From Patescibacteria group bacterium (GTDB lineage: Bacteria > Patescibacteriota > Minisyncoccia > Phycocordibacterales > UBA1006), in assembly GCA_028286885.1 (NCBI GenBank), contig JAQBQS010000016.1, positions 2,809 to 66,808 of the forward strand: a DNA stretch of 64,000 nucleotides, written 5' to 3'. A model generated the notes under the pieces. The model did no database searches and was not told where the DNA came from. It was given only the letters and a program-made list of their open reading frames with translations. Numbering within the stretch: the stretch's first letter is position 1; the number at the start of each line of letters is the position of its first letter. Positions 1-64,000 of this stretch are shown here, piece after piece. The position numbers and the translations under genes were made by a program.

Positions 1-1
1 A

Positions 2-211
2 TGCCAGCAGTATAGTCAGGAAAAGTCTTTATCGGGCCACTTCAGAGTTGTCATCGGAATTGACGAAAAAGATGTGATCTTTCACGATCCTAATGATCTT
101 CTTGAAAATGGCGCGTTACAAAAAATGACTCACGAATCTTTTTTCGAGCTGTGGCAGCCGACAGGGGAAAATGTAACAGGCGGAAGATTCGTTTGGATTT
201 CAAATGAATAA
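2..211 (+). CDS. C-terminal fragment of a papain-like/C39-like peptidase domain protein (5' end outside window)
   Basis: Frame-2 translation ...GHFRVVIGIDEKDVIFHDPNDLLENG...WQP ends at TAA 209-211; resembles the C-terminal core of C39-like cysteine peptidase domains. Confidence 0.35.
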   Translation, partial: CQQYSQEKSLSGHFRVVIGIDEKDVIFHDPNDLLENGALQKMTHESFFELWQPTGENVTGGRFVWISNE

Positions 212-223
212 AACTCAAAACAA

Positions 224-278
224 AAAATCCCTCTTGCCGTGCCGAAGCTTTATGCGAAGGCAGGAGAGGGATTTTTTG
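224..278. terminator. bidirectional rho-independent terminator hairpin
   Basis: aaaaaaTCCCTCTTGCC...GGCAGGAGAGGGAttttttg: long GC stem flanked by A-run and T-run, between convergent genes. Confidence 0.6.
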
Positions 279-290
279 TTTGGATATTAT

Positions 291-737
291 TTATTTCTTC
301 ATTCCATGCGCGCATCCGCATGTTCCGTCTGCGCATTCGTTGCAGTTTCGATGCCCAAATCGGCAGATGCTGTATGCTCCGCATCCTGAAAAGAGGACTG
401 CGATCGCTACTGACAAGAGGAGGAGTGGTGCGAATGACATCTCGATTCCGACAGGACCTGTTACCTTGATGATGGCAACGATCATCGTGATAGCAAGGAG
501 GAACGAGAAGAACTTGCTCCAAAGTCCTAGGATGAGGGACGCTCCTCCCAAAATCTCGATAATGGCGACAAGCCATGCGAAGAAAGCTCCGAATCCGAGT
601 GATGCGAAGAACGCGATCGTTCCGTGCATGTCGTTTAATTTCTGAATTCCTTCGTAGAGAAAGATGACACCGGCTACGAATCTGATGATGAAGAGTCCGA
701 GAGCTGGCGAGTGGAAGTGATGACGAATTGATTTCAT
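291..737 (-). CDS. DoxX-family membrane protein
   Basis: Internal start MKSIRHHFHSPALGLFIIRFVAGVIFLYEGIQKL...; 4 predicted TM helices typical of the DoxX fold; upstream part of the ORF (to 899) is likely untranslated. Confidence 0.55.
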   Translation of the reverse strand: MKSIRHHFHSPALGLFIIRFVAGVIFLYEGIQKLNDMHGTIAFFASLGFGAFFAWLVAIIEILGGASLILGLWSKFFSFLLAITMIVAIIKVTGPVGIEMSFAPLLLLSVAIAVLFSGCGAYSICRFGHRNCNECADGTCGCAHGMKK

Positions 738-862
738 GTGAAAATGGCTAGTGGTTAATAGGACAAGTATATCAGGCTTGAAAAAAATTCCAAACCTGCT
801 ATGATGGAAAAACTTCCGCCTTCGCCCCCTTCGCTTACGCTCAGGGCTACGGCGCGATAAAA

Positions 863-933
863 GCGGTGCTAGTTTAGTGGTAGAATAACTGCCTTCCAAG
901 CAGTGGATCAGGGTTCGATTCCCTGGCGCCGCA
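863..933 (+). tRNA. tRNA-Gly (anticodon TCC)
   Basis: Cloverleaf: acceptor GCGGTGC/GCGCCGC (one GU), anticodon stem CTGC/GCAG with loop CTTCCAA, T-arm CAGGG-TTCGATT-CCCTG, discriminator A; no encoded CCA. Confidence 0.85.
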
Positions 934-2599
934 CAGTAAGAGATTTCTCGTCTAGTTTTTCTTCATTTATCTTGAAAATGAAGGTCAGTTTTGGTGTTCG
1001 ACTAACTATTTCTTCGTATGTCGGAAACTCTTCGAAGAAGAGGCTATAAAGTGTGATCTGTTCTCGCTTATTCTCAATGTTTTCAAGTATTTTTGTAGGG
1101 TGTTCCATTAAATCTTTTGTATTTTTTATAAATTCGTGAATTTGGTCTTCGTTGATATCGAGCTTGTTTCTTTCGTTTTGTGCCCGACTCAGTTCAATAT
1201 GGATACTCTCATACTCCTTTTCGAGGTCGGCTTTTACGATTGGAGAATTTGCAGCTTCAATTGCTCTAAGTTTCAACTGTTTTTGTTCTTTTATTTCGAG
1301 AATGCGCTTGCTTATAAAGTTTGATTTGTCAGCAACAGTACCTTCTTCTCGGCGATATTTATAAACTAAAGCCCTCTCAATTATCGAGATAAATTCATCA
1401 GTAAACTTAATAGTTGCAAGGAAATTATTGAAAGTATCCTCGGCTTCCTTTCGAGGAAAGGCATATCTTTCGTGTTTTCTAGAACAATGATACGCAGGAT
1501 ATTTGTTTCCTAATTTTCCTGTCGAAAAACTTCCCAAAAGTGGTTTGCCACAGAGCGGGCATTTTAAGATATTTTTAAAAGGGAAGTCGGGTCGGAAATC
1601 ATGTCTTTTGTCCAAGAATTTTTCAAGCTTTTGGTCATAAAGAATTTCAAACCTATTTTCTCCAAGAGAATTTATGTAGACCTTGCCACGATTGGCTTTA
1701 TTAAAAATATCCATTGAAACAATCCCATTCCATTTTCCTTTAATAGGAAGGTAGTTTGTCCATTTTTCACAAACTATTCCGCAGTAAATTGGTCTTGTTA
1801 TTATTCTTTGGAGAGTTTTAACTGTAAGTCCGAGCGATTCCGTCTTTCCTGTAATTTTTGTTTTTGAATTATTCCATTTCTTGCGAACTTTTGATTTAAA
1901 TCCCATTGCGTTTATCTTCGAAACAATTTCCTCATCAGAGTAAATACCCTCCGCACGAAGTCTAAACATTTCAGAATAGTATTTACTTCTCTCGGGATCA
2001 GGTTCAAGAATGTATCGTTTCTTCATATCAACGTCCACCTTTTTTGAAACATATCCGTCGTTGGCTGGTCCCATATGATAACCGTCCCTCACCAAAAGAA
2101 TTTGTGCCTCGATAAGCTGTCGAAGGATTCTCTTTCGATCCATTTCCGATCGTTTGACTTCCATTAGCTCGCTCGCCTCGCTTGGGCTTTCTGTAGACCA
2201 CTCATACTTTAAATTATATTTATCAAAGTGGTTTTTTTCTGCCTGAATGATACCAGTAACATCTCGTAATTCAGTTCCGTGTTTTAGTAGTTCCGATTTG
2301 ATCTCGTAATAATTGTCTACTTTTCCGCGTGTCATTCGACTGATTATGCGAATAATAAGGAACTTAACTTTCCCGGGATTGTCCTTTAAAATTTGGATTA
2401 TTTCGTTGTAAACAGGGCGTGATTTTGTTTTTCCGCTAAAAGGCTCCTCGAATACTTTGTTATCAGGGAATAGTGTATATCCGTTGCGGTCGCAGTAATT
2501 TCTTATATCTTGCTCCTGTCCTGCAAGACTATCGCCGCCGACTGCTTGTTTTGCAGTGCTTACGCGCGCATATCCAATTACATAAATTGGCTCATTCAT
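908..2599 (-). CDS. large serine recombinase (integrase); its 3' end overlaps the tRNA-Gly 3' end by 26 nt
   Basis: N-terminal resolvase catalytic motif YARVSTAKQ, recombinase domain, Cys-rich zinc-ribbon CPLCGKPL...YHCSRKH, C-terminal coiled-coil; 563 aa. Confidence 0.85.
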   Translation of the reverse strand: MNEPIYVIGYARVSTAKQAVGGDSLAGQEQDIRNYCDRNGYTLFPDNKVFEEPFSGKTKSRPVYNEIIQILKDNPGKVKFLIIRIISRMTRGKVDNYYEIKSELLKHGTELRDVTGIIQAEKNHFDKYNLKYEWSTESPSEASELMEVKRSEMDRKRILRQLIEAQILLVRDGYHMGPANDGYVSKKVDVDMKKRYILEPDPERSKYYSEMFRLRAEGIYSDEEIVSKINAMGFKSKVRKKWNNSKTKITGKTESLGLTVKTLQRIITRPIYCGIVCEKWTNYLPIKGKWNGIVSMDIFNKANRGKVYINSLGENRFEILYDQKLEKFLDKRHDFRPDFPFKNILKCPLCGKPLLGSFSTGKLGNKYPAYHCSRKHERYAFPRKEAEDTFNNFLATIKFTDEFISIIERALVYKYRREEGTVADKSNFISKRILEIKEQKQLKLRAIEAANSPIVKADLEKEYESIHIELSRAQNERNKLDINEDQIHEFIKNTKDLMEHPTKILENIENKREQITLYSLFFEEFPTYEEIVSRTPKLTFIFKINEEKLDEKSLTVRRQGIEP

Positions 2600-2808
2600 A
2601 AATCTATTTTAACATTATCCGTTTGTTTTGACTCATTTTCAAACCAAATTTTATAAGCTGTATTAACAAATATCATAGAAGCTTCATAAATTTTTTGTAC
2701 CTGAAAATCTGAGAACTTTTTCAGCTCCTCATGAGTAAGTACATTCTTTTTGAATTCTTCCAAGCTCATTATTTTGAGATTAAAATCGAGATAACAAAAA
2801 CGCCCCAA
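2596..2808 (-). CDS. small hypothetical protein, translationally coupled upstream of the recombinase (possible directionality factor)
   Basis: 70-aa ORF overlapping the recombinase start by 4 nt (ATGA); no recognizable motif. Confidence 0.3.
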   Translation of the reverse strand: MGRFCYLDFNLKIMSLEEFKKNVLTHEELKKFSDFQVQKIYEASMIFVNTAYKIWFENESKQTDNVKIDL

Positions 2809-3210
2809 TATAAGGGCTTTTTGTAAGCAAATTACCTGTTCGTAGAAATACGTAGAATTGGTAATTAACTAGGCAAAAAGCCTAACGAATTACCAACTCG
2901 ACGCATTTATTTATCCTGAAGTAAACATATCGTAACTTGTAGATTCATCGGAGATCTCTAGTGTTTTTTAGCCACTTTCTAACTTTTTCTAACCTCCAAA
3001 TGAAACAGGATGAGACATAATCAGGGTAAAATGCAATGTTGATCCGTTTTCTCGATATGATCGCTCCCTGCAATAGTTTTTCGAGAAAACTTTATTAAAT
3101 TATCTGGGGCAATGAACTGACTGACTTTATTATAGCAGTTGTTTTGAAAAAATCACCTCCTAGACATTACAGGATTAAAATAGTACGCTTTCTAACATAA
3201 CCTAATAAAA

Positions 3211-3358
3211 GTAGCCTAAACTCGTCTAACGGCGAGCATGGTGAAAGCAATGTCCAGTCAGACATAAAAAACCCATCATATGGGGTTTGTCTGACTGGCT
3301 GCATTTGGAAACGAATGCAGAGGGCGAAAGTCCTCAACCTATGTGGTGGGCTTTTTGT
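3211..3358 (+). ncRNA. conserved structured RNA motif, copy A (unidentified family)
   Basis: ~88% identical to 23134-23279. Stems CCAGTCAGACA/TGTCTGACTGG and TGCATT/AATGCA are replaced in copy B by CCAGTAAAGAT/ATCTTTACTGG and GTATC/GATAC (compensatory). Invariant hairpin CCCATCATATGGG, GGGC-GAAA-G(t/c)(c/t)C tetraloop hairpin, ends GGGCTTTTTG. Confidence 0.6.
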
Positions 3359-3389
3359 ATCTCATTTATTAGAACAGTCAGACTAATTT

Positions 3390-3728
3390 ATGAAATTTAA
3401 TCCTTTTAAGATAATTTTAAGTGTCGCCAGTCTTATTTTAGCTGGAAGTGTGTTTTATTACTTTATTATTTATTTGCCCTCTGAAAAGCAGATGGAACAT
3501 TTTCGAACCGAACAGGGGAATAGTTTGAGAAACTCGGCATTAAATCATTGTTTTCAGGATGTTCAGTCTGAATATCAAGATGATATGACGAAAAACTGTT
3601 TCCAAGAAGGTTTTGATGATTGCTCCCTGAATCCACATGTTGCAGGAAATATGATAGTTGTTTTGAATAATAAATTACAAGCAGATAAGCAAATTTGTAT
3701 TAAAGAGTACGGGACATGGAATCCATAA
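3390..3728 (+). CDS. small membrane-anchored Cys-containing hypothetical protein
   Basis: N-terminal TM helix ILSVASLILAGSVFYYFIIYL; 112 aa; lies immediately downstream of RNA motif copy A. Confidence 0.4.
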   Translation: MKFNPFKIILSVASLILAGSVFYYFIIYLPSEKQMEHFRTEQGNSLRNSALNHCFQDVQSEYQDDMTKNCFQEGFDDCSLNPHVAGNMIVVLNNKLQADKQICIKEYGTWNP

Positions 3729-3732
3729 TAAA

Positions 3733-3778
3733 AACAGCTTAAAACCCCTAATTTAGGGGTTTTAAGCTGTTTTTATTT
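3733..3778. terminator. rho-independent terminator
   Basis: aaaaacAGCTTAAAACCCCTAAtttaGGGGTTTTAAGCTgttttt perfect hairpin with U-tract. Confidence 0.6.
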
Positions 3779-3871
3779 ACTATTTAGAGTGCCCGTATTG
3801 CCTAACTTTTTCTTACCTTGAAACCTTTTTATTTCGCACTTTTTCGTACCAACATTTTTAATTTAAAGTGC

Positions 3872-4165
3872 CTAACTGGCAACATTAAACTTGATATTTC
3901 TTGTTTTTTCCAAAATATCCAAAGTAGCTTTTACAGAAGAATTAGAAGTATTTTTTAAGATTAGCCTATCGCCGTATTTACTGACCAATGGGCTTAAAAA
4001 TTCATCTCCCCATGATGGAGCGAATGTTAAAATTCCAGAAAAATCCAAAATAAGCTCTTCTGAATCAGAAAAGTTTTTTAATTCAGGTTCAAATGCTGTA
4101 AAAGCTTCTCTTCCTCGATCCCGAAATACCGATGTGTTTCCAAATTTAACTAATTGAATTTCCAT
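3872..4165 (-). CDS. STAS-like (DUF4325-type) small protein
   Basis: 97 aa; ...FSGILTFAPSWGDEFLSPLVSKYG...; resembles STAS-like partners encoded next to GHKL ATPases (by recollection of family features). Confidence 0.4.
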   Translation of the reverse strand: MEIQLVKFGNTSVFRDRGREAFTAFEPELKNFSDSEELILDFSGILTFAPSWGDEFLSPLVSKYGDRLILKNTSNSSVKATLDILEKTRNIKFNVAS

Positions 4166-4183
4166 AATGTTTATTATACTAAG

Positions 4184-4915
4184 CTAATATTTAATATAAG
4201 CAACACAGCCGCGTAACCAACGAACGGCAGGCCTAATATCTAAATTTGAAGAGTCATGTTTAATTTCCAGTTCTGCGTTACCACTTTGAAATCTAAGTCC
4301 GATTAGATTATTTGTTACGACAGTCCTTACAAATTTTAATCCGTTCCCACGAGACTCCTGAGTCCTTCCAGAAACAACCTCGGTAAATGCTGTATTTATA
4401 GCACTACCATCATCTATCAGGTCTGGGAGGGCTTGCCTTAATGTTGTTAAGATCCCTAAGCCTCGGTCAGCGAGCACAACCTCTCTTTTGTCTGTGTCGT
4501 ATGCAAAAAATATGCCTGCTTCGTCTGGCCAGCGACCTAAGTTATGATCGAAAGAGTTTCCTCCAATTTCTCCAGAAACCGATACCACCAAAGAAAATAT
4601 ATCTTCGAGGAGAGGTGATTTCAGAAGCTCTTCTTGAAACTTGCCAAGCTTGGTCTGAAAAACTGCACTATTCTCAGCATATGCATATCTAGGGATGTGC
4701 GGTATTTCTTTTGAGTCAGCAGTTGCCCATTCAAAAGCTGTTTGAAAAAGATTGTTTGGAAAGAACTCCAGATCAATCTTTCTGTAAAATCTATCCCCGC
4801 CAGGTGATTTCCTAACGGCTCGCAATTTTCCACTCTCGTCCCAACGCCTTAGCGTTGTTATTGAGACATTTAAAATTTTTGCTGCCTCCCCTACTGGTAA
4901 TAGTTCATTCTCCAT
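4184..4915 (-). CDS. HTH (MerR/excisionase-type) fused to GHKL-family ATPase (RsbW/SpoIIAB-like kinase fold)
   Basis: N-term LPVGEAAKILNVSITTLRRWDESGKL (HTH_17-like); GHKL N-box GEIGGNSFDH, G1 box DRGLGI, G2 box SRGNGLKF. Confidence 0.5.
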   Translation of the reverse strand: MENELLPVGEAAKILNVSITTLRRWDESGKLRAVRKSPGGDRFYRKIDLEFFPNNLFQTAFEWATADSKEIPHIPRYAYAENSAVFQTKLGKFQEELLKSPLLEDIFSLVVSVSGEIGGNSFDHNLGRWPDEAGIFFAYDTDKREVVLADRGLGILTTLRQALPDLIDDGSAINTAFTEVVSGRTQESRGNGLKFVRTVVTNNLIGLRFQSGNAELEIKHDSSNLDIRPAVRWLRGCVAYIKY

Positions 4916-5078
4916 AATTTAAGGTTATATTTTGAATTATACACTAATTTAGGCAAAAACTTGTGTAATACCTACTCATAATATATGCTAAATCTACTCA
5001 TTGCAACAAACATTGATTTTATACCTTTAATCCCTATAAATTGCAATCTGATTAATAGCTTATAATCAAAACATATTT

Positions 5079-5366
5079 ATGGCAGTAAGAATTACTTGTA
5101 TTAACAAAGATAATGGAAATCATTTAAATCCTCATGCAGGGATAACGCACTTCGGATGGGTAAATGAACAAACCAGGGCTACTGGTAAAAGCACGAAAGC
5201 TGTTATGGTTGATTTTTTGACTAAACAAGGAGGGAAGGCATATGTAAAAGATGCTAGAGGGAATATCGCTTATGTTGGCGTTATTACGAATCATATTCCT
5301 CCATATCTTAGAACCTACGCGGATGGTAAGTGGTCGGATAATTTGCTCAGTTTGGGCGAATGTTAA
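5079..5366 (+). CDS. small conserved hypothetical protein (DUF3892-like)
   Basis: MAVRITCINKDNGNHLNPHAGITHFGWVNE...; 95 aa; family assignment by recollection, low certainty. Confidence 0.3.
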   Translation: MAVRITCINKDNGNHLNPHAGITHFGWVNEQTRATGKSTKAVMVDFLTKQGGKAYVKDARGNIAYVGVITNHIPPYLRTYADGKWSDNLLSLGEC

Positions 5367-5369
5367 TTT

Positions 5370-6104
5370 ATGAAGTTGGTTTTTATTGATGAGACAGATC
5401 GGCAGGCAAGTTCCACAGTCCACGCATTCTTTTCGATTTGTGGGTTGGTTATTGATGAGTCTGAAATTATGGCAACGACAAACGAACTTGAAGAAATTAA
5501 GAAAAAATACAATTTTTCGAATCTAAAGGAATCTAGAAAAAGCGGTCTTTCCGAACAGGAAAAAGTTATTATTTCTACAGAAGTATTTGATTGCCTCAAA
5601 AAACATAACGCATCAATTATTTCAATCGTCTTGGGAGATTTTTCCATGAGCTTTAACATGCCCAAAGATGACCTTTACATGGGAGCAATACAATTCTTGA
5701 TGGAGCGTTTCTGTCTTATTTTAATGAAAGTAAATAGTTGTGGTTTGGCAATATTTGATTGTACAGAAAAGAGATTTGAGAAAAAGCTTAGAGAAAAATT
5801 TTACGAATATATTCAGACTCAAACCGTTCATATGGCTTGGGAGTCAAAACCAAGAGGTCCCATGAGAGATTTCATTCAACCAACTTTATTTTTTGCAGAT
5901 GATGAGCAAAGCATTCTTATTCAAGCGGTTGATCTTATTGCTGTTTCTTTAAACAGTGCGATCGTTAATATTACGCAAAGCAACCCAAAAATCATGGTTG
6001 CAGATCTTCCTTCTGGTAATAAGTTTCTAAACATATACTGGCCACTTTTTGCTTCAAGTTCTTCAGGTAAAGTCGAGGGGTGGGGTGTAAAAGTTTGGGA
6101 TTAA
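5370..6104 (+). CDS. DUF3800-like protein (predicted RNase H-like fold)
   Basis: N-terminal MKLVFIDETD... matches the hydrophobic-DESG start typical of DUF3800; 4-nt intergenic gap to the preceding gene suggests an operon. Confidence 0.4.
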   Translation: MKLVFIDETDRQASSTVHAFFSICGLVIDESEIMATTNELEEIKKKYNFSNLKESRKSGLSEQEKVIISTEVFDCLKKHNASIISIVLGDFSMSFNMPKDDLYMGAIQFLMERFCLILMKVNSCGLAIFDCTEKRFEKKLREKFYEYIQTQTVHMAWESKPRGPMRDFIQPTLFFADDEQSILIQAVDLIAVSLNSAIVNITQSNPKIMVADLPSGNKFLNIYWPLFASSSSGKVEGWGVKVWD

Positions 6105-6297
6105 TCAAATGTTTTATGATGGTTCTACAACCATTAAGGTGTTAGTTTAATATTTACAAAACCATAATAAATTGAATCAATAAGGCTTTTGAGTCAATGA
6201 ATATTTTGTTCTCATTGCGGATAAGACTTCGTTCCATGTTAGAATCATATTCTGCAAGGTGTTCCATTCTAGGGACATGATGCGCACCACTTCGCAA

Positions 6298-6333
6298 AAA
6301 AGCCATTCGTCAAAACGAATGGCTTTTTTGCGA
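6298..6333. terminator. rho-independent terminator
   Basis: aaaaaaGCCATTCGTcaaaACGAATGGCttttttg. Confidence 0.6.
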
Positions 6334-6361
6334 AAAATATGAGTATGCTATAGTAACGAAT

Positions 6362-6934
6362 ATGGAACTTGAAACGCAACGATTAATACTTCGAAAAGGC
6401 AAAAGGGGGGACTGGAAAGACATTGTTGAAGGAGCTTCGGATCTGAATGTTTCAAAGAATATGACCACGGTGCCTCATCCCTATGGCAAGTCCGATGCGG
6501 AGTGGTTTATCAATGACTCGATCAAGAAGTGGAATCAAAAGAAAGGATACTCTTTTTTCATTGAATTGAAATCGGAAAAGAAAGTTATCGGTGTGATGAC
6601 TATCGGCGGGATTAGCGAAACCAACGGCACAGCGACAACGGGTTCTTGGGTTAACAAGAAATATTGGAAAAAAGGATATATCACAGAAGCAAAAATAGCG
6701 GTAAATGATTTTGCTTTCAATATGTTAAAACTTCGACGCCTCAACTCGACCGTTTTTACGGAAAATAAAGCATCAAATGCTACTCAGTCAAAAATGGGTT
6801 ACAAGATGGAAGGAATGAGCCGAAAAGCACAAAGATCCAAATCCACCGGCAAGATTCACGATATTAATATTTACGGACTTCTTAAGGAAGACTGGAAAAA
6901 GGCGAGAAAAAATCTTGTCCGAAAAAGTAAATAA
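6362..6934 (+). CDS. GNAT family N-acetyltransferase (RimJ/RimL-like)
   Basis: METQRLILRKGKRGDWKDIVEGASD... N-terminal pattern and length typical of ribosomal-protein-acetyltransferase-like GNATs. Confidence 0.55.
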   Translation: MELETQRLILRKGKRGDWKDIVEGASDLNVSKNMTTVPHPYGKSDAEWFINDSIKKWNQKKGYSFFIELKSEKKVIGVMTIGGISETNGTATTGSWVNKKYWKKGYITEAKIAVNDFAFNMLKLRRLNSTVFTENKASNATQSKMGYKMEGMSRKAQRSKSTGKIHDINIYGLLKEDWKKARKNLVRKSK

Positions 6935-7710
6935 TGAAACGAATATTCACTCCCTACGAACTCGCGCAACTGGCGAAACACACGATTACGGATTTTGACT
7001 TGGAAAAAATTTCAAAAGGACTCGGCGAAACGTTTTTGGATATTCCCGTTGAATACATAACAGGATTCTGCGAGTTTCGGAAACATGATTTCCAAGTAAG
7101 CCGCGATACCCTGATTCCGAGAATAGAAACGGAAGAAATGATTGATATCGGATTAGAATGCGCAGCGGGTATTCTTGAAAAAAACATCGACAAGAAAACA
7201 ATCGCGTTTGCGGATATCGGAACAGGATCGGGAATTATTGGAATTTCATTCGCAAACGAACTGTCCGAGAAGGGAATCATCACCAAAGGCACTCTGTCGG
7301 ATATTTCGCCAAATGCGCTCGAAATTGCAAAGCAAAACGCAAAGCGCATTCTTGGCGAGGAAAACGATCTCGCATTTTTGGAATCGAATTTGCTCGAGAA
7401 TTTTCCAGTCTCGAAATTTGATATTGTGTTCGCAAATTTACCCTACATTCCATCTGGGAATATGAAGGGCTTGGATTCCTCGGTGAAAGACTTTGAGCCT
7501 GTATCGGCACTCGACGGCGGACCCGACGGATTGGACTTGGTCAGGAAGCTCCTACAGCAGGCTCCTGCATTCTTGAACCAAGATGGCATCGTGATTTTAG
7601 AAGTCGATGATTCGCATCTTGATGCAACTGAATTCTTGGAGAACTTTCATGTCGAGATTAGAAAGGATCAGTTTGGAAACAACCGGTTTTGGATCTTGAA
7701 ATTAAAATAA
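6934..7710 (+). CDS. prmC: release factor glutamine N5-methyltransferase PrmC/HemK
   Basis: SAM-binding DIGTGSGIIGIS and catalytic NLPY(IP) = NPPY-type motif; 258 aa. Confidence 0.7.
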   Translation: MKRIFTPYELAQLAKHTITDFDLEKISKGLGETFLDIPVEYITGFCEFRKHDFQVSRDTLIPRIETEEMIDIGLECAAGILEKNIDKKTIAFADIGTGSGIIGISFANELSEKGIITKGTLSDISPNALEIAKQNAKRILGEENDLAFLESNLLENFPVSKFDIVFANLPYIPSGNMKGLDSSVKDFEPVSALDGGPDGLDLVRKLLQQAPAFLNQDGIVILEVDDSHLDATEFLENFHVEIRKDQFGNNRFWILKLK

Positions 7711-7773
7711 GATGAAACATAAAATCCTCCATATGGAGGATTTTATGCGTGTTTGTGAATCGCAAAAAGGAAA

Positions 7774-8055
7774 CTATTTGACTGCGTCCTTCAAAGCCTT
7801 TGCGGCTCGGAACTTTGGAACGGTTGTCGCTGCAACCTGGACTGTCTCGCCCGTCTTCGGGTTTCGAGCTGTTCGTGCTGCGCGCGCTTTCGCTGAGAAG
7901 ATTCCGAGTCCGGCGAGCGAGACTTCACCTCCTTTTTTCAAAGTTGATGTGATCTCGTCGATAAACATCTGGACAACTTCCTCGGCCTGGACCTTGGTTC
8001 CGCCGATTTTCGCGTGGATCAAATCGGCAAGTGCTGCTTTGTTCATGTTCATAGG
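7774..8055 (-). CDS. hup: HU family DNA-binding protein
   Basis: MNMNKAALADLIHAKIGGTKVQAEEVVQMFIDEITSTLKKGGEVSLAGLGIFSAKARAARTARNPKTGETVQVAATTVPKFRAAKALKDAV classic HU/IHF fold sequence. Confidence 0.85.
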   Translation of the reverse strand, partial: PMNMNKAALADLIHAKIGGTKVQAEEVVQMFIDEITSTLKKGGEVSLAGLGIFSAKARAARTARNPKTGETVQVAATTVPKFRAAKALKDAVK

Positions 8056-8178
8056 AACGTGTGCGTCCGTCCCGCCCGTCGGCGGTTCGGACAAAATGAT
8101 TAGGACTTGTAATTAGCTGATCAGCCTTTTGCTTCCAAAAAGCATAATCATTGTAGCATAAGGGTTTTTAGGGACTAC

Positions 8179-8859
8179 TTGACTATAAACTTTATTTATG
8201 ACATGATGTTTTGGAATAAAACCGTTATAATTGAACATTTTAAACTAAAAGACAAGAATATGGCTATAAGAAATCAAGACAAAACAGTCATTGTAACCTA
8301 CGGGGGAAGCTTGATGAAGGACTATTCGCTCATCAGCGAACGGTGTGAATCAGTTTGTGATGCGGTAGAGCAGAGTGAAACCGATAAAACATACATTATT
8401 TTGGCAGCAGGATTTAATCCCAAGGAAAAAACCAATAAGCCGTTCAAAGAGTTAATGGCGGAAGACATTGAGATTATGCTCGAAGGAAAAAGATATGAGC
8501 GTATCGCCGACGGTATGTCAGCTGATTTAGTCAAAGGAGAGCATCTCGTCAAAATTATGCCGACAGCGGGAAACCATTGGGGGACACTCAAACAGACGGA
8601 GGCGATGCTGCATGAAATAGGCCTTCTGAAAGATGTCAAAACAATTCATGTTGTCATCACCGAGGAAAACATTCCTCAGCTGAAATTTATCTGGCGGCTT
8701 TTTTACAAAGGCGATGCCAAGCTTGAATTCTCCGGCAAGCCGCGCGGCGGAAGAAGCCATTACTACAGGTACGTGCTGGAAAATTTGCGCAAGGTGAGAG
8801 CGCTCCTCTACTGGTTCTTCAAAAAGGATCTGGAGCGAACGCTTGATATCGATGAATGA
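8179..8859 (+). CDS. hypothetical protein
   Basis: 226-aa ORF; start uncertain (internal Met at MAIRNQDK); no confident motif. Confidence 0.3.
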   Translation: MTINFIYDMMFWNKTVIIEHFKLKDKNMAIRNQDKTVIVTYGGSLMKDYSLISERCESVCDAVEQSETDKTYIILAAGFNPKEKTNKPFKELMAEDIEIMLEGKRYERIADGMSADLVKGEHLVKIMPTAGNHWGTLKQTEAMLHEIGLLKDVKTIHVVITEENIPQLKFIWRLFYKGDAKLEFSGKPRGGRSHYYRYVLENLRKVRALLYWFFKKDLERTLDIDE

Positions 8860-8917
8860 TTTTAAACACAATATCCGCACATTGCTGTGCGGATTTTTTA
8901 TTTAAAAAACTTCTAAG

Positions 8918-8965
8918 CCACCACACCAAATTTCCTTTCCTTAAAAAGGAAATTTGGTGTGGTGG
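8918..8965. terminator. long perfect inverted repeat, probable bidirectional terminator
   Basis: CCACCACACCAAATTTCCTTTcctTAAAAAGGAAATTTGGTGTGGTGG (about 21-bp arms) between convergent genes; a second hairpin ATCCGCACAttgcTGTGCGGATtttttt at 8872-8902. Confidence 0.5.
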
Positions 8966-8980
8966 CAAGAAAAAAGCAGC

Positions 8981-9316
8981 TTAGGCTGCTTGGGGTTCGA
9001 GAAAGAGAGGTTCGAGTTCCTTGATCACTCCGCAGAAGAATTTGATTTCCGCCTTCGGAACGTCCGAAACGAATTCGGGATAGCGATTCTTGAATACCTC
9101 GTGGTTTTTCCAGAGAATGGTAATTTTGCCGTAGATGAGGTCGATGTTTTTCGGCGGAATACGTTCTTTGTGCAAGGAGACCAAAGTCTCGATTGTTTTG
9201 ATCCGTTCGCAGAAGCCCAGGTGAATAGGATGCGATCCTGATTTCGAATACGACTCCATTTTCTGGGGCAAGTTTGCGAATACGGCTGTTACAGCAATGA
9301 TATAGTCTTGATTCAT
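8981..9316 (-). CDS. hypothetical protein
   Basis: C-terminal 112 aa of the 8981-9754 ORF from MNQDYIIAVTAVF...; the upstream part overlaps the trmB-like gene in another frame. Confidence 0.3.
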   Translation of the reverse strand: MNQDYIIAVTAVFANLPQKMESYSKSGSHPIHLGFCERIKTIETLVSLHKERIPPKNIDLIYGKITILWKNHEVFKNRYPEFVSDVPKAEIKFFCGVIKELEPLFLEPQAA

Positions 9317-9392
9317 AACAGTATTATTTTGTCTTATGAGCGTACTATTCTGCTTTATTTTTGTAAAGCAAAACGCCCCCGGCGTCCTGGTC

Positions 9393-10169
9393 TTATTGCG
9401 CCTGATTCCATGCGATATCAAACAGCATGCGCATGAACATGGCGATGGATCTGTTGGTAATAATGACTGAATGAAGCCCTTTGTCCCAAACAGTAAGCGC
9501 GACATGGTCCGTCCAAACGGACATTTGCAAGTTGGAATTGAAAATCGCCTTGGGGAGGGCGCGCACTTCGCGGAATTTGATGCGCGCTTCGAGGCGTTCG
9601 TCATCAATATCTGGAAATTCAGGCAAGAGAAGTTTTGTTTTGATTTTCCGTTTGATACGAAGCTCGCGATACTCCTTGAGCCTGTCGCGCGCAACCGTAA
9701 ACCGCTCGGGGTCTCCCGACATGCGCAGTACCTCGCCGCCTTTTTCCTGATCAAGGGATTTCATGAAAACCTTAACAAATCCGTCCTCTCCTTCCAAATG
9801 CTCGATGTCGATCTTTTCGGATTCGCCGCGCAATGCAAACAGGCTGCGCAGTTCCGGCATGACGAGTTCGAGCTCGGACACCTTTTTTCTCGTTTCGAGT
9901 TCCTCATGCTCGAGGAACTTCCGTATCTTTTCAGGATTTTCGACATAGAACACGCGGCGTTTGCCGGAAGCTGTTACGCCAAGAACGCCGCGTTCAACAA
10001 GGCTTTCAACAGCAAGGTGAATAGTCGAGCGGGGGAGTTTTACGCCGCCTGCAATCGCGGCAATGCTCGAGATTCCATTTTGGAACAAGAAAAATACTGC
10101 CTGAATTTGAGCCGAGTCCATGCCGATATTCTTGAGTGACGACTTCAATTGTTTCGGTATTTCGATCAT
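9393..10169 (-). CDS. TrmB-family transcriptional regulator
   Basis: N-terminal wHTH ...QIQAVFFLFQNGISSIAAIAGGVKLPRSTIHLAVESLVERGVL... followed by a TrmB-like C-terminal domain. Confidence 0.55.
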   Translation of the reverse strand: MIEIPKQLKSSLKNIGMDSAQIQAVFFLFQNGISSIAAIAGGVKLPRSTIHLAVESLVERGVLGVTASGKRRVFYVENPEKIRKFLEHEELETRKKVSELELVMPELRSLFALRGESEKIDIEHLEGEDGFVKVFMKSLDQEKGGEVLRMSGDPERFTVARDRLKEYRELRIKRKIKTKLLLPEFPDIDDERLEARIKFREVRALPKAIFNSNLQMSVWTDHVALTVWDKGLHSVIITNRSIAMFMRMLFDIAWNQAQ

Positions 10170-10427
10170 GAAACAAGATTATCACAAGTAGTTTGAAATG
10201 ACAAATTTTTATGACACTTTGTACAAAAAACTATAAAAACCAATGAAATTGCCATTTTTACAGAAATAGGTATCAAAATTACTTGTCAAAACTATTGACT
10301 TTTGTTTGCGCGCGTGATACAATGCTTGCAGGAAGATAAGAAATAATTCTTCGAGTTCTTTCAAATCCGCGAGATTGCATCCCATTCTCGAAAGGACCGT
10401 TCCCGATATCATAACGTTTGGTGGTAT

Positions 10428-10810
10428 TTGGAACAGTCCTTTCGAGGAAATATTAATAAGCGGCAGCGACTATCTGCCAGGGTCCCCGTGCTGAAGCGAT
10501 TTGACTTCAGGGCGGGGGTAATAACTTGGAGATCCCCATCCAGGAATCAGACACTTAACGTAAGTTCCTCTGACCAACCAATCTGGCGGGCAAAAAACCA
10601 TTCTGCGGGAACAGAATGCCAACTCTATAGACAAGGTTACAACCCCTACGTTAAATGAGTTAAAGTTTTTATGTACAGAGCCGCGTTTCTCGGCTCGTCC
10701 TTCCTTCATGTTCCTAACCGGGCGCAGGGACATGAGGGGCGTGATTAGGTCACGCAAGAAGGGAAGATCTTTGCATTGCATTTGCAAAGGAAGAAAATGC
10801 GCGTAATAGG
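10428..10810. other. unassigned GC-richer noncoding region with extensive hairpin potential
   Basis: No convincing ORF (10470-10859 minus ORF looks spurious); several stems e.g. GGGAGAGGT...ACCTCTCCC (10808-10866); RNase P, tmRNA and SRP consensus elements were looked for and not found. Confidence 0.3.
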
Positions 10811-10866
10811 GAGAGGTCTGGCAAAGGGGGCCTAGAGGGTCATCCTGAGGACCGGACACCTCTCCC

Positions 10867-10906
10867 TTTCTATCAGGATCTCGAAGAAATTCGAGGTTCT
10901 GTAGAA
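10867..10906 (+). promoter_or_regulatory. repeated intergenic motif copy 1 (TATCAGGATCTCGAA-loop-TTCGAGGTTCTGTAGAAA)
   Basis: Follows the terminator-like hairpin 10808-10866; internal hairpin CTCGAA-GAAA-TTCGAG; 25 nt upstream of gene 10931. Confidence 0.5.
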
Positions 10907-10930
10907 ATTATTCTTTCAAAAAATATAAAG

Positions 10931-11305
10931 ATGTGCGCATGTAAAAGTCACGAGAATAAGAATGTGAAAATTGAAAAATTTACAATTATTCATCATTCAA
11001 AAACTTTTATTATGCAAAACATGTTAGTTGTTACAGCCGCGGTGGGCAGCTTTTTTTACGAGGGACATGATGATCCGAAGACATTTTTCCTAAGCGTAAA
11101 ACCTGGTGATTCTTCGGAAGAGCTTGTTTCTACGGTAGTGGAAAAGTTGTATCGAGTTTTTCGCCCAGAGGATCTTTCCTTCGGGAATGGCTTCGTTGGG
11201 ATAATCCACGACCTCGATCCCCAGGGCGGCCTGATTCGAGAAATCGAACAGAAGTTTAAAGAGCGTTTGGGTAGGGACGAGATCACCGTTCAGGTGAATG
11301 GGTAA
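10931..11305 (+). CDS. hypothetical protein
   Basis: 124-aa ORF directly downstream of motif copy 1. Confidence 0.35.
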   Translation: MCACKSHENKNVKIEKFTIIHHSKTFIMQNMLVVTAAVGSFFYEGHDDPKTFFLSVKPGDSSEELVSTVVEKLYRVFRPEDLSFGNGFVGIIHDLDPQGGLIREIEQKFKERLGRDEITVQVNG

Positions 11306-11334
11306 TACCAAGTATTGGCGAGAGTTTCTCGCCA

Positions 11335-11376
11335 TTTTTATCAGAGTCTTGAATTTAATTCGAGGTTCTGCAGAAA
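11335..11376 (+). promoter_or_regulatory. repeated intergenic motif copy 2 (TATCAGAGTCTTGAA-loop-TTCGAGGTTCTGCAGAAA)
   Basis: Follows hairpin GGCGAGAGTTTCTCGCC + T-run; stem CTTGAAT/ATTCGAG. Confidence 0.5.
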
Positions 11377-11476
11377 GCACATTCAAACAAAATATAAATA
11401 TACGTGCTGTTGTATCCATGCAAAATTATCTATTCAAAGAGTTGGAATAGAAAAAAACAAAACAAAATTTTGCAAG

Positions 11477-11989
11477 ATGGAAAAAACAGTATCACGACGT
11501 TGTTCGCTTAGGTATTGCAATTCCTCGGTAGTGAGCTCACTTCAAGTGATCCACTACGGTGCCAGCAGGTTTGAGTTTTCAAAGTTTAATCCCATTGCGA
11601 ACCACTTCGGTACGTATGGAATTAAACCGAGAAGCGGCGGTCTTTGGACCTCGCCGGTTAACTCAAATCATTCCTGGAGAGGTTTCTGCGAAGGTGAAGA
11701 TTTCAATCTTCATACCTTGAGTTCGTCTTTTCGCCTCTCGTTTCATGGTTGCGCCAAAATCGCAATCATTGACTCGTACGGGGACTTGGAGAACCTTCCG
11801 ATGAGGAGTTTTCCAAAGTCGATGGCTGAAACCGATGTCGATTGGGAGCTTGTTGCTCGCAATGCAGACGCGGTTTGGCTTACGGCGAAAGGCGAGACGA
11901 GGACGAGGCTTTCGGCCCCGTACTTGTTGAACGGATGGGACTGCGAAACAGTTCTCATCATGAATCCGAATTGCTTCTACCTCGTGTAG
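11477..11989 (+). CDS. hypothetical protein (start moved downstream of motif copy 2)
   Basis: ORF 11315-11989; the first ATG after the motif is at 11477 (MEKTVSRR...); no recognized domain. Confidence 0.3.
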   Translation: MEKTVSRRCSLRYCNSSVVSSLQVIHYGASRFEFSKFNPIANHFGTYGIKPRSGGLWTSPVNSNHSWRGFCEGEDFNLHTLSSSFRLSFHGCAKIAIIDSYGDLENLPMRSFPKSMAETDVDWELVARNADAVWLTAKGETRTRLSAPYLLNGWDCETVLIMNPNCFYLV

Positions 11990-12005
11990 AGCAGTTTGTA
12001 TTCAT

Positions 12006-12026
12006 AGGACAAGGAAACTTGTCCTC
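12006..12026 (+). terminator. terminator hairpin preceding motif copy 3
   Basis: AGGACAAGgaaaCTTGTCCT followed by CTTTA. Confidence 0.45.
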
Positions 12027-12066
12027 TTTATCAGGATCTTGAACACGTTCGAGGTTCTGTAGGGAA
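12024..12066 (+). promoter_or_regulatory. repeated intergenic motif copy 3 (TATCAGGATCTTGAA-loop-TTCGAGGTTCTGTAGGGA)
   Basis: Same conserved flanks as copies 1 and 2; stem CTTGAAC/GTTCGAG. Confidence 0.5.
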
Positions 12067-12094
12067 TATTTGATCACCTAAAAATAAATAACGT

Positions 12095-12301
12095 ATGATA
12101 GCTGATATTTTTGACGAACTGCTTGCAAAAATTACTCCCCAGGAAAGTTGGACGGTAAAAAAGTGGTTTATGCACCGCTACGGAGAAAAAGGCTGCATCA
12201 GGAGAACTAAGACGAGACGCATATCTCTCTTTCGTCCGAACGGCCCGAAGGCGAGGAAGAGAAAGTACCCGCAAGGCCATCATCCGGAAGATATCTTTTA
12301 G
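12095..12301 (+). CDS. small basic hypothetical protein
   Basis: 68-aa ORF downstream of motif copy 3. Confidence 0.25.
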   Translation: MIADIFDELLAKITPQESWTVKKWFMHRYGEKGCIRRTKTRRISLFRPNGPKARKRKYPQGHHPEDIF

Positions 12302-12346
12302 TTTAAGTAAACATACGCAAAGAGCGGTCTCTAAAGACCGCTCTTT

Positions 12347-13879
12347 TTATCTCGCATATTCAATCACTCTATTCTCCCGAATCACCGTTACCTTGATTTC
12401 TCCTGGATAGCGGAGCTCCTGTTCGATGCGGATCGCCATGTTGCGAGCCGTTTCGCGCGCCTGCATGTCGGTTAGGACATCGGGGCTTACGAAGACGCGG
12501 ATTTCGCGGCCGGCTTGGAGGGCGAATGATTTCTCGACGCCTGCAAACGTGTTGACGACTGATTCGAGTTCGCGCAAACGCTTCAAGTAATTCTCGAGCG
12601 TATCGCGGCGCGCGCCCGGGCGTGCGCCTGAAATCTGGTCGCAGACCTGGACGATGACGGCCTCGACGGTTTCGTGCGGCCAGTCATCGTGGTGCGATTT
12701 CATGGCGGTGATGACGCGCGGATCAACGCCGAACTTTTCCAAGATGCGGATGCCGATTTCGATATGCGTCCCTTCAACTTCATGATCCAAAGCTTTCCCG
12801 ATGTCATGGACGAGTCCGGCAATCTTGGCGACCACGGGATCAGCTCCGAGTTCTGTTGCGAGCATCTCGGCCAAATGGGCAACCTCGAGCGAGTGCTGCA
12901 GAACATTTTGTCCGTATGACGTTCGATATTTCAATCGTCCCAAGATGGCGATGACGCGCGGATCCAAGGTATAGATTCCGCATTCGTGAACGGCATCTTC
13001 GCCCGCCTTCTTGACCATCTCATTGATTTCGGATTTTGCCTTCTCGAAGAATTCTTCGATTTTTGCAGGTTGGATGCGTCCGTCCTTGATTAGGTTTTCC
13101 AAGGTTACGCGCGCAACCTGGCGGCGGATCGGATCAAATGAGGAGATAATGATTTCATCAGGCGACTCATCAATAATGAGCTCGACGCCGGTGATTCGCT
13201 CGAACGTTCGGATGTTGCGGCCTTCGCGTCCGATGATTTTTCCTTTGACATCGTCTGATTCGATTTCGACTGACGTTGTCGTCATCTCGTGAGCGGTTGA
13301 ACTCGCGAGGCGCTGGATGGAATTTACCAAGATTTCACGCGCGCGGGATTTGTATTTTTCCTCGCCTGTGATTTCAAGTTTTCGGAGCCTTACCAAGATG
13401 TCCTCCGAGTATTTCGCCTCGGCATCTGCAACGAGAAGATCGCGCGCCTCTTCTCGGGTCATGCCGGCGAGCTTGATGAAATCGGATTCCTGCTTTGCCA
13501 AGTTCTCCGTCGCCTTTTCCTTCAGGATCTGAACCTCGGCAACTTTCTTTTTCAGGTCTTCGTATTCGCGGTCGACATCTGATTGGCGGGCATCGAGCGT
13601 CTTTTCCTTGTTCACCAAAAAGTCGCGCGTTTTCTTGAACTCGGTTTCATGGTCTCGTTCGATGTGGCGGAGCTCGTCGGTTCGCGATAGGGCGCGGCGT
13701 TCAGCATCTTCGACAATGCGCGTCGCGTCTTCGCGTGCGCGGAGCATCAATTCTTTGACGTTGGTCTCGAGGCTTCGCTTCTGGAATCGTGCGACGATTT
13801 TGCGGATGAAGTATCCGAGAAACCCGCCGATGACAAGCGCCGCAAAACATGCGGCAAGGGCAATAATATAGTGGCTCAT
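12347..13879 (-). CDS. rny: ribonuclease Y
   Basis: N-terminal TM helix, long coiled-coil, KH domain (GKIIGREGRNIRTFE) and HD domain (HSLEVAHLAEML...VHDIGKA); 510 aa. Confidence 0.85.
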   Translation of the reverse strand: MSHYIIALAACFAALVIGGFLGYFIRKIVARFQKRSLETNVKELMLRAREDATRIVEDAERRALSRTDELRHIERDHETEFKKTRDFLVNKEKTLDARQSDVDREYEDLKKKVAEVQILKEKATENLAKQESDFIKLAGMTREEARDLLVADAEAKYSEDILVRLRKLEITGEEKYKSRAREILVNSIQRLASSTAHEMTTTSVEIESDDVKGKIIGREGRNIRTFERITGVELIIDESPDEIIISSFDPIRRQVARVTLENLIKDGRIQPAKIEEFFEKAKSEINEMVKKAGEDAVHECGIYTLDPRVIAILGRLKYRTSYGQNVLQHSLEVAHLAEMLATELGADPVVAKIAGLVHDIGKALDHEVEGTHIEIGIRILEKFGVDPRVITAMKSHHDDWPHETVEAVIVQVCDQISGARPGARRDTLENYLKRLRELESVVNTFAGVEKSFALQAGREIRVFVSPDVLTDMQARETARNMAIRIEQELRYPGEIKVTVIRENRVIEYAR

Positions 13880-14075
13880 AAAAATTCAAGGTCGCGCTAA
13901 GAAGTAAAAATCAAAAATAAACCAGAGAGGGAAGAAGTGCTGAATAAAAACAAAATAAGAATTTCCCTATGTTTAAAGTATCAGGAAAAACGCACTTTGT
14001 AAAGAAACTTGACGCCTGCTTGAAAGGATGATACGTTCATTCATGATAAAACTCTTTAAACCAAAATAACTAACC

Positions 14076-14495
14076 ATGAGAAAAGCCGTTAACATTTTTG
14101 CCTGGATCTTAACTACGATCATTCTTTTATCAACATTTTTCTTCGCGGTGGGAATACTTCCCGGGCCTTACGAGATCTGGTCTGTCTACGCTGCCTATGT
14201 GATCAGCTTCGGATTCTGCGTATGGGTGATCACGCGAGAAAACGTAAACGAGGTCGTTATGGTCTCGACGAGCGTTCTCTTCGTACTCCTCATCTGCACG
14301 CCATGGATTTTTCCTGCAGGCGTCCTTTTTGCCGATACTATGGATGACAGAATGACCTCGATGGCATTTTGCTACATGCCCTTCGGATGGTTCGGGATCA
14401 AGAGTCTCGCGTTCATGACGGTGCTTCCGGTAATAGTCGTAAGCATTCTTGATTCATATTGTCACGAATCGTCAAAGTCGGAGGAATTGGCATAG
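14076..14495 (+). CDS. integral membrane hypothetical protein
   Basis: 139 aa with 4 hydrophobic helices. Confidence 0.4.
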   Translation: MRKAVNIFAWILTTIILLSTFFFAVGILPGPYEIWSVYAAYVISFGFCVWVITRENVNEVVMVSTSVLFVLLICTPWIFPAGVLFADTMDDRMTSMAFCYMPFGWFGIKSLAFMTVLPVIVVSILDSYCHESSKSEELA

Positions 14496-14618
14496 CCATT
14501 AAAACAGTCCCTACGGGCTGTTTTTTATTTTGATGGAAGGCAAGTAATATTTGACATTCTAGTTTTGAAATGGTAAATTCATTTCAATATCTTTATTCTT
14601 TCATCAAACATTGAAAAC

Positions 14619-15047
14619 ATGAGAAAAGCATTTATTGCCGGCTTGATGATGTTTATGACGGCAGCGCTGATCGCCCAGAATTCATTTCCGGGAGATCTGG
14701 ACGGTATGGATACTTTACAGTATCCGGCTGCTGCGCCATCAAAGTACGTTCTTCGGATCAAGAATCTTTCTTCCAATGCGGTCTTCGCCATTGCGTTTGC
14801 CTGTACCGCCAATACATTCTATGACGGAGATACGATCGTATTGCAGGAAACATTTTTCAAGGATGCGCCGTCCGCTCAGATGAGCATTTGTCTGGAGACG
14901 GTCGAATTCACGAAAAGCTCGGTCTGCCGAAAAGTCGCCAAGGAAGACACGGCGATCATTTACACGAAATGCGTCATTTTGTCCGGAGGCACGGATCCCA
15001 AGAAGCCGTGGCGGTCATATCATTACACGCGCAACAATTCGGGCTAA
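14619..15047 (+). CDS. secreted hypothetical protein, paralog of 15965-16321
   Basis: Signal peptide; shared motifs YDGDT(I/V)V and YTK(C/M)VI(L/M)(S/R)GG with the 15965 gene. Confidence 0.4.
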   Translation: MRKAFIAGLMMFMTAALIAQNSFPGDLDGMDTLQYPAAAPSKYVLRIKNLSSNAVFAIAFACTANTFYDGDTIVLQETFFKDAPSAQMSICLETVEFTKSSVCRKVAKEDTAIIYTKCVILSGGTDPKKPWRSYHYTRNNSG

Positions 15048-15108
15048 AAGCCTTTGAAATCCCGGTTATGCCGGGATTTTTTATCGGGAAAATGCCGTAT
15101 TGGATACT

Positions 15109-15174
15109 TGACATATTATATATATTATGCTAATGTATAAGAGTATTCTTTTAATAACCGCATAAATCAAAAAA
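15109..15174 (+). promoter_or_regulatory. duplicated promoter/leader (copy 1) with TTGACA -35 and TAAT(G/A)T -10
   Basis: ttgacatattatatatattatgctaatgtataagagtattcttttaataaccgcataaa is about 85% identical to 15897-15964. Confidence 0.45.
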
Positions 15175-15810
15175 ATGAAAAAAGTAATGTTCATCGCTAC
15201 GGCGCTTATCGGCCTTTGTCTTGCATCATGCACCCAATCCCAGAAACAGGATCAAACGGCTGAAACCAAGCCCGCCTGCGACTGCAAAGAAAAGTCATGG
15301 ACACAAGACGGCATCGAATACTCGCAGGTGTGCCTCGAAAACTGCAAGTCGGAAGTCGACAAGGAGCAATTCGACACTCTTGTCAAAAACGGCGTGAGCG
15401 TATACATGCACCGCAAATGGGTCTACGGAGATACGGCTTGGGCTGCTTGGTACATTGACCAGGTGGAAGGCAAGAACGTAACCATCACGCCTCAATCCGA
15501 CCAGGATCTCAGGCGCGAACACATCAGGAATGCCCACAAGGATGGAGATCTGGTAGACGTTTCCTTTTGGGGAGATTCGCTTGCAGGCCCTAAGCACTGG
15601 AACGGAGGCTATTTCAAAATCCGCGTTTACAAGAATCGCTTCGAGATTCCGTGTGTGGACCATAACATGTATCCTGACCTGAGCGTCACGCAGATCGATG
15701 AGATGAATGCATTTCTGGCCAAGTACAGATCCCGCTTCACAGCCATGATGCAGGCCGCATCGGATCCGAAGCTGAAGGACTTCCAAGTCCTGTCGCCATT
15801 TACTCTTTAG
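15175..15810 (+). CDS. lipoprotein, hypothetical
   Basis: Lipobox LCLASC after a signal peptide; 211 aa. Confidence 0.45.
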   Translation: MKKVMFIATALIGLCLASCTQSQKQDQTAETKPACDCKEKSWTQDGIEYSQVCLENCKSEVDKEQFDTLVKNGVSVYMHRKWVYGDTAWAAWYIDQVEGKNVTITPQSDQDLRREHIRNAHKDGDLVDVSFWGDSLAGPKHWNGGYFKIRVYKNRFEIPCVDHNMYPDLSVTQIDEMNAFLAKYRSRFTAMMQAASDPKLKDFQVLSPFTL

Positions 15811-15896
15811 AGAGAATCACATTCCTTTAAAGAAAACCCTTCCAATAAATGGAAGGGTTTTTTATTTTTACACGAAAAAAATAGAGATGGATATAA

Positions 15897-15964
15897 TTTG
15901 ACAATTAACATATATTATGCTAATATAAGAACATATTCTTTTAATAACCACATAAACAAACCAA
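15897..15964 (+). promoter_or_regulatory. duplicated promoter/leader (copy 2)
   Basis: ttgacaattaacatatattatgctaatataagaacatattcttttaataaccacataaa. Confidence 0.45.
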
Positions 15965-16321
15965 ATGAGAAAAGTATTTTTCGCAATCGCAATAATCTCG
16001 GCATTGTTTCTCTCAAGCTGCAATTCCAATGATACGCACAACATGATTCGAGTGATGAACTTAAAAGATCTCGCCGATAAGGAAAATCCCTTGGTATCGC
16101 TCCAGCTCAAATCCGATGCACGGCCCCACTATGATGGAGATACTGTCGTAGTCGGCCAAACGATGTCAGGATTCAGCCTTAACTGCTTCATCGAGACCAA
16201 GCCCGTTGTATTTCCGAAAGGAAAGATGGAAGTACAAGAAGACCAGCTGGTCAGCATGATAACGTATACGAAGATGGTTATCATGAGAGGCGGTGACAAA
16301 ATGCCTTCCGTAAATCTCTAG
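15965..16321 (+). CDS. lipoprotein, paralog of 14619-15047
   Basis: Lipobox FLSSC; shared YDGDTVV and YTKMVIMRGG motifs. Confidence 0.45.
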   Translation: MRKVFFAIAIISALFLSSCNSNDTHNMIRVMNLKDLADKENPLVSLQLKSDARPHYDGDTVVVGQTMSGFSLNCFIETKPVVFPKGKMEVQEDQLVSMITYTKMVIMRGGDKMPSVNL

Positions 16322-16407
16322 TTTGCAAATTATGCAAACGCAAAATCCGAATTCATTTTATGAATTCGGATTTTTTCTTGGCACCTATTTTTAAAAACGC
16401 GCCAAGA

Positions 16408-16989
16408 TTACCGCTTCGTAATCACCTTGTCGGCGATGCCGTACTTTACGGCTTCTTCGCCGTGCATCCAGTAGTTGCGGTCGGCATCTTTTTCGATCTG
16501 CGCCAAGGTCTTGCCTGTATTCTTGGCAAGCATCTTGTAGAGCATCGCCTTGTTTTTCAAGATATGTTCTGCGACGATCGCGATGTCGGACGCCTGGCCC
16601 TCGGTTCCGCCGAGCGGCTGATGGATCATGACTTCGGAGTGGGGAAGGACGAATCGTTTTCCTTTCGCTCCTTCCGACAAGATCATTGCGCCCATGCTCG
16701 CCGCCATGCCGACGCAGATCGTCGAGACGTCGCATTTCAAAAAGTTCATCGTGTCGATGATCGCCATTCCTGCGGTGATGACGCCGCCCGGAGAATTGAT
16801 ATAGAGCGTGATGTCTTTCTTGCTATCGTCGTTTTCAAGGAAGATAAGCTGCGCGATGATGATGTTGGCAATCTCGTCGTCGATCGGACCCGCGAGGAAG
16901 ATAATGCGCTCTTTCAGGAGGCGCGAATAGATATCGTATGCGCGCTCGCCTTGGGATGTTTTTTCGAGGACGGTTGGGATTAAATATGA
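16408..16989 (-). CDS. clpP: ATP-dependent Clp protease proteolytic subunit
   Basis: [33 protein letters not shown]...[12 protein letters not shown]...HSEVMIHQP catalytic Ser/His context; start set at MSYLIP. Confidence 0.85.
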
Positions 16990-17184
16990 CATAGGAATAT
17001 TAGAAATTAGGTTAAGTTCGGATTCCTCCCCTGCGAAGGGGAGGTGCCCGTAGGGCGGAGGGGTATGTTCGGATGTGTCTGAGAATCTGAAAAACCCGCT
17101 ATGACTATAGCACAAAAAGAAGGCCTCGACTGAATTCTTGACATATTTATACATCTCTGATAATATGGATCCCCGACGTTCTTT

Positions 17185-17754
17185 TTGAAAACCGCATCAC
17201 CCAATTTGATTTTTAAACCAAACCAACATATCCAAATGGAAGAAACCAAGCCAACAGCAACGGGGAAATCCCCAAAAGCAACCGTCTTGATCGTGATCCA
17301 CGATCATAACTGCCACAAGCCGAGCAAGAAGCTCTTTGGCGAAGCGGTCGAATTCCTGATCGAAAGGTCGGATGCCGACATCGCGTTCACGACGAATGCA
17401 TACGATCACCACGAACTGGTACTCTCAATCACTCCGGAAGGTTCTACCGAAGGCGCCATGCCTGCGGCCGGAATATTCCAGGAAATCGGAGCGGAGCTCA
17501 GATGGATGGGACGGAGCGACCGCGGCGACGCGCATCTCCTCGACTTCAAGCGTGTTCGCGAACCGCACGTCGCATCAAAGACAAGCCTCGAGTTCAATGC
17601 CCTCAAGCATGCCAGATCGATACGCAACTGCGTGCCCGGCATCATGAAGATCGCCGAACTCAAGTATCAGACTATGAAACTCAACAGCGGCGGAATCCCG
17701 CACATGGTCGTGACCGTGCCTGCTGACAAGAAAGTATTGGAGCTTGTCGAGTAA
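17185..17754 (+). CDS. hypothetical protein
   Basis: 189-aa ORF preceded by a TTGACA-17-TAATAT promoter-like sequence at about 17139-17168; alternative start MEETK at 17236. Confidence 0.3.
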
Positions 17755-17842
17755 CGAAAGTTCAAATCCCAATCAGAGCGTCTCTTAGGAGGCGCTTTTT
17801 ATCTTGACAAAATCCATTTTCGTGATAAACTTTTCGCAAATA

Positions 17843-18391
17843 AAATTACAAATGAATAAACATCTAAAAGCAGCATTTCAACTTTTTGTGCTCTTAGCCG
17901 CTGCGACATGGGTTATTACAATACTCATTGGGGCATATGTGGACCTGTTAAACACCATCAAAGCTGTCTTTCTTATCGCCCTTTCTCGATTCCTCATCCC
18001 GTACGTTGTGGCAATTGCGTTAATAATATTTTCTAAATGGATTTCGGAGAAGAATCAAGAAAAAATTTATACTGTTGCAACAACGCCGGTGATCGTGGTG
18101 CTGATAACCGCTTATCAGCGGGATCTATTTCGGAATCGCATCGGGCATAGCCTTTGCGCTCTCGTTATTTTTTCTCTACGGCATTCCGTATTGCAAAAAG
18201 ATATTTCAGAAAACATAATCGCACATCAAAACGCACCTCGTCAGGTGCGTTTTTTATTTTACCTATTTCAATCCTTCCAAGTATTCAAATGCTTTTGCGT
18301 TCGTCAGAATCTGCGTGACATAGGCGCGTACGCGTTCTTCGGAAACATCCTGCGCGTCCTTGTACATCTCGAGAATCTTCGCAGTCTCTGA
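17843..18391 (+). CDS. possible small membrane protein; 3' part likely not translated (overlaps tig and a terminator)
   Basis: N-terminal hydrophobic helices; the ORF runs through the bidirectional terminator at 18228-18258 and into tig on the opposite strand. Confidence 0.2.
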   Translation, partial: KLQMNKHLKAAFQLFVLLAAATWVITILIGAYVDLLNTIKAVFLIALSRFLIPYVVAIALIIFSKWISEKNQEKIYTVATTPVIVVLITAYQRDLFRNRIGHSLCALVIFSLRHSVLQKDISENIIAHQNAPRQVRFLFYLFQSFQVFKCFCVRQNLRDIGAYAFFGNILRVLVHLENLRSL

Positions 18392-19321
18392 CTGGATTTC
18401 TTCCTGATTAGGTTCAAGCTTCTCGTCTTCTGCAACCTTGTCCAAGATGAGCTGCATCTTCGCGCGCTTCTCGGCGTTGATGCGCCATTCGGCTTTCAAT
18501 GCATCTTCTGTCTTCTCGATTCGTTTCAAGTAATCGTCCATCGTCATGCCCGTCATCGAAATGTCGTAGGCGAACTGCGACATCATCTTGTCGAGTTCGA
18601 TGTCGACCAGGAGATCAGGCAAGTCAATCGAAGCTCCTTCGATAATTCCGTCGATCATGGTAATTCGTTTCTTCTCGTTTTCCTGGCGCGTTTTTTCCTT
18701 CGCCAAGTTTTCGCGAAGCTTCGTCTTGAAATCTTCGACTGATTCGAATGCTCCGAGCGTTTTTACAAACTCATCGTCGAGCGCAGGAAGATCTTTTTCT
18801 TCGATGTTCGCATGGTTGTGATCCGTGTGGTCATGTCCGTGCTCGTGCATCAAATGATGCGCGCGCATCTGGCGGAGTTCCTTGATCGAGCCGTCCACCT
18901 CGTCGTCGGTTACCTCGACTGAAATGGTTTCCTTGTTTGTCGACTTGGCAATTTTTTTGTAATCGCCCAAATCGATTTTCGGAACGACAGCCGTGATCAC
19001 GGAAAATTCCAAGTCGTTGCCCTTGGCAATTTTCTTGATATGGATTTCTGGTCGGCCGATTGCCTCGATCTTATTATCAATAATGACCGTTGGATATGCG
19101 TCGGAAATGGCGAGTTCCGCCATTTGTTCAAGGATGCCCATTTCGCCGACGTGTTTTTCGATCATGTTTGCGGGAACCTTGCCTTCGCGGAATCCGTCGA
19201 TTTTGACGCGGCGGCCGATCGCGGCGATGGCGCGGTCGCGGTAGCTCTCGAATTTTTCAGCAGGAACAGTTCCGCTGATCTCGATGCGGGAACGATCCAA
19301 TGGTTTGATTTCGGGTTTCAT
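18263..19321 (-). CDS. tig: trigger factor
   Basis: MKPEIKPLDRSRIEISGTVPAEKFESYRDRAIAAIGRRVKIDGFREGKVP... N-terminal ribosome-binding and PPIase-like middle domain organization; 352 aa. Confidence 0.8.
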   Translation of the reverse strand: MKPEIKPLDRSRIEISGTVPAEKFESYRDRAIAAIGRRVKIDGFREGKVPANMIEKHVGEMGILEQMAELAISDAYPTVIIDNKIEAIGRPEIHIKKIAKGNDLEFSVITAVVPKIDLGDYKKIAKSTNKETISVEVTDDEVDGSIKELRQMRAHHLMHEHGHDHTDHNHANIEEKDLPALDDEFVKTLGAFESVEDFKTKLRENLAKEKTRQENEKKRITMIDGIIEGASIDLPDLLVDIELDKMMSQFAYDISMTGMTMDDYLKRIEKTEDALKAEWRINAEKRAKMQLILDKVAEDEKLEPNQEEIQSETAKILEMYKDAQDVSEERVRAYVTQILTNAKAFEYLEGLK

Positions 19322-19364
19322 AGTGCGGGTATCGTAGCAGATTTCGAGGAAAATAAAAAGCGCC

Positions 19365-19646
19365 TTAGTTGAGCGCTTTCTTGAGGTTCAGTTTGTTTTC
19401 GAGTTCCCGGACCTTCAAATGAATGAAGAATTTCGAGAAGGCGCCGATCGACGGATCAGCCTCCTGCTTCTTGAGAGTTACAAGCTGGGCCGTCATCTGC
19501 GCGACGGGGTCGGCAGAAGTCTCCGTTGAAACAGTCGTTTCAGGGGCTGAAACGGTTGCATCAGCAGAAATGGTTTCTGCATGAGCATGCGCGGCTCCGA
19601 AGGCTACGATTGCGATGGCAAGGCTAAAAATAGCGAGTTTTTTCAT
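19365..19646 (-). CDS. small secreted hypothetical protein
   Basis: Signal peptide MKKLAIFSLAIAIVAFGAAHAHA; 93 aa. Confidence 0.35.
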   Translation of the reverse strand: MKKLAIFSLAIAIVAFGAAHAHAETISADATVSAPETTVSTETSADPVAQMTAQLVTLKKQEADPSIGAFSKFFIHLKVRELENKLNLKKALN

Positions 19647-19709
19647 AACTCTCTTACTGTACCATGAAACGGGTCGGTTGTCAGGTGAGATGTGGATAAC
19701 AAAAAAACG

Positions 19710-20246
19710 CTATTTAGCGTATTTTTCGTCATAAAGCTTAAATGACTCTTCGATATTTTCGAGCGCCGTCTTCTTGTCATGGATTCCGTTGATCGAAACC
19801 GTTCCTTTCTCGCCCTTCTTGAGCTCCTTGTACGTTTCCCAAAAATGCGTGAACTCTCTCAGGTTGTGCTTGTTGATGTCGGCCAAGTCCTGGATGTCTT
19901 CGAACCGCTTGTCATCCACCGGAACGGCGATGATTTTCGCGTCTGATTCCCCGGTGTCGGTCATATCCATCACCGCTACCGGCCGGACGCGTACCAAGAT
20001 TCCCGGCATGATCGGATAGGTCGTGAGCACGATCACGTCGAGCGCGTCGCCGTCGTGCCATAGCGTCTGCGGAACGAATCCGTAATCGAACGGGTAGGGT
20101 GCCGCGGAATAGTTCGCACGGTCGAGCGCGATCAACCCTGTCTCCTTGTCGATTTCGTATTTGTTGCTCGAACCCTTGGGGATTTCGATAATGACGTTCA
20201 ATTCGTTTGCGCTTGTTCCGCGCGAGATGTCGTGCATGAGATTCAT
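19710..20246 (-). CDS. ppa: inorganic pyrophosphatase
   Basis: ELNVIIEIPKGSSNKYEIDKETGLIALDRANYSAAPYPFDYGFVPQTLWHDGDALDVIVL family I PPase signature; start set at MNLMHDIS. Confidence 0.8.
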   Translation of the reverse strand: MNLMHDISRGTSANELNVIIEIPKGSSNKYEIDKETGLIALDRANYSAAPYPFDYGFVPQTLWHDGDALDVIVLTTYPIMPGILVRVRPVAVMDMTDTGESDAKIIAVPVDDKRFEDIQDLADINKHNLREFTHFWETYKELKKGEKGTVSINGIHDKKTALENIEESFKLYDEKYAK

Positions 20247-20369
20247 ATGGACATTACAGTACCATTTCACAGGCATTCTTGCAAAATTATCAAGAAACAA
20301 GAATGCCTTCTTGGCAAGTTGCCAGATTCCCAATAAGGAGTAGATTGAAATCAAGTAAATCTTTAAAAA

Positions 20370-20810
20370 ATGAAAAGAATATATATGTTGGCAATGCTCG
20401 TCGTCATGACGACGGCTGCCATGGCACAGCACTTTCACGGCAACGGCTTCGCCGTCAGAGGCGGATGGAATGTCAGCTTCGGCGTGAGCCGCGGCCTCGG
20501 ATGGGGAACCAATCCCGGATACTACAACAATTTCGGAAGGTTCGGATGCTCAAGTCCGGTTGTCTATGATTATGGATACAACTACCGGTATACCTATAAT
20601 CCGGGCATCTATCTGACGCCGGCCTATTCCGCTCCGACGGTAATCGTACAACAAGCGGCGCCTGCGTCTGTAGTCATCATCCAGCAGCCTGTCGTGATAC
20701 AGGAATCGAACCCTTGCTATTACATTACCGAGTACCACAAGATCGGTGGGCAACAGGTATACGATGCCAACGGCAATCCGGAATCCCGGCGCGTCCTCCG
20801 ATGTGACTAA
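20370..20810 (+). CDS. secreted Gly/Tyr/Asn-rich hypothetical protein
   Basis: Signal peptide MKRIYMLAMLVVMTTAAMA; 146 aa. Confidence 0.4.
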   Translation: MKRIYMLAMLVVMTTAAMAQHFHGNGFAVRGGWNVSFGVSRGLGWGTNPGYYNNFGRFGCSSPVVYDYGYNYRYTYNPGIYLTPAYSAPTVIVQQAAPASVVIIQQPVVIQESNPCYYITEYHKIGGQQVYDANGNPESRRVLRCD

Positions 20811-20965
20811 TGAGTTTTTTAAAAGATCTGCTTCTTGCGGATCTTTTTTATTTTTGCTAGGATGCGAAGGCGAGATTAAGGCGCGGCGGCCGTAACGGGC
20901 CTCCTTCAGGGCAGTAGCGACCGTATCGGCCGCCGCCCAAACGCCCCACGCTCGCGCCAAAACAA

Positions 20966-21040
20966 TCCCCTGTAGCTCAGCGGTAGAGCAATCGACTGTT
21001 AATCGATTGGTCGTAGGTTCGATCCCTACCGGGGGAGCCA
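20966..21040 (+). tRNA. tRNA-Asn (anticodon GTT), CCA encoded
   Basis: Acceptor TCCCCTG/CGGGGGA, D-arm GCTC-AGCGGTA-GAGC, anticodon stem ATCGA/TCGAT with loop CTGTTAA, T-arm GTAGG-TTCGATC-CCTAC, discriminator G, CCA. Confidence 0.85.
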
Positions 21041-21304
21041 GTTAGGGGTACTAGCAAGTTCTAGTACCAAGTTCCAAGGTTCTCGCATTGTAAACTCTAG
21101 GTTTTTTCCATCTACAAGCGGGTTCTGAATGAGATAATTCACAAAAGCTCTTTTTTCATGTGTATCAGAACTTTCAAAAAGTTCAGTTGCATCATGAGCA
21201 AGATTAAGTATTACGCCTACAGTGATTTTGTAAGTGTGATCTGCTTTTGTGTGCTCATCAAGTTCGATAGAAAGTCGCGCCTGTCGGTCTTTAAGCTGTT
21301 GCAA
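21026..21304 (-). pseudogene. C-terminal remnant of a large serine recombinase, overlapping the tRNA-Asn 3' end
   Basis: 92-aa ORF; ...DTHEKRAFVNYLIQNPLVDGKNLEFTMREP... parallels the C-terminal ...NKREQITLYSLFFEEFPTYEEIVSRTPKLTFIFKINE of the intact recombinase at 908-2599; no catalytic domain upstream; same 3' overlap geometry with a tRNA. Confidence 0.5.
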
Positions 21305-21389
21305 CTTTTTGTCATAGTCGTCAGGGGTAATTCGCCACTCCGATCATATTTCAGCCCGTACCGCTTAAAAGGCTCGTTATTGTGCTACA

Positions 21390-21953
21390 TTGATGAATAT
21401 GCAAGAAGATAAAAGGATCGCTACAATGGAAGCTCTGTATGAGAATTCAAAGAGCTTAATAACATCCGCCGACTCTCTTATAGAGTCAAAAATGCCCGTT
21501 GGGCATGCTTTTGCGCTACTTCAAACAGCTTGTGAGGAAATCGGAAGAATGTTGGCAATTTTACAAATCCTTCAGAGTGTTAAAGTTGAGCTTCCAAGGA
21601 ATAGGCATACTGTTAAGCACTCCCATTTTCTTAGATTTATGTCGATTCAGCCTGTAGGGCATCGACCTTACTTTGAGATCATTTCCGAGATTACTGGCTT
21701 TGAAATCAATCAAGAGAACTCAAAGGACGATGTTGTTCTTGATAAAATTCAGAAGTTTAGAGAGTCTTGCTTATATGTAAACGTTAATTTCGATAACAAT
21801 CATACGATTTCATCCCCAACTGAAGAGAGAATACAAGGTAAGGTTGAGCAGGTAAAGGAGCTAAAAGAAATTCTTGTAAATTATATGAATGGCATGCTTA
21901 AACCACTTATAGAAGCTCACAAAAACGGGAAGACGATATTCTCTAAATCTTAA
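21390..21953 (+). CDS. HEPN-like / AbiV-like protein
   Basis: 187 aa, predicted all-alpha; Rx4H motif (RHTVKH) within LPRNRHTVKH; size and composition resemble AbiV-type HEPN proteins (by recollection). Confidence 0.4.
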   Translation: MMNMQEDKRIATMEALYENSKSLITSADSLIESKMPVGHAFALLQTACEEIGRMLAILQILQSVKVELPRNRHTVKHSHFLRFMSIQPVGHRPYFEIISEITGFEINQENSKDDVVLDKIQKFRESCLYVNVNFDNNHTISSPTEERIQGKVEQVKELKEILVNYMNGMLKPLIEAHKNGKTIFSKS

Positions 21954-21959
21954 GGTCTT

Positions 21960-22925
21960 ATGGAAAATCTAAAATCTAAAAAACAAATACTTTTAACAGG
22001 GGCTGGCTTTTCAAAAAATTTCGGAGGCTTTTTAGCCAAGGAAATGTTCGATGAGATCTATAACAGCGACCATCTTAAAAAGTTTCCAACATTAAGAGAT
22101 AAGCTTCTTGCCACAGGTGATTTTGAGTTTTTTTATGCGGAAGCAATGCTCGATAAAAACCTAACTCCCGAAGAAAAAGGTGCTGTTAAAGCTGCAGTGC
22201 AAGAAGCTTACAATAACCTGGATAAAATCTTTCAGAGCTCTTTTATATCCAATGGTGATTTGCTAATGAGCTGGGGTGATTTTCTAAGTAAAAACTTTTC
22301 TGGTAATGGGTCGGCTGTAGGGTTATTTTTTACTCTCAATCAGGATTTGTTGCTGGAAAGAAGTTTTGGGAATGTTTGCCCTGGAGTCAAGTCATTTAGA
22401 ATGAACGGGCTTGGACAAGCAGATTCATTTTCTTCCTCTCATTCGGTAGTTCTACCACAAGACACTAAAAGGGCAGAGGCAGACATTTTAGTGGGTAACC
22501 TTTCCTATTTTAAGTTACATGGTTCCTATGGGTGGAAATCTTCTGACGGTACAGATCAGATGGTTGTAGGAAGTAATAAGTCAGAGCTGATTGAAAAGGA
22601 GCCGATCCTGAAGCTTTATTTCGATGTTTTTAAGAAGGCTATCGCCGAGGGAAACAAAAATATTTTAATAATAGGGTATGGGTTCAGGGACAAGCATATC
22701 AACGATGTCTTGATGGACGGGGTTGAAAACCATGGATTAAAAATAGTTTGTATAGGTAACTCATCAATAGCTGATGTTATTAAAAAAGCGGAAAATGAAT
22801 ACCCAGAATGCGTACCTTTACTAAGAAGGGTTGATAAGTACTTCCCTTACCCTTTAGAAAGAATCTTAAATAATAATGCAGGAGACACAAGCTTTCGAGA
22901 TAGGATCGAGGAAAATATTCGATAA
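21960..22925 (+). CDS. SIR2-like (defense-type sirtuin) NAD-binding domain protein
   Basis: N-terminal KQILLTGAGFSKNFGG (GAGxS NAD-binding loop) and FTLNQDLLLE (TTNYD-like motif of SIR2_2/ThsA-type domains); 321 aa. Confidence 0.55.
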   Translation: MENLKSKKQILLTGAGFSKNFGGFLAKEMFDEIYNSDHLKKFPTLRDKLLATGDFEFFYAEAMLDKNLTPEEKGAVKAAVQEAYNNLDKIFQSSFISNGDLLMSWGDFLSKNFSGNGSAVGLFFTLNQDLLLERSFGNVCPGVKSFRMNGLGQADSFSSSHSVVLPQDTKRAEADILVGNLSYFKLHGSYGWKSSDGTDQMVVGSNKSELIEKEPILKLYFDVFKKAIAEGNKNILIIGYGFRDKHINDVLMDGVENHGLKIVCIGNSSIADVIKKAENEYPECVPLLRRVDKYFPYPLERILNNNAGDTSFRDRIEENIR

Positions 22926-23026
22926 CCTTAGCAATTCTTAGCATTATTTAGAGAATGTTAGATTTTCATATAATCGCAGATCCATCTTAATACTCCTCCA
23001 ATTAAGGGTTCTGAACTTGCTTACGA

Positions 23027-23036
23027 GGGGGAGCCA
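23027..23036 (+). repeat. 10-bp direct repeat of the tRNA-Asn 3' end (GGGGGAGCCA), putative att-type boundary
   Basis: Exact match to 21031-21040; extended imperfect match taccgGGGGGAGCCAgtta vs tacgagGGGGGAGCCAagta. Confidence 0.4.
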
Positions 23037-23133
23037 AGTATTGACGATTTATCGAATATATTGTAATGAAAAATCACCATATTAATATGGTGATTTTTCA
23101 TTTATGTGCTATAAGATAAATACAACTAAATCA

Positions 23134-23279
23134 GTAGCCTAAACTCTTGAGTGATCGAGAGCATGGTGAAATAAACCCAGTAAAGATTAAAAAACCCATC
23201 ATATGGGGCTATCTTTACTGGTCGTATCTGGAAACGGATACGGAGGGCGAAAGCTCTCACCTATGTGGTGGGCTTTTTG
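23134..23279 (+). ncRNA. conserved structured RNA motif, copy B
   Basis: See copy A (3211-3358); compensatory stem substitutions; ends GGGCTTTTTG. Confidence 0.6.
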
Positions 23280-23423
23280 CTTGAATTATTAGTTTTATAT
23301 TTCGACTATATCTTCTAAGAGAAATTATTTTTTGAGCTAAGCCTATAACTTCTCTTTAGAAATAATTTAACTCGCTTTGATAAGGTAATTTACCTATAAA
23401 AAGCCTTCAGTAAATGCATTTTC

Positions 23424-24425
23424 ATGGAAAAAAATAACAAAAAGAGTTCGTTAGGAAAAATTGTTGCGATTATGTTCTTTAGCGGATTTGTTCTTCTGAT
23501 TGGGTGTCTTGTCTTAGGATTCAAATATGTATGCCGGCACGAGGCATGCTCGATTTCTTCCCAGAAGCCCTATGTGGTTTCCATAAAAACTGAGGAAGGG
23601 AAAGGTGTGCATGTTGAAAATAAAGGATCTATTTTCTCGATTTTTTACAAAGTCCAGAATGGAAACGGACCCGCTGAAGATTTTTTTAACGTTGATACAA
23701 GTAAGTTTGCAATTCAGGACTTGTCAGTCGATTTGGAGAGCCCCTTTTTTAGTTGTTCTCAGCGAAGAGAGAAGAAGATTATATATGTCATTTTAGATGT
23801 TTCGAAATCGGTTGTTCAATCGGCAGGCGAGGACTATTTCAGCAGAGTTACTTCTACCATACAAAATATTTTAGCCTCGGACAGTCTTGAGCCTGGCGAT
23901 CAAATTCGAATTAGATTTATGGGAAATAATAATGACGCGCTTGATAATCTTGATTTTACCGGACCTCGTTTCAAATATTCAGTTCAAAAGAATTCAGTTC
24001 AAAAGAAAATAACTCTTACTCTTACGGATTACTCGCGTGATCATTTAACGAAATGTCAAAATACATCAGGCGCGATTTCTCTAGAAGATGTTATTGGTCA
24101 TATTCAAAGTTCATATGAGAAACGCATCCAAACTCCGGATAATACGACGAATATTTCCGGTTTGTTGAAACAGATATCAAATGAAGTTTCTTTGGAACAG
24201 GAGCGATTTGAATCGGTTCGATACATCATCTTTACGGACGGTGACTCTACTGACGAATACGACGGATGCGATTACTTGTCCGCAGATAAATGCGGAACTG
24301 ACATCAAAAGTCTCAACTTGAATCATGACCTTTCAAATCGCGCGTATGTCATCTGGGTCAAGGATTCGTGGACACAAGGAGTGTTTAGAAAACTATTCGA
24401 CGGCATGTCCGTTAATTTCCAATAG
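23424..24425 (+). CDS. membrane-anchored vWA (von Willebrand factor A) domain protein
   Basis: N-terminal TM helix; MIDAS DxSxS = ILDVSKS; downstream IIFTDGDSTDE typical vWA motif; 333 aa. Confidence 0.5.
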   Translation: MEKNNKKSSLGKIVAIMFFSGFVLLIGCLVLGFKYVCRHEACSISSQKPYVVSIKTEEGKGVHVENKGSIFSIFYKVQNGNGPAEDFFNVDTSKFAIQDLSVDLESPFFSCSQRREKKIIYVILDVSKSVVQSAGEDYFSRVTSTIQNILASDSLEPGDQIRIRFMGNNNDALDNLDFTGPRFKYSVQKNSVQKKITLTLTDYSRDHLTKCQNTSGAISLEDVIGHIQSSYEKRIQTPDNTTNISGLLKQISNEVSLEQERFESVRYIIFTDGDSTDEYDGCDYLSADKCGTDIKSLNLNHDLSNRAYVIWVKDSWTQGVFRKLFDGMSVNFQ

Positions 24426-24428
24426 ATT

Positions 24429-25757
24429 ATGAAATTATTTAATTCTGACTACAACAAAGGATACAGGGCTGCCAAAAGCTATGTGCGGATTATCTCGCTT
24501 CCGAAAGACGTTACAAACAATATCAAGTCGTTTCTTGATTCCGTTTATGTAAGTGCTGTGAGCGGACTTGCCCATATCCTCCAAGAAAATCTCAGCTATG
24601 CGGAAAACAGAATACGAACTATTGAAGTAGAATTGAAATCACTGAAAGATCGTAAAGAAAAACTGATTACGGAAGCAAATCAAATCGACGAGAAAGAAGT
24701 AACGGAACTTTTTTTGGGACAGGCTTCTGAGATCGAAGCCCGGATACAGGAATTTAATAGGAACATCGAACTTCTCAATGATCAGCTCAATGAATTAAAA
24801 AAAGAACACATTCAGGTTTCTTCGAAAGAAAAGCCAGTTGAAAAGACAAATAGCAAATCAGCTAGCTTCATCGGAAGTGTTATTCAAAAGTTACAGGAAT
24901 CAGCAAAAGAGTTTTCTACGATCGGACCCTGGTTTCTTCTGGTTTTGGTTGATTATGGGATTGCAGTTTCGTTTTTTAGTCAATATGCTGAAGGGCAGGG
25001 TTTTCTAGTTGAGGTAGTTGTCGGGTATCTTCTTCCTCTTGCTATAACACTTATTTCGATGGTTGCCATGCATATGGTAATAGATGGAGTGAAAAAACTT
25101 CAGTCCGACGATGCAGCTCCATCCACGGCTATATCAACTGTCGCGGCAGTCGTTATTTTGGCTTTGATTTTCTTCGGAATCCTTTTCATGAGAGTTCTGA
25201 ATGATGGTGACAATCTTGTCATGCAAATCGTCATTTGGGTTCTCTTCGTAGGACTTGTTATCGTAGTTGGATACGAACTTCATAAGAAAGGAAAAAGCCC
25301 TGGTGTCATTATCGAATATCCTGCAAAGATGATCGTATGTACATTAGGTCTCATATGCGGAGCAATTGCATGGCCATTCGAGCAGATCCACAATGTAACA
25401 ACGAAACAGAGAAACATAGGTCCCGAAGCGGAACTTAAGAAGAGTATGGTGTACATCCAAGAGCGCATCAATAACCAATTTGCTGAAAAAGCTAGGCTTG
25501 AAGGAAAGCTTACTAATCTTCCGAGAGAGAAAATGCAGTTTACTTCCACGAATATCGCGATTCTGAGACAGCAGAAGATGAACATGGCTGAGAAGGATAT
25601 TCAAGAAATAGATGCAATCATTTACGATAATCAAGCCGAACTTGTAAAATCAAAAGCAGCCGAAAAATCATTAAAAGATCGTTTGATGGAAATACGAACG
25701 GGATCAAACGATGGCGCCATGAAACAGCTTATGAAAAGATTGAGGCAAAAGTCGTAG
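24429..25757 (+). CDS. coiled-coil / 4-TM / coiled-coil membrane protein
   Basis: Long heptad-like N- and C-terminal segments flanking four hydrophobic helices (GPWFLLVLVDYGIAVSFF..., LLPLAITLISMVAM..., VAAVVILALIFFGILF, IVIWVLFVGLVIVVGY); 4-nt gap after the vWA gene. Confidence 0.45.
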   Translation: MKLFNSDYNKGYRAAKSYVRIISLPKDVTNNIKSFLDSVYVSAVSGLAHILQENLSYAENRIRTIEVELKSLKDRKEKLITEANQIDEKEVTELFLGQASEIEARIQEFNRNIELLNDQLNELKKEHIQVSSKEKPVEKTNSKSASFIGSVIQKLQESAKEFSTIGPWFLLVLVDYGIAVSFFSQYAEGQGFLVEVVVGYLLPLAITLISMVAMHMVIDGVKKLQSDDAAPSTAISTVAAVVILALIFFGILFMRVLNDGDNLVMQIVIWVLFVGLVIVVGYELHKKGKSPGVIIEYPAKMIVCTLGLICGAIAWPFEQIHNVTTKQRNIGPEAELKKSMVYIQERINNQFAEKARLEGKLTNLPREKMQFTSTNIAILRQQKMNMAEKDIQEIDAIIYDNQAELVKSKAAEKSLKDRLMEIRTGSNDGAMKQLMKRLRQKS

Positions 25758-25758
25758 T

Positions 25759-25890
25759 ATGTTTGCGTTCATACTCTTTGCTATTTTCTGTTATGGTATC
25801 TACGAGCTTTTCCGTCATGGAAAAATTGGAATTGCGATATTTCTTATTCTCGCATTCCTAGTTTGGGCGTTCTTCAGCTTTTTGTAAAAA
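25759..25890 (+). CDS. small hydrophobic peptide (43 aa), below the ORF-track cutoff
   Basis: ATG at 25759 one nt after the upstream stop; MFAFILFAIFCYGIYELFRHGKIGIAIFLILAFLVWAFFSFL = two TM-like segments; followed by a terminator hairpin at about 25896-25925. Confidence 0.3.
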
Positions 25891-25975
25891 TACATAAATG
25901 CTTGCAAGTGCAGGCATTTGTTTTGAAACTCAGGTGGTTTATCAAAAATTTAACTCTATATGATAAAGTATTAAT

Positions 25976-26221
25976 ATGAAATTTATCAAAAATATATCCC
26001 TCGGGATTATTGCCCTTCTTGTTGTTTTTGCCATGGCGCATCCGGCCTTTGCGAAATCTTCGTATTATACGAATTCATCGCATGTCAAAGTTCATGTTCC
26101 GACATGGGAACAGCGTGTTCCTGTTGGTGCGACGGCGCAGTGCAGAGATCGGTCTTACAGTTACAGTCAGCATCGTCGCGGGACGTGCTCGGGGCATAAA
26201 GGAGTTGCGAGCTGGCTATAA
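25976..26221 (+). CDS. secreted DUF3761-like protein (paralog of 61222-61473)
   Basis: Signal peptide + CRDRSYSYSQHRRGTCSGHKGVASWL, matching the CxDGxYSxSxHRxGTCSxHGGV-type DUF3761 signature. Confidence 0.5.
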   Translation: MKFIKNISLGIIALLVVFAMAHPAFAKSSYYTNSSHVKVHVPTWEQRVPVGATAQCRDRSYSYSQHRRGTCSGHKGVASWL

Positions 26222-26262
26222 CAAAAAATGCCCTCGAGGGCATTTTTTGTTATAGTGCCTAC

Positions 26263-26823
26263 ATGGCAAAGTTCATACTCCACGGAGGCTTCACTCCCGG
26301 AAACACGCATGAAGACAATAGCGATTTCTATTCTGAAATCCTGAAGGATGCTCCTGAAAATGCACGGATCCTCTTGGTTCTGTTCGCGAAAAGTCCTGAC
26401 CGCTGGGCGGCAGGCGAGGAAAAACTCAAGGTGGAATTCAATAATACCCGCCATGCGGGGAATATTTCATTTGAAGTGGCACAGGAGGATGGATTCATGG
26501 AACAGGTCAGGACTTCGGACGTAATTTATCTGAGCGGAGGAGTCAGCAAAAACCTGCTTGATGTTCTTGAAAAGTTTCCTTCATTTGAAAACGCACTTGC
26601 CGGCAAGACGGTTGCAGGAGAATCAGGGGGTGCAAACGTCCTGGCGAAATTTTTCTACAGCCCGTCGGCGAGCCAGGTGTTCGAAGGTCTTGGAATACTT
26701 GCCGTCAAAATAATTCCTCATTATTCAAAAGAAAAAGAAGGATTGCTTGATAACGTAGGAGAGGGCTTGGAAGAATTGTTCCTGTCGGAATATGCTTACA
26801 AAGTTTTCTATAAGGAATATTAA
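26263..26823 (+). CDS. peptidase S51 (PepE/cyanophycinase-like) family protein
   Basis: ILLVLFA... YLSGGVSKNLL...GESGGA resembles the S51 GxSAG nucleophile region; 186 aa. Confidence 0.4.
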   Translation: MAKFILHGGFTPGNTHEDNSDFYSEILKDAPENARILLVLFAKSPDRWAAGEEKLKVEFNNTRHAGNISFEVAQEDGFMEQVRTSDVIYLSGGVSKNLLDVLEKFPSFENALAGKTVAGESGGANVLAKFFYSPSASQVFEGLGILAVKIIPHYSKEKEGLLDNVGEGLEELFLSEYAYKVFYKEY

Positions 26824-26827
26824 AATT

Positions 26828-27445
26828 ATGAAACCTATCAAAGCCATCTGCTTCGACCTCGACGGAGTTTACTTCACTTCGAAGGGCAAGAATTCCTTCC
26901 ATGAAGCGCTTATAAGCGAATACGGAATATCAAAAGAAGTCGTAGATAATTTCATGTACCGAGGTCCCGAAATGGCAGAGCTTGTTCGCGGACAGATCAG
27001 CAACGAGGATTTTTGGAACAAGCTCCGCGAGGCGACAGGCATTACTGCATCGGATCAGGAATTGTCCGAACGATGGGTGCGCGATTACGAAGTGAATCAG
27101 GATGTCCGCAATGCGGTTTTGAAAGCGAAAGAGCTTGGCTATAAAACATGCGTCTGCACGAACAATAATGCAATCAGATTGCCGATCCTTTCCAAGCGCT
27201 TCAACTTGAATAATGATTTTGACGTTATTGTTTCATCGCACGAGGTCGGACATACAAAGCCCAACAAAGAAATATTCGAAGCACTTATCAGCAGATTGAA
27301 TGTTGAGCCGGAAGAACTTGTCTATTCCGACGATAATCCCGATCGGCTGCAAGGCGCTACGGACTTGGGAATTCGAACCTTCGTCTACGAAAGTTTTGAA
27401 CAATTTCTGACAGACTTGAAAAGTTTTGGAGTCGAGTTGCATTAA
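26828..27445 (+). CDS. HAD-family hydrolase
   Basis: Motif I ICFDLDGVYF at the N-terminus; start set at MKPIKA (track ORF begins 26792). Confidence 0.55.
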   Translation: MKPIKAICFDLDGVYFTSKGKNSFHEALISEYGISKEVVDNFMYRGPEMAELVRGQISNEDFWNKLREATGITASDQELSERWVRDYEVNQDVRNAVLKAKELGYKTCVCTNNNAIRLPILSKRFNLNNDFDVIVSSHEVGHTKPNKEIFEALISRLNVEPEELVYSDDNPDRLQGATDLGIRTFVYESFEQFLTDLKSFGVELH

Positions 27446-27511
27446 GAAAGAAAAAACACCGGCCGGTGTTTTTTCTTTGGCGAGAACAGAAAGTATTCAA
27501 AAGATTATGGA

Positions 27512-28015
27512 TTATTCACCTGTCTCCATCTGCGCCGCTTTCAAGCTTTTCTTCATGGCCGCCGTCAGAACCTTGTCCGCATGCTCTTCCTCGGCAAGCG
27601 TTTCCGAAAGAAGTTTTGCGGCATCAGTAAGTCCGAGCGCTTTGGCTTCCTCGATGGCGGTCATATAGCCGGCCATCTCATAATGCTCGGCATAGCGCGC
27701 GGCACCTGCGATCATGCTGTCCTTGATAGTATCAGGAGCTTCCTGCTTCGTTGCCCACTGGCCGTCTTCGATAATGCCGCGGATTCCCTCGCATGTCGTC
27801 TTGCGGGAACTCGTTCCTAATATTTCGAAAATCTGATCAAGTCGCGCGCTGTGGTTTTTCGTTTCCTCGAGATGGTCCAAGAATCCATGGGCGAGTTCGG
27901 GGTCGGATGATGCCTTTGCAAGTTTCGGTAGCGCCTTTTCAAGTTGCTTTTCGATGTCGTAGAGTGCCTGGATCTTGAGCGTAAATGCTTTTGTCGGAGT
28001 TGTAATCGTTTTCAT
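27512..28015 (-). CDS. ferritin-like DUF892 (YciE/YciF-type) protein
   Basis: ...ALYDIEKQLEKALPKLAKAS...ELAHGFLDHLEETKNHSARLDQIF... four-helix-bundle pattern of the DUF892 family. Confidence 0.45.
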   Translation of the reverse strand: MKTITTPTKAFTLKIQALYDIEKQLEKALPKLAKASSDPELAHGFLDHLEETKNHSARLDQIFEILGTSSRKTTCEGIRGIIEDGQWATKQEAPDTIKDSMIAGAARYAEHYEMAGYMTAIEEAKALGLTDAAKLLSETLAEEEHADKVLTAAMKKSLKAAQMETGE

Positions 28016-28207
28016 AATGTTCTTAATGTGATTAAGCTGGTAATTATGATAGAGACGGGCAGGGGTCCTGCCACTCTTAATTATAACTCCGGCATAAATT
28101 ACTCTTCAAGGGTCCGGTGTGCACTAAAAAAAGCCTGTGAGAGGCTGTACAAAATCTTTCTGCCTTCTTTCCACAAAAAATGCGATCTGTCGGGATCGCA
28201 TCAGAAC

Positions 28208-29536
28208 CTAGCTTTTCTTCCACTTCCATTCCTTCATCGGCCCGTTGATAAATCCGACGAGCCGTTCCGAGAGCGGGGGTTGGAATGCGTAGGGAGCTAC
28301 TTGGTCAATTGAAATTGCGCCGCTGTTTAAATTTCTGACGATGTCTGAAAACTCGGACTCGTGTCGTTTGAAATTGCTGTCGAGCCAAATGACGCCTTGC
28401 GGATCAATATGACAATCGGCTTTCAAAAGCAACGAGTCCCAATCGCAGCTGTCGATGAACGGGAACCAGCACAGTCCGTGAAATGCAATGCCTGATTCCG
28501 AAAGCATGTCTTGAAGCTTTATGCATTCTTGGTACATATATATGAACCAAGAAATCCTGTCCGTAATCGTTCCGCGAATGTTCGTCTCGCTGATCATGAT
28601 CGGCAGCCGGTAACGCTCCGCATATTGCATTGCAACCTGTGCGCAGCCGATCGGCTGTTCGTTCTCTCGCCGGCGCACGCCTGACGGATCGTTTGCATCC
28701 TCGACATATTCGAATTCGCAGTGGGCATAGTAATCAAGTCCCAGCACGTCGATGATTACGGGCGAATGCGCGAAGCTTTCGATTTCCTCGCCGCTCATTC
28801 CTTTCCTGAACTGCTCGTACAATAGATGTTCATGATTTACTCTTCCAAGAAGCAGGTCGAGCAGTTGGAATCTTGTGTTGTTGCGATGTTCGGCGTACGC
28901 TGATGATTTCTCATCGAAGCCCCTGTGATATTCCGATGCATCAATGTAGACATGCGTGCAGCCGCGGTCTCGCAGCACATGACTGATGTCCCTGATCGCG
29001 AACGCCACGTTCCGAAGGCTTTTGTAAAAATGATCATCGTCCGCGTGGAACGGATACCAGATTCCCGCACGTTCGCAGAAAAATGTCGTGACCAAGGGTT
29101 CATTAATAATTGTGTATTTTTTTGCCCAAGGATACCTCGTCAGTAGGTGCTTGATGAAGCGCTCGTAGAGTTTGGGAAATCCGGAATTTGAAAATCCGCC
29201 CACGAGCCATCTTGGAAATGACGTGTGATGCAACGGATCCATGATGGGATCGAGCCCGAGCTCGCGTATCGCGTGCATATAGTTGTCGAGCCATGTCCAA
29301 TCATATCTGCCCGGCGCATATTCAATCCGATGCCAGGGAATTCCTGCACGGAATGTCGAGATTCCCGTTTTAGAGAGCAGTTTCAAATCTTCGGAATAAT
29401 ATTCGTAATGAAGCGTTTCCTCTAAAACGTCGCGCACGCCTTTGCGCGGTTCGCCCCTTTGGATAATGCGTGTTGTTTCAAAGCCTGTAATTATCGGGAA
29501 TGCGGGCTTTTTCTGTGGTGCCGTAGTATGTCTCAT
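28208..29536 (-). CDS. glycoside hydrolase family 1-like (divergent beta-glucosidase fold) protein
   Basis: TIINEP (acid/base Glu NEP motif) and later ISETNI (nucleophile region analogous to ITENG); 442 aa. Confidence 0.45.
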   Translation of the reverse strand: MRHTTAPQKKPAFPIITGFETTRIIQRGEPRKGVRDVLEETLHYEYYSEDLKLLSKTGISTFRAGIPWHRIEYAPGRYDWTWLDNYMHAIRELGLDPIMDPLHHTSFPRWLVGGFSNSGFPKLYERFIKHLLTRYPWAKKYTIINEPLVTTFFCERAGIWYPFHADDDHFYKSLRNVAFAIRDISHVLRDRGCTHVYIDASEYHRGFDEKSSAYAEHRNNTRFQLLDLLLGRVNHEHLLYEQFRKGMSGEEIESFAHSPVIIDVLGLDYYAHCEFEYVEDANDPSGVRRRENEQPIGCAQVAMQYAERYRLPIMISETNIRGTITDRISWFIYMYQECIKLQDMLSESGIAFHGLCWFPFIDSCDWDSLLLKADCHIDPQGVIWLDSNFKRHESEFSDIVRNLNSGAISIDQVAPYAFQPPLSERLVGFINGPMKEWKWKKS

Positions 29537-29709
29537 AATATTTTATTTTAATGGTACTGTTCTTTTTTAACTTATAAAAAGATGGATTTTTTGTCAAGAT
29601 TACTCGCAATTTATTGACATAAATCATTCCAAGTGCTACTTTAATATCAAGATAGTTGTTTAACATGCCAAACTGAACTGTCATTTCTTTACCTTCAATC
29701 CAGTTACTG

Positions 29710-30519
29710 ATGAAAAAATCACTCAGCCTTTTTGTTCTCGCGCTTGCCGGAGGAATATTCTTTTCCTCGTGCAGCAATAATGCCAACAGCTCATCGTATC
29801 AGTCGAGCACTGTCGCTCTCGATACGCCGCCGACCATTTCCCCGATTCCGCAAGAGCACGACAGGGCGAAGCTTTTTCAAAGAATGAGCGCGGCAAGGCG
29901 GTGCGCACTGCGCCTACTCGAAGAATACAAGCGCGATTCTGCCCTGAATCCGCAAATCGAAACAGTCGTAAAGTATGCCACGTTCTATAACGGGGAAATG
30001 CTTCCGGGAAGCACGAACATGGTTTATCATCCGCTTGATTCGTTTCGCACGCCGATGATGGTTGTTGCCGTTGACCCTTCCGGCATAGCAACTGTTAAAG
30101 GGTCAGACGCTTCCGCGGTGCTAATGCTTACTGTCGGGCCGTTTAAAACGGACATGTCGCCTCAAAGCATGAGCATACTAATCAACAGGCAATTGCTTTT
30201 TGAATTCGACACGCTCTATCTGGGTTCCGCACTGATCCACGAGGCCATCCATGTTCTCCAAGGACCTAATCGGGCAAGCATGGGAGACTTAGAGTTTGAG
30301 CCCTACGCGATTCAAACAAGAATACTGAAACATCACTTGTCTGTTGAGCAAAAAAAGATCTACGAACTACATTTGGCGGCACAGAAAAAGCTGCCTTATA
30401 ACGTGGCTCAACTAGACAAAGATAATTCTGGATGGATCACGGAGGTGTTCGGTTCCGCGAACGGATACATCGACAAGTTCGGCTTTGATGTTTACGGAAG
30501 CCGGTGGTACACCCACTGA
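29710..30519 (+). CDS. lipoprotein with HExxH zinc-metallopeptidase motif
   Basis: Lipobox FFSSC; LIHEAIHVLQG contains HEAIH. Confidence 0.4.
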   Translation: MKKSLSLFVLALAGGIFFSSCSNNANSSSYQSSTVALDTPPTISPIPQEHDRAKLFQRMSAARRCALRLLEEYKRDSALNPQIETVVKYATFYNGEMLPGSTNMVYHPLDSFRTPMMVVAVDPSGIATVKGSDASAVLMLTVGPFKTDMSPQSMSILINRQLLFEFDTLYLGSALIHEAIHVLQGPNRASMGDLEFEPYAIQTRILKHHLSVEQKKIYELHLAAQKKLPYNVAQLDKDNSGWITEVFGSANGYIDKFGFDVYGSRWYTH

Positions 30520-30799
30520 CCGTGCTGAACGAAAGGAGATTATCACAAGAATAGCTCCCCCAAACCCGTCGGTTGTCGACGGGTTTTTATTTATCTTCCA
30601 ACGATCTCCACAGCATTTCAAACTTCGCTCGAACAGGTTGAATTTAAGAAGACGGAGCAAGATTGACAAAACGAATTATTATTGATAATGTCAACTCAAT
30701 TATAAGTTCCTTGTCATGGGGAATTATTCGTTGCGTCTTTCTTGCATTTCTTATGCAAGCGGAGATGGTGCGATTTTTTCAAACAATTAAAAAATAACA

Positions 30800-32353
30800 A
30801 TGGAAAAAGCATTACGAGGAGGAAAGGAGCTAGGTCTTCTTGAACTTCAACAACACGCCCAAAAGTTCGGTTATTCCATACCTGAATTCTTTGTATTGCC
30901 AGAAAGTGGCAACGAAGAGGAAATAGCTGGAATTTCCGATCACTTCAACGGCAAGAACGTTATTGTCCGGTCCAATTCTCTTATGGAGAATGCCGAGTTC
31001 GGCTTCGATGGAATCTACAAAACTATCGTTGTCGAAAACTGCAACCTGTCGAAACTCAAAGAAGCATGCAAAGAAGTCTCGGATTCACTGTTCTCCGAAA
31101 CTGCCATCGCATATCGCAGCAAGGCTGGGATTGCGCATGACTCCATAAGAGTAATCGTGCAAAAATTTATCGACCAGAGCGAAACCGGTTCCGGCAAGGA
31201 ACTGAAATATTTCGTTATGGAAACGTCGGTAAACGCTCAAGGTGATATTTCGATTGTAACAGGCAGCGAATACGACTTCGTTAATAGCGGTGCCGATTAC
31301 GAAGAAATGCTGCTTGATAAGGACGGAGAAACAATTATGGCCCCTAACAAATTCCTTCTTTTCGGAACAGAGCGAGTATTAACTAAGCTGCAGCAAATCG
31401 CAGCGGGACTTAATGGAGTATTCGGGCCTGTCTCCTTAGAGGGTTCATGCATCAGGAACAAAGAAACTCGCAATGTAGAAATCTTTTTGTTTCAGCGCAG
31501 GTTGCTGCCGAAAGAAATTTACCATGCGCAGCCGGAAACGGTCCCGGCCAAGTATGCCGACAGGGACATTTTATTCCGCTCAAGTACCTACAGAGGGGCG
31601 GGAAAGCTGGAAAACCTTCCCGTTATCGTGATGCCCGGAATAGACAAGGTGAGCGTTTGGGAAAACGAACTGCGCAGCCGCATCAGCCAATTCAAGTCTG
31701 ATGTGATTCTCTTCGTGCCATCGATGGCATTGGGCGTGCTGAGCGTAAAGATTCTCAATGACTACTCGGTATTGACGGGCGTCAAAGCGATTATCTCCCG
31801 CGAAAAAATCGATTATTCCTCCCACGCATTCAAAGTCGCATCTCTGGCGCGCATTCCGTTTGTCTCGATAGGAGATTTTTCTCGCGTTGAAACCGTTAGC
31901 GCCGGCTCCCTGTTTTTCACTGAAAACGAAGCCGTGTTCTGCATAGACGAGATACGGGATGAATTTAACTTTGTTCGCATCAAAAAGTCCGCTGCGGCAT
32001 CGCTGGCGACATTGCTGAAAAGGAAAGGAATCACGGTAAAATTTTCGGAAGAGGAACGAAAGCTCGGATTTCAGCTCGATCTTAATCATTTTTCGTTTGA
32101 CGAGCTCAAGGTCTCATTCCACAGACTGTTGGAGGACGTTTCCGGGGAGGTATGGCTATTAACCGGAAACGGCGTAAACATAGGCTTCGTGTGCGAGAAC
32201 TCAAAAGGCCACGTCATCAGGTATTCCGGATGGGCCAATTACCTCCACAAGGAAGGGCATATGAGGTTAGACAATTTCGACGAACGTTTTGAAAATAACC
32301 GGATTGAATGGAATCTGATTCAGAAGATCGCCGTGCAGCTTGATGGAGCCTGA
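30800..32353 (+). CDS. PEP-utilizing enzyme N-terminal (PPDK_N-like) domain protein
   Basis: VIVRSNSLMENAEFGFDGIYKT resembles the VRSSA(T/E)EDxxxxSFAGQ nucleotide-binding region of PEP synthase/PPDK; 517 aa. Confidence 0.35.
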   Translation: MEKALRGGKELGLLELQQHAQKFGYSIPEFFVLPESGNEEEIAGISDHFNGKNVIVRSNSLMENAEFGFDGIYKTIVVENCNLSKLKEACKEVSDSLFSETAIAYRSKAGIAHDSIRVIVQKFIDQSETGSGKELKYFVMETSVNAQGDISIVTGSEYDFVNSGADYEEMLLDKDGETIMAPNKFLLFGTERVLTKLQQIAAGLNGVFGPVSLEGSCIRNKETRNVEIFLFQRRLLPKEIYHAQPETVPAKYADRDILFRSSTYRGAGKLENLPVIVMPGIDKVSVWENELRSRISQFKSDVILFVPSMALGVLSVKILNDYSVLTGVKAIISREKIDYSSHAFKVASLARIPFVSIGDFSRVETVSAGSLFFTENEAVFCIDEIRDEFNFVRIKKSAAASLATLLKRKGITVKFSEEERKLGFQLDLNHFSFDELKVSFHRLLEDVSGEVWLLTGNGVNIGFVCENSKGHVIRYSGWANYLHKEGHMRLDNFDERFENNRIEWNLIQKIAVQLDGA

Positions 32354-32397
32354 AAGCTCTTTGAACCGACTCATTCGTGAGCGGTTTTTTATTTCCT

Positions 32398-33321
32398 TCA
32401 ACCAATCCCAAGAAGCTCGGAAAGCTTTTTCTTGGACCGTTCGTACTTGTCTTGTTGATTTGAATACGCGTAGAAGCTCAGGCTTCCGAGTCCGATGTAC
32501 GCCTGGTAGCACAGTACGCGCTTGCGGAAATCGGGAATGTCTTCTTCCTTCAGGTTATGAAAATCCAGATATGCCTGTTCGTAATCGAAATCTTTCGTGA
32601 AGAACTGCATCCATGAGACGTCGTAAAGGAAGTCTCCGTACATCGAGTTCGCCCAGTCGATCACCCCCGTTACTTTTCCGTCCTTGGCCAGCACGTTGTC
32701 AAAGTTGTAATCCGAGTGGACGAGATATCTGACTTCGGGGCAGGCCGGAACCAGCTCCGCGTATTTGCCGTAGGCTTCGTTCCAGAAGTCTTTCTCCAAG
32801 ATGGAATTTTCAAAAAGACTTTCGGCGAATTCATCGACGTCGAGCAAGACGCCTTTCCATGTCTTATGCTTCGCCTTTCCGTCGGCGTCCCAATCGCCGT
32901 ATCCTTCGCTCTCGGATATGTCGGTCTTGTGAACGGAGTCGAGCGTTCCCAAGAGGCTCGGAAGCGACTCGTCGAATTCTTGATCCGAAAGATCTTTGAA
33001 AAGGGAACCTTCGATTTTTTGGGATATCGCGAAATGGTTGCCGTCCGGCAAGGTTCCGATCTCCTTGATTTCCGGAATCGGAAGCGCCGCCGACTTGAAA
33101 TGAACATAAGCGTAGAGGTCTTTCTTGAATGCGCGATCGCCATGCTTGTTTACGCGAAGGATGAGATGTTCTCCGTCGATTGCGAAGCTGAAGGCCTGCG
33201 AGCCTTCGCCCCCTGAAATGGCAGAAAGGTCGGAAACGGGCTTTCCGTAATGAGAAGCTAAAAAAGACTCGGCTTCGTCGAGGCTTACGCGCGTTTTATG
33301 GGTAGATGATGATGTGTCCAT
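32398..33321 (-). CDS. phosphotransferase (APH/choline-kinase-like) family protein
   Basis: Brenner motif HSDYNFDNVL and IDW (DFG-equivalent) in VTGVIDWANS. Confidence 0.55.
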   Translation of the reverse strand: MDTSSSTHKTRVSLDEAESFLASHYGKPVSDLSAISGGEGSQAFSFAIDGEHLILRVNKHGDRAFKKDLYAYVHFKSAALPIPEIKEIGTLPDGNHFAISQKIEGSLFKDLSDQEFDESLPSLLGTLDSVHKTDISESEGYGDWDADGKAKHKTWKGVLLDVDEFAESLFENSILEKDFWNEAYGKYAELVPACPEVRYLVHSDYNFDNVLAKDGKVTGVIDWANSMYGDFLYDVSWMQFFTKDFDYEQAYLDFHNLKEEDIPDFRKRVLCYQAYIGLGSLSFYAYSNQQDKYERSKKKLSELLGIG

Positions 33322-33351
33322 ATGGATTTCTTTTAGAAATAAGAATTGCTT

Positions 33352-33603
33352 TTATCGATGAATGCATCCCGCCCAGCAGCACGGCCGGCGCATACCTTTG
33401 CGCATCTTGTCGAGTCCGACTTCAATGCGGTGGGCGCGGGTCTCTTCCTTCTTTGCGGAAGTAACCCAGCAAATCCATTCGTTGCGGGCCAAGGGAGTTA
33501 TGTCCTGCCATACGTCCTTCACCTTGGAGTCCGAAGCGATAGCCTTCTTGAAATCATTCGGCAGCGTATGGACAGTTCCGTTCGGAAGAGAATTCTTGGT
33601 CAT
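33352..33603 (-). CDS. YdeI/OmpD-associated (OmdA) family protein
   Basis: ...DITPLARNEWICWVTSAKKEETRAHRIE... matches the OmdA domain core. Confidence 0.45.
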   Translation of the reverse strand: MTKNSLPNGTVHTLPNDFKKAIASDSKVKDVWQDITPLARNEWICWVTSAKKEETRAHRIEVGLDKMRKGMRRPCCWAGCIHR

Positions 33604-33669
33604 GGACGCAGTTTAGCAGGAAAAGGCTTTCTTGAAAATTTGTAATAAATGGCATAAGAAAAACAGCCC

Positions 33670-34314
33670 CTACGTCGGGACTGCTTCAAGTACTTCGATC
33701 GCCGTTGTAATCTTGGCAACGAGCGTTTCCATCGTCTCGCTTTGAATCTTGGAAAACATCGGCAGATAGATTGATGTCGTCTCGAGAATCTGGCTGGCTG
33801 CCCATTTCGTCTGGGGAGGAAGCGTGCGCAAGTTGTGCAGGCGGTCGACGGCTTTCAGAATCTGTGCATCCCCATCCTTGGCAAGTTCTGTGATATAGAA
33901 CTGGTACCATTCCTCTTTCGTATGGAAACGGATCTTGTCTTCCGACGGCTTGGTCAATGTCGTAACAAGTTTTGCAACGCGTTCTCCGAAGACGAGCGTG
34001 ATGCGGAACGTTGCAATTCTGATGAACTCGTCATATGAGCCTTTCACGTTTCCGAGAAGCGGCGAATCCTCGCCAACGTCATGTAGGAGAAATGCAATCA
34101 ACAAATCGCGATCATAGATTCCAAGTTCGTCCATGAGGATGATGCATCCAGCGCGAGGGTGTTCGAAATAACGACCACCGAGTTTGCGACTGTGCGTGCG
34201 GTGCGCTTCCTTGGACAAATCGTAGGCGAACATGATCAAGTCGATGTCATGTGCGGACATCTTGCTGATCAGGCGATCCATAAATGTTTGTCGTGTTTCG
34301 TTGATTTTTTTCAT
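33670..34314 (-). CDS. HD-domain phosphohydrolase, (p)ppGpp-hydrolase-like
   Basis: ...AHRTHSRKLGGRYFEHPRAGCIIL...AFLLHDVGEDS: His...HD motif arrangement of RelA/SpoT-type HD domains; 214 aa. Confidence 0.5.
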   Translation of the reverse strand: MKKINETRQTFMDRLISKMSAHDIDLIMFAYDLSKEAHRTHSRKLGGRYFEHPRAGCIILMDELGIYDRDLLIAFLLHDVGEDSPLLGNVKGSYDEFIRIATFRITLVFGERVAKLVTTLTKPSEDKIRFHTKEEWYQFYITELAKDGDAQILKAVDRLHNLRTLPPQTKWAASQILETTSIYLPMFSKIQSETMETLVAKITTAIEVLEAVPT

Positions 34315-34553
34315 ACATGTGTTGGGTTAGAGGTTGTTAATAGAGGGCACCATGTCGGGACTTCTGATTCGTTGCGAGTGTTGTAAGGCCTGCATGCGGT
34401 TGTGATGTTCTGGTTTGCCTTCGTGCAGTAGACCCTTACATCGTCGTCGCAGAACCAATCGTCAGGATCCGGATCGGCAAGCACCTTGTGGAAGGGGCAG
34501 TCCATGCAGTTGCTGATGTTGAGCGTTGCTTGCGGCTGTTGTTTTTCTTGCAT
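34311..34553 (-). CDS. small Cys-rich hypothetical protein
   Basis: 80 aa; CMDCPFHKV...WFCDDDVRVYCTKA...TACRP...WCP; 4-nt overlap with the HD gene. Confidence 0.3.
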   Translation of the reverse strand: MQEKQQPQATLNISNCMDCPFHKVLADPDPDDWFCDDDVRVYCTKANQNITTACRPYNTRNESEVPTWCPLLTTSNPTHV

Positions 34554-34729
34554 AGTTAGTTTTTTTGTTGAAAGAATGGGTTACGTTTTCACTCTAACAG
34601 TAAAAAACAACTTGTAATCAAGAAAAGTACAGTTTTTAGCCGGCGCATTAAAAAACTATTTACTTATATAGGTAGATAAGTTATATTATAAGTATCATTT
34701 TGTAAAAAAACATTTACAAACTATTACTT

Positions 34730-35485
34730 ATGAAATACTTGGAATCATTTAAAAAGCTTGGAATGACAGCCGATCAATCAAAGATCTATGAGGTTTTGGT
34801 TGCAATTCCGCTTGCGCCTGCGCGCATGATCGCGCAGAAAGCTCGCGTGGGCAGGGAGCTGACGTACGTTGTCCTCGGCCAGCTCGAGAATCTCGGACTT
34901 GTTGAGCGTTCAACGCAAGGCAAGATTATCTTGTTTCGCGCCAAGAATCCGCGGACGATTAAAAAACTTGTCGAAGAGAAGGAAGAAGAGGCATCAAGCG
35001 CACACAAAGCCTATCAAGATATCATCGGAAACTTGGTGAGCGATTACAACATGAACCACGGCAAGCCGTTCATTCGGTTTTACGAAGGCCTCGACGGACT
35101 GCAGAAAACATACGAGCATATCTTGAAGCATGCCAAGACGGTGTATGTGATCCGTTCGCTCTTTGATTATGAGCATGCCGAAATTCGGTCTGCGGTCGTT
35201 GCGCAGCTCGAAGCCCAGGCGAAAAAGGGAATCAGATCGTACGTCATCAGTCCGAAGCTCGACCACATGGGCTCTGAAAAAGTGACCCATAACATGACGC
35301 GCAACATCACGCGAAAGGTCGTTCCAAAGGAAAAGCTGACGCTGCCTTCGCAGATCGTGATTTATAACAATACCGTCAGTATTACCTCCATGAAAAAAGA
35401 AATCATTACTACAGTGATTGAAAACGACGATATTGCCCAAACATTCAAGAAGCTGTTCGATTATTTGTGGGAATCGGAAGTTTAA
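34730..35485 (+). CDS. TrmB-family transcriptional regulator
   Basis: N-terminal wHTH MTADQSKIYEVLVAIPLAPARMIAQKARVGRELTYVVLGQLENLGLVERS. Confidence 0.5.
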   Translation: MKYLESFKKLGMTADQSKIYEVLVAIPLAPARMIAQKARVGRELTYVVLGQLENLGLVERSTQGKIILFRAKNPRTIKKLVEEKEEEASSAHKAYQDIIGNLVSDYNMNHGKPFIRFYEGLDGLQKTYEHILKHAKTVYVIRSLFDYEHAEIRSAVVAQLEAQAKKGIRSYVISPKLDHMGSEKVTHNMTRNITRKVVPKEKLTLPSQIVIYNNTVSITSMKKEIITTVIENDDIAQTFKKLFDYLWESEV

Positions 35486-35537
35486 TATAACGACATATAT
35501 TTATTGTTTTACGATAAACTATATGCTACAGTATTCT

Positions 35538-36023
35538 TGTATGAAACAAAAATCAACCCTTTTCCTCAAAGCCGTCATTGTCATCTTTGGTCTTGCCGTG
35601 CTCGCATTGTGCGTTTTTGCCTTGCCGACCCTGTTCCATGGTCCGGTTGCGGCATATCCCGGTATGCCGTATGCCGAAACGTTTATCGGAATCATCATGT
35701 ATGCCGCGGCGATCCCGTTTTACATCGCGCTTTATCAAGGTTTCAAGTTATTAAACTATATCGATGCCAACAAGGCGTTTTCCGAATGGTCCGTCAAATC
35801 CCTCGGAATCATCAAGTACTGCGCGATTGCGGTCAGCGTTTTGTATTTTGGAATGCTGCCATTCCTGTATCCGATGGTCCAAGTCGAGGACTCGCCGGGC
35901 CTCATGCTGTTTGCGACGGTGTTTGCGACCGCGCCGCTCGTGATTGCGGTATTTGCGGCGGTTTTGCAAAAGTTGTTGCGAAGCGCGATTGATCTGAAAT
36001 CAGAGAACGATCTAACCGTTTAA
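35538..36023 (+). CDS. DUF2975-like membrane protein
   Basis: MKQKSTLFLKAVIVIFGLAVLALCVFALP... 4 TM helices; forms the known DUF2975 + XRE-HTH pair with the next gene. Confidence 0.4.
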   Translation, partial: CMKQKSTLFLKAVIVIFGLAVLALCVFALPTLFHGPVAAYPGMPYAETFIGIIMYAAAIPFYIALYQGFKLLNYIDANKAFSEWSVKSLGIIKYCAIAVSVLYFGMLPFLYPMVQVEDSPGLMLFATVFATAPLVIAVFAAVLQKLLRSAIDLKSENDLTV

Positions 36024-36027
36024 TTTT

Positions 36028-36237
36028 ATGGCAATCATCATCAATATCGACGTCATGCTCGCAAAAAGAAAGATGAGCGTTACCGAACTTGCAGAGAGAG
36101 TCGGAATAACCATGGCTAACATTTCGATTCTCAAAAATGCGAAGGCAAAGGCGATTCGGTTATCGACTTTGGAATCTATCTGCCGGGCATTGGAATGCCA
36201 GCCGGGAGACATTTTGGAGTACAAGCCGAATATATAA
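36028..36237 (+). CDS. XRE-family HTH transcriptional regulator (YozG-like)
   Basis: MLAKRKMSVTELAERVGITMANISILKNAKAKAIRLSTLESICRALECQPGDILEY. Confidence 0.6.
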   Translation: MAIIINIDVMLAKRKMSVTELAERVGITMANISILKNAKAKAIRLSTLESICRALECQPGDILEYKPNI

Positions 36238-36255
36238 ATATGCTATCCTAAAAGC

Positions 36256-37029
36256 ATGGAAAAAGAACCTAAAAAGCAAGGGAGAGATTTGATCAAGAAG
36301 GCAACGCTCTTCGTACCGACGATACTTGCCATGCATAATATAGAAGAGGCGAAAACAGTGCCTACACATCTCGATAATATGAATCCGTCGCATAATGAGG
36401 CGGCTTCAACGTACATCGAAAAGAGATCCGAGAAAGATGTTCCCTATCAGGAGGCGCTCGCGGCGCATGGACCTGATTCATTGCATATTGAAAAACAGGA
36501 TACGCATGCACAAGAGGGACAGACCGCAAATAGCAATACAGCTGAGACACACAACCCGCAGCCGGAGAGCACAGCTACAACTCCTGATGTTTCCAAGACG
36601 CCAGAACCTTCCCCTGCGCGAGCTGTTGAATCGCATCCTTCGGTTGAGATTGCTCCAAACGAAGTTCTCGGCTATCTCACGAAAATCATCAAGAAGGAGC
36701 TTCCGTTTATCTGCAAGCTCAAGGACATAACCGTCGAAGGATCCGACAACGGCAACAGCCTCAAGATCAAAGTCGTCGTCGGAGCTTTTGGAACAGAAGC
36801 GACCTATACGGGAGATTTGATAGGAAACAAAACTCTTGCCATCCAAAACGGTGTGCTTTTGCCGCAATCTGCCGAAAATACAGCAGGAAACACCGTCAGG
36901 TCCAAGCTCGCAAAAGCGCTCGAAGAACTTACGCGCCAGCTCAAGGAAAAGTACACAGGATCGCATCCGGGCTCGATTGCCGGACTTACGACAAGGGACG
37001 GAAAGCTCGCGATTGATTTTGAAAAATAA
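36256..37029 (+). CDS. hypothetical protein with low-complexity acidic/Thr-Pro-rich middle region
   Basis: 257-aa ORF. Confidence 0.3.
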   Translation: MEKEPKKQGRDLIKKATLFVPTILAMHNIEEAKTVPTHLDNMNPSHNEAASTYIEKRSEKDVPYQEALAAHGPDSLHIEKQDTHAQEGQTANSNTAETHNPQPESTATTPDVSKTPEPSPARAVESHPSVEIAPNEVLGYLTKIIKKELPFICKLKDITVEGSDNGNSLKIKVVVGAFGTEATYTGDLIGNKTLAIQNGVLLPQSAENTAGNTVRSKLAKALEELTRQLKEKYTGSHPGSIAGLTTRDGKLAIDFEK

Positions 37030-37118
37030 AAAAGCTAATTTGAAAAGAAAACGCTCGGGATTTTCCTTGAGCGTTTTCTTGTTCCTAAGGGAGGCAACGT
37101 TTGTGTTATGATTTAATC

Positions 37119-37679
37119 ATGAATAAAAAAACCGGCGGAGTTATTATCGCACTATTAGTAATCCTGATCGCGCTTGTTGCGTACGGGGTATTCAAGCCTA
37201 AACAGGTCAGTGTAAGTCCGGTTTTTGATGTTCCGACACAGGAAACGCCTATGATTCCCGCACAGCCGCAGACAGCTACCATTGTAGCTCCCTCTACTCC
37301 GTCCGCCGCAATTGCGCAAAACGCAAAGTTGTACAAAGCTTCGGGATTCTCGTTTCAATACGACAAGGACGCGACAGTCGAAGTTCAGTCGTATTCGTCA
37401 GGCTCCCTGTTTTATAACGTCTTCAAAGTCGGCGGCGTCATGGAATGGACGAGGTTGTTCAATGAAAAAATTACGTCATACGAATCATTCTGCGGTCCCG
37501 GAAATCCTACTCACACGTTTATCGCCAACAACAAGACATTTACCTACTGCGATTCGAGAGGCGAGCCGGGACGAACCTATTTCTACGAGAAAAACGGCAA
37601 GACCGTCATGATCAGCACGCAGGGAACCAACGGAAAGGCGTATTCCAACATCATTCCGGAATCTGTAGAGATAGATTAA
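37119..37679 (+). CDS. membrane-anchored extracytoplasmic hypothetical protein
   Basis: N-terminal TM helix GGVIIALLVILIALVAYGVF; start set at MNKKTGG. Confidence 0.35.
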   Translation: MNKKTGGVIIALLVILIALVAYGVFKPKQVSVSPVFDVPTQETPMIPAQPQTATIVAPSTPSAAIAQNAKLYKASGFSFQYDKDATVEVQSYSSGSLFYNVFKVGGVMEWTRLFNEKITSYESFCGPGNPTHTFIANNKTFTYCDSRGEPGRTYFYEKNGKTVMISTQGTNGKAYSNIIPESVEID

Positions 37680-37712
37680 GTTATTTATTCAAATTAAGAT
37701 CATTACATTCTT

Positions 37713-38618
37713 ATGCAAAAAATCATTCCTCATCTTTGGTTCGACAAGGAAGCCAAAGAAGCCGCAGAGTTTTACGTTTCCGTTTTCCCCGATTCGAAAA
37801 TCACGTCCGCAACCGTTTTGCACAACACTCCTTCGGGCGATTGCGACATGCTGTCGTTTGATTTGTGGGGATATTCGTTCATGGCGATCAGCGCGGGACC
37901 GATCTTCAAACTCAATCCGTCGATTTCGTTCATGGTTAATTTTGATCCGTCGCGCGATCCTGACGCCGCGAAGCATCTTGGTGAAATGTGGGAGAAATTA
38001 TCCGAAGGAGGAAAGGCACTCATGCCTCTCGGCGAATATCCGTTCAGCAAGAAATACGGATGGATACAGGACAGATATGGCGTGACGTGGCAGCTCATTC
38101 TGACGAATCCGAATGGCGAGCCTCGTCCGAATATTGTACCCTCGATCATGTTTGTCGGCGACAACACAGGCAAGGCGGAAGCCGCGACTTATTTCTACAT
38201 GTCGGTGTTCAAGGATTCAAAGCGCGGAACGCTTGCGCATTATCCCGCGGGAATGAAGCCTGATCCGGAAAGCTCGGTAATGTTTACGGACTTCCAGATC
38301 CTCGGCCAGTGGTTTGCCGCAATGGACAGCGGACGAAATCATGATTTCAAATTGAACGAAGCGATTTCATTCTTGGTAAATTGCGAAACGCAGGAAGAAA
38401 TCGATTACTACTGGGACAAGCTGTCCAATGTGCCCGAATCCGAGATGTGCGGATGGTGCAAGGACGCGTACGGATTGTCATGGCAGATTAATCCGGCCAT
38501 CATGAACGAGATTTTCAAAAACGGGACCGAGGAACAGATTGCTCGCGTTACCCAGGCATTCTTGAAAATGAAGAAATTCGATCTCGCGGAGATTGAGCGC
38601 GCTTATCGAGAAGGGTAG
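37713..38618 (+). CDS. tandem VOC-family (PhnB-like / 3-demethylubiquinone-9 3-methyltransferase-domain) protein
   Basis: MQKIIPHLWFDKEAKEAAEFYVSVFPDSKI... typical PhnB-like start, repeated in the second half (NIVPSIMFVGDNTGKAEAATYFYMSVFKDS). Confidence 0.55.
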   Translation: MQKIIPHLWFDKEAKEAAEFYVSVFPDSKITSATVLHNTPSGDCDMLSFDLWGYSFMAISAGPIFKLNPSISFMVNFDPSRDPDAAKHLGEMWEKLSEGGKALMPLGEYPFSKKYGWIQDRYGVTWQLILTNPNGEPRPNIVPSIMFVGDNTGKAEAATYFYMSVFKDSKRGTLAHYPAGMKPDPESSVMFTDFQILGQWFAAMDSGRNHDFKLNEAISFLVNCETQEEIDYYWDKLSNVPESEMCGWCKDAYGLSWQINPAIMNEIFKNGTEEQIARVTQAFLKMKKFDLAEIERAYREG

Positions 38619-38693
38619 ATATAAACTCTTGACAATATATTTTAAATATGATATATCAGTCAGGTAAGTTATTTAAAAACAAAATAAACCAAT

Positions 38694-39068
38694 ATGAACT
38701 TAAACCCGCAAACAATCAACATTTTTGTCCTAAGGAAAGGATTCTACGAGGCGGTCATATCGACCAAGGATGACATCAGCCGCAGCCATGAAGAAAAACT
38801 GACGCTCGAGCTCGAATCTGCAAAACCGTGGAAGCGCGGCCTTCACTCGGGCCAGTTCGGTTCCTTCAGCGCCCCAAACGAAGAGATACCAAAGTACAAT
38901 GATGATGACTATTACTTCCTCAACATTAAGGATATCTTAGGAGAGAAGAAACCTATTTATCTGGCGCTCGAAAAGCAGCATGTAGAAGATGGAGGCGAGC
39001 ACTTCGCGAGCGATATCAGAAGTTCTCTGGGAAACCATAGGTCAAGAATGCTTCTCTTTGTGGACTAA
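38694..39068 (+). CDS. hypothetical protein
   Basis: 124-aa ORF; followed by two terminator hairpins at about 39091-39122 and 39137-39172. Confidence 0.3.
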   Translation: MNLNPQTINIFVLRKGFYEAVISTKDDISRSHEEKLTLELESAKPWKRGLHSGQFGSFSAPNEEIPKYNDDDYYFLNIKDILGEKKPIYLALEKQHVEDGGEHFASDIRSSLGNHRSRMLLFVD

Positions 39069-39170
39069 AAGCTGATGCAACAAACAGAAACCCTTGCTTT
39101 TCAAGCGAGGGTTTTTTATTTGCATTTCCAAATTAAAAAACGCACAAGACAATCCTTGTGCGTTTGTGTT

Positions 39171-40412
39171 TTACAGGAAGGTGAACTTGCCGTTCTCGTA
39201 GATGACCACCTTTGATCCGTCTTCGAGCGTAGCCGTCACCTTGCGATTGGCGGTGCTTATGATGTCGGTATGGACTTTCAGGCATTTGTTGAAGCCTCTT
39301 TCTTCCCATTCCTCGTCGCTTACATTGATGATCGGACCGTTGAGCGTATCATGGTACGACATGCCTACGGCGATGTGGGTGTTTCCGAACTCGCCTCCGA
39401 TGTTTTCATCGTAGAGCGTCACGGCCATGAATTTTTCGATTTGCGAGTGCCTGCTGTCAGTGAGCGAGAATTCGCCGAGCTTATTGGCTCCTTCGTTCGC
39501 GATCATTTGCAGGAGCGCGTCTTGGTTTTCCGTCGCGGTTGCCTGGGTGATGACGCCGTTTTTGAAATAGAGTTCGATGCCCGAGATGCGGTTGCCTGAC
39601 CAATAGAGCGGCTGGTTGAACCTGATCCAGCCTTCCGTGCCGCGCCAATCCGGCGAGGTGAAGACCTCGAAGCTCGGGATGTTTTTCCCGCTGCCCGCGT
39701 TCCATTTCCGGTCGGAACCGATCTTGATCTTCAGATCGGCGTCCTCGCCTTCGATATGCACCCACTGGATTTTCATGTCGGTGAGCTTTTGCTTTACCTC
39801 GGACATTTCTACTTGCAGGCGCTTCCATGTGCCGACAGGATCTTCATCCTTGAGGTAGCAGGCCTTGATGATCTGGTCCCAGTACTCTTCTGTCGACATG
39901 CCGGCTTCTTTTGCCATGGACTCGCTTCCATAGAGGCAGAGCGTCCAGTCCTGTTTGCCTTCGGCTTCTTTTTCCTGGCGCCACTTCATGAAGGGGGATG
40001 CCACGCTTGATAGTTTCGCAACTTTCTCGGCAGGCAGCCCTTCTGTGTTGTGGACGTCCGGCTCGCAGATGATGAACATGATATGATCGGCCTCGTCGCA
40101 GACGCCTTTCCATACCTTGTTTGCGAAAAATCCGAGCTGCTCGTCGCTTCCGAGCTCGATGAGCTCACGCGAAAGACCGTAGCGGCCGATCTCGTTCGGC
40201 AGGTAGCTTGTGATCGCATTTCCCCCCGATCTCCATATTTCCTTCAAAACGGCCATGAAAAGCGGCTTGGTATATTCGCATCCGGAAAGCCAGACGGTTT
40301 CGCCGGGCTTGAGGCCTTTGCCTCCGCCCATGGCATAGTGCACCATGACCTTGGCATATTTATCAAGAATGTCTTGGTCGGGAGTGTAAGCACCCAGTAG
40401 TTGTTTCTGCAT
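39171..40412 (-). CDS. aminopeptidase, M29 (AmpS/aminopeptidase T)-like
   Basis: 413 aa; N-terminal ...YAKVMVHYAMGGGKGLKPGETVWLSG... pattern of M29 thermophilic-metalloprotease family. Confidence 0.5.
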   Translation of the reverse strand: MQKQLLGAYTPDQDILDKYAKVMVHYAMGGGKGLKPGETVWLSGCEYTKPLFMAVLKEIWRSGGNAITSYLPNEIGRYGLSRELIELGSDEQLGFFANKVWKGVCDEADHIMFIICEPDVHNTEGLPAEKVAKLSSVASPFMKWRQEKEAEGKQDWTLCLYGSESMAKEAGMSTEEYWDQIIKACYLKDEDPVGTWKRLQVEMSEVKQKLTDMKIQWVHIEGEDADLKIKIGSDRKWNAGSGKNIPSFEVFTSPDWRGTEGWIRFNQPLYWSGNRISGIELYFKNGVITQATATENQDALLQMIANEGANKLGEFSLTDSRHSQIEKFMAVTLYDENIGGEFGNTHIAVGMSYHDTLNGPIINVSDEEWEERGFNKCLKVHTDIISTANRKVTATLEDGSKVVIYENGKFTFL

Positions 40413-40503
40413 TGTTATTTGTTTTTGGTTAAGAATTCATATGCGGTTGTATCATTCTAAAATAATAAAGTCAACATATAGTGCGGGTCATTTCAGAATT
40501 CAT

Positions 40504-41094
40504 CTAACCATCATTGATATCAGGATGAAGCTCCCTGATATTGCCGTTTTGCAAATGGCTTAATGCCTTAAGGTACGCCGCGTAATCTTCTTTGGAAAAA
40601 GTAACGAGAAAGCCGGAATGATTATTCTGCAGATGCTGGTATTCTTCGCGAAAATGTTCGAAGTCCCTCTCCATCTCGTCAAAAAACCACGTTACGATGA
40701 TCAGCATTTCCTCGCGGGTCTTCTTGTCGGTTTCATTTTTTTGAAACACGCCAAAAACGGATTTGAACGAAGAGAGAACGAATATTGTATGTTGCTGCGA
40801 GCTCAATTCGGCGAGCTTGGCCCGGTATTTGGCCATAGACGGAATATCGTCCGCGTCGCTGTTCATTTCGGAAAGAGTTTCTTGGCTCGGAGAAAACAAG
40901 TCTTCAAATCCAATCGTTTCGAATGTCGCGTTTTCGAATTTGCCGCTCTCTGCCATCGCTTTCAGCAAAGCATCATTCGCAATCTCCGAAACCATCGTGC
41001 AAAAACCGGCGCGGCTTATTTTCCGCGCGATCGTGCTTATTACCAAAGGATCAGTGCGTTCCTGATTATTTTTAGGACCGATCCATTCTTTCAT
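40504..41094 (-). CDS. hypothetical protein
   Basis: 196-aa ORF. Confidence 0.3.
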   Translation of the reverse strand: MKEWIGPKNNQERTDPLVISTIARKISRAGFCTMVSEIANDALLKAMAESGKFENATFETIGFEDLFSPSQETLSEMNSDADDIPSMAKYRAKLAELSSQQHTIFVLSSFKSVFGVFQKNETDKKTREEMLIIVTWFFDEMERDFEHFREEYQHLQNNHSGFLVTFSKEDYAAYLKALSHLQNGNIRELHPDINDG

Positions 41095-41206
41095 TGAGTT
41101 GATGATACCACGCGGAAATCAGATTTCATAAATCGCACTATTGACTTAATCAGAAAATATGCTATTCTTGCATCGATTTGTATTTTTGAAAATTAAATAA
41201 AAAAGA

Positions 41207-42283
41207 ATGGCAGATTTTGAAGAAATTAAAAAAGCTATAGAAGAGAAAAGATTTGTTCCAGCAAAGCCTAAGGAAAGACCAAATGAAAAAGAAGTAGAGA
41301 TCATCAAAAGTCTTGATGAGGCAAAAAAGTTAAGAACAACAAAAAAAGCTGACGGCAACGGATATGTTTTCGTAAACGGAAACAGACCTGCCGAGATCGA
41401 ACTCTATACGCTTGGCATGAATCCATCGGGCAATAAATATCCCAGTATTATCAAAGATTTGGGCTCCCTCGTATTTCCTCCTCAAACGATCATTTGCGGA
41501 GAGATAGCATTTGAGGTCGATGGGAAGCAGAGGCGCTCCGAAATAGGGAGGATCAACAGCTCTGGGTTAAAAAATGCGTTGAGGCTTCAGGAGTCCAAGG
41601 AAATCATTCCCGAGCTTTTCCTATTCAATCCATTAATGTGGAACGGCAAAGACATTACTAACTGGTCGTATGACGACCGTTTCGAATGCCTTGCCGAACA
41701 TCTTGCGAAGAAACGTTTTGATTACGTCAAACTGATCGAACTTTTAAAATGCTCATTGGCTGATGCCCGCGCAATGGCAAAAGAAAAAGAATGGGAAGGC
41801 CTTGTTTTGGCCGATGCAGAATCCATGACCGGTTTTTCTATCAAGGAAACAGCGGATGAGGATGCACCAATTCCGCGGACGAAAGGCCTTTGGAAAGACA
41901 AAGAAGGATTACTTCTTGATTTCGTCGCGTATGACGTTAGGTTCAGTACTGCAAAATCTCGCCTCGGTGCAATAAAGGATTTCAAAATCGGCATCATCGA
42001 TCCGTTTACGAAAGAGATCATTCCTTGCGGGAATTGCGGAAAGCTTCGAGTGTCGGATGCCTTTGCATATGCTGATCCGAAAAAGCTACCTGTAGCCGTC
42101 GAGGTTAGATTTGAGATGTGGTCACATAACGGTGTCCCGCTCACTGCAAGCGTCGAACGCATTCGCGAACCAAAAGACAAGCATTACACACAGTGCTTTG
42201 CGTCAGAAGAAGACATGGCGGAAATTCTTTTCAAGAATACAAGAAAGAGAATCCCTCTCTCATCGATCAAACCGAAAAAGTAA
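41207..42283 (+). CDS. small ATP-dependent DNA/RNA ligase-like nucleotidyltransferase
   Basis: Motif I KADGNGY (KxDG), motif III IICGEIAF, motif V WEGLVLAD (EGlvlK-like); 358 aa. Confidence 0.4.
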   Translation: MADFEEIKKAIEEKRFVPAKPKERPNEKEVEIIKSLDEAKKLRTTKKADGNGYVFVNGNRPAEIELYTLGMNPSGNKYPSIIKDLGSLVFPPQTIICGEIAFEVDGKQRRSEIGRINSSGLKNALRLQESKEIIPELFLFNPLMWNGKDITNWSYDDRFECLAEHLAKKRFDYVKLIELLKCSLADARAMAKEKEWEGLVLADAESMTGFSIKETADEDAPIPRTKGLWKDKEGLLLDFVAYDVRFSTAKSRLGAIKDFKIGIIDPFTKEIIPCGNCGKLRVSDAFAYADPKKLPVAVEVRFEMWSHNGVPLTASVERIREPKDKHYTQCFASEEDMAEILFKNTRKRIPLSSIKPKK

Positions 42284-42384
42284 CACTTACATCCTCTGGT
42301 ACGCCAGGGGATTTTTCTTTGTAAGATTTGATCTTTTAATGCATACTGCTCGGCATAAACCCTTCGCCTAAAAAATATTACCCC

Positions 42385-43395
42385 TTGCTTGACGCCGTGC
42401 GCATATTCGCGGCGTTTTGGGTGATGAATTTCCATTATTTCGGCGAGATTGGAATATCCAATAGTGTCACATGGTACCGGTATGGAAATCTTGGCGTGCA
42501 GCTCTTTTTCATCGTCAGCGGATTCGTAATCGTCCAGTCGCTCGAAGGCAAAACGTTCAAGGAATTTGCGAAGGGCAGATTCGTGCGCCTGTTTCCGCTG
42601 TTTTGGTTTTTGTGCACGATTACGTTTTTGCTCACTCTTGTCGTGCCCTATGCGGATCATGTGAACATTGGCGGATACCTGACGAACATGACCATGCTTC
42701 CGGATCTTATCAATAAGTTTTCGCACGGCACTCTGGTCGATGCGTCGTACTGGACGCTGACGGTTGAACTTTTATTCTACGTTGGCATCGGATTATTTTG
42801 CTCGTTGTTTTCTTATAAAAATATTCGCATCTTTTTGGGCGGATGGCTTCTTGTCAGTATTGCTGCGTTTGCGTTTCATGCGGATCAGAACTTTTACGTA
42901 AAGCTGCTGTTGGTTCGCCATGCGTCCTATTTCATCTTCGGAAGCTCCCTTGCGTTGATTGCGACGAAGCATGCTAAGAATGCTTTTGAAAAGTATTTCG
43001 ATTGGATGTTATTGGGCGGGAGTGCCTTATACTCTCTGGTTATCAATACAGTCGCCATTCCTCCGTATATAAACGTAAATTCGCACGACAGCATTATTGT
43101 CACATGTCTTCTTATTATATTCTTTGCGGGAATTCCGCTTCTGGTCTATGTGTCGTCACGAATAAAAAATAAAAATATGATTGGATGGCTTGCGCTTCTC
43201 GGCGGGCTGACGTATCCGGTGTACTTGCTGCACCAACGAATCGGAACGCTCGCTATTAATTATTTCACGGGCAGGTTTGCCGTTTCTCGCACTGTGTTTG
43301 TCATTTTGTTTGAAGTCATCGTCATCCTTCTTGCATACGTGATCTATCGCCAAGACAAAAAAGTGCGCGCGTGGCTCGGCAAAAAAATCGGCTAG
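42385..43395 (+). CDS. acyltransferase 3 family membrane protein
   Basis: Multi-TM; ...AVRIFAAFWVMNFHYFGE... typical acyltransferase_3 start; N-terminus may extend upstream. Confidence 0.45.
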   Translation: MLDAVRIFAAFWVMNFHYFGEIGISNSVTWYRYGNLGVQLFFIVSGFVIVQSLEGKTFKEFAKGRFVRLFPLFWFLCTITFLLTLVVPYADHVNIGGYLTNMTMLPDLINKFSHGTLVDASYWTLTVELLFYVGIGLFCSLFSYKNIRIFLGGWLLVSIAAFAFHADQNFYVKLLLVRHASYFIFGSSLALIATKHAKNAFEKYFDWMLLGGSALYSLVINTVAIPPYINVNSHDSIIVTCLLIIFFAGIPLLVYVSSRIKNKNMIGWLALLGGLTYPVYLLHQRIGTLAINYFTGRFAVSRTVFVILFEVIVILLAYVIYRQDKKVRAWLGKKIG

Positions 43396-43471
43396 AGGAT
43401 TTGCAATTCTCGCAATTTGATTGTATGATCACTCGTGAGTTTTTTCTTGTATAACCAAATAATTAAACAGC

Positions 43472-44794
43472 ATGAAGACAAAAGTCCTCGTTATTGGTGC
43501 CGACGGGCGCGCAGACGCGCTGGCACGCCAAGCAAGCCTTGGAATCCATTTTTCACATCTGTACGCATTGCCCGGCAATCCGGGAACCAAGCGATGGGCG
43601 ACAACCATCAGCGGTTCGATAACTGATTTCGTAGCCATCGAAAAGGAATGCCTCAAGCACGGCATCACGACGATCGTAGTCGGTCCGGAAGATCCGCTTG
43701 TAAAAGGCATCTCGGAGTATTTTGCAGCCAGCCAATCGTCTGCCCATATCAAAATCGTGGGACCATCTGCCAAGAATGCAAAGATCGAAGGCAGCAAGGC
43801 GCATGCGAAACAATTTATGGATCGCCACGGCATACCGACAGCGCCTTTCCAGATTTTCAAGGAAGACCAGCTGGAACTGGCCAAGCTGTACATCGAACAG
43901 CTGACTGTATTTCCTACTGTCATCAAGGCCGACGGCCTGGCTGCAGGAAAGGGAGTCCTCATCTGTCATACGCCCGAAGAAGCGCTTGCGGCAGTAGAAG
44001 GCATGCTCTCCGGTGCCAAGTTCGGCGATGCGGGAAAGACGATCGTCGTCGAGGAATTCCTTCCGGGAAAAGAAAGCTCGTTCATCGTCATCACTGACGG
44101 AACGGGCGCGTGGAAACTTCTGCCTTTGGCACGCGATTACAAACGCGCGGGCGTTGGCGACACAGGTCTCAACACAGGCGGCATGGGTGTCATCTCGACG
44201 CCGTCTCTCGTGACGGAATCATTCAAGCAGATTGTCACTGAACGCGTCATCGAGCCTACGATCCAAGGATTTATCGCCGATGGAACTCCCTACAAAGGAT
44301 TCCTTTACATTCAGCTCATGGAAGTAGAGGGACAACCGTTTGTTGTCGAGTACAACTGCCGCCTGGGAGATCCTGAAACGGAAGGCATCCTGCCTCTGAT
44401 CAAGAGCGACTTCAGCGAACTTCTCGCGGCGTGCGCAAACGGAACTCTCAAGTATACGAACCTGGAATTCCATGAAGAATGTTCGGCTGTGATCGCGATT
44501 GTTTCAGGAGGCTATCCCGGGGACTTCGAGAAAGACAAGAAGATCATGATTAATAAGTATGCGATCGGCCGCATCGGATGCAACATTTTCTTCGCAGGCG
44601 CGAAAGAGGAACATGGCGAACTTGTTACAAGCGGCGGCAGGGTTCTGTATCTGCAGGCCAATGCCCCTACTCTCAAGGAAGCGTTGAACCGCTGCTATGA
44701 AGCTGCCAAGCATGTCTTCTTCGACAATATGTACTTCCGTACCGACATCGGCGCCGAGGTGCTTGCGCTTGAAGCGATCGGACAGGAAGCATAA
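43472..44794 (+). CDS. purD: phosphoribosylamine--glycine ligase
   Basis: MKTKVLVIGADGRADALA... ATP-grasp PurD architecture; 440 aa. Confidence 0.85.
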   Translation: MKTKVLVIGADGRADALARQASLGIHFSHLYALPGNPGTKRWATTISGSITDFVAIEKECLKHGITTIVVGPEDPLVKGISEYFAASQSSAHIKIVGPSAKNAKIEGSKAHAKQFMDRHGIPTAPFQIFKEDQLELAKLYIEQLTVFPTVIKADGLAAGKGVLICHTPEEALAAVEGMLSGAKFGDAGKTIVVEEFLPGKESSFIVITDGTGAWKLLPLARDYKRAGVGDTGLNTGGMGVISTPSLVTESFKQIVTERVIEPTIQGFIADGTPYKGFLYIQLMEVEGQPFVVEYNCRLGDPETEGILPLIKSDFSELLAACANGTLKYTNLEFHEECSAVIAIVSGGYPGDFEKDKKIMINKYAIGRIGCNIFFAGAKEEHGELVTSGGRVLYLQANAPTLKEALNRCYEAAKHVFFDNMYFRTDIGAEVLALEAIGQEA

Positions 44795-44894
44795 TGAGCA
44801 TCTTCGAATCCGCCTTAACCGGTGGATTTTTTAATGGCATTATCCGACCTCATGGCATTTTACCCCCGCTCCTTTTCGTGATAGCATCAATGGT

Positions 44895-47501
44895 ATGAAT
44901 CTCAATCCTAAAAACTGGTTCGAACTCCAGCAGAAGCGCAAGGCGGTGCGGGCGGACTTGGCCAAGGAAACCGGCATGCGATCCTCCGAGGCTCTCGACA
45001 AAAGCGCGGAAGCCGACGGCATGAACGACCTTCTCGGTGCAATTGCGAGCGGAAACCTCGCGAATGTTTCGCTCGACACCGGAGCCGTCGACGGCGTCGC
45101 AAAATCGGAATATGTCAGGCATCTGCAGGAAACGCTGCGGCAATTGAACGAGGAAGCCGAGAAGTTCGGCCCGGTGACCGAAGAGTCGGTCGAAACCTAC
45201 CGCCAGCAGTCAGGCGAGCATTACGCCTATAAGAAAGTGAACCAGGAACTGCTGAAGCTCGACACTCTGCGCGAGGAGACGGACCGCGCGATTTTCGAAA
45301 TTTTGAAAAACGGCAAGGGCGAAGGCTTTACGCGCATGGACGAAGCGAAGCTCGCCGAGTACGAGAAGATCAAGGGCGCGATCACGAACCGGACGGCGTC
45401 GCTCGAACAGAATCCGGAAACGGCGCTGTTCGTGCGCATGCACACGCTCGACTCGTACCACGATCAGCTCGTCAAGGAAAACTACATCGAGACGCCGTCG
45501 CGAACGGAATACATCGACTGGATCAAGGACCAGATGAAGAACCACCGCGCGGTGCTTCTTGAAGGCGCGACGGGAACCGGAAAAACGGAGCTTCTGATCC
45601 ATACGTCAAAGTCGCTTCTCGGCAAGAACAATCCCGAGATATTGGCCGGAAATCCGCACGTTACGAAATACGATCTCTTGGGAAGCCAGGGATTGGAATC
45701 CGACGAGCATGGAACGAAAACCGTCGACAAGCCTGGATGCCTGCCGCGAGCGATGAAGGACGGCAACCTGCTGATCCTCGACGAGATGAACCAGATCGAA
45801 ACCAAGGTCCGATTCGCGCTCAAGCCGTTTTACCGCTACTCGGGAGTCCGCGGCGGCGAGGTTTCCGTCGAAGGCGTGAACTATCCGGTCAACGACGGAT
45901 TCCTGATCGCGGCTACCGCGAACCTCAAGAGCGAAAAGCACAAGGACCGCTTCGACCTGGACGCGGCCGAGTCGCGCGTATTCGCGATGAAGCGCATCGA
46001 GTACCCTCCGCAAAACGAGCTGTACGACATGGCGCTCGCGGCGCTCCGCAGGAACGACGGAACGTACCTCGTCTCCGAAGGTTCGGCGAAATCGACGCTG
46101 AAGTATCTGGTGGACGCGGCGCGCGACATTCAGGAAGGCTACGAGAAAGCGCTGTCCGCGGGATTTGACCCGTCATCCGGAAAGAAGACGTCGCTTGAAA
46201 AAGCGGTGCTCGATCCCGGCGAATTCATGGCAATGGTCAAGTCGTACACGGCATCCTACGCGTCCGGAAAAACATTCGAGGACCACATCGACGCGCGATT
46301 GGCCGATTTCGTCGCCAAAGGATCGTACCCGGAAAAAGACCGCGTGCTTCTCGCGAAAATTCTGACGTCGAAGGGATTCCTCTTGAAAAACTTTGATCCC
46401 GAAATGCTCCATTTGACGGACGACACGCTGCGAGATTCCCTTGCCCAGTGGCCGATGCCGGCGCAAGACACCCTTGTCCGCGAGCGCGGCACGATGACGG
46501 AACGCGAAGCGGCGATGCTCGATCCGTACGAACTGCGCAAGGAAATGATCGCGAAAACGACCGACAGCTTCGTCGGTATGATTCCCGAGGAAGAAAAGCA
46601 GATGATCCTCAACGCGGCGGAGCGCGGCATCAATTATCTCGAAGCCAAGGAAGCGATCGGGAAAGAAAATTTCCTCGGTCCCGACGAGATCAAGTTCCGA
46701 TTCTCGATCGACGTCAAGAACGCTCCGAAGGTTCCGTTTTCAAAACAGGAACTCATGGACGCGAAAAAGCTCGGCCAGCAGCTGGTTCTGTACGTCGACA
46801 AGACGAAAGACGGCAAGCCCCTGACGATTTCCGCCATGCGCGAGCAGACGAAAAACAAGACGAGCCAGGCAACCGGACTCTTCGCGGACGGCGACGATTA
46901 TTTCAAGAACAACGGGCTTGATCAGGAAACGCCGCGCGTCGGCTGGCGCCTGACTTCCAAGGAGTGCCTGCCGAATTCGGAAAACAAGAACTATTTCGGA
47001 CAGACGCAGGTTGCCGTCGATTACTTGAAAAACGAAGTCTTCAAGGGAACTAAAATTCCCAAGGAATACGCCGAAGCGTTCGACGAATGGGAAGCGGTCA
47101 AGAAAACGAATCTCAAGGAGCAGTCCGAATCGGGCGACAGCGCGAAATGGATGGCCGCGTCGCAGCAGCTCGCGAATCTCAAGATTACGCAGCTGACCCG
47201 CGAGCGATTGTCCGAAGTCATGTACCGCCTCGCGATTCAGGAATCGAAAAACAAAGAGCGTTTGCTCGATTCCGCGGGCCGCACGGTCTACTATACGTGG
47301 ACGAGCTCCCGTGGTTCCGATGGCGACTTGGCTCTCGCCGGCCGCTTCGATTCCGACGGCGTGGATGTGTGCGCGGGTGGGAGCCGAGGGATTCCGGCTC
47401 GCGCATCGGGGTTTGTCTCTCTCGCAGTTGAATTTAGGATATCAGGAATTTTTGAATCATGCGGAACAAACCGCCCGGATAGGGCGGTTTGTGGCGAATG
47501 A
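44895..47501 (+). CDS. AAA+ ATPase (AAA_5/MoxR-like) with long C-terminal extension ending in a DGR variable region; VR is frameshifted as assembled
   Basis: Walker A GATGTGKT, Walker B LLILDEMN; C-terminal ...YYTWTSSRGSDGDLALAGRFDSDGVDV... overlaps VR; in the TR-matching frame the protein would end ...IGVCLSRS* at 47431. Confidence 0.6.
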   Translation: MNLNPKNWFELQQKRKAVRADLAKETGMRSSEALDKSAEADGMNDLLGAIASGNLANVSLDTGAVDGVAKSEYVRHLQETLRQLNEEAEKFGPVTEESVETYRQQSGEHYAYKKVNQELLKLDTLREETDRAIFEILKNGKGEGFTRMDEAKLAEYEKIKGAITNRTASLEQNPETALFVRMHTLDSYHDQLVKENYIETPSRTEYIDWIKDQMKNHRAVLLEGATGTGKTELLIHTSKSLLGKNNPEILAGNPHVTKYDLLGSQGLESDEHGTKTVDKPGCLPRAMKDGNLLILDEMNQIETKVRFALKPFYRYSGVRGGEVSVEGVNYPVNDGFLIAATANLKSEKHKDRFDLDAAESRVFAMKRIEYPPQNELYDMALAALRRNDGTYLVSEGSAKSTLKYLVDAARDIQEGYEKALSAGFDPSSGKKTSLEKAVLDPGEFMAMVKSYTASYASGKTFEDHIDARLADFVAKGSYPEKDRVLLAKILTSKGFLLKNFDPEMLHLTDDTLRDSLAQWPMPAQDTLVRERGTMTEREAAMLDPYELRKEMIAKTTDSFVGMIPEEEKQMILNAAERGINYLEAKEAIGKENFLGPDEIKFRFSIDVKNAPKVPFSKQELMDAKKLGQQLVLYVDKTKDGKPLTISAMREQTKNKTSQATGLFADGDDYFKNNGLDQETPRVGWRLTSKECLPNSENKNYFGQTQVAVDYLKNEVFKGTKIPKEYAEAFDEWEAVKKTNLKEQSESGDSAKWMAASQQLANLKITQLTRERLSEVMYRLAIQESKNKERLLDSAGRTVYYTWTSSRGSDGDLALAGRFDSDGVDVCAGGSRGIPARASGFVSLAVEFRISGIFESCGTNRPDRAVCGE
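47304..47428 (+). repeat. DGR variable repeat (VR)
   Basis: 125 nt matching TR 47696-47818; all 16 substitutions fall at TR adenines, plus a 2-nt length difference (VR TGCGCG vs TR AACA). Confidence 0.85.
47469..47497 (+). other. GC hairpin downstream of VR (DGR homing-associated stem-loop)
   Basis: ACAAACCGCCC-ggata-GGGCGGTTTGT about 40 nt after the VR 3' end, position typical of the hairpin/cruciform that enhances DGR retrohoming. Confidence 0.5.
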
Positions 47502-47695
47502 AAGTGTGCTAGAATGATCCGCACCGGGAATGCGAAGGCATCAATGATGCCTTTCCCCGAAACATACATTACTGCTTGCCTTCCTCTTCGCGCGAGTATT
47601 TCGACAGCCGCGGCGCGCGCGAAAAAATGACATCCTCGACCTTCTTATGATAATTAAGAACGAAGAAGAACTGACCCGGACGGGGGAAGGCAACA

Positions 47696-47818
47696 AGCTC
47701 CCGTGATTCCGATGGCAACTTGGCTCTCGCCGGCAACTTCGATTCCGACGGCGTGAATGTGAACAGGTGGAAGCCGAGGAATTCCGACTCGAACATCGGG
47801 GTTTGTCTCTCTCGAAGT
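47696..47818 (+). repeat. DGR template repeat (TR)
   Basis: Adenine-rich counterpart of VR, with AAC codons at the variable positions; shared 3' IMH-like end CATCGGGGTTTGTCTCTCTCG. Confidence 0.85.
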
Positions 47819-47837
47819 GATAACATGTCAAACGAAA

Positions 47838-47880
47838 ACGGAGCGGGCCCTTCAGGGCCGCGCTCCGTTTTCACTCTCTA
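47838..47880. terminator. GC hairpin with flanking A- and T-runs just 3' of TR and 3' of avd
   Basis: aaaacGGAGCGGGCCCttcaGGGCCgCGCTCCgtttt. Confidence 0.5.
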
Positions 47881-48184
47881 TTTTTTTAATCCAACCGCCG
47901 ATGATTTTTCCAAGTTCCGCCAAGTGTTCCGAGAGGATCACATGCGCCCGGTCGGGAAGGCATTTCGCGTCGTTTGCGATGCGCAGCCGAAGCTGGATGC
48001 TTTTGAGTTCGACGTCGATTTTATTAACCAGCAACAACTGGCTTGCACCCTTCTTGGACCGCGCGAGCATTCCCATCTCGAGCGCTTCGAAGGCCTTGGG
48101 GATGATCGGAAGTCCGAGGGCGTACCGGTCGAATTTTGGCATTTTGCCTACATACATATGCAACGCGACAATGAACTTGCACAT
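47852..48184 (-). CDS. avd: DGR accessory variability determinant (Avd)-like four-helix-bundle protein
   Basis: 110 aa: MCKFIVALHMYVGKMPKFDRYALGLP...HVILSEHLAELGKIIGGWIKKIESE; resembles bAvd (…SIPRKHG… and …LIAEVGRILGSWIARV…); it is the 3' end of the long antisense ORF 47852-50584. Confidence 0.5.
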   Translation of the reverse strand: MCKFIVALHMYVGKMPKFDRYALGLPIIPKAFEALEMGMLARSKKGASQLLLVNKIDVELKSIQLRLRIANDAKCLPDRAHVILSEHLAELGKIIGGWIKKIESENGARP

Positions 48185-48216
48185 TTTGGCCGCGAAAGCG
48201 CTCGACGCCAAAATTC

Positions 48217-48230
48217 GGGGGGGGGGGGGG
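48217..48230. repeat. homopolymeric G14 tract between divergent avd and RT starts
   Basis: aaattcGGGGGGGGGGGGGGtgattcag. Confidence 0.8.
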
Positions 48231-49279
48231 TGATTCAGGACACCTATTCTAACATCATCTCGCTCAAAAACTTGTTCACCGCGTGGAAGGAATTTATCAT
48301 CGGCAAGAAAAATAAAGCGGACGTTCTTGAATTCGGCACGATGTACGAGCAGGAATTGATCGCGCTCCACGCTTCGCTCGATCTCGGACGGTATTCGCAC
48401 GGCGGCTACCACGCGTTCATGGTCTGCGATCCGAAGCGCAGATCGATCAACAAGGCCCGGGTGCGCGACCGCGTTTTGCATCACGCGATCCACAGGCTTC
48501 TCGTTCCGATATTCGAGCCCGGGTTCATTTTCGATTCCTATTCGTCGAGAAAAGCCAAAGGCGTCCATGCGGCGCGCGAGCGATTCCGCGAATTCGCGCG
48601 CGTGCTGTCGCGGAACAATACGAAAACAGTCTGGGTTCTCAAATGCGACATCAGGAAATTTTTCGATTCGGTCGACCATGCGGTTCTTATGGGCCTTCTC
48701 GCGCGCAGGCTGAAGTGCCCGCGGACGCTCGCGCTTCTCGGCAATATCATCCGAAGCTACGACTCCGGCGCGGGGAAGGGAATACCGCTCGGCAACCTGA
48801 CAAGCCAGCTGTTTTCGAACGTCTACATGGATCCGTTCGACCAGTTCATGAAAAGGATCGTCCGCGCGAAATGCTATATAAGGTACGCGGACGATTTCGT
48901 GATCCTTTCCCGCGACCGCGACTATTTGGCACGCCTGATTCCGACGATCAACGCCTTCCTGGACAAAGACCTCAAGCTCCGGATGCATCCGAACAAAGTC
49001 GAGATCAAGAAATGGCATTCCGGAATCGATTTTCTGGGGGCGACGATGTTCCCGCATTTTCGCGTTCTGCGCACCAAGACCAAAAGGCGCGCGTTCAGAA
49101 AAATCAGGAAGAACATTATTTTTTACAAGAACGGACTCATCCAATACGAGGATCTTGTTTCGATCATCCGTTCGTATCTGGGAATCATGCAGCACGTGGA
49201 CTCGTTCGGCGTCAGGCGAGACCTCTTGTCGATGATCAGGAGCATGGGATCCGCAGGTGTGGAATTCTCGAAATTGTGA
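48230..49279 (+). CDS. DGR reverse transcriptase
   Basis: RT motifs IRKFFDSVDH (motif 2), IPLGNLTSQLFSNVYMDPFD (DGR-specific [I/L]GxxxSQ in place of QGxxxSP), YADDFVIL (YxDD); about 349 aa from the GTG at 48230; the track ORF starts upstream at 47720 inside TR. Confidence 0.8.
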   Translation: MIQDTYSNIISLKNLFTAWKEFIIGKKNKADVLEFGTMYEQELIALHASLDLGRYSHGGYHAFMVCDPKRRSINKARVRDRVLHHAIHRLLVPIFEPGFIFDSYSSRKAKGVHAARERFREFARVLSRNNTKTVWVLKCDIRKFFDSVDHAVLMGLLARRLKCPRTLALLGNIIRSYDSGAGKGIPLGNLTSQLFSNVYMDPFDQFMKRIVRAKCYIRYADDFVILSRDRDYLARLIPTINAFLDKDLKLRMHPNKVEIKKWHSGIDFLGATMFPHFRVLRTKTKRRAFRKIRKNIIFYKNGLIQYEDLVSIIRSYLGIMQHVDSFGVRRDLLSMIRSMGSAGVEFSKL

Positions 49280-49291
49280 TAGTCTTGGCAC

Positions 49292-51319
49292 ATGAAAGGC
49301 CCCGTTTTCAAGATCGAACAACAAGACGCCGGCGATAAAAACGCGAAGCAAGAAGGCAAAGCCGCCCGGGTATTTGAGACCCATAAGGACTTTTTCGCCA
49401 ATTACACGAAACACGGCAACTTGGAAATCAAGCCCGCAACCGACGCGGGACTTGAAACGTCGGCGATCGATTTGTCGGATCCGAAGCGTCCGAAAATATT
49501 CCTCCACGACGATTTTCTCGAGGAAAAAAGCGGCGGAAGCGACATCGCGGGACTGTGGGCCGCGTCGCACGAGTGCGAGCATCTCGTGGAACTTTTGGGG
49601 CTCTTGAACGAAAAGGACGGGCCGGGAATCTGGCGCGACCGGCAGGCGGCGATCGATGCCGATCCGAGCTTGCACATTCTGGACAATTGCCTGGACGACG
49701 TGAAAATGAACCGAAGCGTCGTTGCGAAGGCTCCGGTCACGCGCGGCAGCTTCCATGAAATTTACGACAAGAAGCTTTTTGCGGACACGGATTTTACCAA
49801 GATCCCGAAACATCTGCAGTTTGCGTACGCGTTGCTGAACGAAGACCCGATCAACGGAGGGCGCGCGTGCACCGTTTCGCCCGACGTGCGCCAGGAAATT
49901 ACGCGCCTCCGGGCCGTTCAAAACGGGCAAAAGCAAAATTTGTTCAACTTCATGACCAATCCCGATGTCGGAATGAAGGACCGCCTGAAGCTGCAGGAAA
50001 TGTTTTTCGAGCCGGTCTATAAAAAATTCAAGCGGGACGACGACAAGAATTGGGAGCCGCCCAAAGACGGCGACAAGAAAGAAGGCGAGGGAAGCCCCGA
50101 TCAGAATCAAGGACAGCAAGGCGAAGGGCAGGATCAAGAAGGCGGCCAGCCTCCAAAGTCCCAAGACCAAAAACCTTCCGGCGACGGAAAAGGCAAGCCG
50201 GAGAAAAAAGAAGGTCCGTCCGAAAACGGCGATCCGAAAGATTCCGAATCCGAACCCGGAGACGGCAAGAAAACGGATGAAAAATACAAGGAGCTCTACG
50301 ACAAGTTCAACGAGGCGATGAAGCAGGCCGTCCCGAAAGATCTCGAGGAAAAAGCCGTCGAGGAATTCATCGACAACAAATCCGATCGGAAAAGCTACGA
50401 GGAGCAATCGCTCGAAGCGTACGCGCTCGCCGAAGGCGTGACGGTCGAAGATTTGAAAGGCTATCGCCGCTACATCGACCGCGTCGAGGAATTGCGCAAT
50501 CCCGAGACCGACGAACTGCTGATCGAGGAAATCCGCAACATTTTCCGCCGCATCATCGCCGAGCGCACCGCAAAGCTGCCGCAATCTAAAATGCCGCAGA
50601 GCGAAGGCGTCACGATCCGGTTTCCCGCCCAGGCCGTCGTCCAGACCAAAGCCGGAAATCCCGAACCCGAAGTCTGGCAGACGATCGAAGAGAAGGAGGC
50701 GGTCAAGGAATTGATCGGCAAGTTCGACGTGACGCTGGTGTGCGACCGGTCCCGCTCCATGGGTTCAGGCGGAAAACTGGAAGCCCAGCGGACGACGTCG
50801 GCTCTGGTTTTGGAAGCTTTGCGCGAGTTCGGCACGGACCTCGAGGACGCGGCGGCGGATTTGGAATCGAATCTCGAAATCAGGACGGAAGTTTGGTCGT
50901 TCGGCGACGACGCGCAGTGCGAACTTTTGAAAGCACTGTCTCCGACGCTCTCCGAAAAAGAACGGGTGCTCGTCTATCAGAAGCTGTCGCAGGTGCCCGG
51001 AAACTCGACCAAGGATTACCAGACCCTCGAAAAGCTGCTGAAGAGTTTGGACCCGAAAGATCTGGACGCGATCGCCGAGAAGAAGCTGCGCAAAATCGTC
51101 TTTGTCGTTTCCGACGGCGAGAGCAGCGACGTCGCCGCAACGAAACGGATTCTCGCGAAGCTTCGCGAAAAAGGAATTCTCGTCTACGGAATCGGCGTCA
51201 CGAACGAAGCGCGATCGATCGAGACGACCTATGCGCCCTCCGGCCGCGTCTGTCCCGACCAGAACCAGCTCCCGGTTGTCATGGGCGAACTCTTGAAAGA
51301 GCAGCTGGAGACCGTCTGA
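49292..51319 (+). CDS. vWA-domain protein (MoxR-partner type) with acidic/Gln/Gly-rich low-complexity linker
   Basis: MIDAS VCDRSRSMGSGGK (DxSxS), later IVFVVSDGESSDV; 675 aa; sits where the vWA partner of a MoxR-type ATPase is expected. Confidence 0.6.
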   Translation: MKGPVFKIEQQDAGDKNAKQEGKAARVFETHKDFFANYTKHGNLEIKPATDAGLETSAIDLSDPKRPKIFLHDDFLEEKSGGSDIAGLWAASHECEHLVELLGLLNEKDGPGIWRDRQAAIDADPSLHILDNCLDDVKMNRSVVAKAPVTRGSFHEIYDKKLFADTDFTKIPKHLQFAYALLNEDPINGGRACTVSPDVRQEITRLRAVQNGQKQNLFNFMTNPDVGMKDRLKLQEMFFEPVYKKFKRDDDKNWEPPKDGDKKEGEGSPDQNQGQQGEGQDQEGGQPPKSQDQKPSGDGKGKPEKKEGPSENGDPKDSESEPGDGKKTDEKYKELYDKFNEAMKQAVPKDLEEKAVEEFIDNKSDRKSYEEQSLEAYALAEGVTVEDLKGYRRYIDRVEELRNPETDELLIEEIRNIFRRIIAERTAKLPQSKMPQSEGVTIRFPAQAVVQTKAGNPEPEVWQTIEEKEAVKELIGKFDVTLVCDRSRSMGSGGKLEAQRTTSALVLEALREFGTDLEDAAADLESNLEIRTEVWSFGDDAQCELLKALSPTLSEKERVLVYQKLSQVPGNSTKDYQTLEKLLKSLDPKDLDAIAEKKLRKIVFVVSDGESSDVAATKRILAKLREKGILVYGIGVTNEARSIETTYAPSGRVCPDQNQLPVVMGELLKEQLETV

Positions 51320-51521
51320 TTTCTTGGGTAAGGGATGCGGATAAAATAAGCAAGAATAAAAGCCTTTCGATTGGATCGAAAGGCTTTTTTGTTGAGGCTC
51401 TGCTTCCTCGAGGCTCACCGTTTAGTATTTATTTGTCAAGTACTCTTGATTAAGCCTTTAATTGCAAAGGAATGCTCCCCATGGTACTGTTTGCAAAATC
51501 ATTCACTCTTAAAACAACATA

Positions 51522-52487
51522 ATGATACAACTCATCAACGCTATTTTTGTCATGGGCTGGTATATCGGCGCCGGACTTTTTGTACTGCAGTCGTACAAGC
51601 TCTATAAATCCAAGGATGCAAACGGCGTTTCGATAATCGCAGCCGTCGGATTTTTTATTCTCAATCTCAATTCGAGCTTCTGGATGTATTTCCATCACGA
51701 GTATCTGACGATCATCGGAACGATGGGAATCGCGCTTGCCAACTTGGCCAATGCAATCCTTGCGTGGAACTACGGAGGAAGGCCAAAGTACGACGCCGTT
51801 ATTTTTGATCTGGACGGAACAATTTTTGACACGCAGACGCCTGTTCATGCGACGGCCGAATGCAGCATCCTCGCGACCCATGGAATTATTCTTGAACCGG
51901 CAGAAATTTCGGAGCGCTTCGCGGGCATGTCCACGCTCAAAGTCTTCAAGGATCTCGCGCCGCATCTTGACGAACATGAACTCTTCGACCAGAAGTGGAA
52001 CATGATACGCGAGATGCTCGAATCGAAGCATCCTGAACCGATTAAAGGGATGGACCGACTGCTCGCGCATCTGCGACTCAAGAAAACATTGACTGCCGTC
52101 GCGTCTGCATCACCTCGGTGGTACATCGAACTCATGATGAAGAAAAATATCGGCAAGCGCATTTCCGAAGCGGTAGGTCCTGTTTTCAGAGATACGCCGC
52201 TCGGATATTATTTCCAGCAGAATTATGTTTCAGCCGACGAAGTCGAGAATCCAAAGCCGGCACCCGATGTATTCCTAGAAGCCGCAAAACGTCTCGGTGT
52301 CGATCCTCAAAGATGTCTCGTCATCGGCGACGGCATGTCGGACGTTCGTGGCGGAACGGCTGCGGGGATGGATGTCATCTTCTTGGGCAAGGCGAGCGAA
52401 GAACTTGAAAAGCTTGATAATGTCATTTCATTTTCAAACAGCGAGGACTTGGTTTCGTATCTGATCAAGCAGAAGAATTTCTTTTGA
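51522..52487 (+). CDS. HAD-family hydrolase with N-terminal 3-TM segment
   Basis: AVIFDLDGTIFDT motif I, ...VIGDGMSDVRGG motif IV; about 85 aa of N-terminal hydrophobic helices. Confidence 0.5.
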   Translation: MIQLINAIFVMGWYIGAGLFVLQSYKLYKSKDANGVSIIAAVGFFILNLNSSFWMYFHHEYLTIIGTMGIALANLANAILAWNYGGRPKYDAVIFDLDGTIFDTQTPVHATAECSILATHGIILEPAEISERFAGMSTLKVFKDLAPHLDEHELFDQKWNMIREMLESKHPEPIKGMDRLLAHLRLKKTLTAVASASPRWYIELMMKKNIGKRISEAVGPVFRDTPLGYYFQQNYVSADEVENPKPAPDVFLEAAKRLGVDPQRCLVIGDGMSDVRGGTAAGMDVIFLGKASEELEKLDNVISFSNSEDLVSYLIKQKNFF

Positions 52488-52577
52488 AAGCAAATCACAC
52501 TGGAAGGTGTGATTTTTTATTTGGAAAGTAAAAAACTGCGCTCGCCGTGAAGGCTGCGCAGTTTGAATGCTGGATGA

Positions 52578-54161
52578 TTATTCAAATTCAGTGGTAGCAG
52601 GGGGCTTGGGAGTGTAATCCCAGAACACCCTGTTGACCAGCGTATGCTTGGTAATCTCGTTCGTGATTCTCTCCATCACGTGCGGCGCCAGATACATGGG
52701 CTTGACCGTCATGAAGTCCGACGTGGTGATCGGACGAACGATGATGGAATAGGCGAGCGATCTCGCGTCTCCTTTGACTCCCGTTGTCTTGGTTCCGTCG
52801 AGCGCGACAACCAGCTGCGATATCTCATCGTAGCAGTTCTCATCTTTGAGGATCGCGGTGACGATCTTGTCAGCCCATTGGACCGTCTTGATCAGGTTTC
52901 GCGTTGCCGGTATGCCAAGAATGCGCAGATACAGTCCCGGTCCCGGAAAGGGTTTCCGTTCCGCGATCATCGCGTCAAGGTTGAGGCTGCGCGCGATGGC
53001 GCGGATCTCATGCTTGAAGAGATGAGACAGCGGTTCGACCTTCGGTATCGAGAAGTCCACGATGTTGTGGTGCGACTTGATCAAGGCGGATTTTCCTTTC
53101 TTTCCCGACTCGATCAAATCCGTTGCGAGCGTTCCCTGGATCATGTGGGTGATCCGGTATTTTGAAATGATCCGTTCGAATGTCTCGCGATAGGCCTTCA
53201 TGAATCGCTTGCGCTTTTCTTCGGGATCGGTCGCCTTGCCGATGGTTTTAAGAAACCGGCTGCTTGCCTTGACGACATTGATCGGGATCCCCGCCCGCGC
53301 CATGGTGGCTTGGACTTCTTCGATCTCGCCTTCTCTCATCCCGCCGTGATCAATGATGAACGAGACGAGGTTGTCGCCCATGATAGGCGCCAAGATGGCG
53401 GCGAGCGTCGTGGAATCAACTCCTCCGCTTAAGCCGAGGAGTGCGCGACCGCCGCCGACCTCTGTCAGAACGTGGTTTCTTATTTCATCGATCGCGTTTT
53501 CGGAATTCCAGTCAGGGACGCATTTTGCAATACCTGCGAAATTTTTCAGGATCGAGTTGTCATCGTCGGTTTGGATAACCTCGGGATGAAACTGGAGCGC
53601 GATAATTTTTCCGAGAGGTGAAATGATTCCCTCGATGACTTTTCCTCCGTCCGTTCCTGATGATGCGATTTCTTCGAATCCGTTTGGAAGATTTGCAACG
53701 ATGTCGCCGTGGCTTGTCCACGCGTTCAAATGCGTTTGGAGATCTGCAAAAATCCGTTCTTCGTTGTTGATGCGGATTTTCATCGGGCCGTAGCCTTTCT
53801 GATCCGTATTTCCTTTTTGCACCGATGAAGAATCTAAAAGGTGTGCAATGAGCTGCATGCCGTAGCAGATGCCGAGGACGTAGTAGTCGCCGTTTAAAAG
53901 TTCTACGGGAATGGTCGGCGCATTCTCGTCGTAGACGCTCGCGTTTCCTCCGGAGAGGATGAGCGCTTTCGGAGAATTTTCTGCCAGGCATTCTTTCAGT
54001 TTTTCAGGGCTTGTGATAACCGATCTGAATCCGAGAAGCGCAAGAGTCCTTGCGATGATGGTCGTGTACTGCGAGCCGAAATCGATAATGACGAATTGTG
54101 GTTTATTCATGTTGTTAATGTTTGTTTGCGCGAGCGTATCATTGTTTTGGAACAGTGTCAA
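52578..54161 (-). CDS. guaA: GMP synthase (glutamine-hydrolyzing)
   Basis: GATase domain FVIIDFGSQYTTIIARTLALLGF...GICYGMQL; ATP-PPase domain SGGVDSTTLAAIL; 527 aa. Confidence 0.85.
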   Translation of the reverse strand: MTLFQNNDTLAQTNINNMNKPQFVIIDFGSQYTTIIARTLALLGFRSVITSPEKLKECLAENSPKALILSGGNASVYDENAPTIPVELLNGDYYVLGICYGMQLIAHLLDSSSVQKGNTDQKGYGPMKIRINNEERIFADLQTHLNAWTSHGDIVANLPNGFEEIASSGTDGGKVIEGIISPLGKIIALQFHPEVIQTDDDNSILKNFAGIAKCVPDWNSENAIDEIRNHVLTEVGGGRALLGLSGGVDSTTLAAILAPIMGDNLVSFIIDHGGMREGEIEEVQATMARAGIPINVVKASSRFLKTIGKATDPEEKRKRFMKAYRETFERIISKYRITHMIQGTLATDLIESGKKGKSALIKSHHNIVDFSIPKVEPLSHLFKHEIRAIARSLNLDAMIAERKPFPGPGLYLRILGIPATRNLIKTVQWADKIVTAILKDENCYDEISQLVVALDGTKTTGVKGDARSLAYSIIVRPITTSDFMTVKPMYLAPHVMERITNEITKHTLVNRVFWDYTPKPPATTEFE

Positions 54162-54202
54162 TTAATTAAAATGCGGATCCGTAATTATGGTATTCTTCTA
54201 TC

Positions 54203-54823
54203 ATGAAAAAACTTCCCTCAGATTTCAAAGAGCTTTCTTCAAATCCGGAACTCTGGAACGAGGTCATGGAATACAATTGTTCGTCAGGAACCTACGAACA
54301 ATGGGAAGGAAAGAGAAAATTCATCGCGGGTGCGATCAACGGCGACGGCACAATATTGGATATCGGGTGCGCGGGCGGAATGTTTTTGAAGTCTCTTCAA
54401 AACTGGTCGCAGTTTGAACTTGTTCCGTATGGAATCGATATCGACGAATCGTACATCGAAGCCGCAAAGAATCTGTTTCCGGAATGTCCGGATCATTTCG
54501 CCGTGCGCGGACTCGCGGATGCGGGAAACCTCGCATCGGCTGGACTTCCCGAGCGTTACGACTTCGTATATGTCAGCGTCATCTACAACGTAAAATGGGT
54601 TGAATTTATCAAGAATACGCTGTTGCCGATGGCCAAGAAGCGACTGGTTCTTGGATTTTATGCGCCGAATAAATTCGAGTTCGAAAGCGAAGGATGGAAA
54701 CAGGAGCGCGCATGGCTTGCCGAGATTATCCAAAGCCTTAAGGATGCAGGTTTGGAATGCTCGGAACCCGTATTTAATCCTGACAGGTTCAACCAGTCGT
54801 ATGTCTGGATCGACAAGGAATAG
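54203..54823 (+). CDS. class I SAM-dependent methyltransferase
   Basis: ILDIGCAGGMF glycine-rich SAM-binding motif. Confidence 0.5.
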   Translation: MKKLPSDFKELSSNPELWNEVMEYNCSSGTYEQWEGKRKFIAGAINGDGTILDIGCAGGMFLKSLQNWSQFELVPYGIDIDESYIEAAKNLFPECPDHFAVRGLADAGNLASAGLPERYDFVYVSVIYNVKWVEFIKNTLLPMAKKRLVLGFYAPNKFEFESEGWKQERAWLAEIIQSLKDAGLECSEPVFNPDRFNQSYVWIDKE

Positions 54824-54912
54824 GGCAGCGGGATACTTGACTTTTAAGCATATATATGCTATCGTTGCTTTGACAGCATTTTATAGTTCACTCATAAAAT
54901 CCAATAAATAAT

Positions 54913-55539
54913 ATGTATTCAGCAAAGCAAAAATTCTGGACAATATTTCTTGCGTACCTTTGTTACAAAATCGAGAAGAAGGTTCAGAACCTCGAAGACG
55001 TGAAGTATGTTCTTCCTATCTGGAATGAGCTCGGTCCTAAAATCATGGAACAATGGCTAAACTCAGGCGACATTTTTCCGGAACATCACCATCAGACGTA
55101 TCTTCATTTTAATTATGGAGGCACATATAACGGCACGATTTTTGGCAAGGTGTTCGGCGAGAAGCTGGAAGAAGCCTACGGCCAGCACGTCATATCGCCA
55201 GGGATGAGAGATGTCTCAATCAAATTTGAGACTGACATCGCCCCGTTTCCTGAACGTGAAAAGAATCTGTACGAGAATCTCCGTCTTGAAATCAGGGAAG
55301 ACGATCGTGTCACCCAGTTCAGTGAAAACGGCGGATTCGCTGCATATTACGACATCCCGCATATGACTACGGTCATGACGGAGTCAAAAAAGGAAGCATT
55401 CAGGGAAGGCTGCAAAACCAGCTTCAACGATGACTTCATGGATTTCTTCGAGAAGAACATCGGTCTCGAGTTTGAAAAGGCACTGATCTTCTTCTGTGAT
55501 GTAATTCCCAGAAGACTGAAGCAGGAAGTTCCTGCTTAA
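54913..55539 (+). CDS. hypothetical protein
   Basis: 208-aa ORF; followed by a bidirectional terminator CCACCCTCTCTAgcaaTGGAGAGGGTGttttt at about 55548-55580. Confidence 0.3.
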   Translation: MYSAKQKFWTIFLAYLCYKIEKKVQNLEDVKYVLPIWNELGPKIMEQWLNSGDIFPEHHHQTYLHFNYGGTYNGTIFGKVFGEKLEEAYGQHVISPGMRDVSIKFETDIAPFPEREKNLYENLRLEIREDDRVTQFSENGGFAAYYDIPHMTTVMTESKKEAFREGCKTSFNDDFMDFFEKNIGLEFEKALIFFCDVIPRRLKQEVPA

Positions 55540-55607
55540 AACATTCGCCACCCTCTCTAGCAATGGAGAGGGTGTTTTTTACTTTCAAATAAAAGAGCCT
55601 TTTAAGG

Positions 55608-56570
55608 CTAATTTATCATTGCACCCATATTCTGCCTAAAGGTTATTCTATCCCTTCCTTTTACAATTCCTCCCATGAGAGTGTTGGCGACTACCTTACC
55701 GCCGGGTTCTATGGTTATTATCCCTCCCATCAGTTTGTCGAGAATAAGCGTAACGCCTGACTTCACTGTAACCATTCCGCCCATAATTTTATTGATGGTT
55801 ACGGTCCCGGTTCCGTTAAGTACGGTGTTTCCTCCCATTATCTTGTCCAAGCTTGGTGACGTACTAGCATCAATCGTTTTACTACCCATAGCTTCGGAAT
55901 AATTTCCCTGTGAAGAGGAAGTAAACGTTGAAGAATAGGTTGTTGATTTGCCGTAGGATACGTCTCCGGACGACGTCTGCGTTGTTTTTATTTTCCCCTT
56001 TTCAAATGTGATAGCCGAGGTGCCATTCATATCGAAACTGGTTGCTCCGAACACGATCGATCCTCCCGTGCGGACCGGCTGGGGCACGCCCGCATCTTGG
56101 GCCATTTTTTCGGAAATCGGTTTTTTGTTGGAATCGAAATAGTGCACCTGTCCGTCCTTGATCAGGACATAGACAGTGGCATTTGGAGCTCCTTCGCGGT
56201 TCGGCTCCCGTCTCGGCTCTTCTTTCCTTTCGCGCCGAGGCTCCTCTCTGGTTGCTTCCTGTTTCGGCGGATTTGCGAGTATTTTTTCAATTTTGTCGAG
56301 CATCACTGCCTGATCTGAATTGTTCTCTACGAGAACAGCTTGGATCGCCAACAGAAGGGGCGTCAGTTGTGCCTGCATAGAGGGCCGTTTCTCGTATTCA
56401 TCGGTAACGAGATCAGTTGCTTGGTAAATGTATGCGACGCGCTTGCGAAGTTCTTCGGGGAGCCTGTCTTGGTGAAGACGCTTCCAAAAGAGTCTTCGGA
56501 ATTCTTTCATGCTGAAGTCTTCCATATTATTCTTCGGTTGGCCGAAATTTGAATCGCCTGGCATTTTCAT
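55608..56570 (-). CDS. hypothetical protein with C-terminal (L/I)MGG beta-repeat region (bactofilin-like?)
   Basis: Five repeats ...KIMGGNTV..., KIMGGMVTV, KLMGGIITI, TLMGGIVKG, QNMGAMIN. Confidence 0.3.
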   Translation of the reverse strand: MKMPGDSNFGQPKNNMEDFSMKEFRRLFWKRLHQDRLPEELRKRVAYIYQATDLVTDEYEKRPSMQAQLTPLLLAIQAVLVENNSDQAVMLDKIEKILANPPKQEATREEPRRERKEEPRREPNREGAPNATVYVLIKDGQVHYFDSNKKPISEKMAQDAGVPQPVRTGGSIVFGATSFDMNGTSAITFEKGKIKTTQTSSGDVSYGKSTTYSSTFTSSSQGNYSEAMGSKTIDASTSPSLDKIMGGNTVLNGTGTVTINKIMGGMVTVKSGVTLILDKLMGGIITIEPGGKVVANTLMGGIVKGRDRITFRQNMGAMIN

Positions 56571-56677
56571 GGTTCCACTATACGCGAGGAACGGATGCTT
56601 GGAAAGTTCTCTTGACTTTATTTGATTATAATGTCATTATAATCCCGAGAATAATTCAAAACCAAAATCAAAACAGA

Positions 56678-56830
56678 TGAAAAGAATACTATGTACATAC
56701 ATCGTGCTTGCCATTCTGGCTTCGGGATGTTCGACGGGCTATCGTCCGTACGGAAAGGCGAAACAGCAAAAGGCATTTGAGAGCTATCAAAGAAGCGAAA
56801 AGCGCAGGAATGCGCATTCAGGCAGATGAT
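56678..56830 (+). CDS. small lipoprotein (50 aa, entericidin-like size), below ORF-track cutoff
   Basis: MKRILCTYIVLAILASGCSTGYRPYGKAKQQKAFESYQRSEKRRNAHSGR; lipobox LASGC; followed by the terminator AAAGCCGGTaaaAGCCGGTTTTTCTTTT. Confidence 0.35.
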
Positions 56831-56948
56831 CCAAAGGAATGTTTTTAAAGCCGGTAAAAGCCGGTTTTTCTTTTGAACAAAGTCTTGACTTAAATTGTTT
56901 ATTATGTCACTATAACCTCGAAACATATTTAACAACCAAATAAAAAAC

Positions 56949-57503
56949 ATGAAGAAAATAACAAACCTTCAGATCGCCCTCTGGATGGAATTGCTTCCGG
57001 CAGAGGTTTCCGGAATGATACGCCAGAGCAATGAAGATGATCTGGTGAAATTTCTAAAAGGGGACTCGGTCGATACGCTGTTGCTTCTCGATATATGCAA
57101 AGAAGGAGTTGCACAATCCTACGCAGCGGAACTGCAGCTTGTAGAAATGCTCCCTGCATTCTTGGAGCAGGAAAAGAAACTCACAGCGCAGGTTGCGGAA
57201 CTGAAATTCGGCATACCTCATCCGGACGAAAAATTTTGGAACACTGGATGTGGCTTGGTCAAACTGCTCTGCGAGACATGCAAAGTAAAAGAATGGAACA
57301 CTGCCGGAGGTCATAAAGTCGCTAGTCTCTTCGAGACAAAAGATTTTTATGTTGAGTTTCAGCCAACATGGATAAGTATGGTCGTAGGAGGCGGAATATT
57401 CTTCAAACCTCCAACTTCAAAACTTGGGCTCCTAGAAATTCTCGTAGCCGTAGAGAATTTGAAAGAGCTCGGAATGACGGGAATAAGACAGCGAGGAAAC
57501 TAA
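56949..57503 (+). CDS. hypothetical protein
   Basis: 184-aa ORF. Confidence 0.3.
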   Translation: MKKITNLQIALWMELLPAEVSGMIRQSNEDDLVKFLKGDSVDTLLLLDICKEGVAQSYAAELQLVEMLPAFLEQEKKLTAQVAELKFGIPHPDEKFWNTGCGLVKLLCETCKVKEWNTAGGHKVASLFETKDFYVEFQPTWISMVVGGGIFFKPPTSKLGLLEILVAVENLKELGMTGIRQRGN

Positions 57504-57559
57504 CTTTTTCAAACCAATCACAAACGTGTGATTGGTTTTTTATTTTTCTTCAAATTGGT

Positions 57560-58060
57560 ATGATGAAGCATATGCCAAACATCAACGTAACCCCGTTCCT
57601 CTGGTTCAACGACAACGCCGAGGAGGCCGTGAACCTGTACATGTCGCTGTTCCCAAACTCAAAACTTGTCAGCATTGCCAAGTATCCAGACACATTCCCA
57701 AGTCCGTCGATGGCCGGAAAAGTTCTGACAGCAGTCTTTGAGTTAAACGGTCGCGAATTCCGCGCAATGGACGCGGGTCCGCACGCGGAGTTTACCGATG
57801 CAATCTCGCTTCAGGTTGATGTCGATACCCAAGAAGAAGTCGACCATTTGTGGAACGGGCTGACTGCGAACGGCGGAGCTGAAAGCCGGTGCGGATGGTG
57901 CAAAGACAAGTTCGGCGTTTCTTGGCAGATCATTCCAAGAATGCTGCCAAAGCTTATCGGAGATTCTGACCGCGAAAAGTCAGCGCGCGCCATGGCTGCG
58001 ATGATGACGATGGGCAAGATCGACATTGCCAAGATTCAGGCGGCGTACGACGGGCAGTAA
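57560..58060 (+). CDS. VOC-family PhnB-like protein
   Basis: MMKHMPNINVTPFLWFNDNAEEAVNLYMSLFPNSK...CGWCKDKFGVSWQI, same family as 37713-38618. Confidence 0.55.
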   Translation: MMKHMPNINVTPFLWFNDNAEEAVNLYMSLFPNSKLVSIAKYPDTFPSPSMAGKVLTAVFELNGREFRAMDAGPHAEFTDAISLQVDVDTQEEVDHLWNGLTANGGAESRCGWCKDKFGVSWQIIPRMLPKLIGDSDREKSARAMAAMMTMGKIDIAKIQAAYDGQ

Positions 58061-58072
58061 GCCCGTTTTGTT

Positions 58073-58546
58073 TTGGAAAGCTGGTATACTTCTAGCATGA
58101 ACGAACAACTTCCCGCGAATAATCCGATCGAGAGCCTTGAGAAAAGGAAAGAGAGAAAGGAGAAACTGCGTCTCGAGATAACGTCTTTTGCCGCGGAGAT
58201 CATCGCAAGCGGCGAGACATTTCCGTTTCCCGGGCTCGACAATGAAACGTATGTGAAATGGAAGGAAAGCGAAGAATTCATCCCTTCGGAATTTGCTTTC
58301 ACTTCGATCGACGAGATTCTTGAAAAATTCAAAACCGAGGGAATGAAGCTTTCTCTCGGCGACGTATATCCCGCGGATGCGAAGCATAACGGTGCGGTCT
58401 ATGTCCTGCCGGTTTCAAGCACGAGCGTGAAAGAGGACGGATTGCTTTTGAAAAAGATAATCATCGACGGGTCGGCAGATCCTCGCATTAAAAATCTTTT
58501 CTCGAAGGTCGAAGAATATGAGAAAATAAATGTAAGAGCTGACTAG
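58073..58546 (+). CDS. hypothetical protein
   Basis: 157-aa ORF. Confidence 0.3.
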   Translation: MESWYTSSMNEQLPANNPIESLEKRKERKEKLRLEITSFAAEIIASGETFPFPGLDNETYVKWKESEEFIPSEFAFTSIDEILEKFKTEGMKLSLGDVYPADAKHNGAVYVLPVSSTSVKEDGLLLKKIIIDGSADPRIKNLFSKVEEYEKINVRAD

Positions 58547-58552
58547 TTTTCT

Positions 58553-58948
58553 ATGCAATCAAAAAATAAACTTATTGGCGTGAGCATTCTGTCGCTTGTC
58601 ATCGGGGTTCTCATAGGTTGGCTGATCTGGCACGGAGTTTCTTCAAGTCAGAGTGATCATATGACAACCCATGTTATGCCGGACGGTACCGTTATGAATC
58701 AAGATGGCAGCATGGCTATGCAGATGGACGCTATGACGAACGGGCTTGCCGGCAAAATCGGCGACGAGTTCGACCGCGCATTCCTGACAGAAATGATTGC
58801 TCATCACGAAGGGGCTGTTGCAATGGCGAACCTCGTTCTCAAAAATTCCAAGCGTCCGGAAATGATCGCGTTTGCGCACCGCATTATCGACGCGCAAAGC
58901 GGCGAAATTATCCAGATGAAGGAATGGCTGGCGCAGTGGTATCGTTAA
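58553..58948 (+). CDS. DUF305 family protein
   Basis: Signal/TM N-terminus; FDRAFLTEMIAHHEGAVAMA and KRPEMIAFAHRIIDAQSGEIIQMKEWL match the DUF305 repeat. Confidence 0.5.
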   Translation: MQSKNKLIGVSILSLVIGVLIGWLIWHGVSSSQSDHMTTHVMPDGTVMNQDGSMAMQMDAMTNGLAGKIGDEFDRAFLTEMIAHHEGAVAMANLVLKNSKRPEMIAFAHRIIDAQSGEIIQMKEWLAQWYR

Positions 58949-59348
58949 TTGGATAAATATAAAAATCCCTTTTTGGGATTTTTATATTTCAAGAAAAGCT
59001 TTATTGTAATTCTTCGTCTTGGTTGGAATCATCAGCATCCGAAGACGATGATGCTTGAGAATTTTCATTTTGTTCAGATGGATGATATCCGTTTGGATGG
59101 TCTGTTCGTCGTTCTTCGTCAGTCATTGAATCATTTCGCCTCTCTCCGTTCATAGTTGTATTCATAAAATGCAATAAAATAACCTGATAAGAATTCGACT
59201 CGAAAGTGTGGCGCGCCACACTTTCATTGTAAATCCCTTTTTAATCAGTGTCAGGAGGGACGGTGGATAAAAAAGCGGATTAAAATCCTTTTAAAAATAA
59301 AGGCTTAATATGGAGTTTCTCTTCGTACGTTCGTGCTAGAATTGGCTC

Positions 59349-60014
59349 ATGAATATTTTCGAACGACTTTGTTACAAGTTGCCGAGGGCGTTACAAAGTC
59401 TTGTTACGTTTCGCGCGATCGCGTGGTATTTGCTCGCCGTTGCCGCAACGTACGCGATCGTCATGTTCGGACTCGATGCGAACTATTTTATGTGGGCACA
59501 GACGAGTTCGCTCTACGGATTTTTCTCGCTCGCGGGATTCCTTGGATTTTTTATTCCGTTTTTCATCTTCCTTATATTTTTGGTTGTCGGATCAGTAACG
59601 AAAAACAAGCGCACGATGATGGCCGCATGGATGTCGGCGCAGGCGGGAATACTCGGCTTCGGGCTTTCATCATTCGTCAAGATTTTCACGGGGCGCATCC
59701 AGCCGCCGCACGGAATCGTTTCGAATGTTTTGCAAGTAAGCCACGGGTTCCGGTTCGGGATTCTCGAAGGCGGAGTCTTCTGGGGCTGGCCGTCATCGCA
59801 CACGGCGACCGCATTCGCGATTTCAGTTGCGATCGCTGTCTATTACAAGGACAAGAAATGGCTCGGCGTCATCGCAATCTTGTATGCGCTCTATATCGGC
59901 ATCGGCGCGTCGATGAGTTTTCATTGGCTTTCCGACGTTGTTGCGGGACTTATCTTGGGATGCGTGATCGGGGTTGCGGCGGGAAGGAATTTTCGAGAAA
60001 GTAAGAAATTATAG
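59349..60014 (+). CDS. PAP2-family phosphatase
   Basis: Motifs K..TGRIQPP (KxxxxxxRP-like), WPSSHTATAF (PSGH), SFHWLSDVVAG (SRxxxxxHxxxD-like); 6 TM. Confidence 0.55.
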   Translation: MNIFERLCYKLPRALQSLVTFRAIAWYLLAVAATYAIVMFGLDANYFMWAQTSSLYGFFSLAGFLGFFIPFFIFLIFLVVGSVTKNKRTMMAAWMSAQAGILGFGLSSFVKIFTGRIQPPHGIVSNVLQVSHGFRFGILEGGVFWGWPSSHTATAFAISVAIAVYYKDKKWLGVIAILYALYIGIGASMSFHWLSDVVAGLILGCVIGVAAGRNFRESKKL

Positions 60015-60147
60015 TTGACAAGAAAACGCCTGAAGGGAGAGATAACGAGTTAGAAAATATCTTTTCATTAATAAAAGTAATATAAATATTCAAAAACAGC
60101 GATTTCCAAATCGCTGTTTTTATGTTACTGTAATTTCGTACCCCATA

Positions 60148-60292
60148 GACCTTAGAATGCTCACCTTTCCCGAAGGATGGCTGCTTTTATTATCTGTTAT
60201 TGATAAACAAGGGCAGTCGAGTTCCGTAACAGGACCTCTTTCGGGAGGAGCACTGTCTATGGGGTACAGCTCGGCTGCCCCTTTTTGTTTTG
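60148..60292 (+). other. nested inverted-repeat element in the 5' region of gene 60340 (riboswitch/attenuator-like RNA or MITE-like element)
   Basis: Perfect 13-bp terminal inverted repeats GTACCCCATAGAC (60148-60160) and GTCTATGGGGTAC (60254-60266); inner stems TTTCCCGAAGG/CCTCTTTCGGGAGG; alternative stem GGGCAGTCGAG/CTCGGCTGCCC followed by CCTTTTTGTTTTG. Confidence 0.35.
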
Positions 60293-60339
60293 TTCGAAAT
60301 GAAAATGCGCGAGCTATTACTTAATTAGTTTTTCGTATT

Positions 60340-61083
60340 ATGTTTGCGATTTTTGGATGGGGAAGAAAATCAAAAAGTTGGCTCCTGCCGGACGGCAGCC
60401 ATGTCCTGGCTTATTGGCGTTATTTTCATATATTTTGGTGTCCTCTTGCATTTAACATTAAATGGCATTTGGTCGGTGATAATCGTTCCGAAGACAAGGT
60501 AATTACTCATGAAAAAGTAAAAGAACTGATGCCACACAATACTCCCGACTTGAATGCTTGGCAGCGATACGGGCTTCTCATGGCGGCGGGAGTTTGCATT
60601 CTTATAGCAATCATTTCCGGAGCAACATCCCAAGACACATCTTTTGCATCTTCCAACGCTCAGCAGAGCCAAGCTTCCTACAACTCACTTCCGACCGGTA
60701 CAGTTCTTTTGAAGTTGCCTAGTTATTTTGAAGGAAGTGGAAGGTTTACTATTAAAAACGGCACCAGTGACGATGCAGTTGTAAAACTTGTAGATAATTC
60801 TGCCAATACGTCCATATATTCGGTATATTTAAAGGCGAATAGTAATTATACAGTTGAAAGTATTTTAGATGGGAATTATAAAGTCATATTTACTTCGGGT
60901 AAGAATTGGGATGCGAGCAGTAACAAGTTTCTCGTGAGTCCTGATTATGAGAAGTTTGAAGATATTCTTAATTTTGAAACTACAGACGATCAGTTGACGC
61001 ATTATTCGTTGACTCTCAACCCAGTAGTAGGGGGTACTGCTGAAACTGCTACGATTAATCCATCAGAATTTAATAGTTATTGA
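60340..61083 (+). CDS. membrane-anchored extracytoplasmic hypothetical protein
   Basis: 247-aa ORF with an internal TM helix (YGLLMAAGVCILIAIISGA); the real start may be later. Confidence 0.3.
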   Translation: MFAIFGWGRKSKSWLLPDGSHVLAYWRYFHIFWCPLAFNIKWHLVGDNRSEDKVITHEKVKELMPHNTPDLNAWQRYGLLMAAGVCILIAIISGATSQDTSFASSNAQQSQASYNSLPTGTVLLKLPSYFEGSGRFTIKNGTSDDAVVKLVDNSANTSIYSVYLKANSNYTVESILDGNYKVIFTSGKNWDASSNKFLVSPDYEKFEDILNFETTDDQLTHYSLTLNPVVGGTAETATINPSEFNSY

Positions 61084-61221
61084 TTATCGTAATTACTCTT
61101 TCTTCCTGGCCTGGTTTTTTATACAGTCCGATGGTATATAGTATCTATGTCTTGTTTTCTTCTCTCGACAGTTTAATGCAAGAACTTAATAATCAATTCG
61201 AAGTAAGAAGCATTATTTGAA

Positions 61222-61473
61222 ATGAAAAAAATTCTCAGAAATCTTGTAATCGGAATGGCTGCATTTGTTGTCGCATTCGCAATGGCGAGTCCGGCATTCG
61301 CATCCAAATCGTATTACTACACGAATTCGTCGCACAACCGCGTTCATGTTCCTACATATCAGAACACGGTTCCGGCAGGAGCTTCGGCGCATTGCCGCGA
61401 CGGATCGTACAGCTATAGCCAGCATCGACGCGGGACATGTTCCGGGCATCATGGAGTTGCGTCGTGGTTATAA
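61222..61473 (+). CDS. secreted DUF3761-like protein (paralog of 25976-26221)
   Basis: Signal peptide + CRDGSYSYSQHRRGTCSGHHGVASWL; followed by the terminator AAAAAATCCTGCCCATGCAGGGTTTTTTG. Confidence 0.5.
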   Translation: MKKILRNLVIGMAAFVVAFAMASPAFASKSYYYTNSSHNRVHVPTYQNTVPAGASAHCRDGSYSYSQHRRGTCSGHHGVASWL

Positions 61474-61570
61474 TATCTAAAACAAAAAATCCTGCCCATG
61501 CAGGGTTTTTTGCCAGCTGTTTTCTTGACAAAAATTTCCAATTCAAGTACGGTGTTTTAAAATCACAACA

Positions 61571-62209
61571 ATGAATAGAAAGAAGCATATATTCTTCGAT
61601 TTCGACGGAATGAAATTCGATACGATACCCAAGCAAGTTGAATATCTGAACCAGCGTTACGGGCTGAACCTCACGGTTGACGATCATACGGACGGACTTT
61701 TTCTCGATGAAATCCTGAACAAGCATCTTCCCGCTGATAAGCACGTGACTCGGATCGATGCCTATCGCGACGTTTCAAAGTATTTCCTCGAGTCGCATGA
61801 GTGGCACGAGGGCATCATGCCGATGGAAGGAATGGCTGAAACGCTCGAAGCGTTATCCAAGGAGTATGTTCTTTGGACCGTAACGGCGCGCCAGATAGGC
61901 GGGATAGATGTCATCAAGCAGGTGCTCGACAGGCACGTGCCCAACTGCATCGAGGATATCCATTGCGTATGGAGGTACCAGGATGGAGATTTCAAGGCCG
62001 TTAGCAAGCGAGAATTCATCGAAAGTATCGACGGAGAAAAAGTCGGGTTTCTCGATGATTCGCCGTCGGAAGTGGAGCAGATTCAGGACATCGTTCCGTC
62101 ATGGCTCTTCGATCCGACCGGCAAGCATGACTCGAATACGAAAATCAAGAATCGCGTGCGCAGCTGGAGGGAGATCAAGGGCCTATTCCTCAAAAACCCA
62201 GACAATTAA
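61571..62209 (+). CDS. HAD-like hydrolase (5'-nucleotidase-like)
   Basis: N-terminal IFFDFDGM motif I. Confidence 0.45.
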   Translation: MNRKKHIFFDFDGMKFDTIPKQVEYLNQRYGLNLTVDDHTDGLFLDEILNKHLPADKHVTRIDAYRDVSKYFLESHEWHEGIMPMEGMAETLEALSKEYVLWTVTARQIGGIDVIKQVLDRHVPNCIEDIHCVWRYQDGDFKAVSKREFIESIDGEKVGFLDDSPSEVEQIQDIVPSWLFDPTGKHDSNTKIKNRVRSWREIKGLFLKNPDN

Positions 62210-62274
62210 TACAACCCGCTCGAAAGGGCGGTTTTTTATTTTCTAAAAGATCCAGTATGTGTTAATGTCATTGC

Positions 62275-63177
62275 ATGTGGCAGCTCTACGTCTTGGGATC
62301 GCTCTTCGCGTCCGCAACTGAAAACGTGATCGAGAAGGCTTCGATCATCAAAAATATTGCCGTTGATTTTTTCATCGCGTCATTCTGGCGGCCTTTTCTT
62401 TTCTTCGTCGTGACGGCATTGATCGGGATTATCGGCGTTGTCGGTCCGCTTCACTTTTCGTTTCATTGGACAATCTTGCTTCTTGCTCCTTTTGGGGCGA
62501 CAGCGTCGTTGTTTTACACCTACACGCTCAAGCATGTGGAAATTACGAATGCTTCCGCGATCGCATATGCGGCGCCGATCGTATTTTTATTCATCGATTC
62601 GAAAATCTTCCATAACGGATTTCCGTTTGCCGTGGTCGCCGGAATTTTCCTTTTGGTTCTCGGAGGAATCGGTTTCTCTCTTGATGCGACGACGAGAAAA
62701 CTAAAGTCCGAACTGACGCCGAAGGTATGGGGAATCCTGCTGTTCGGATTGGTTTGGACGGGCTTTGAAGCGTACGCGTTCAAATATTTAAACAGTATCC
62801 AAGGAGTAAACGGCGTCAGCTTCTTCGCAAGCATGTGGCTTCTTGTCTCGGCAATTCTCTTCGTCGTTGTCATCGCGAAAGGGAAAGCGAACCTTCTTGC
62901 CAGCAAGGCGACATTCGCATACGTGAAGCAGTCCCTGATGAGCAAGACGCTCGACGCGACAAGCACGGTACTGTGGGCTCAGGCGATTGCATTTGCAACG
63001 GTTGCCCAAGTCAGCGCGCTCGATGCGCTCTATCCGCTGATCATCTTTGCAATGGCGGCTATCGTGCAGGGAATCTTCCGCGTGAAGCTCGACGAGAAAT
63101 TGGACCGGCGTCATGTCTTCTTGAAGATAATTGCGACGATTATGCTGGTTGCCGGAGCGTTTCTGATCGGCGCGTAA
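62275..63177 (+). CDS. EamA/DMT-superfamily transporter
   Basis: 10 predicted TM helices in two homologous halves. Confidence 0.5.
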   Translation: MWQLYVLGSLFASATENVIEKASIIKNIAVDFFIASFWRPFLFFVVTALIGIIGVVGPLHFSFHWTILLLAPFGATASLFYTYTLKHVEITNASAIAYAAPIVFLFIDSKIFHNGFPFAVVAGIFLLVLGGIGFSLDATTRKLKSELTPKVWGILLFGLVWTGFEAYAFKYLNSIQGVNGVSFFASMWLLVSAILFVVVIAKGKANLLASKATFAYVKQSLMSKTLDATSTVLWAQAIAFATVAQVSALDALYPLIIFAMAAIVQGIFRVKLDEKLDRRHVFLKIIATIMLVAGAFLIGA

Positions 63178-63265
63178 TTTTTGAAAAAATTCCGCAATAG
63201 ATACATGGCCGCATTTTTATCGAACATGCTAAAATGGCCATACTAACAATTAACCAACCAAACCT

Positions 63266-63658
63266 ATGAATCCAGTCGTCCATTTTGAAATGCCCTATGA
63301 AGATCGCGATCGTGCCAGCACTTTTTACGAGAAGACATTCGGCTGGAAGATGAACAAGCTCGGCGCGGACATGGGCGATTACGTCGTCGCGCATACCGGT
63401 GAGACCGATGAGAAGAATATGCTGAAAGTACCTAACATGATCAACGGCGGATTTTGGAACAAGACGATGAGTCCCGCAACTGCTGTGCCGTCAGTCGTCA
63501 TTGCCGTTACCGACATGGACAAGGCGGTTGCGGACGTGAAGGCAAATGGCGGAACAATGCTCGGCGAACCGCAGGAGATTCCGGGCGTCGGACTTCACGC
63601 AGGATTTACCGATACCGAAGGCAACCGCGTAAGCTTGCTCAAGCCGAACCAGATGTAA
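63266..63658 (+). CDS. VOC/glyoxalase-family protein
   Basis: MNPVVHFEMPYEDRDRASTFYEKTFGWKM...VTDMDKAVADVKANGGTMLGEPQEIPGVG. Confidence 0.55.
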   Translation: MNPVVHFEMPYEDRDRASTFYEKTFGWKMNKLGADMGDYVVAHTGETDEKNMLKVPNMINGGFWNKTMSPATAVPSVVIAVTDMDKAVADVKANGGTMLGEPQEIPGVGLHAGFTDTEGNRVSLLKPNQM

Positions 63659-63746
63659 AACCCGAAAGGGTTTTTATTCTTGACAAATTATCATTAAAAA
63701 GTATAATCCTTCTTAATATTTCTTAACTAAACTAAATAATCAATCA

Positions 63747-64000
63747 TGAACGGCGGAATATTTTTTAACGGAAAAGCGGTAGGTATCTTGGGATGCTGCG
63801 TATTGGCATTGGGTCTTCTTGTATGTACTACGATCTGGAGCGATAAAACGTCTGATTATAATCCATCCTATGAGAATCGTGGCGGAAAAATCGCGAAGCT
63901 GTACATCGAAAACGGATGCAGAGTCGCCCTGGTGCAGGACAAAGTCGATACTCTTCAGTATATGAAACTGTCTTCATGCGATCAGACATTCGGAGACGTC
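63747..64000 (+). CDS. partial membrane-anchored protein (3' end outside window)
   Basis: MNGGIFFNGKAVGILGCCVLALGLLVC... runs to the window end. Confidence 0.3.

Follow-up and report, generated by a model that had tools for sequence, protein, structure and literature searches.

A frameshifting two-nucleotide insertion in the variable region of an apparently active diversity-generating retroelement of Patescibacteria

How is a diversity-generating retroelement (DGR) to be read when its variable region (VR) is two nucleotides longer than its template region (TR) and the end of the target gene falls out of frame? The question is raised by a Patescibacteria contig, of which a stretch of 64,000 nucleotides (64 kb, hereafter the window) was analysed. 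Judging from its genes and repeats, the locus is a complete and apparently active DGR of a type common in Patescibacteria, in which target-VR and TR are followed by an oppositely oriented avd and by the reverse transcriptase (RT):

44895 to 47501, forward strand: target gene in its assembled form, 868 aa, the same protein as NCBI MDB4984716.1 / JWM20_895
47301 to 47428, forward strand: VR, 128 nt, with 15 substitutions against the TR and 2 extra bases
47627 to 47654, forward strand: candidate sigma-70-like promoter (ATGACA-16-GATAAT, 10/12, a consensus match only), about 40 nt upstream of the TR
47693 to 47818, forward strand: TR, 126 nt, 27 adenines, with in-frame AAC/AAT codons throughout (TSSRDSDGNLALAGNFDSDGVNVNRWKPRNSDSNIGVCLSRS)
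47852 to 48241, reverse strand: avd (bAvd four-helix bundle), its frame open through a C14 tract (NHPPPPRILASS...)
48158 to 49279, forward strand: DGR RT, 373 aa from the ATG at 48158, with an alternative GTG start at 48230
49292 to 51319, forward strand: vWA-domain protein, 675 aa

The RT matches RVT_1 (E 3e-23) and its translation contains the motifs IPLGNLTSQ and YADD, the SQ dipeptide being described as a clade marker (PMC3521204); NCBIfam has no DGR-specific RT model, and all its RT matches lie far below their cut-offs, the best being a group II intron RT. The avd product is recognised by Pfam bAvd at 52 bits (cut-off 40) and by NCBIfam DivGenRetAVD at 55 bits (E 8e-15, below the cut-off of 80); its first canonical start codons are a TTG near 48206 and an ATG near 48186.

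When VR and TR are placed in register, all 15 substitutions (11 A>G and 4 A>C) fall on TR adenines, the remaining 12 of the 27 adenines are unchanged and the non-A positions are identical throughout (99/99). Adenine makes up 21.4% of the TR, and the chance of 15 mismatches out of 15 landing on it is about 9e-11. An earlier note on this DNA had recognised the restriction to TR adenines, but its count of 16 does not hold: there are 15 in total, 14 of them within 47304-47428 and one more at 47303. The lengths of 125 nt (VR) and 123 nt (TR) that it gave are correct for a pair delimited from 47304. Its reading of the pattern as the hallmark of a DGR is borne out by the RT, the bAvd gene, the TR and a VR lying at the 3' end of the target ORF. 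A search of the 64-kb window with the N-masked TR pattern returned the VR and TR sites only, with 0 matches expected by chance, and thus no additional VR or TR copies. The VR closes with an A-free, GC-rich and possibly IMH-like end, TCGGGGTTTGTCTCTCTCG, which is the same in the TR, and the two regions diverge after ...AGT. A hairpin follows each of them, the one downstream of the TR being different:

47466 to 47492, no strand assigned: GC-rich hairpin (z = -5.1) at 37 nt downstream of the VR, with a stem of 11 bp and the loop GGATA
47834 to 47872, no strand assigned: strong hairpin, 15 nt after the TR, overlapping the stop codon of the oppositely oriented avd (z = -7.1)

The latter probably acts as a terminator for both strands or else as a 3' element of the TR RNA.

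Against this regular background stands a single irregularity, that is, the length of the VR (GTGTGCGCGGGTGG) compared with that of the TR (GTGAACAGGTGG). The difference is real, the VR being longer by 2 nt, and it defines two further features:

47370 to 47371, forward strand: 2-nt insertion TG (TGTG to TGTGTG), immediately before the codon changed by AAC>CGC
47372 to 47431, forward strand: end of the target in the TR frame (ancestral), RGWEPRDSGSRIGVCLSRS followed by TGA, reached only without the 2 extra bases

Locally, VR GTG-TG-CGC-G aligns with TR GTG-AAC-A, so that a length difference not divisible by 3 adjoins the AAC of the TR. Placement of the insertion is ambiguous within 47366-47375, where the other reading is AAC>TGC with an inserted CG; an inserted TG followed by AAC>CGC and A>G is the most parsimonious account of the length difference. 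The 2-nt shift pointed out earlier is present (TGTG to TGTGTG), and both ORF ends that had been given are correct as well: the frame 47087-47431 terminates in ...RIGVCLSRS* at 47431, whereas the long ORF 44895-47501 continues in the shifted frame, its last 43 codons (47370-47498) being out of frame. In the current allele the two extra bases put the last 19 TR-frame codons out of frame, a defect that concerns this allele of the VR and not the DGR as an element.

That the TR-matching frame represents the real end of the target, as had been proposed, is upheld by the family: more than 70 homologues end in W.P...IGVxxSR, 0-3 residues from the stop, and the TR-frame end of the target aligns with the C-terminus of every family member. 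The closest relative (locus L002, 67% identity) has an in-frame VR and a different TR, its contig ending before the TR; the stem of the hairpin downstream of the VR is kept there, while the frameshifted ORF of the window reads through it. The target comprises an AAA_5 (MoxR/dynein-like) ATPase domain at residues 220-311, a long helical middle and a C-terminal domain that bears the VR and is assigned, by structure modelling, to the C-type-lectin/FGE fold; the NCBIfam search of the target and the vWA protein returned nothing useful. In the structure model, the W-x-P...IGVxxSR end forms half of one core beta-strand and the whole last strand of the lectin fold. The frameshift deletes the family-conserved Trp (at least 90%; W466 of protein P0002) together with the nearly invariant Pro, Gly and Arg positions, and replaces them with a tail that has no similarity to any homologue. 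Since two core strands of the lectin fold are lost, the frameshifted allele is very probably a non-functional variant. Of the two possibilities put forward earlier, a consensus artefact or an inactivating indel, inactivation is thus probably right for the present allele; the choice was, however, incomplete, for it left out a third class, the slippage indels of Wu et al. 2018.

In that survey, 11 of the 372 DGRs showed frameshifting length differences between TR and VR; 74% of the indels stood next to AAC, and RT slippage was given as their cause (Wu et al. 2018, NAR 46:11, PMC5758913). The VR of the window is like them in its excess of a non-multiple of 3, in abutting an AAC of the TR, in being otherwise changed from A to N only and in the frameshift at the end of the target; it differs in being a new instance, joined by two more in its own target family. 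In both of the latter (L001 and L022) the VR carries a +1 insertion at an adenine run of the TR, the insertion site of L001 being a run of 6 G. These two loci were chosen because their C-termini already looked aberrant, and they form a biased sample; no indel is present in 15 further VRs from 9 related loci, which indicates that frameshifting insertions are uncommon. All three insertions of the family (window, L001, L022) sit at mutated adenine runs, yet adjacency to A is weakly significant by itself, since about 29-44% of TR junctions touch A or AAN and the joint chance for three loci is about 0.05. The frameshifted VR of the window is most likely a known by-product of DGR mutagenesis, not a new mechanism.

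The most likely origin of the insertion, in view of the +1 insertions of L001 and L022 and of the AAC indels of Wu et al. 2018, is that the RT slipped at TGTG during retrohoming and wrote an allele that the next round can erase; I give this reading a probability of roughly one half. The sequence of events would be as follows. From the TR RNA the RT makes a cDNA, placing random bases opposite adenines, and this cDNA then takes the place of the VR at the 3' end of the target. The most recent rewriting on record changed 15 of the 27 adenines and, on this reading, added a TG next to an AAC codon that is itself doubly mutated, the RT presumably having slipped on TGTG right after it had twice incorporated a mismatched base. 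The allele so written lacks the W-x-P...IGVxxSR end and instead runs through the intergenic hairpin in 43 unrelated codons. The insertion could be overwritten by another round of retrohoming, because the A-free 3' end of the VR, 69 nt of 5' homology, the TR, avd and RT are all intact, and the inactivation need not, for this reason, be permanent.

The strongest competitor, to be taken seriously although it appears clearly less probable, is that the TG insertion arose as an error of sequencing or assembly, so that the population is in frame and the consensus wrong at a hypervariable site. A heterogeneous VR is what one expects of a population with an active DGR, and the contig belongs to a metagenome-assembled genome; its target falls in a protein cluster (90%) of one member from one contig, with no second allele for comparison. 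Along the same line, homopolymer tracts of the same cassette break both ORFs in three relatives (L003, L006 and L024), possibly as length miscalls, and the L001 insertion lies within its run of 6 G. Nevertheless, insertion of a TG dinucleotide is untypical of short-read error, and a de Bruijn path would need supporting k-mers for a 2-nt shift. Moreover, the rest of the VR retains its clean A-only pattern over 99 matching non-A positions, and VR indels that shift the frame beside AAC have been recorded across the DGRs of GenBank (PMC5758913). Finally, a G14 tract within the cassette is in frame for the RT, so that the assembly is not visibly indel-prone here.

Unlikely, and less favoured than an artefact, is a true mutation in which the retroelement had no part, namely replication slippage on TGTG after the last homing, with the target as an early pseudogene. 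Going from (TG)2 to (TG)3 is typical of slipped-strand events and would leave the same sequence as RT slippage, and the frameshifted tail is unlike that of any homologue. On the other hand, a 4-nt dinucleotide repeat is a weak substrate for slippage, and the position of all three family insertions at mutated adenine runs matches the AAC association reported in PMC5758913. Nor is there any sign of decay, for the 2.4 kb of upstream ORF, the RT, avd and the TR are intact and VR and TR show no difference outside adenines. Very improbable is, lastly, that the frameshift is tolerated or used, either by programmed ribosomal frameshifting or with the 43-aa tail as a functional variant, for, although Wu et al. 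2018 (PMC5758913) raised the idea that noncanonical mutagenesis may add diversity in some DGRs, programmed -1/+2 frameshifting is ruled out by the lack of any X XXY YYZ slippery heptamer around 47355-47385 and by the unconserved shifted tail, the tail crosses a conserved intergenic hairpin, the shifted tails of P0001, P0006 and P0079 have nothing in common with one another, and the removal of conserved core strands, with their Trp, Pro, Gly and Arg positions (more than 70 homologues, structure model), argues against useful extra diversity.

As far as they are described, the CPR/Patescibacteria DGRs of Wu et al. 2018 (category g1, VR class UVR4, B3 architecture, with P-loop NTPase or midasin-like AAA targets) resemble the locus of the window: the host is likewise a patescibacterium, the C-terminal VR is preceded by an AAA ATPase and contains no lectin domain that Pfam recognises, and, as in B3, the TR is followed by avd and RT with no other accessory genes. 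The fold of the VR was left open in that description, whereas here it is C-type-lectin/FGE by model. The variable proteins TvpA of Treponema denticola (PDB 2y3c) and Mtd of Bordetella phage (PDB 1yu0) have the C-type-lectin fold, but sequence identity to them is only about 11-12%, and the lectin domain of the window is fused to a cytoplasmic-type MoxR-like ATPase and not part of a lipoprotein or of a phage tail fibre.

Similar in composition are the MoxR-vWA ternary conflict systems (Kaur, Burroughs, Iyer and Aravind 2020, eLife, PMC7159879), which combine a MoxR-clade AAA+ ATPase, a vWA protein and a DGR-diversified FGS/lectin domain related to TvpA. In these systems, known from cyanobacteria or gammaproteobacteria and having VMAP as a third component, it is as a rule the vWA protein that carries the fused lectin domain (PMC7159879). 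The window likewise encodes a MoxR-clade AAA+ ATPase (AAA_5 in the target) and a vWA protein together, and in L023 the same neighbourhood of vWA/CobT_C, AAA_5 and a VR protein is found; the vWA protein at 49292-51319 is therefore likely the partner of the MoxR-like ATPase target. The fusion partner of the lectin domain is, however, the ATPase and not the vWA protein, and in L022 and L023 the lectin domain is a separate small protein.

A separate observation concerns the overlapping 5' ends of avd and RT, which contain a simple-sequence repeat across the DGR clade:

48217 to 48230, no strand assigned: G14:C14 homopolymer, where the 5' ends of avd and RT overlap in antisense

No other G/C run in the window reaches a length of 8. 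The corresponding tract is G10 in L001, G11 in L003, G10 in L006, G11 in L024 and (AG)7 in L025, whereas C10, C11 and C9 are found in L026-L028 and (CA)8 in L029. In three of these loci (L003, L006 and L024) the two ORFs, read from their ATG, miss the frame by one base, and one change is enough to bring both back. A repeat in the 5' coding region, with frame-switching differences in length between relatives, is what characterises a contingency locus; alternatively, the differences may be homopolymer miscalls in the assemblies. A role of the G-run as a polypurine tract or G-quadruplex was rejected, as the corresponding position is occupied by (AC)n or (AG)n in relatives, and so was the view that selection on the Avd protein for an N-terminal PPP motif is the sole reason, given pure C runs in all 8 of the proline-encoding tracts read. 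No published description of an avd/RT repeat in DGRs was found within the limited literature searched. Tentatively, and with rather more doubt than confidence, one may imagine a doubly phase-variable system, in which a slip of one unit in the hypermutable avd/RT repeat toggles both genes together while RT slippage at AAC writes erasable null VRs, the frameshift of the window being one state and not damage. If the length variation is real, DGR activity would itself be under phase variation, which could matter more than the frameshift of the VR.

To sum up, the deposited MDB4984716.1 carries a 43-residue out-of-frame tail, its true end being ...RGWEPRDSGSRIGVCLSRS, and the known link of VR indels with AAC gains three examples specific to this family. 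A formerly 'unknown' VR class of Patescibacteria can now be placed, by model, in the C-type-lectin fold. Because everything else in the cassette is intact, frameshifted VRs in metagenome-assembled genomes should not be taken as dead DGRs.

An independent repeat search and an alignment delimit the variable region (VR) and the template region (TR) of the diversity-generating retroelement (DGR) as a pair of direct repeats, each followed by a hairpin:

47301-47428: VR, upstream direct repeat, at the 3' end of the long ORF 44895-47501
47343-47345, 47372-47374 and 47402-47404: VR codons changed from AAC to CGC, facing TR 47735-47737, 47762-47764 and 47792-47794
47466-47492: GC-rich 11-bp hairpin after the VR (z -5.1), its stem conserved in L002, the closest relative
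47693-47818: TR, downstream direct repeat, intergenic
47834-47872: strong hairpin after the TR (z -7.1)

Aligned in register, the repeats differ by 15 substitutions (14 within 47304-47428, one at 47303), all 15 at TR adenines (11 A>G, 4 A>C), while 12 TR adenines are kept and the non-A positions are identical (99/99). With 21% A in the TR, chance would place 15 of 15 mismatches on adenine with a probability of about 9e-11, and adenine-masked TR patterns match only the VR and the TR in the 64-kb window, zero matches being expected. The earlier note had counted 16 substitutions, all at TR adenines; the adenine-only pattern stands and the count becomes 15, or 14 in its own coordinates, its ORF bookkeeping and other statements on the pair being correct. 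Three of the four TR AAC codons read CGC (Arg) in the VR and the fourth GAC, and A>T is absent among the 15 substitutions, which may reflect a mutational bias of the reverse transcriptase (RT) or selection for Arg.

The VR is also 2 nt longer than the TR (VR GTG-TG-CGC-GGG-TGG, TR GTG-AAC-AGG-TGG), and the simplest reading of the alignment is that a TG was added, giving TGTGTG, immediately before a codon changed from AAC to CGC, as are two further AAC codons in the VR. Target homologues (26 hits, and 66 in a second search with the C-terminal domain alone, most of these stand-alone proteins of 250-400 aa) share the C-terminus Y.WT.SR..G.LV.VG.FD..G..V..W.P......IGV(C/S)(P/L/F)SR, with a stop codon 0-3 residues beyond it; that of P0002, the closest target relative (67% identity), ends ...GGWRPRREYSDIGVCLSRS. 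Without the two extra bases, the window target ends ...DVRGWEPRDSGSRIGVCLSRS*, aligning to the family end and recovering its conserved Trp (>=90%; W466 of P0002), Pro, Gly and Arg. As assembled, it ends in a tail of 43 residues, CAGGSRGIPARASGFVSLAVEFRISGIFESCGTNRPDRAVCGE*, which runs through the conserved intergenic hairpin and, in the comparison with homologues, resembles nothing else. The 825 residues before the tail keep to the family frame and the tail does not, so that, judged from sequence, the target has one frameshift, inside the VR, with nothing to compensate for it. The target is 100% identical to the 'hypothetical protein' MDB4984716.1 (locus tag JWM20_895; Patescibacteria group MAG, 140.5 kb contig); this deposited annotation (window 44895-47501) contains the out-of-frame tail, the family-consistent product being 844 aa long and ending RGWEPRDSGSRIGVCLSRS.

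No Pfam family spans the VR domain of the target. In an AlphaFold2 model of P0002, computed from 67 aligned sequences, pLDDT averages 89 and is 94-98 in the C-terminal domain. In this model the frameshift site corresponds to residue 463, within strand 461-466, and the final strand 478-481 is lost as well; loss of function is therefore likely, and the window allele is probably non-functional.

The remainder of the cassette appears complete. The ORF downstream contains RVT_1 (Pfam, E 3e-23) with the RT motifs IPLGNLTSQ and YADD; a bAvd four-helix-bundle protein lies between TR and RT on the opposite strand (Pfam, 52 bits; cut-off 40), a promoter-like site precedes the TR by about 40 nt, and a vWA protein directly follows the RT (Pfam). 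Target residues 220-311 form an AAA_5 ATPase domain (Pfam). Two ORFs are misleading: plus-strand 47720-49279 (519 aa) begins within the TR and crosses avd antisense into RT, and minus-strand 47852-50584 (910 aa) follows a frame that is open antisense to the RT and vWA genes, true avd occupying only its final ~110-130 codons. Relatives repeat the order target-VR, TR, avd (reverse strand), RT; an arrangement of avd, TR and RT only (B3) made up 90% of the CPR set of Wu et al. 2018 (PMC5758913), who also described CPR targets with P-loop/midasin-type AAA domains. In the MoxR-vWA systems of Kaur et al. 2020 (PMC7159879), a DGR-diversified TvpA-like lectin domain usually sits on the vWA protein, whereas in the window it sits on the ATPase. 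Locus L023 has one TR (8433-8545, reverse strand) and two VRs, at 5793-5905 and 6857-6969, one closing an AAA_5 ATPase, the other a lectin-domain protein of 326 aa encoded separately; its entire TR-avd-RT cassette lies in inverted orientation to the targets, with a vWA/CobT_C protein upstream.

Across the target, DGR and vWA genes (window 44000-51000) G+C is 53-57%, against 41-48% in the adjoining 40-44 kb and 54-64 kb and values down to 34-39% elsewhere in the window; this block may have been acquired by horizontal transfer, as an island. A large serine recombinase (Resolvase, Recombinase and Zn_ribbon_recom) adjoins the cassette in two related loci (L022, 4812-6122; L024, 8760-10082), which hints that the cassette rides a mobile element; no such gene flanks the window cassette.

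A further feature is G14 at 48217-48230; the window has no other G/C run of 8 or more. It lies in an antisense overlap between the 5' coding ends of avd (PPPP, on the minus strand) and RT (GGGG, on the plus strand). Many Patescibacteria DGRs have a simple repeat there, mostly G/C of 9-14:

L001: G10, 3435-3444
L003: G11, 8380-8390
L006: G10, 12708-12717
L024: G11, 7672-7682
L025: (AG)7, 7685-7698
L026: C10, about 1146-1155
L027: C11, about 1898-1908
L028: C9, about 396-404
L029: (CA)8, about 2525-2540

The Avd proteins of L024 and L025 are ~88% identical, yet their repeat types differ. Among the best 120 Avd relatives (~13 being N-terminally truncated gene calls), ~20 start M(x0-5)PPP and others have THTHTH, RERERE or LSLS there; as read from these sequences, a repeat is conserved at this place but the peptide it encodes is not. 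With the tract lengths as assembled, both ATG-started ORFs are one base out of frame in L003, L006 and L024, and one single-base change brings the two back together; both are in frame in L025, as is RT in the window. The tracts would be either routine homopolymer miscalls in assemblies or a slipped-strand phase-variation switch on both DGR proteins, which alternative starts in other frames (window, L003, L026) could blunt. No link between DGRs and repeats of this kind turned up in the literature searched, which does not include Paul et al. 2017.

As for the origin of the frameshift, we favour, at a probability of about 0.5, slippage of the RT at the AAC/TGTG context in the most recent round of retrohoming, which would have inserted the TG. 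In Wu et al. 2018, TR and VR differed in length in 25 of 372 DGRs, with a frameshift in 11 of them, and 74% of the indels adjoined AAC; the authors explained the indels by an RT out of register following two mismatched incorporations. For the BPP-1 DGR, reconstituted in a 2026 study (PMC12875486), transient template slippage by bRT was proposed. Among related loci, gathered from metagenome and GTDB contigs by protein-guided scanning and by exact look-ups, 15 VRs at nine different loci align gap-free with their TR (L003, L005, L006 with three VRs, L010 with two, L015, L020 with three, L023 with two, L024 and L025), mismatches being almost entirely at adenines. Two loci looked up for their aberrant-looking protein C-termini each have a +1 VR insertion: L001 (homologue P0006; TR TGG-AAA-CCC, VR TGG-GGGG-CCC) and L022 (P0079; TR AAC-CGA-GTG, VR GAC-CGA-A-GTG). 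All three insertions, that of the window included, lie at or within 3 nt of a TR AAC or AAA. At the protein level, the canonical end is absent in 3 or 4 of ~75 family members.

A sequencing or assembly error is a less probable source of the TG, for an insertion amid an otherwise perfect adenine-only pattern would be an atypical error. Ordinary replication slippage in a target in early decay seems more doubtful still, no other sign of decay being found in target, RT, avd or TR. That the frameshift is tolerated or programmed is very improbable: the sequence has no slippery site, the shift removes conserved core residues and the tail reads on across a hairpin.

Under RT slippage, the outcome would be a null VR allele that an intact cassette could later replace. 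Retrohoming in the reconstituted BPP-1 DGR restored an 18-nt deletion in a reporter VR (PMC12875486), and VR indels can therefore be overwritten. The frameshift in the window adds one more case to a phenomenon already documented, in a class of elements that has likewise been described before.

Follow-up and report, generated by a model that had tools for sequence, protein, structure and literature searches.

At the junction of a reverse-strand avd gene and the reverse transcriptase (RT) gene of a diversity-generating retroelement (DGR), an uninterrupted run of 14 G (G14) is probably the local copy of a conserved, slippage-prone repeat that would switch Avd and RT by reading-frame shifts. Repeats of this type keep their position among related loci, vary in length between close relatives and carry sequence signatures of translation across the tract. 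Coordinates refer to the window, i.e. the whole 64-kb stretch of DNA that was analysed.

Architecture of the DGR in the window

The window harbours a complete DGR, whose parts and neighbours are as follows.

44895..47501, + strand: DGR target gene, encoding 868 aa that include a MoxR-like AAA_5 ATPase domain (Pfam AAA_5, E 7.9e-10)
47301..47428, + strand: variable repeat (VR), direct repeat of the template repeat
47457..47501, + strand: hairpin after the VR, inverted repeat I1 (folding -27 kcal/mol, z -4.7)
47627..47654, + strand: promoter-like site just upstream of the template repeat, ATGACA-16-GATAAT (consensus match only, 10/12)
47693..47818, + strand: template repeat (TR), paired with the VR by adenine-specific substitutions
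47834..47872, both strands: strong hairpin, U-runs on either strand, located between the TR and the avd 3' end (folding)
47852..48238, - strand: avd ORF including the proposed leader across the tract (Pfam bAvd, NCBIfam DivGenRetAVD; frame open through C14)
48158..49279, + strand: reverse transcriptase (Pfam RVT_1, E 3e-23)
48217..48230, + strand: simple-sequence tract of G14 (C14 as read on the avd strand), proposed as frame switch (homologous tracts in 128/145 relatives)
48246..48254, - strand: candidate avd promoter element, extended -10-like TGTTAGAAT, within the RT 5' codons (read by eye)
49292..51319, + strand: VWA-domain gene downstream of the RT (Pfam VWA, E 1.4e-7)

Every substitution that separates VR from TR falls at a TR adenine, 15 of them within the repeat and 16 in the wider alignment (12 A>G and 4 A>C). 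As in a DGR target, the VR lies at the 3' end of the 868-aa ORF, among its final codons, and is followed by a GC-rich hairpin. Compared with the TR, the assembled target copy has two additional bases, TG, at 47366-47367, and these shift its last ~20 codons; a TR-like frame would stop at 47431. At the level of assembly, a Logan contig of the same strain (L082) stops at 47313, one base before the variable site 47314, and the end of a contig beside a variable site is suggestive of VR heterogeneity in the sample. The hairpin between TR and avd folds at -33 kcal/mol on each strand (z -6.9 and -7.3; equally stable shuffles 0/200) and likely serves as a two-way terminator, while the VWA gene is likely a partner of the AAA_5 target.

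The RT can be assigned to the DGR clade by its RVT_1 match, by its sequence motifs (...GIPLGNLTSQLFSNVYM... and YADD) and by its nearest relatives, which are RTs flanked by Avd. Its core, read from GTG 48230, comprises 349 aa. An upstream ATG at 48158, invariant in 5/5 sequences of the window's sub-lineage (alignment A1), is in frame across G14 and extends the protein to 373 aa, and a second upstream ATG, at 48170, would be in frame only with G15 or G12. The NCBI model of the same gene has 484 aa and spans both the tract and the antisense of avd.

The original prediction of a 110-aa Avd-like ORF on the minus strand, divergent from the RT and to be checked with a profile HMM, agrees with the present data. 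The ORF runs from ATG 48184 to a stop at 47852 and matches Pfam bAvd (PF22296) with E 8.5e-14 and 52.4 bits (cut-off 40) over profile positions 6-107 of 107, a near-full-length match that places it in the Avd family; the only NCBIfam match is DivGenRetAVD (NF033474; E 6e-15, 55 bits, below the strict equivalog cut-off of 80). Depending on the start, the protein would have 110-128 aa, in line with a family size of ~110-130 aa. Of the two protein ends quoted in the prediction the N-terminus was correct, whereas the C-terminus was slightly truncated, the real end being ...KKIESENGARP. The spacing of 45 nt between ATG 48184 and the RT start at 48230 was also correct, but a start further upstream, inside the RT gene, is likelier than ATG 48184. 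Exact look-ups of the Avd protein (with two candidate starts), the target protein and the 373-aa RT model returned 0 matches.

The 3' end of avd lies 34 nt from the TR and its 5' end meets the RT, a neighbourhood shared by 145 relatives. With a reverse-strand avd placed between TR and RT, the element has architecture B3, TR-(avd)-RT, to which 90% of the DGRs in the CPR set of Wu et al. (2018, Nucleic Acids Res, PMC5758913) belong. The divergent avd, earlier taken as a departure from canonical DGRs, is thus not an anomaly: on the description in the same source (PMC5758913), B3 is typical of CPR bacteria, and it was seen in the 145 related loci.

The repeat at the avd-RT junction

The tract, an uninterrupted GGGGGGGGGGGGGG, occupies positions 48217-48230 and is followed by TG, so that its last G opens the GTG at 48230-48232, exactly as predicted. 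It is the sole homopolymer of at least 8 of any base in the window, and a G10 pattern with up to one mismatch gave 8 overlapping matches, all at G14, against an expected 1.1 (shuffles reaching 8, 0/100).

Junction repeats are a family trait. Among the 145 related loci with a divergent Avd, 128 (~88%) have a repeat at the avd-RT junction, which is a poly-G of 7-15 in 109 of them (mode 9-10) and, in another 18, (GA)n (the commonest of these), (GT)n, (CT)n, (CTGG)n in arrays of 41-45 nt or a heptamer (TGATTGC)n in an array of 78 nt. The unit is never a multiple of three. G/C runs of at least 8 occur at ~5.5 per kb at the junction and at 0.004 per kb in 824 kb of flanks, a ~1500-fold difference, and uninterrupted tracts of at least 7 persist across RT divergence down to ~47% identity. 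Because unrelated motifs occupy the same spot, replacing poly-G, the comparison argues for selection on repetitiveness and not on a particular sequence. The tract stands close to the conserved Avd N-terminus (median 9 nt, interquartile range 7-13) and 32 nt from the RT (range 7-140).

Repeat number differs in three pairs of relatives. Two loci whose flanks are 100% identical over 1 kb have G9 and G10 (L096 and L097), another pair has (GT) tracts of 27 and 29 nt (L075 and L144), and a third combines (AG)8, where both upstream ATGs are out of frame (L002), with (AG)7, in frame from the upstream ATG (P0005), although their RTs are 99.1% identical. P0005, like P0002, is a database RT gene model, i.e. 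a gene-caller prediction, with an ORF that runs from the upstream ATG through the repeat. For the window's own strain the evidence is an assembly break at the tract only: an independent Logan assembly ends exactly at the 3' edge of the tract, just as at least nine further contigs from relatives start in or at their own tracts. A search for a second full-length assembly of the strain yielded two Logan contigs only, ending at the VR and at the tract, and an exact 23-nt left-flank pattern had 0 matches in JGI metagenomes. A comparison of contigs encoding identical RTs was also tried for tract polymorphism. One such group, P0024 with 12 contigs, proved to be a repeat-less lineage; for two others, P0017 and P0026, the tract lies inside the called ORF, so that an identical protein forces an identical length and the test is biased and uninformative.

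Since coverage of the Avd profile points upstream of ATG 48184, with the conserved domain beginning at ~48208 (TTG), the match indicates that the protein starts either at TTG 48208 or beyond the tract. The most likely start is the codon at 48238-48236, within the RT 5' end; the window has CTG there, and L001, a Logan contig from an independent assembly of the same strain, has ATG. With this T variant and C14, the predicted product is a 128-aa MNHPPPPRILASS... protein. An extended -10-like site upstream of this codon, TGTTAGAAT, lies ~15 nt upstream of the tract and is kept as TGnTAGAAT in 5/5 sub-lineage sequences (alignment A1). It is a candidate avd promoter element; a sigma-70/terminator consensus scan called nothing at the avd-RT junction, where -10-like boxes were read by eye, and Rfam had 0 matches in 47000-48600.

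Several family-wide signatures indicate an avd start at an ATG lying opposite a conserved His codon of the RT, with translation through the tract; as the loci are phylogenetically related, the p-values given here overstate independence. An upstream ATG on the avd strand with an open path into the tract is present in 125/128 loci, compared with 54% in shuffles. When the ATG antisense to the His codon is considered, the path is open in 63/65 loci, with 38.6 expected and a maximum of 51 in 20,000 simulations that resampled synonymous codons and shuffled the spacer. The His codon itself is CAT in 92 loci and CAC in 3, as compared with 1145 and 758 in gene bodies (p 3e-16), and the RT codons TTA, CTA and TCA, whose complements are stops, make up 1/323 codons of the overlap versus 4.0% in gene bodies (p 6e-5). 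These are clear signatures of purifying selection on an antisense frame that would lead into the tract. On the other side, a conserved (L/I)(L/I)P motif that abuts the tract bears the marks of translation, with all four Pro codons in use (20/14/12/9), yet from the tract to the motif Pro codon 33/55 loci lack any ATG, GTG or TTG. Relatives that lack the repeat offer a control, as the upstream ATG is in frame with avd in 13/14 of them and in 41/128 repeat-bearing loci (Fisher p 1e-5). In the locus with the heptamer (L042), the avd strand is open in all frames and in frame with the upstream ATG, while the RT strand is closed by TGA.

Since the avd leader and, in the sub-lineage, the RT upstream ATG both traverse the tract, the data indicate that avd and RT overlap head to head and that the junction is not an intergenic promoter. 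The tract had been predicted to fill a divergent promoter region; the family-wide evidence places it instead inside the avd 5' coding leader. Its prediction as a slipped-strand switch fares better, as repeats at the same position in 128/145 related loci make this plausible.

A proposed frame switch and its alternatives

In the proposed mechanism, the repeat would sit at the meeting point of the divergent avd and RT genes in CPR-type DGRs. Translation of avd would begin at an ATG formed, in reverse complement, by the conserved His codon near the RT N-terminus and would pass through the poly-C, as prolines, into the Avd four-helix domain. In the window's sub-lineage, the RT could likewise begin at an ATG beyond the tract, antisense to N-terminal codons of avd, and read the poly-G as glycines. 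Both start codons would be codon-aligned antisense to the other gene, and therefore a single tract-length class (n mod 3) would set both genes in frame, whereas one G gained or lost by replication slippage would put both out of frame. The outcome would be that the Avd-RT complex, and hence mutagenic retrohoming, is switched ON/OFF or high/low in a heritable and reversible way. At G14 ATG 48158 is in frame with the RT and the codon at 48238-48236 with avd, so that the window would represent the in-frame state. Most relatives have an RT ATG of their own downstream of the tract, and RT switching would thus be confined to a sub-lineage. Slippage at a useful rate in these cells is an inference, as is a fall of Avd and RT levels and of DGR activity in the out-of-frame states. 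For the wider proposal, that most CPR DGRs are phase-variable via a hypermutable repeat in the avd/RT overlap and that in the sub-lineage the tract gates both enzymes, the balance of probability is only slightly favourable.

Among assembled tract lengths, which may be off by one for homopolymers, there was no enrichment of the in-frame state, with 32-37% in frame for avd; for the RT, 16/32 were in frame among loci without an RT start codon between the tract and the conserved N-terminus. A fraction of ~1/3 is that of chance, which would fit a freely flipping switch and equally a tract that is irrelevant to translation. Some features of the locus speak against a switch. The window has CTG, not ATG, at the proposed avd start; TTG 48208 and ATG 48184 could start avd, and the GTG abutting the tract could start the RT, regardless of tract length. 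The confinement of G to the RT-sense strand may reflect either a strand-specific function or common descent.

Of the other explanations, the one that survives best, although it is unlikely, holds that the tract is a fixed cis-element, i.e. a Shine-Dalgarno-like purine site, a 5' leader or promoter spacer of the RT, or an RNA or DNA structure for RT-Avd, with no mutational switch. Such an element would account for the constant orientation of the tract (109 poly-G and 0 poly-C on the RT-sense strand), for the start codon directly after it in L179 (ATG) and in the window (GTG), and for the purine-rich character of (GA)n as the usual substitute. In many relatives the tract is also followed by a TAnnnT box, with the RT ATG at a modal distance of 13 nt downstream; such a layout would fit a leaderless RT mRNA whose promoter spacer is the tract. 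However, (GT)n, (CT)n, the (CTGG)n arrays and the heptamer array are unlike G9-10 and unfit as a 17-nt spacer, and the distance from tract to RT start varies from 0 to ~50 nt while that to the Avd N-terminus is nearly fixed. Moreover, 14 distinct relatives have no junction repeat at all, and a cis-element leaves the CAT bias, the avoidance of stop codons and the open antisense frame unexplained.

Slightly less probable still is slippage by RNA polymerase or the ribosome, which would yield a constant in-frame minority and a low dose of Avd without heritable ON/OFF states. Homopolymers of at least 9 are established sites of RNA polymerase slippage, as in dnaX of Thermus and in transposases of IS elements, and an in-frame fraction of 1/3 among genomes would then be harmless. 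Against it stand the tetra- and heptanucleotide arrays at the same junction site, which are not generally expected to support slippage by RNA polymerase in this way, the repeat-less relatives fixed in frame (13/14), and the length differences between near-identical elements at the level of DNA.

It is quite improbable that the repeat is a neutral by-product of a slippage-prone spot, tolerated thanks to other avd and RT starts and put to no regulatory use. The chance-like in-frame fraction and the alternative starts on both sides of the tract in the window would be expected under neutrality, but unselected repeats decay, whereas tracts of at least 7 have been kept to ~47% RT identity; the density ~1500-fold above the flanks and the signatures of purifying selection on the antisense frame into the tract also count against it.

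Finally, an artefact of sequencing or assembly, as had also been considered in the original prediction, e.g. from two-colour-chemistry poly-G or a chimeric join, is barely credible: an independent assembly of the same sample does break at the tract, three relatives have poly-C runs of 16-50 at contig ends at the junction, and the exact length of 14 is that of the assembly, yet homologous tracts recur at this position in over 100 independent assemblies that come from many studies (128/145 related loci have a junction repeat), and TR, VR and RT on either side of the tract form one coherent DGR. A chimeric join was rejected because a relative with G15 (L083) is colinear with the window on both flanks of the tract, with a common gene order that includes the VWA gene downstream of the RT.

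Significance and comparison with known systems

CPR bacteria carry many DGRs, and a conserved repeat switch would offer a concrete, testable mechanism for the control of DGR activity in nature. Metagenomic reads give tract length directly, and the VR diversity of a sample can be set against it. If the frame switch is real, a lineage could freeze a useful variant or resume diversification, and the repeat would act as a second-order evolvability switch on a mutator, a clear case of layered evolvability. In practical terms, gene callers mis-model such loci, assemblers break at the tract, and the true avd start would have to be sought within the RT gene. A literature search on DGRs combined with repeat-based phase variation found no description of such a system within its coverage, outside which lies the main survey of CPR DGRs (Paul et al. 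2017, Nat Microbiol).

The element resembles the B3 DGRs of CPR bacteria (PMC5758913) in its target with VR, its TR, its reverse-strand avd and its RT, and in its host, a Patescibacteria MAG. Term searches of Wu et al. (2018, PMC5758913) found nothing on a repeat tract or on avd and RT starts that overlap, and relative to the B3 architecture as that source presents it, the junction repeat and the head-to-head overlap are additions. With the DGR of Bordetella phage BPP-1 (mtd-avd-TR-brt) the window shares Avd, RT, an adenine-specific TR/VR pair and a hairpin that follows the VR. The avd of BPP-1 has the same orientation as TR and brt, and a repeat tract is not known there; in the window, by contrast, avd is inverted and the TR is apparently a short unit by itself, with a promoter-like site and a terminator hairpin of its own.

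The contingency loci of Neisseria, Haemophilus and Campylobacter carry poly-G/C of at least 7 in the 5' part of an ORF (PMC4965091; reviewed in PMC11868660). The present loci are similar in having a homopolymeric G/C tract of 7-15 nt close to an ORF's 5' end; near-identical elements differ in repeat length in three pairs of relatives, and genomes in and out of frame are both found. The repeats are long enough to slip and have units that are not multiples of three (G14 in the window; G7-15 or units of 2, 4 or 7 nt in relatives), and the translation signatures place them inside an ORF, the window itself having alternative starts downstream of its tract. Known contingency loci mostly switch surface structures or restriction-modification, while here the targets would be enzymes of targeted hypermutation, and in contrast to those loci two divergent ORFs have one tract in their overlap, which would be able to set the frame of both. 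Control of two divergent genes by a single repeat between them has a parallel in hifA/hifB of Haemophilus influenzae, where a (TA)n repeat in overlapping divergent promoters acts via the -35/-10 spacing. For the present loci, by contrast, the evidence favours control by reading frame, in 5' coding leaders that overlap one another.

The avd gene and the surrounding retroelement

The run of fourteen G described in the original prediction is present at 48217-48230, followed by TG, and is the sole homopolymer of eight or more nucleotides, of any base, in the 64 kb; the G10 match count of the window was equalled by none of 100 shuffles. The quoted 110-aa minus-strand ORF is likewise found, and profile searches bear out its assignment to Avd. 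Read from TTG 48208, it matches Pfam bAvd with 52.4 bits (cut-off 40) over profile positions 6-107 of 107, and its single NCBIfam match is DivGenRetAVD (E 6e-15), which lies under the strict equivalog cut-off. Upstream of avd and the reverse transcriptase (RT) gene is a pair formed by a variable repeat (VR) and a template repeat (TR), whose substitutions, 12 A>G and 4 A>C, all fall at TR adenines. Together these parts make up a complete diversity-generating retroelement (DGR), with the following features.

Features of the DGR locus in the window
44895-47501: MoxR-like AAA_5 ATPase gene (868 aa) carrying the VR; one flank of the DGR
47301-47428: VR, at the 3' end of the AAA_5 gene; one member of the 126-128 nt repeat pair
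47457-47501: hairpin 3' of the VR, -27 kcal/mol
47627-47654: candidate promoter-like site, directly upstream of the TR
47693-47818: TR, repeat partner of the VR
47834-47872: hairpin with U-runs on both strands, between the TR and the avd 3' end, -33 kcal/mol, z about -7
47852-48184, minus strand: Avd ORF, 110 aa, from ATG 48184 to the stop at 47852
48230-49279, plus strand: RT, with an RVT_1 match
49292-51319: VWA-domain gene; other flank of the DGR

The gene order AAA_5/DGR/VWA recurs in L083, the closest full relative (RT 74% identical; flanking genes at 1707-4259 and 6143-8194), and an AAA+/VWA pair under diversification is an unusual setting for a target. The TR resembles a self-contained unit of about 210 nt (47627-47872) made up of promoter-like site, TR and hairpin. 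This differs from the Bordetella phage element, in which avd, TR, spacer and RT are on one transcript. The hairpin at 47834-47872 would terminate avd too; an Rfam search at the DGR locus gave no match. Within the TR, an imperfect 18-nt tandem repeat of 2.7 copies (47705-47752) corresponds to a DSDGN-like motif that recurs in the variable domain. The VR carries an extra TG relative to the TR at 47366-47367, in a (TG)n context, which shifts the frame of the last ~20 target codons and extends the ORF to 47501; in the TR-like frame the target protein would end ...GWEPRDSGSRIGVCLSRS* at 47431. The extra TG could be a real indel or a chimeric consensus over a hypervariable stretch.

In the window, which belongs to a Patescibacteria metagenome-assembled genome, both strands are open over long distances across avd and RT, on the plus strand from 47825 to 49279 and on the minus strand as a 910-aa antisense ORF (47852-50584) over the RT and part of the VWA gene. 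The public RT model (JWM20_897, 484 aa) runs along the former, through the tract and the entire avd antisense. These long ORFs are likely to be annotation traps.

The orientation of avd had been regarded as unusual, a view that the relatives do not sustain. A one-genome-per-species scan gave a first set of 80 loci with RT relatives (47-64% identity), nearly all from CPR metagenome-assembled genomes, and 69 of these have an Avd ORF on the opposite strand immediately upstream of the RT; the others mostly have no upstream DNA. Another 80 metagenome loci, independent of the first set, gave the same picture. In this clade a divergent avd is the rule, and the arrangement is already known, since it corresponds to architecture B3, TR-(avd)-RT, which makes up 90% of the CPR DGR set as given in Wu et al. 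2018 (PMC5758913).

A conserved repeat at the avd/RT junction

The combined, de-duplicated set comprised 145 loci with a divergent Avd. Poly-G of 7-15 nt (mode 9-10) occupies the avd/RT junction in 109 of them, always on the RT-sense strand. Other loci carry (GA)n/(AG)n (12), (GT)n (3), (CT)n (1), (CTGG)n of 41-45 nt (2) or a 78-nt (TGATTGC)n array (1), and the repeat is absent in 16; a locus with a short (GCG)n at the junction (L069) was counted with the repeat-less loci in later tests. Runs of G or C of at least 8 nt occur at ~5.5 per kb at the junction and at ~0.004 per kb outside it (3 runs in 824 kb of flanks). The option that G14 is a sequencing or assembly artefact is excluded because the tract is conserved at the same place in relatives, L083 being colinear with the window across the junction with G15. 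The tract is almost certainly a real, selected feature. That G is confined to the RT strand may be a matter of common descent, or the sequence itself may have a further specific role, such as one in RT expression; in many relatives a TAnnnT box directly follows the tract and the RT ATG lies 13 nt downstream.

Contig-end artefacts aside, the off-junction runs in the first-set flanks are a G8 in L071 (2648-2655) and two further G10 runs near the DGR of L053 (3404-3413 and 5253-5262). Directly downstream of the RT, one G10 of L053 falls within the 5' end of an ORF with a signal peptide (MPKRSGGGYNNRMRLKSVF...); a second Avd-like ORF (5275-5676) starts 13 nt after the other G10. In L051, the junction repeat is compound (~5950-5981), with (GA)n directly followed by G9, and may represent an intermediate form linking the two kinds of tract.

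Proposed overlapping starts and frame setting by one tract

The tract lies at a nearly constant distance from the conserved Avd N-terminus (median 9 nt, interquartile range 7-13), whereas its distance from the conserved RT N-terminus varies from 7 to 140 nt. The Avd motif (L/I)(L/I)P adjoins the tract in the majority class and is translated, given that all four Pro codons are in use (20, 14, 12 and 9) and the Leu/Ile codons vary synonymously. In 33 of 55 majority-class loci the stretch from the tract to the Pro codon contains no ATG, GTG or TTG, and several loci have a gap of only 2 nt between tract and motif; avd translation must therefore start beyond the tract. On the avd strand, 125 of 128 loci have an ATG with a stop-free path into the tract, which 54% of dinucleotide shuffles also have. 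Read on the RT strand, this ATG is a His codon conserved close to the N-terminus of the RT, written CAT in 92 loci and CAC in 3, compared with 1145 and 758 in RT gene bodies (p 3e-16). When RT codons were resampled synonymously from gene-body usage and the non-coding spacer was shuffled, 38.6 of 65 loci were expected to have an open path from this ATG to the tract (maximum 51 in 20,000 simulations); 63 have one. Codons whose complements are stops (TTA, CTA, TCA) make up 1 of 323 in the RT overlap against 4.0% (p 6e-5). Of 14 distinct repeat-less loci, 13 have the upstream ATG in frame with avd, with N-termini such as MDQSNFSHTFNYNLSR-LLPLL... and MNTLSSHTSPVAPLK-LLPVL..., as against 41 of 128 repeat-bearing loci (Fisher p 1e-5). 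Across the heptamer array of L042 the avd strand is open in three frames, the RT strand contains TGA, and an upstream ATG is in frame. From these coding patterns we conclude that the two genes overlap head to head and that the repeat falls within the 5' coding leader of avd, on which ground the proposed divergent promoter region is rejected.

At the corresponding avd start the window reads CTG (48238-48236). An independent Logan assembly of the same strain departs from the window at one base in 5.6 kb, T replacing G at 48238 in contig L001; this brings back the conserved RT His codon (CAT) together with the avd ATG, and yields an Avd of 128 aa (MNHPPPPRILASS...) that is read in frame across C14. 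T is the base favoured by the family-wide CAT bias.

In the sub-lineage of the window (five aligned sequences: window, L083, L179, L178 and L002) the RT adjoins the tract throughout. A GTG directly follows the tract in the window and an ATG in L179, a TTG overlaps its first G in L178, and L083 and L002 have no RT start codon at or after it. All five share an invariant RT-strand ATG, ~57-63 nt before the tract (48158 in the window), and two database RT gene-caller predictions run from upstream ATGs of this kind through the repeat (P0002, MNLHILVTKALDGKIRAGGGGGRIHETY...; P0005, MQNGNQPTQFRNENIRKFRRERESFHGLY...). P0005, 99.1% identical to the L002 RT, carries (AG)7, which puts its upstream ATG in frame; with (AG)8, the RT frame of L002 lacks any in-frame start. 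The avd-strand and RT-strand ATGs require the same tract length modulo 3 in each of the five sequences, because each is codon-aligned antisense to the other gene, and a single tract therefore sets the frame of both avd and RT. The window (G14) is in frame for the two conserved ATGs, and L083 (G15), L179 (G10), L178 (G9) and L002 are out of frame, although L083, L179 and L178 have some alternative in-frame RT start. Possible tract-independent starts in the window are TTG 48208 and ATG 48184 for avd and GTG 48230 for RT.

Probable instability of the tract and relation to known systems

The evidence for instability is indirect. Three near-identical pairs differ solely or almost solely in repeat number: L096/L097 (G9 and G10, flanks 100% identical over 1 kb), L075/L144 ((GT) tract of 27 and 29 nt) and L002/P0005. 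Together with the conservation of the junction repeat, they support the claim of a slippage site. The interpretation originally offered is supported in part: it holds for Avd and for the slippage site, the latter with far stronger comparative support than the sequence alone could give, and fails for the divergent promoter region and the unusual orientation. In the strain of the window (run SRR13312974), contig L001 begins at 48231, exactly at the 3' edge of the tract, and contig L082 ends at 47313, one base before the variable VR site 47314. These ends suggest population heterogeneity at both places and, in the case of the VR, therefore an active DGR. At least nine contigs of relatives start in or at their own tract, three with spurious poly-C. 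Poly-C of 16-50 nt stands at contig ends where poly-G is expected (L056 1-48 and the starts of L101 and L145), and is probably an assembly artefact provoked by the tract.

Judged from sequence, the tract is probably a frame switch acting on Avd, and in the window also on the RT. Assembled tract lengths showed no in-frame excess beyond chance, which is compatible with a freely flipping switch and with errors of one nucleotide in assembled homopolymers, and lends no positive support. Slippage of RNA polymerase could also blur the frame states.

Full-text searches on DGRs together with simple repeats and phase variation, over papers that did not include the main CPR survey of Paul et al. 2017, turned up no account of a repeat between avd and RT, nor of an overlap of their starts. 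The DGR, its architecture and repeat-mediated phase variation, a classic mechanism (PMC4965091, PMC11868660), are already known; what would be new is a DGR lineage with a built-in repeat switch.
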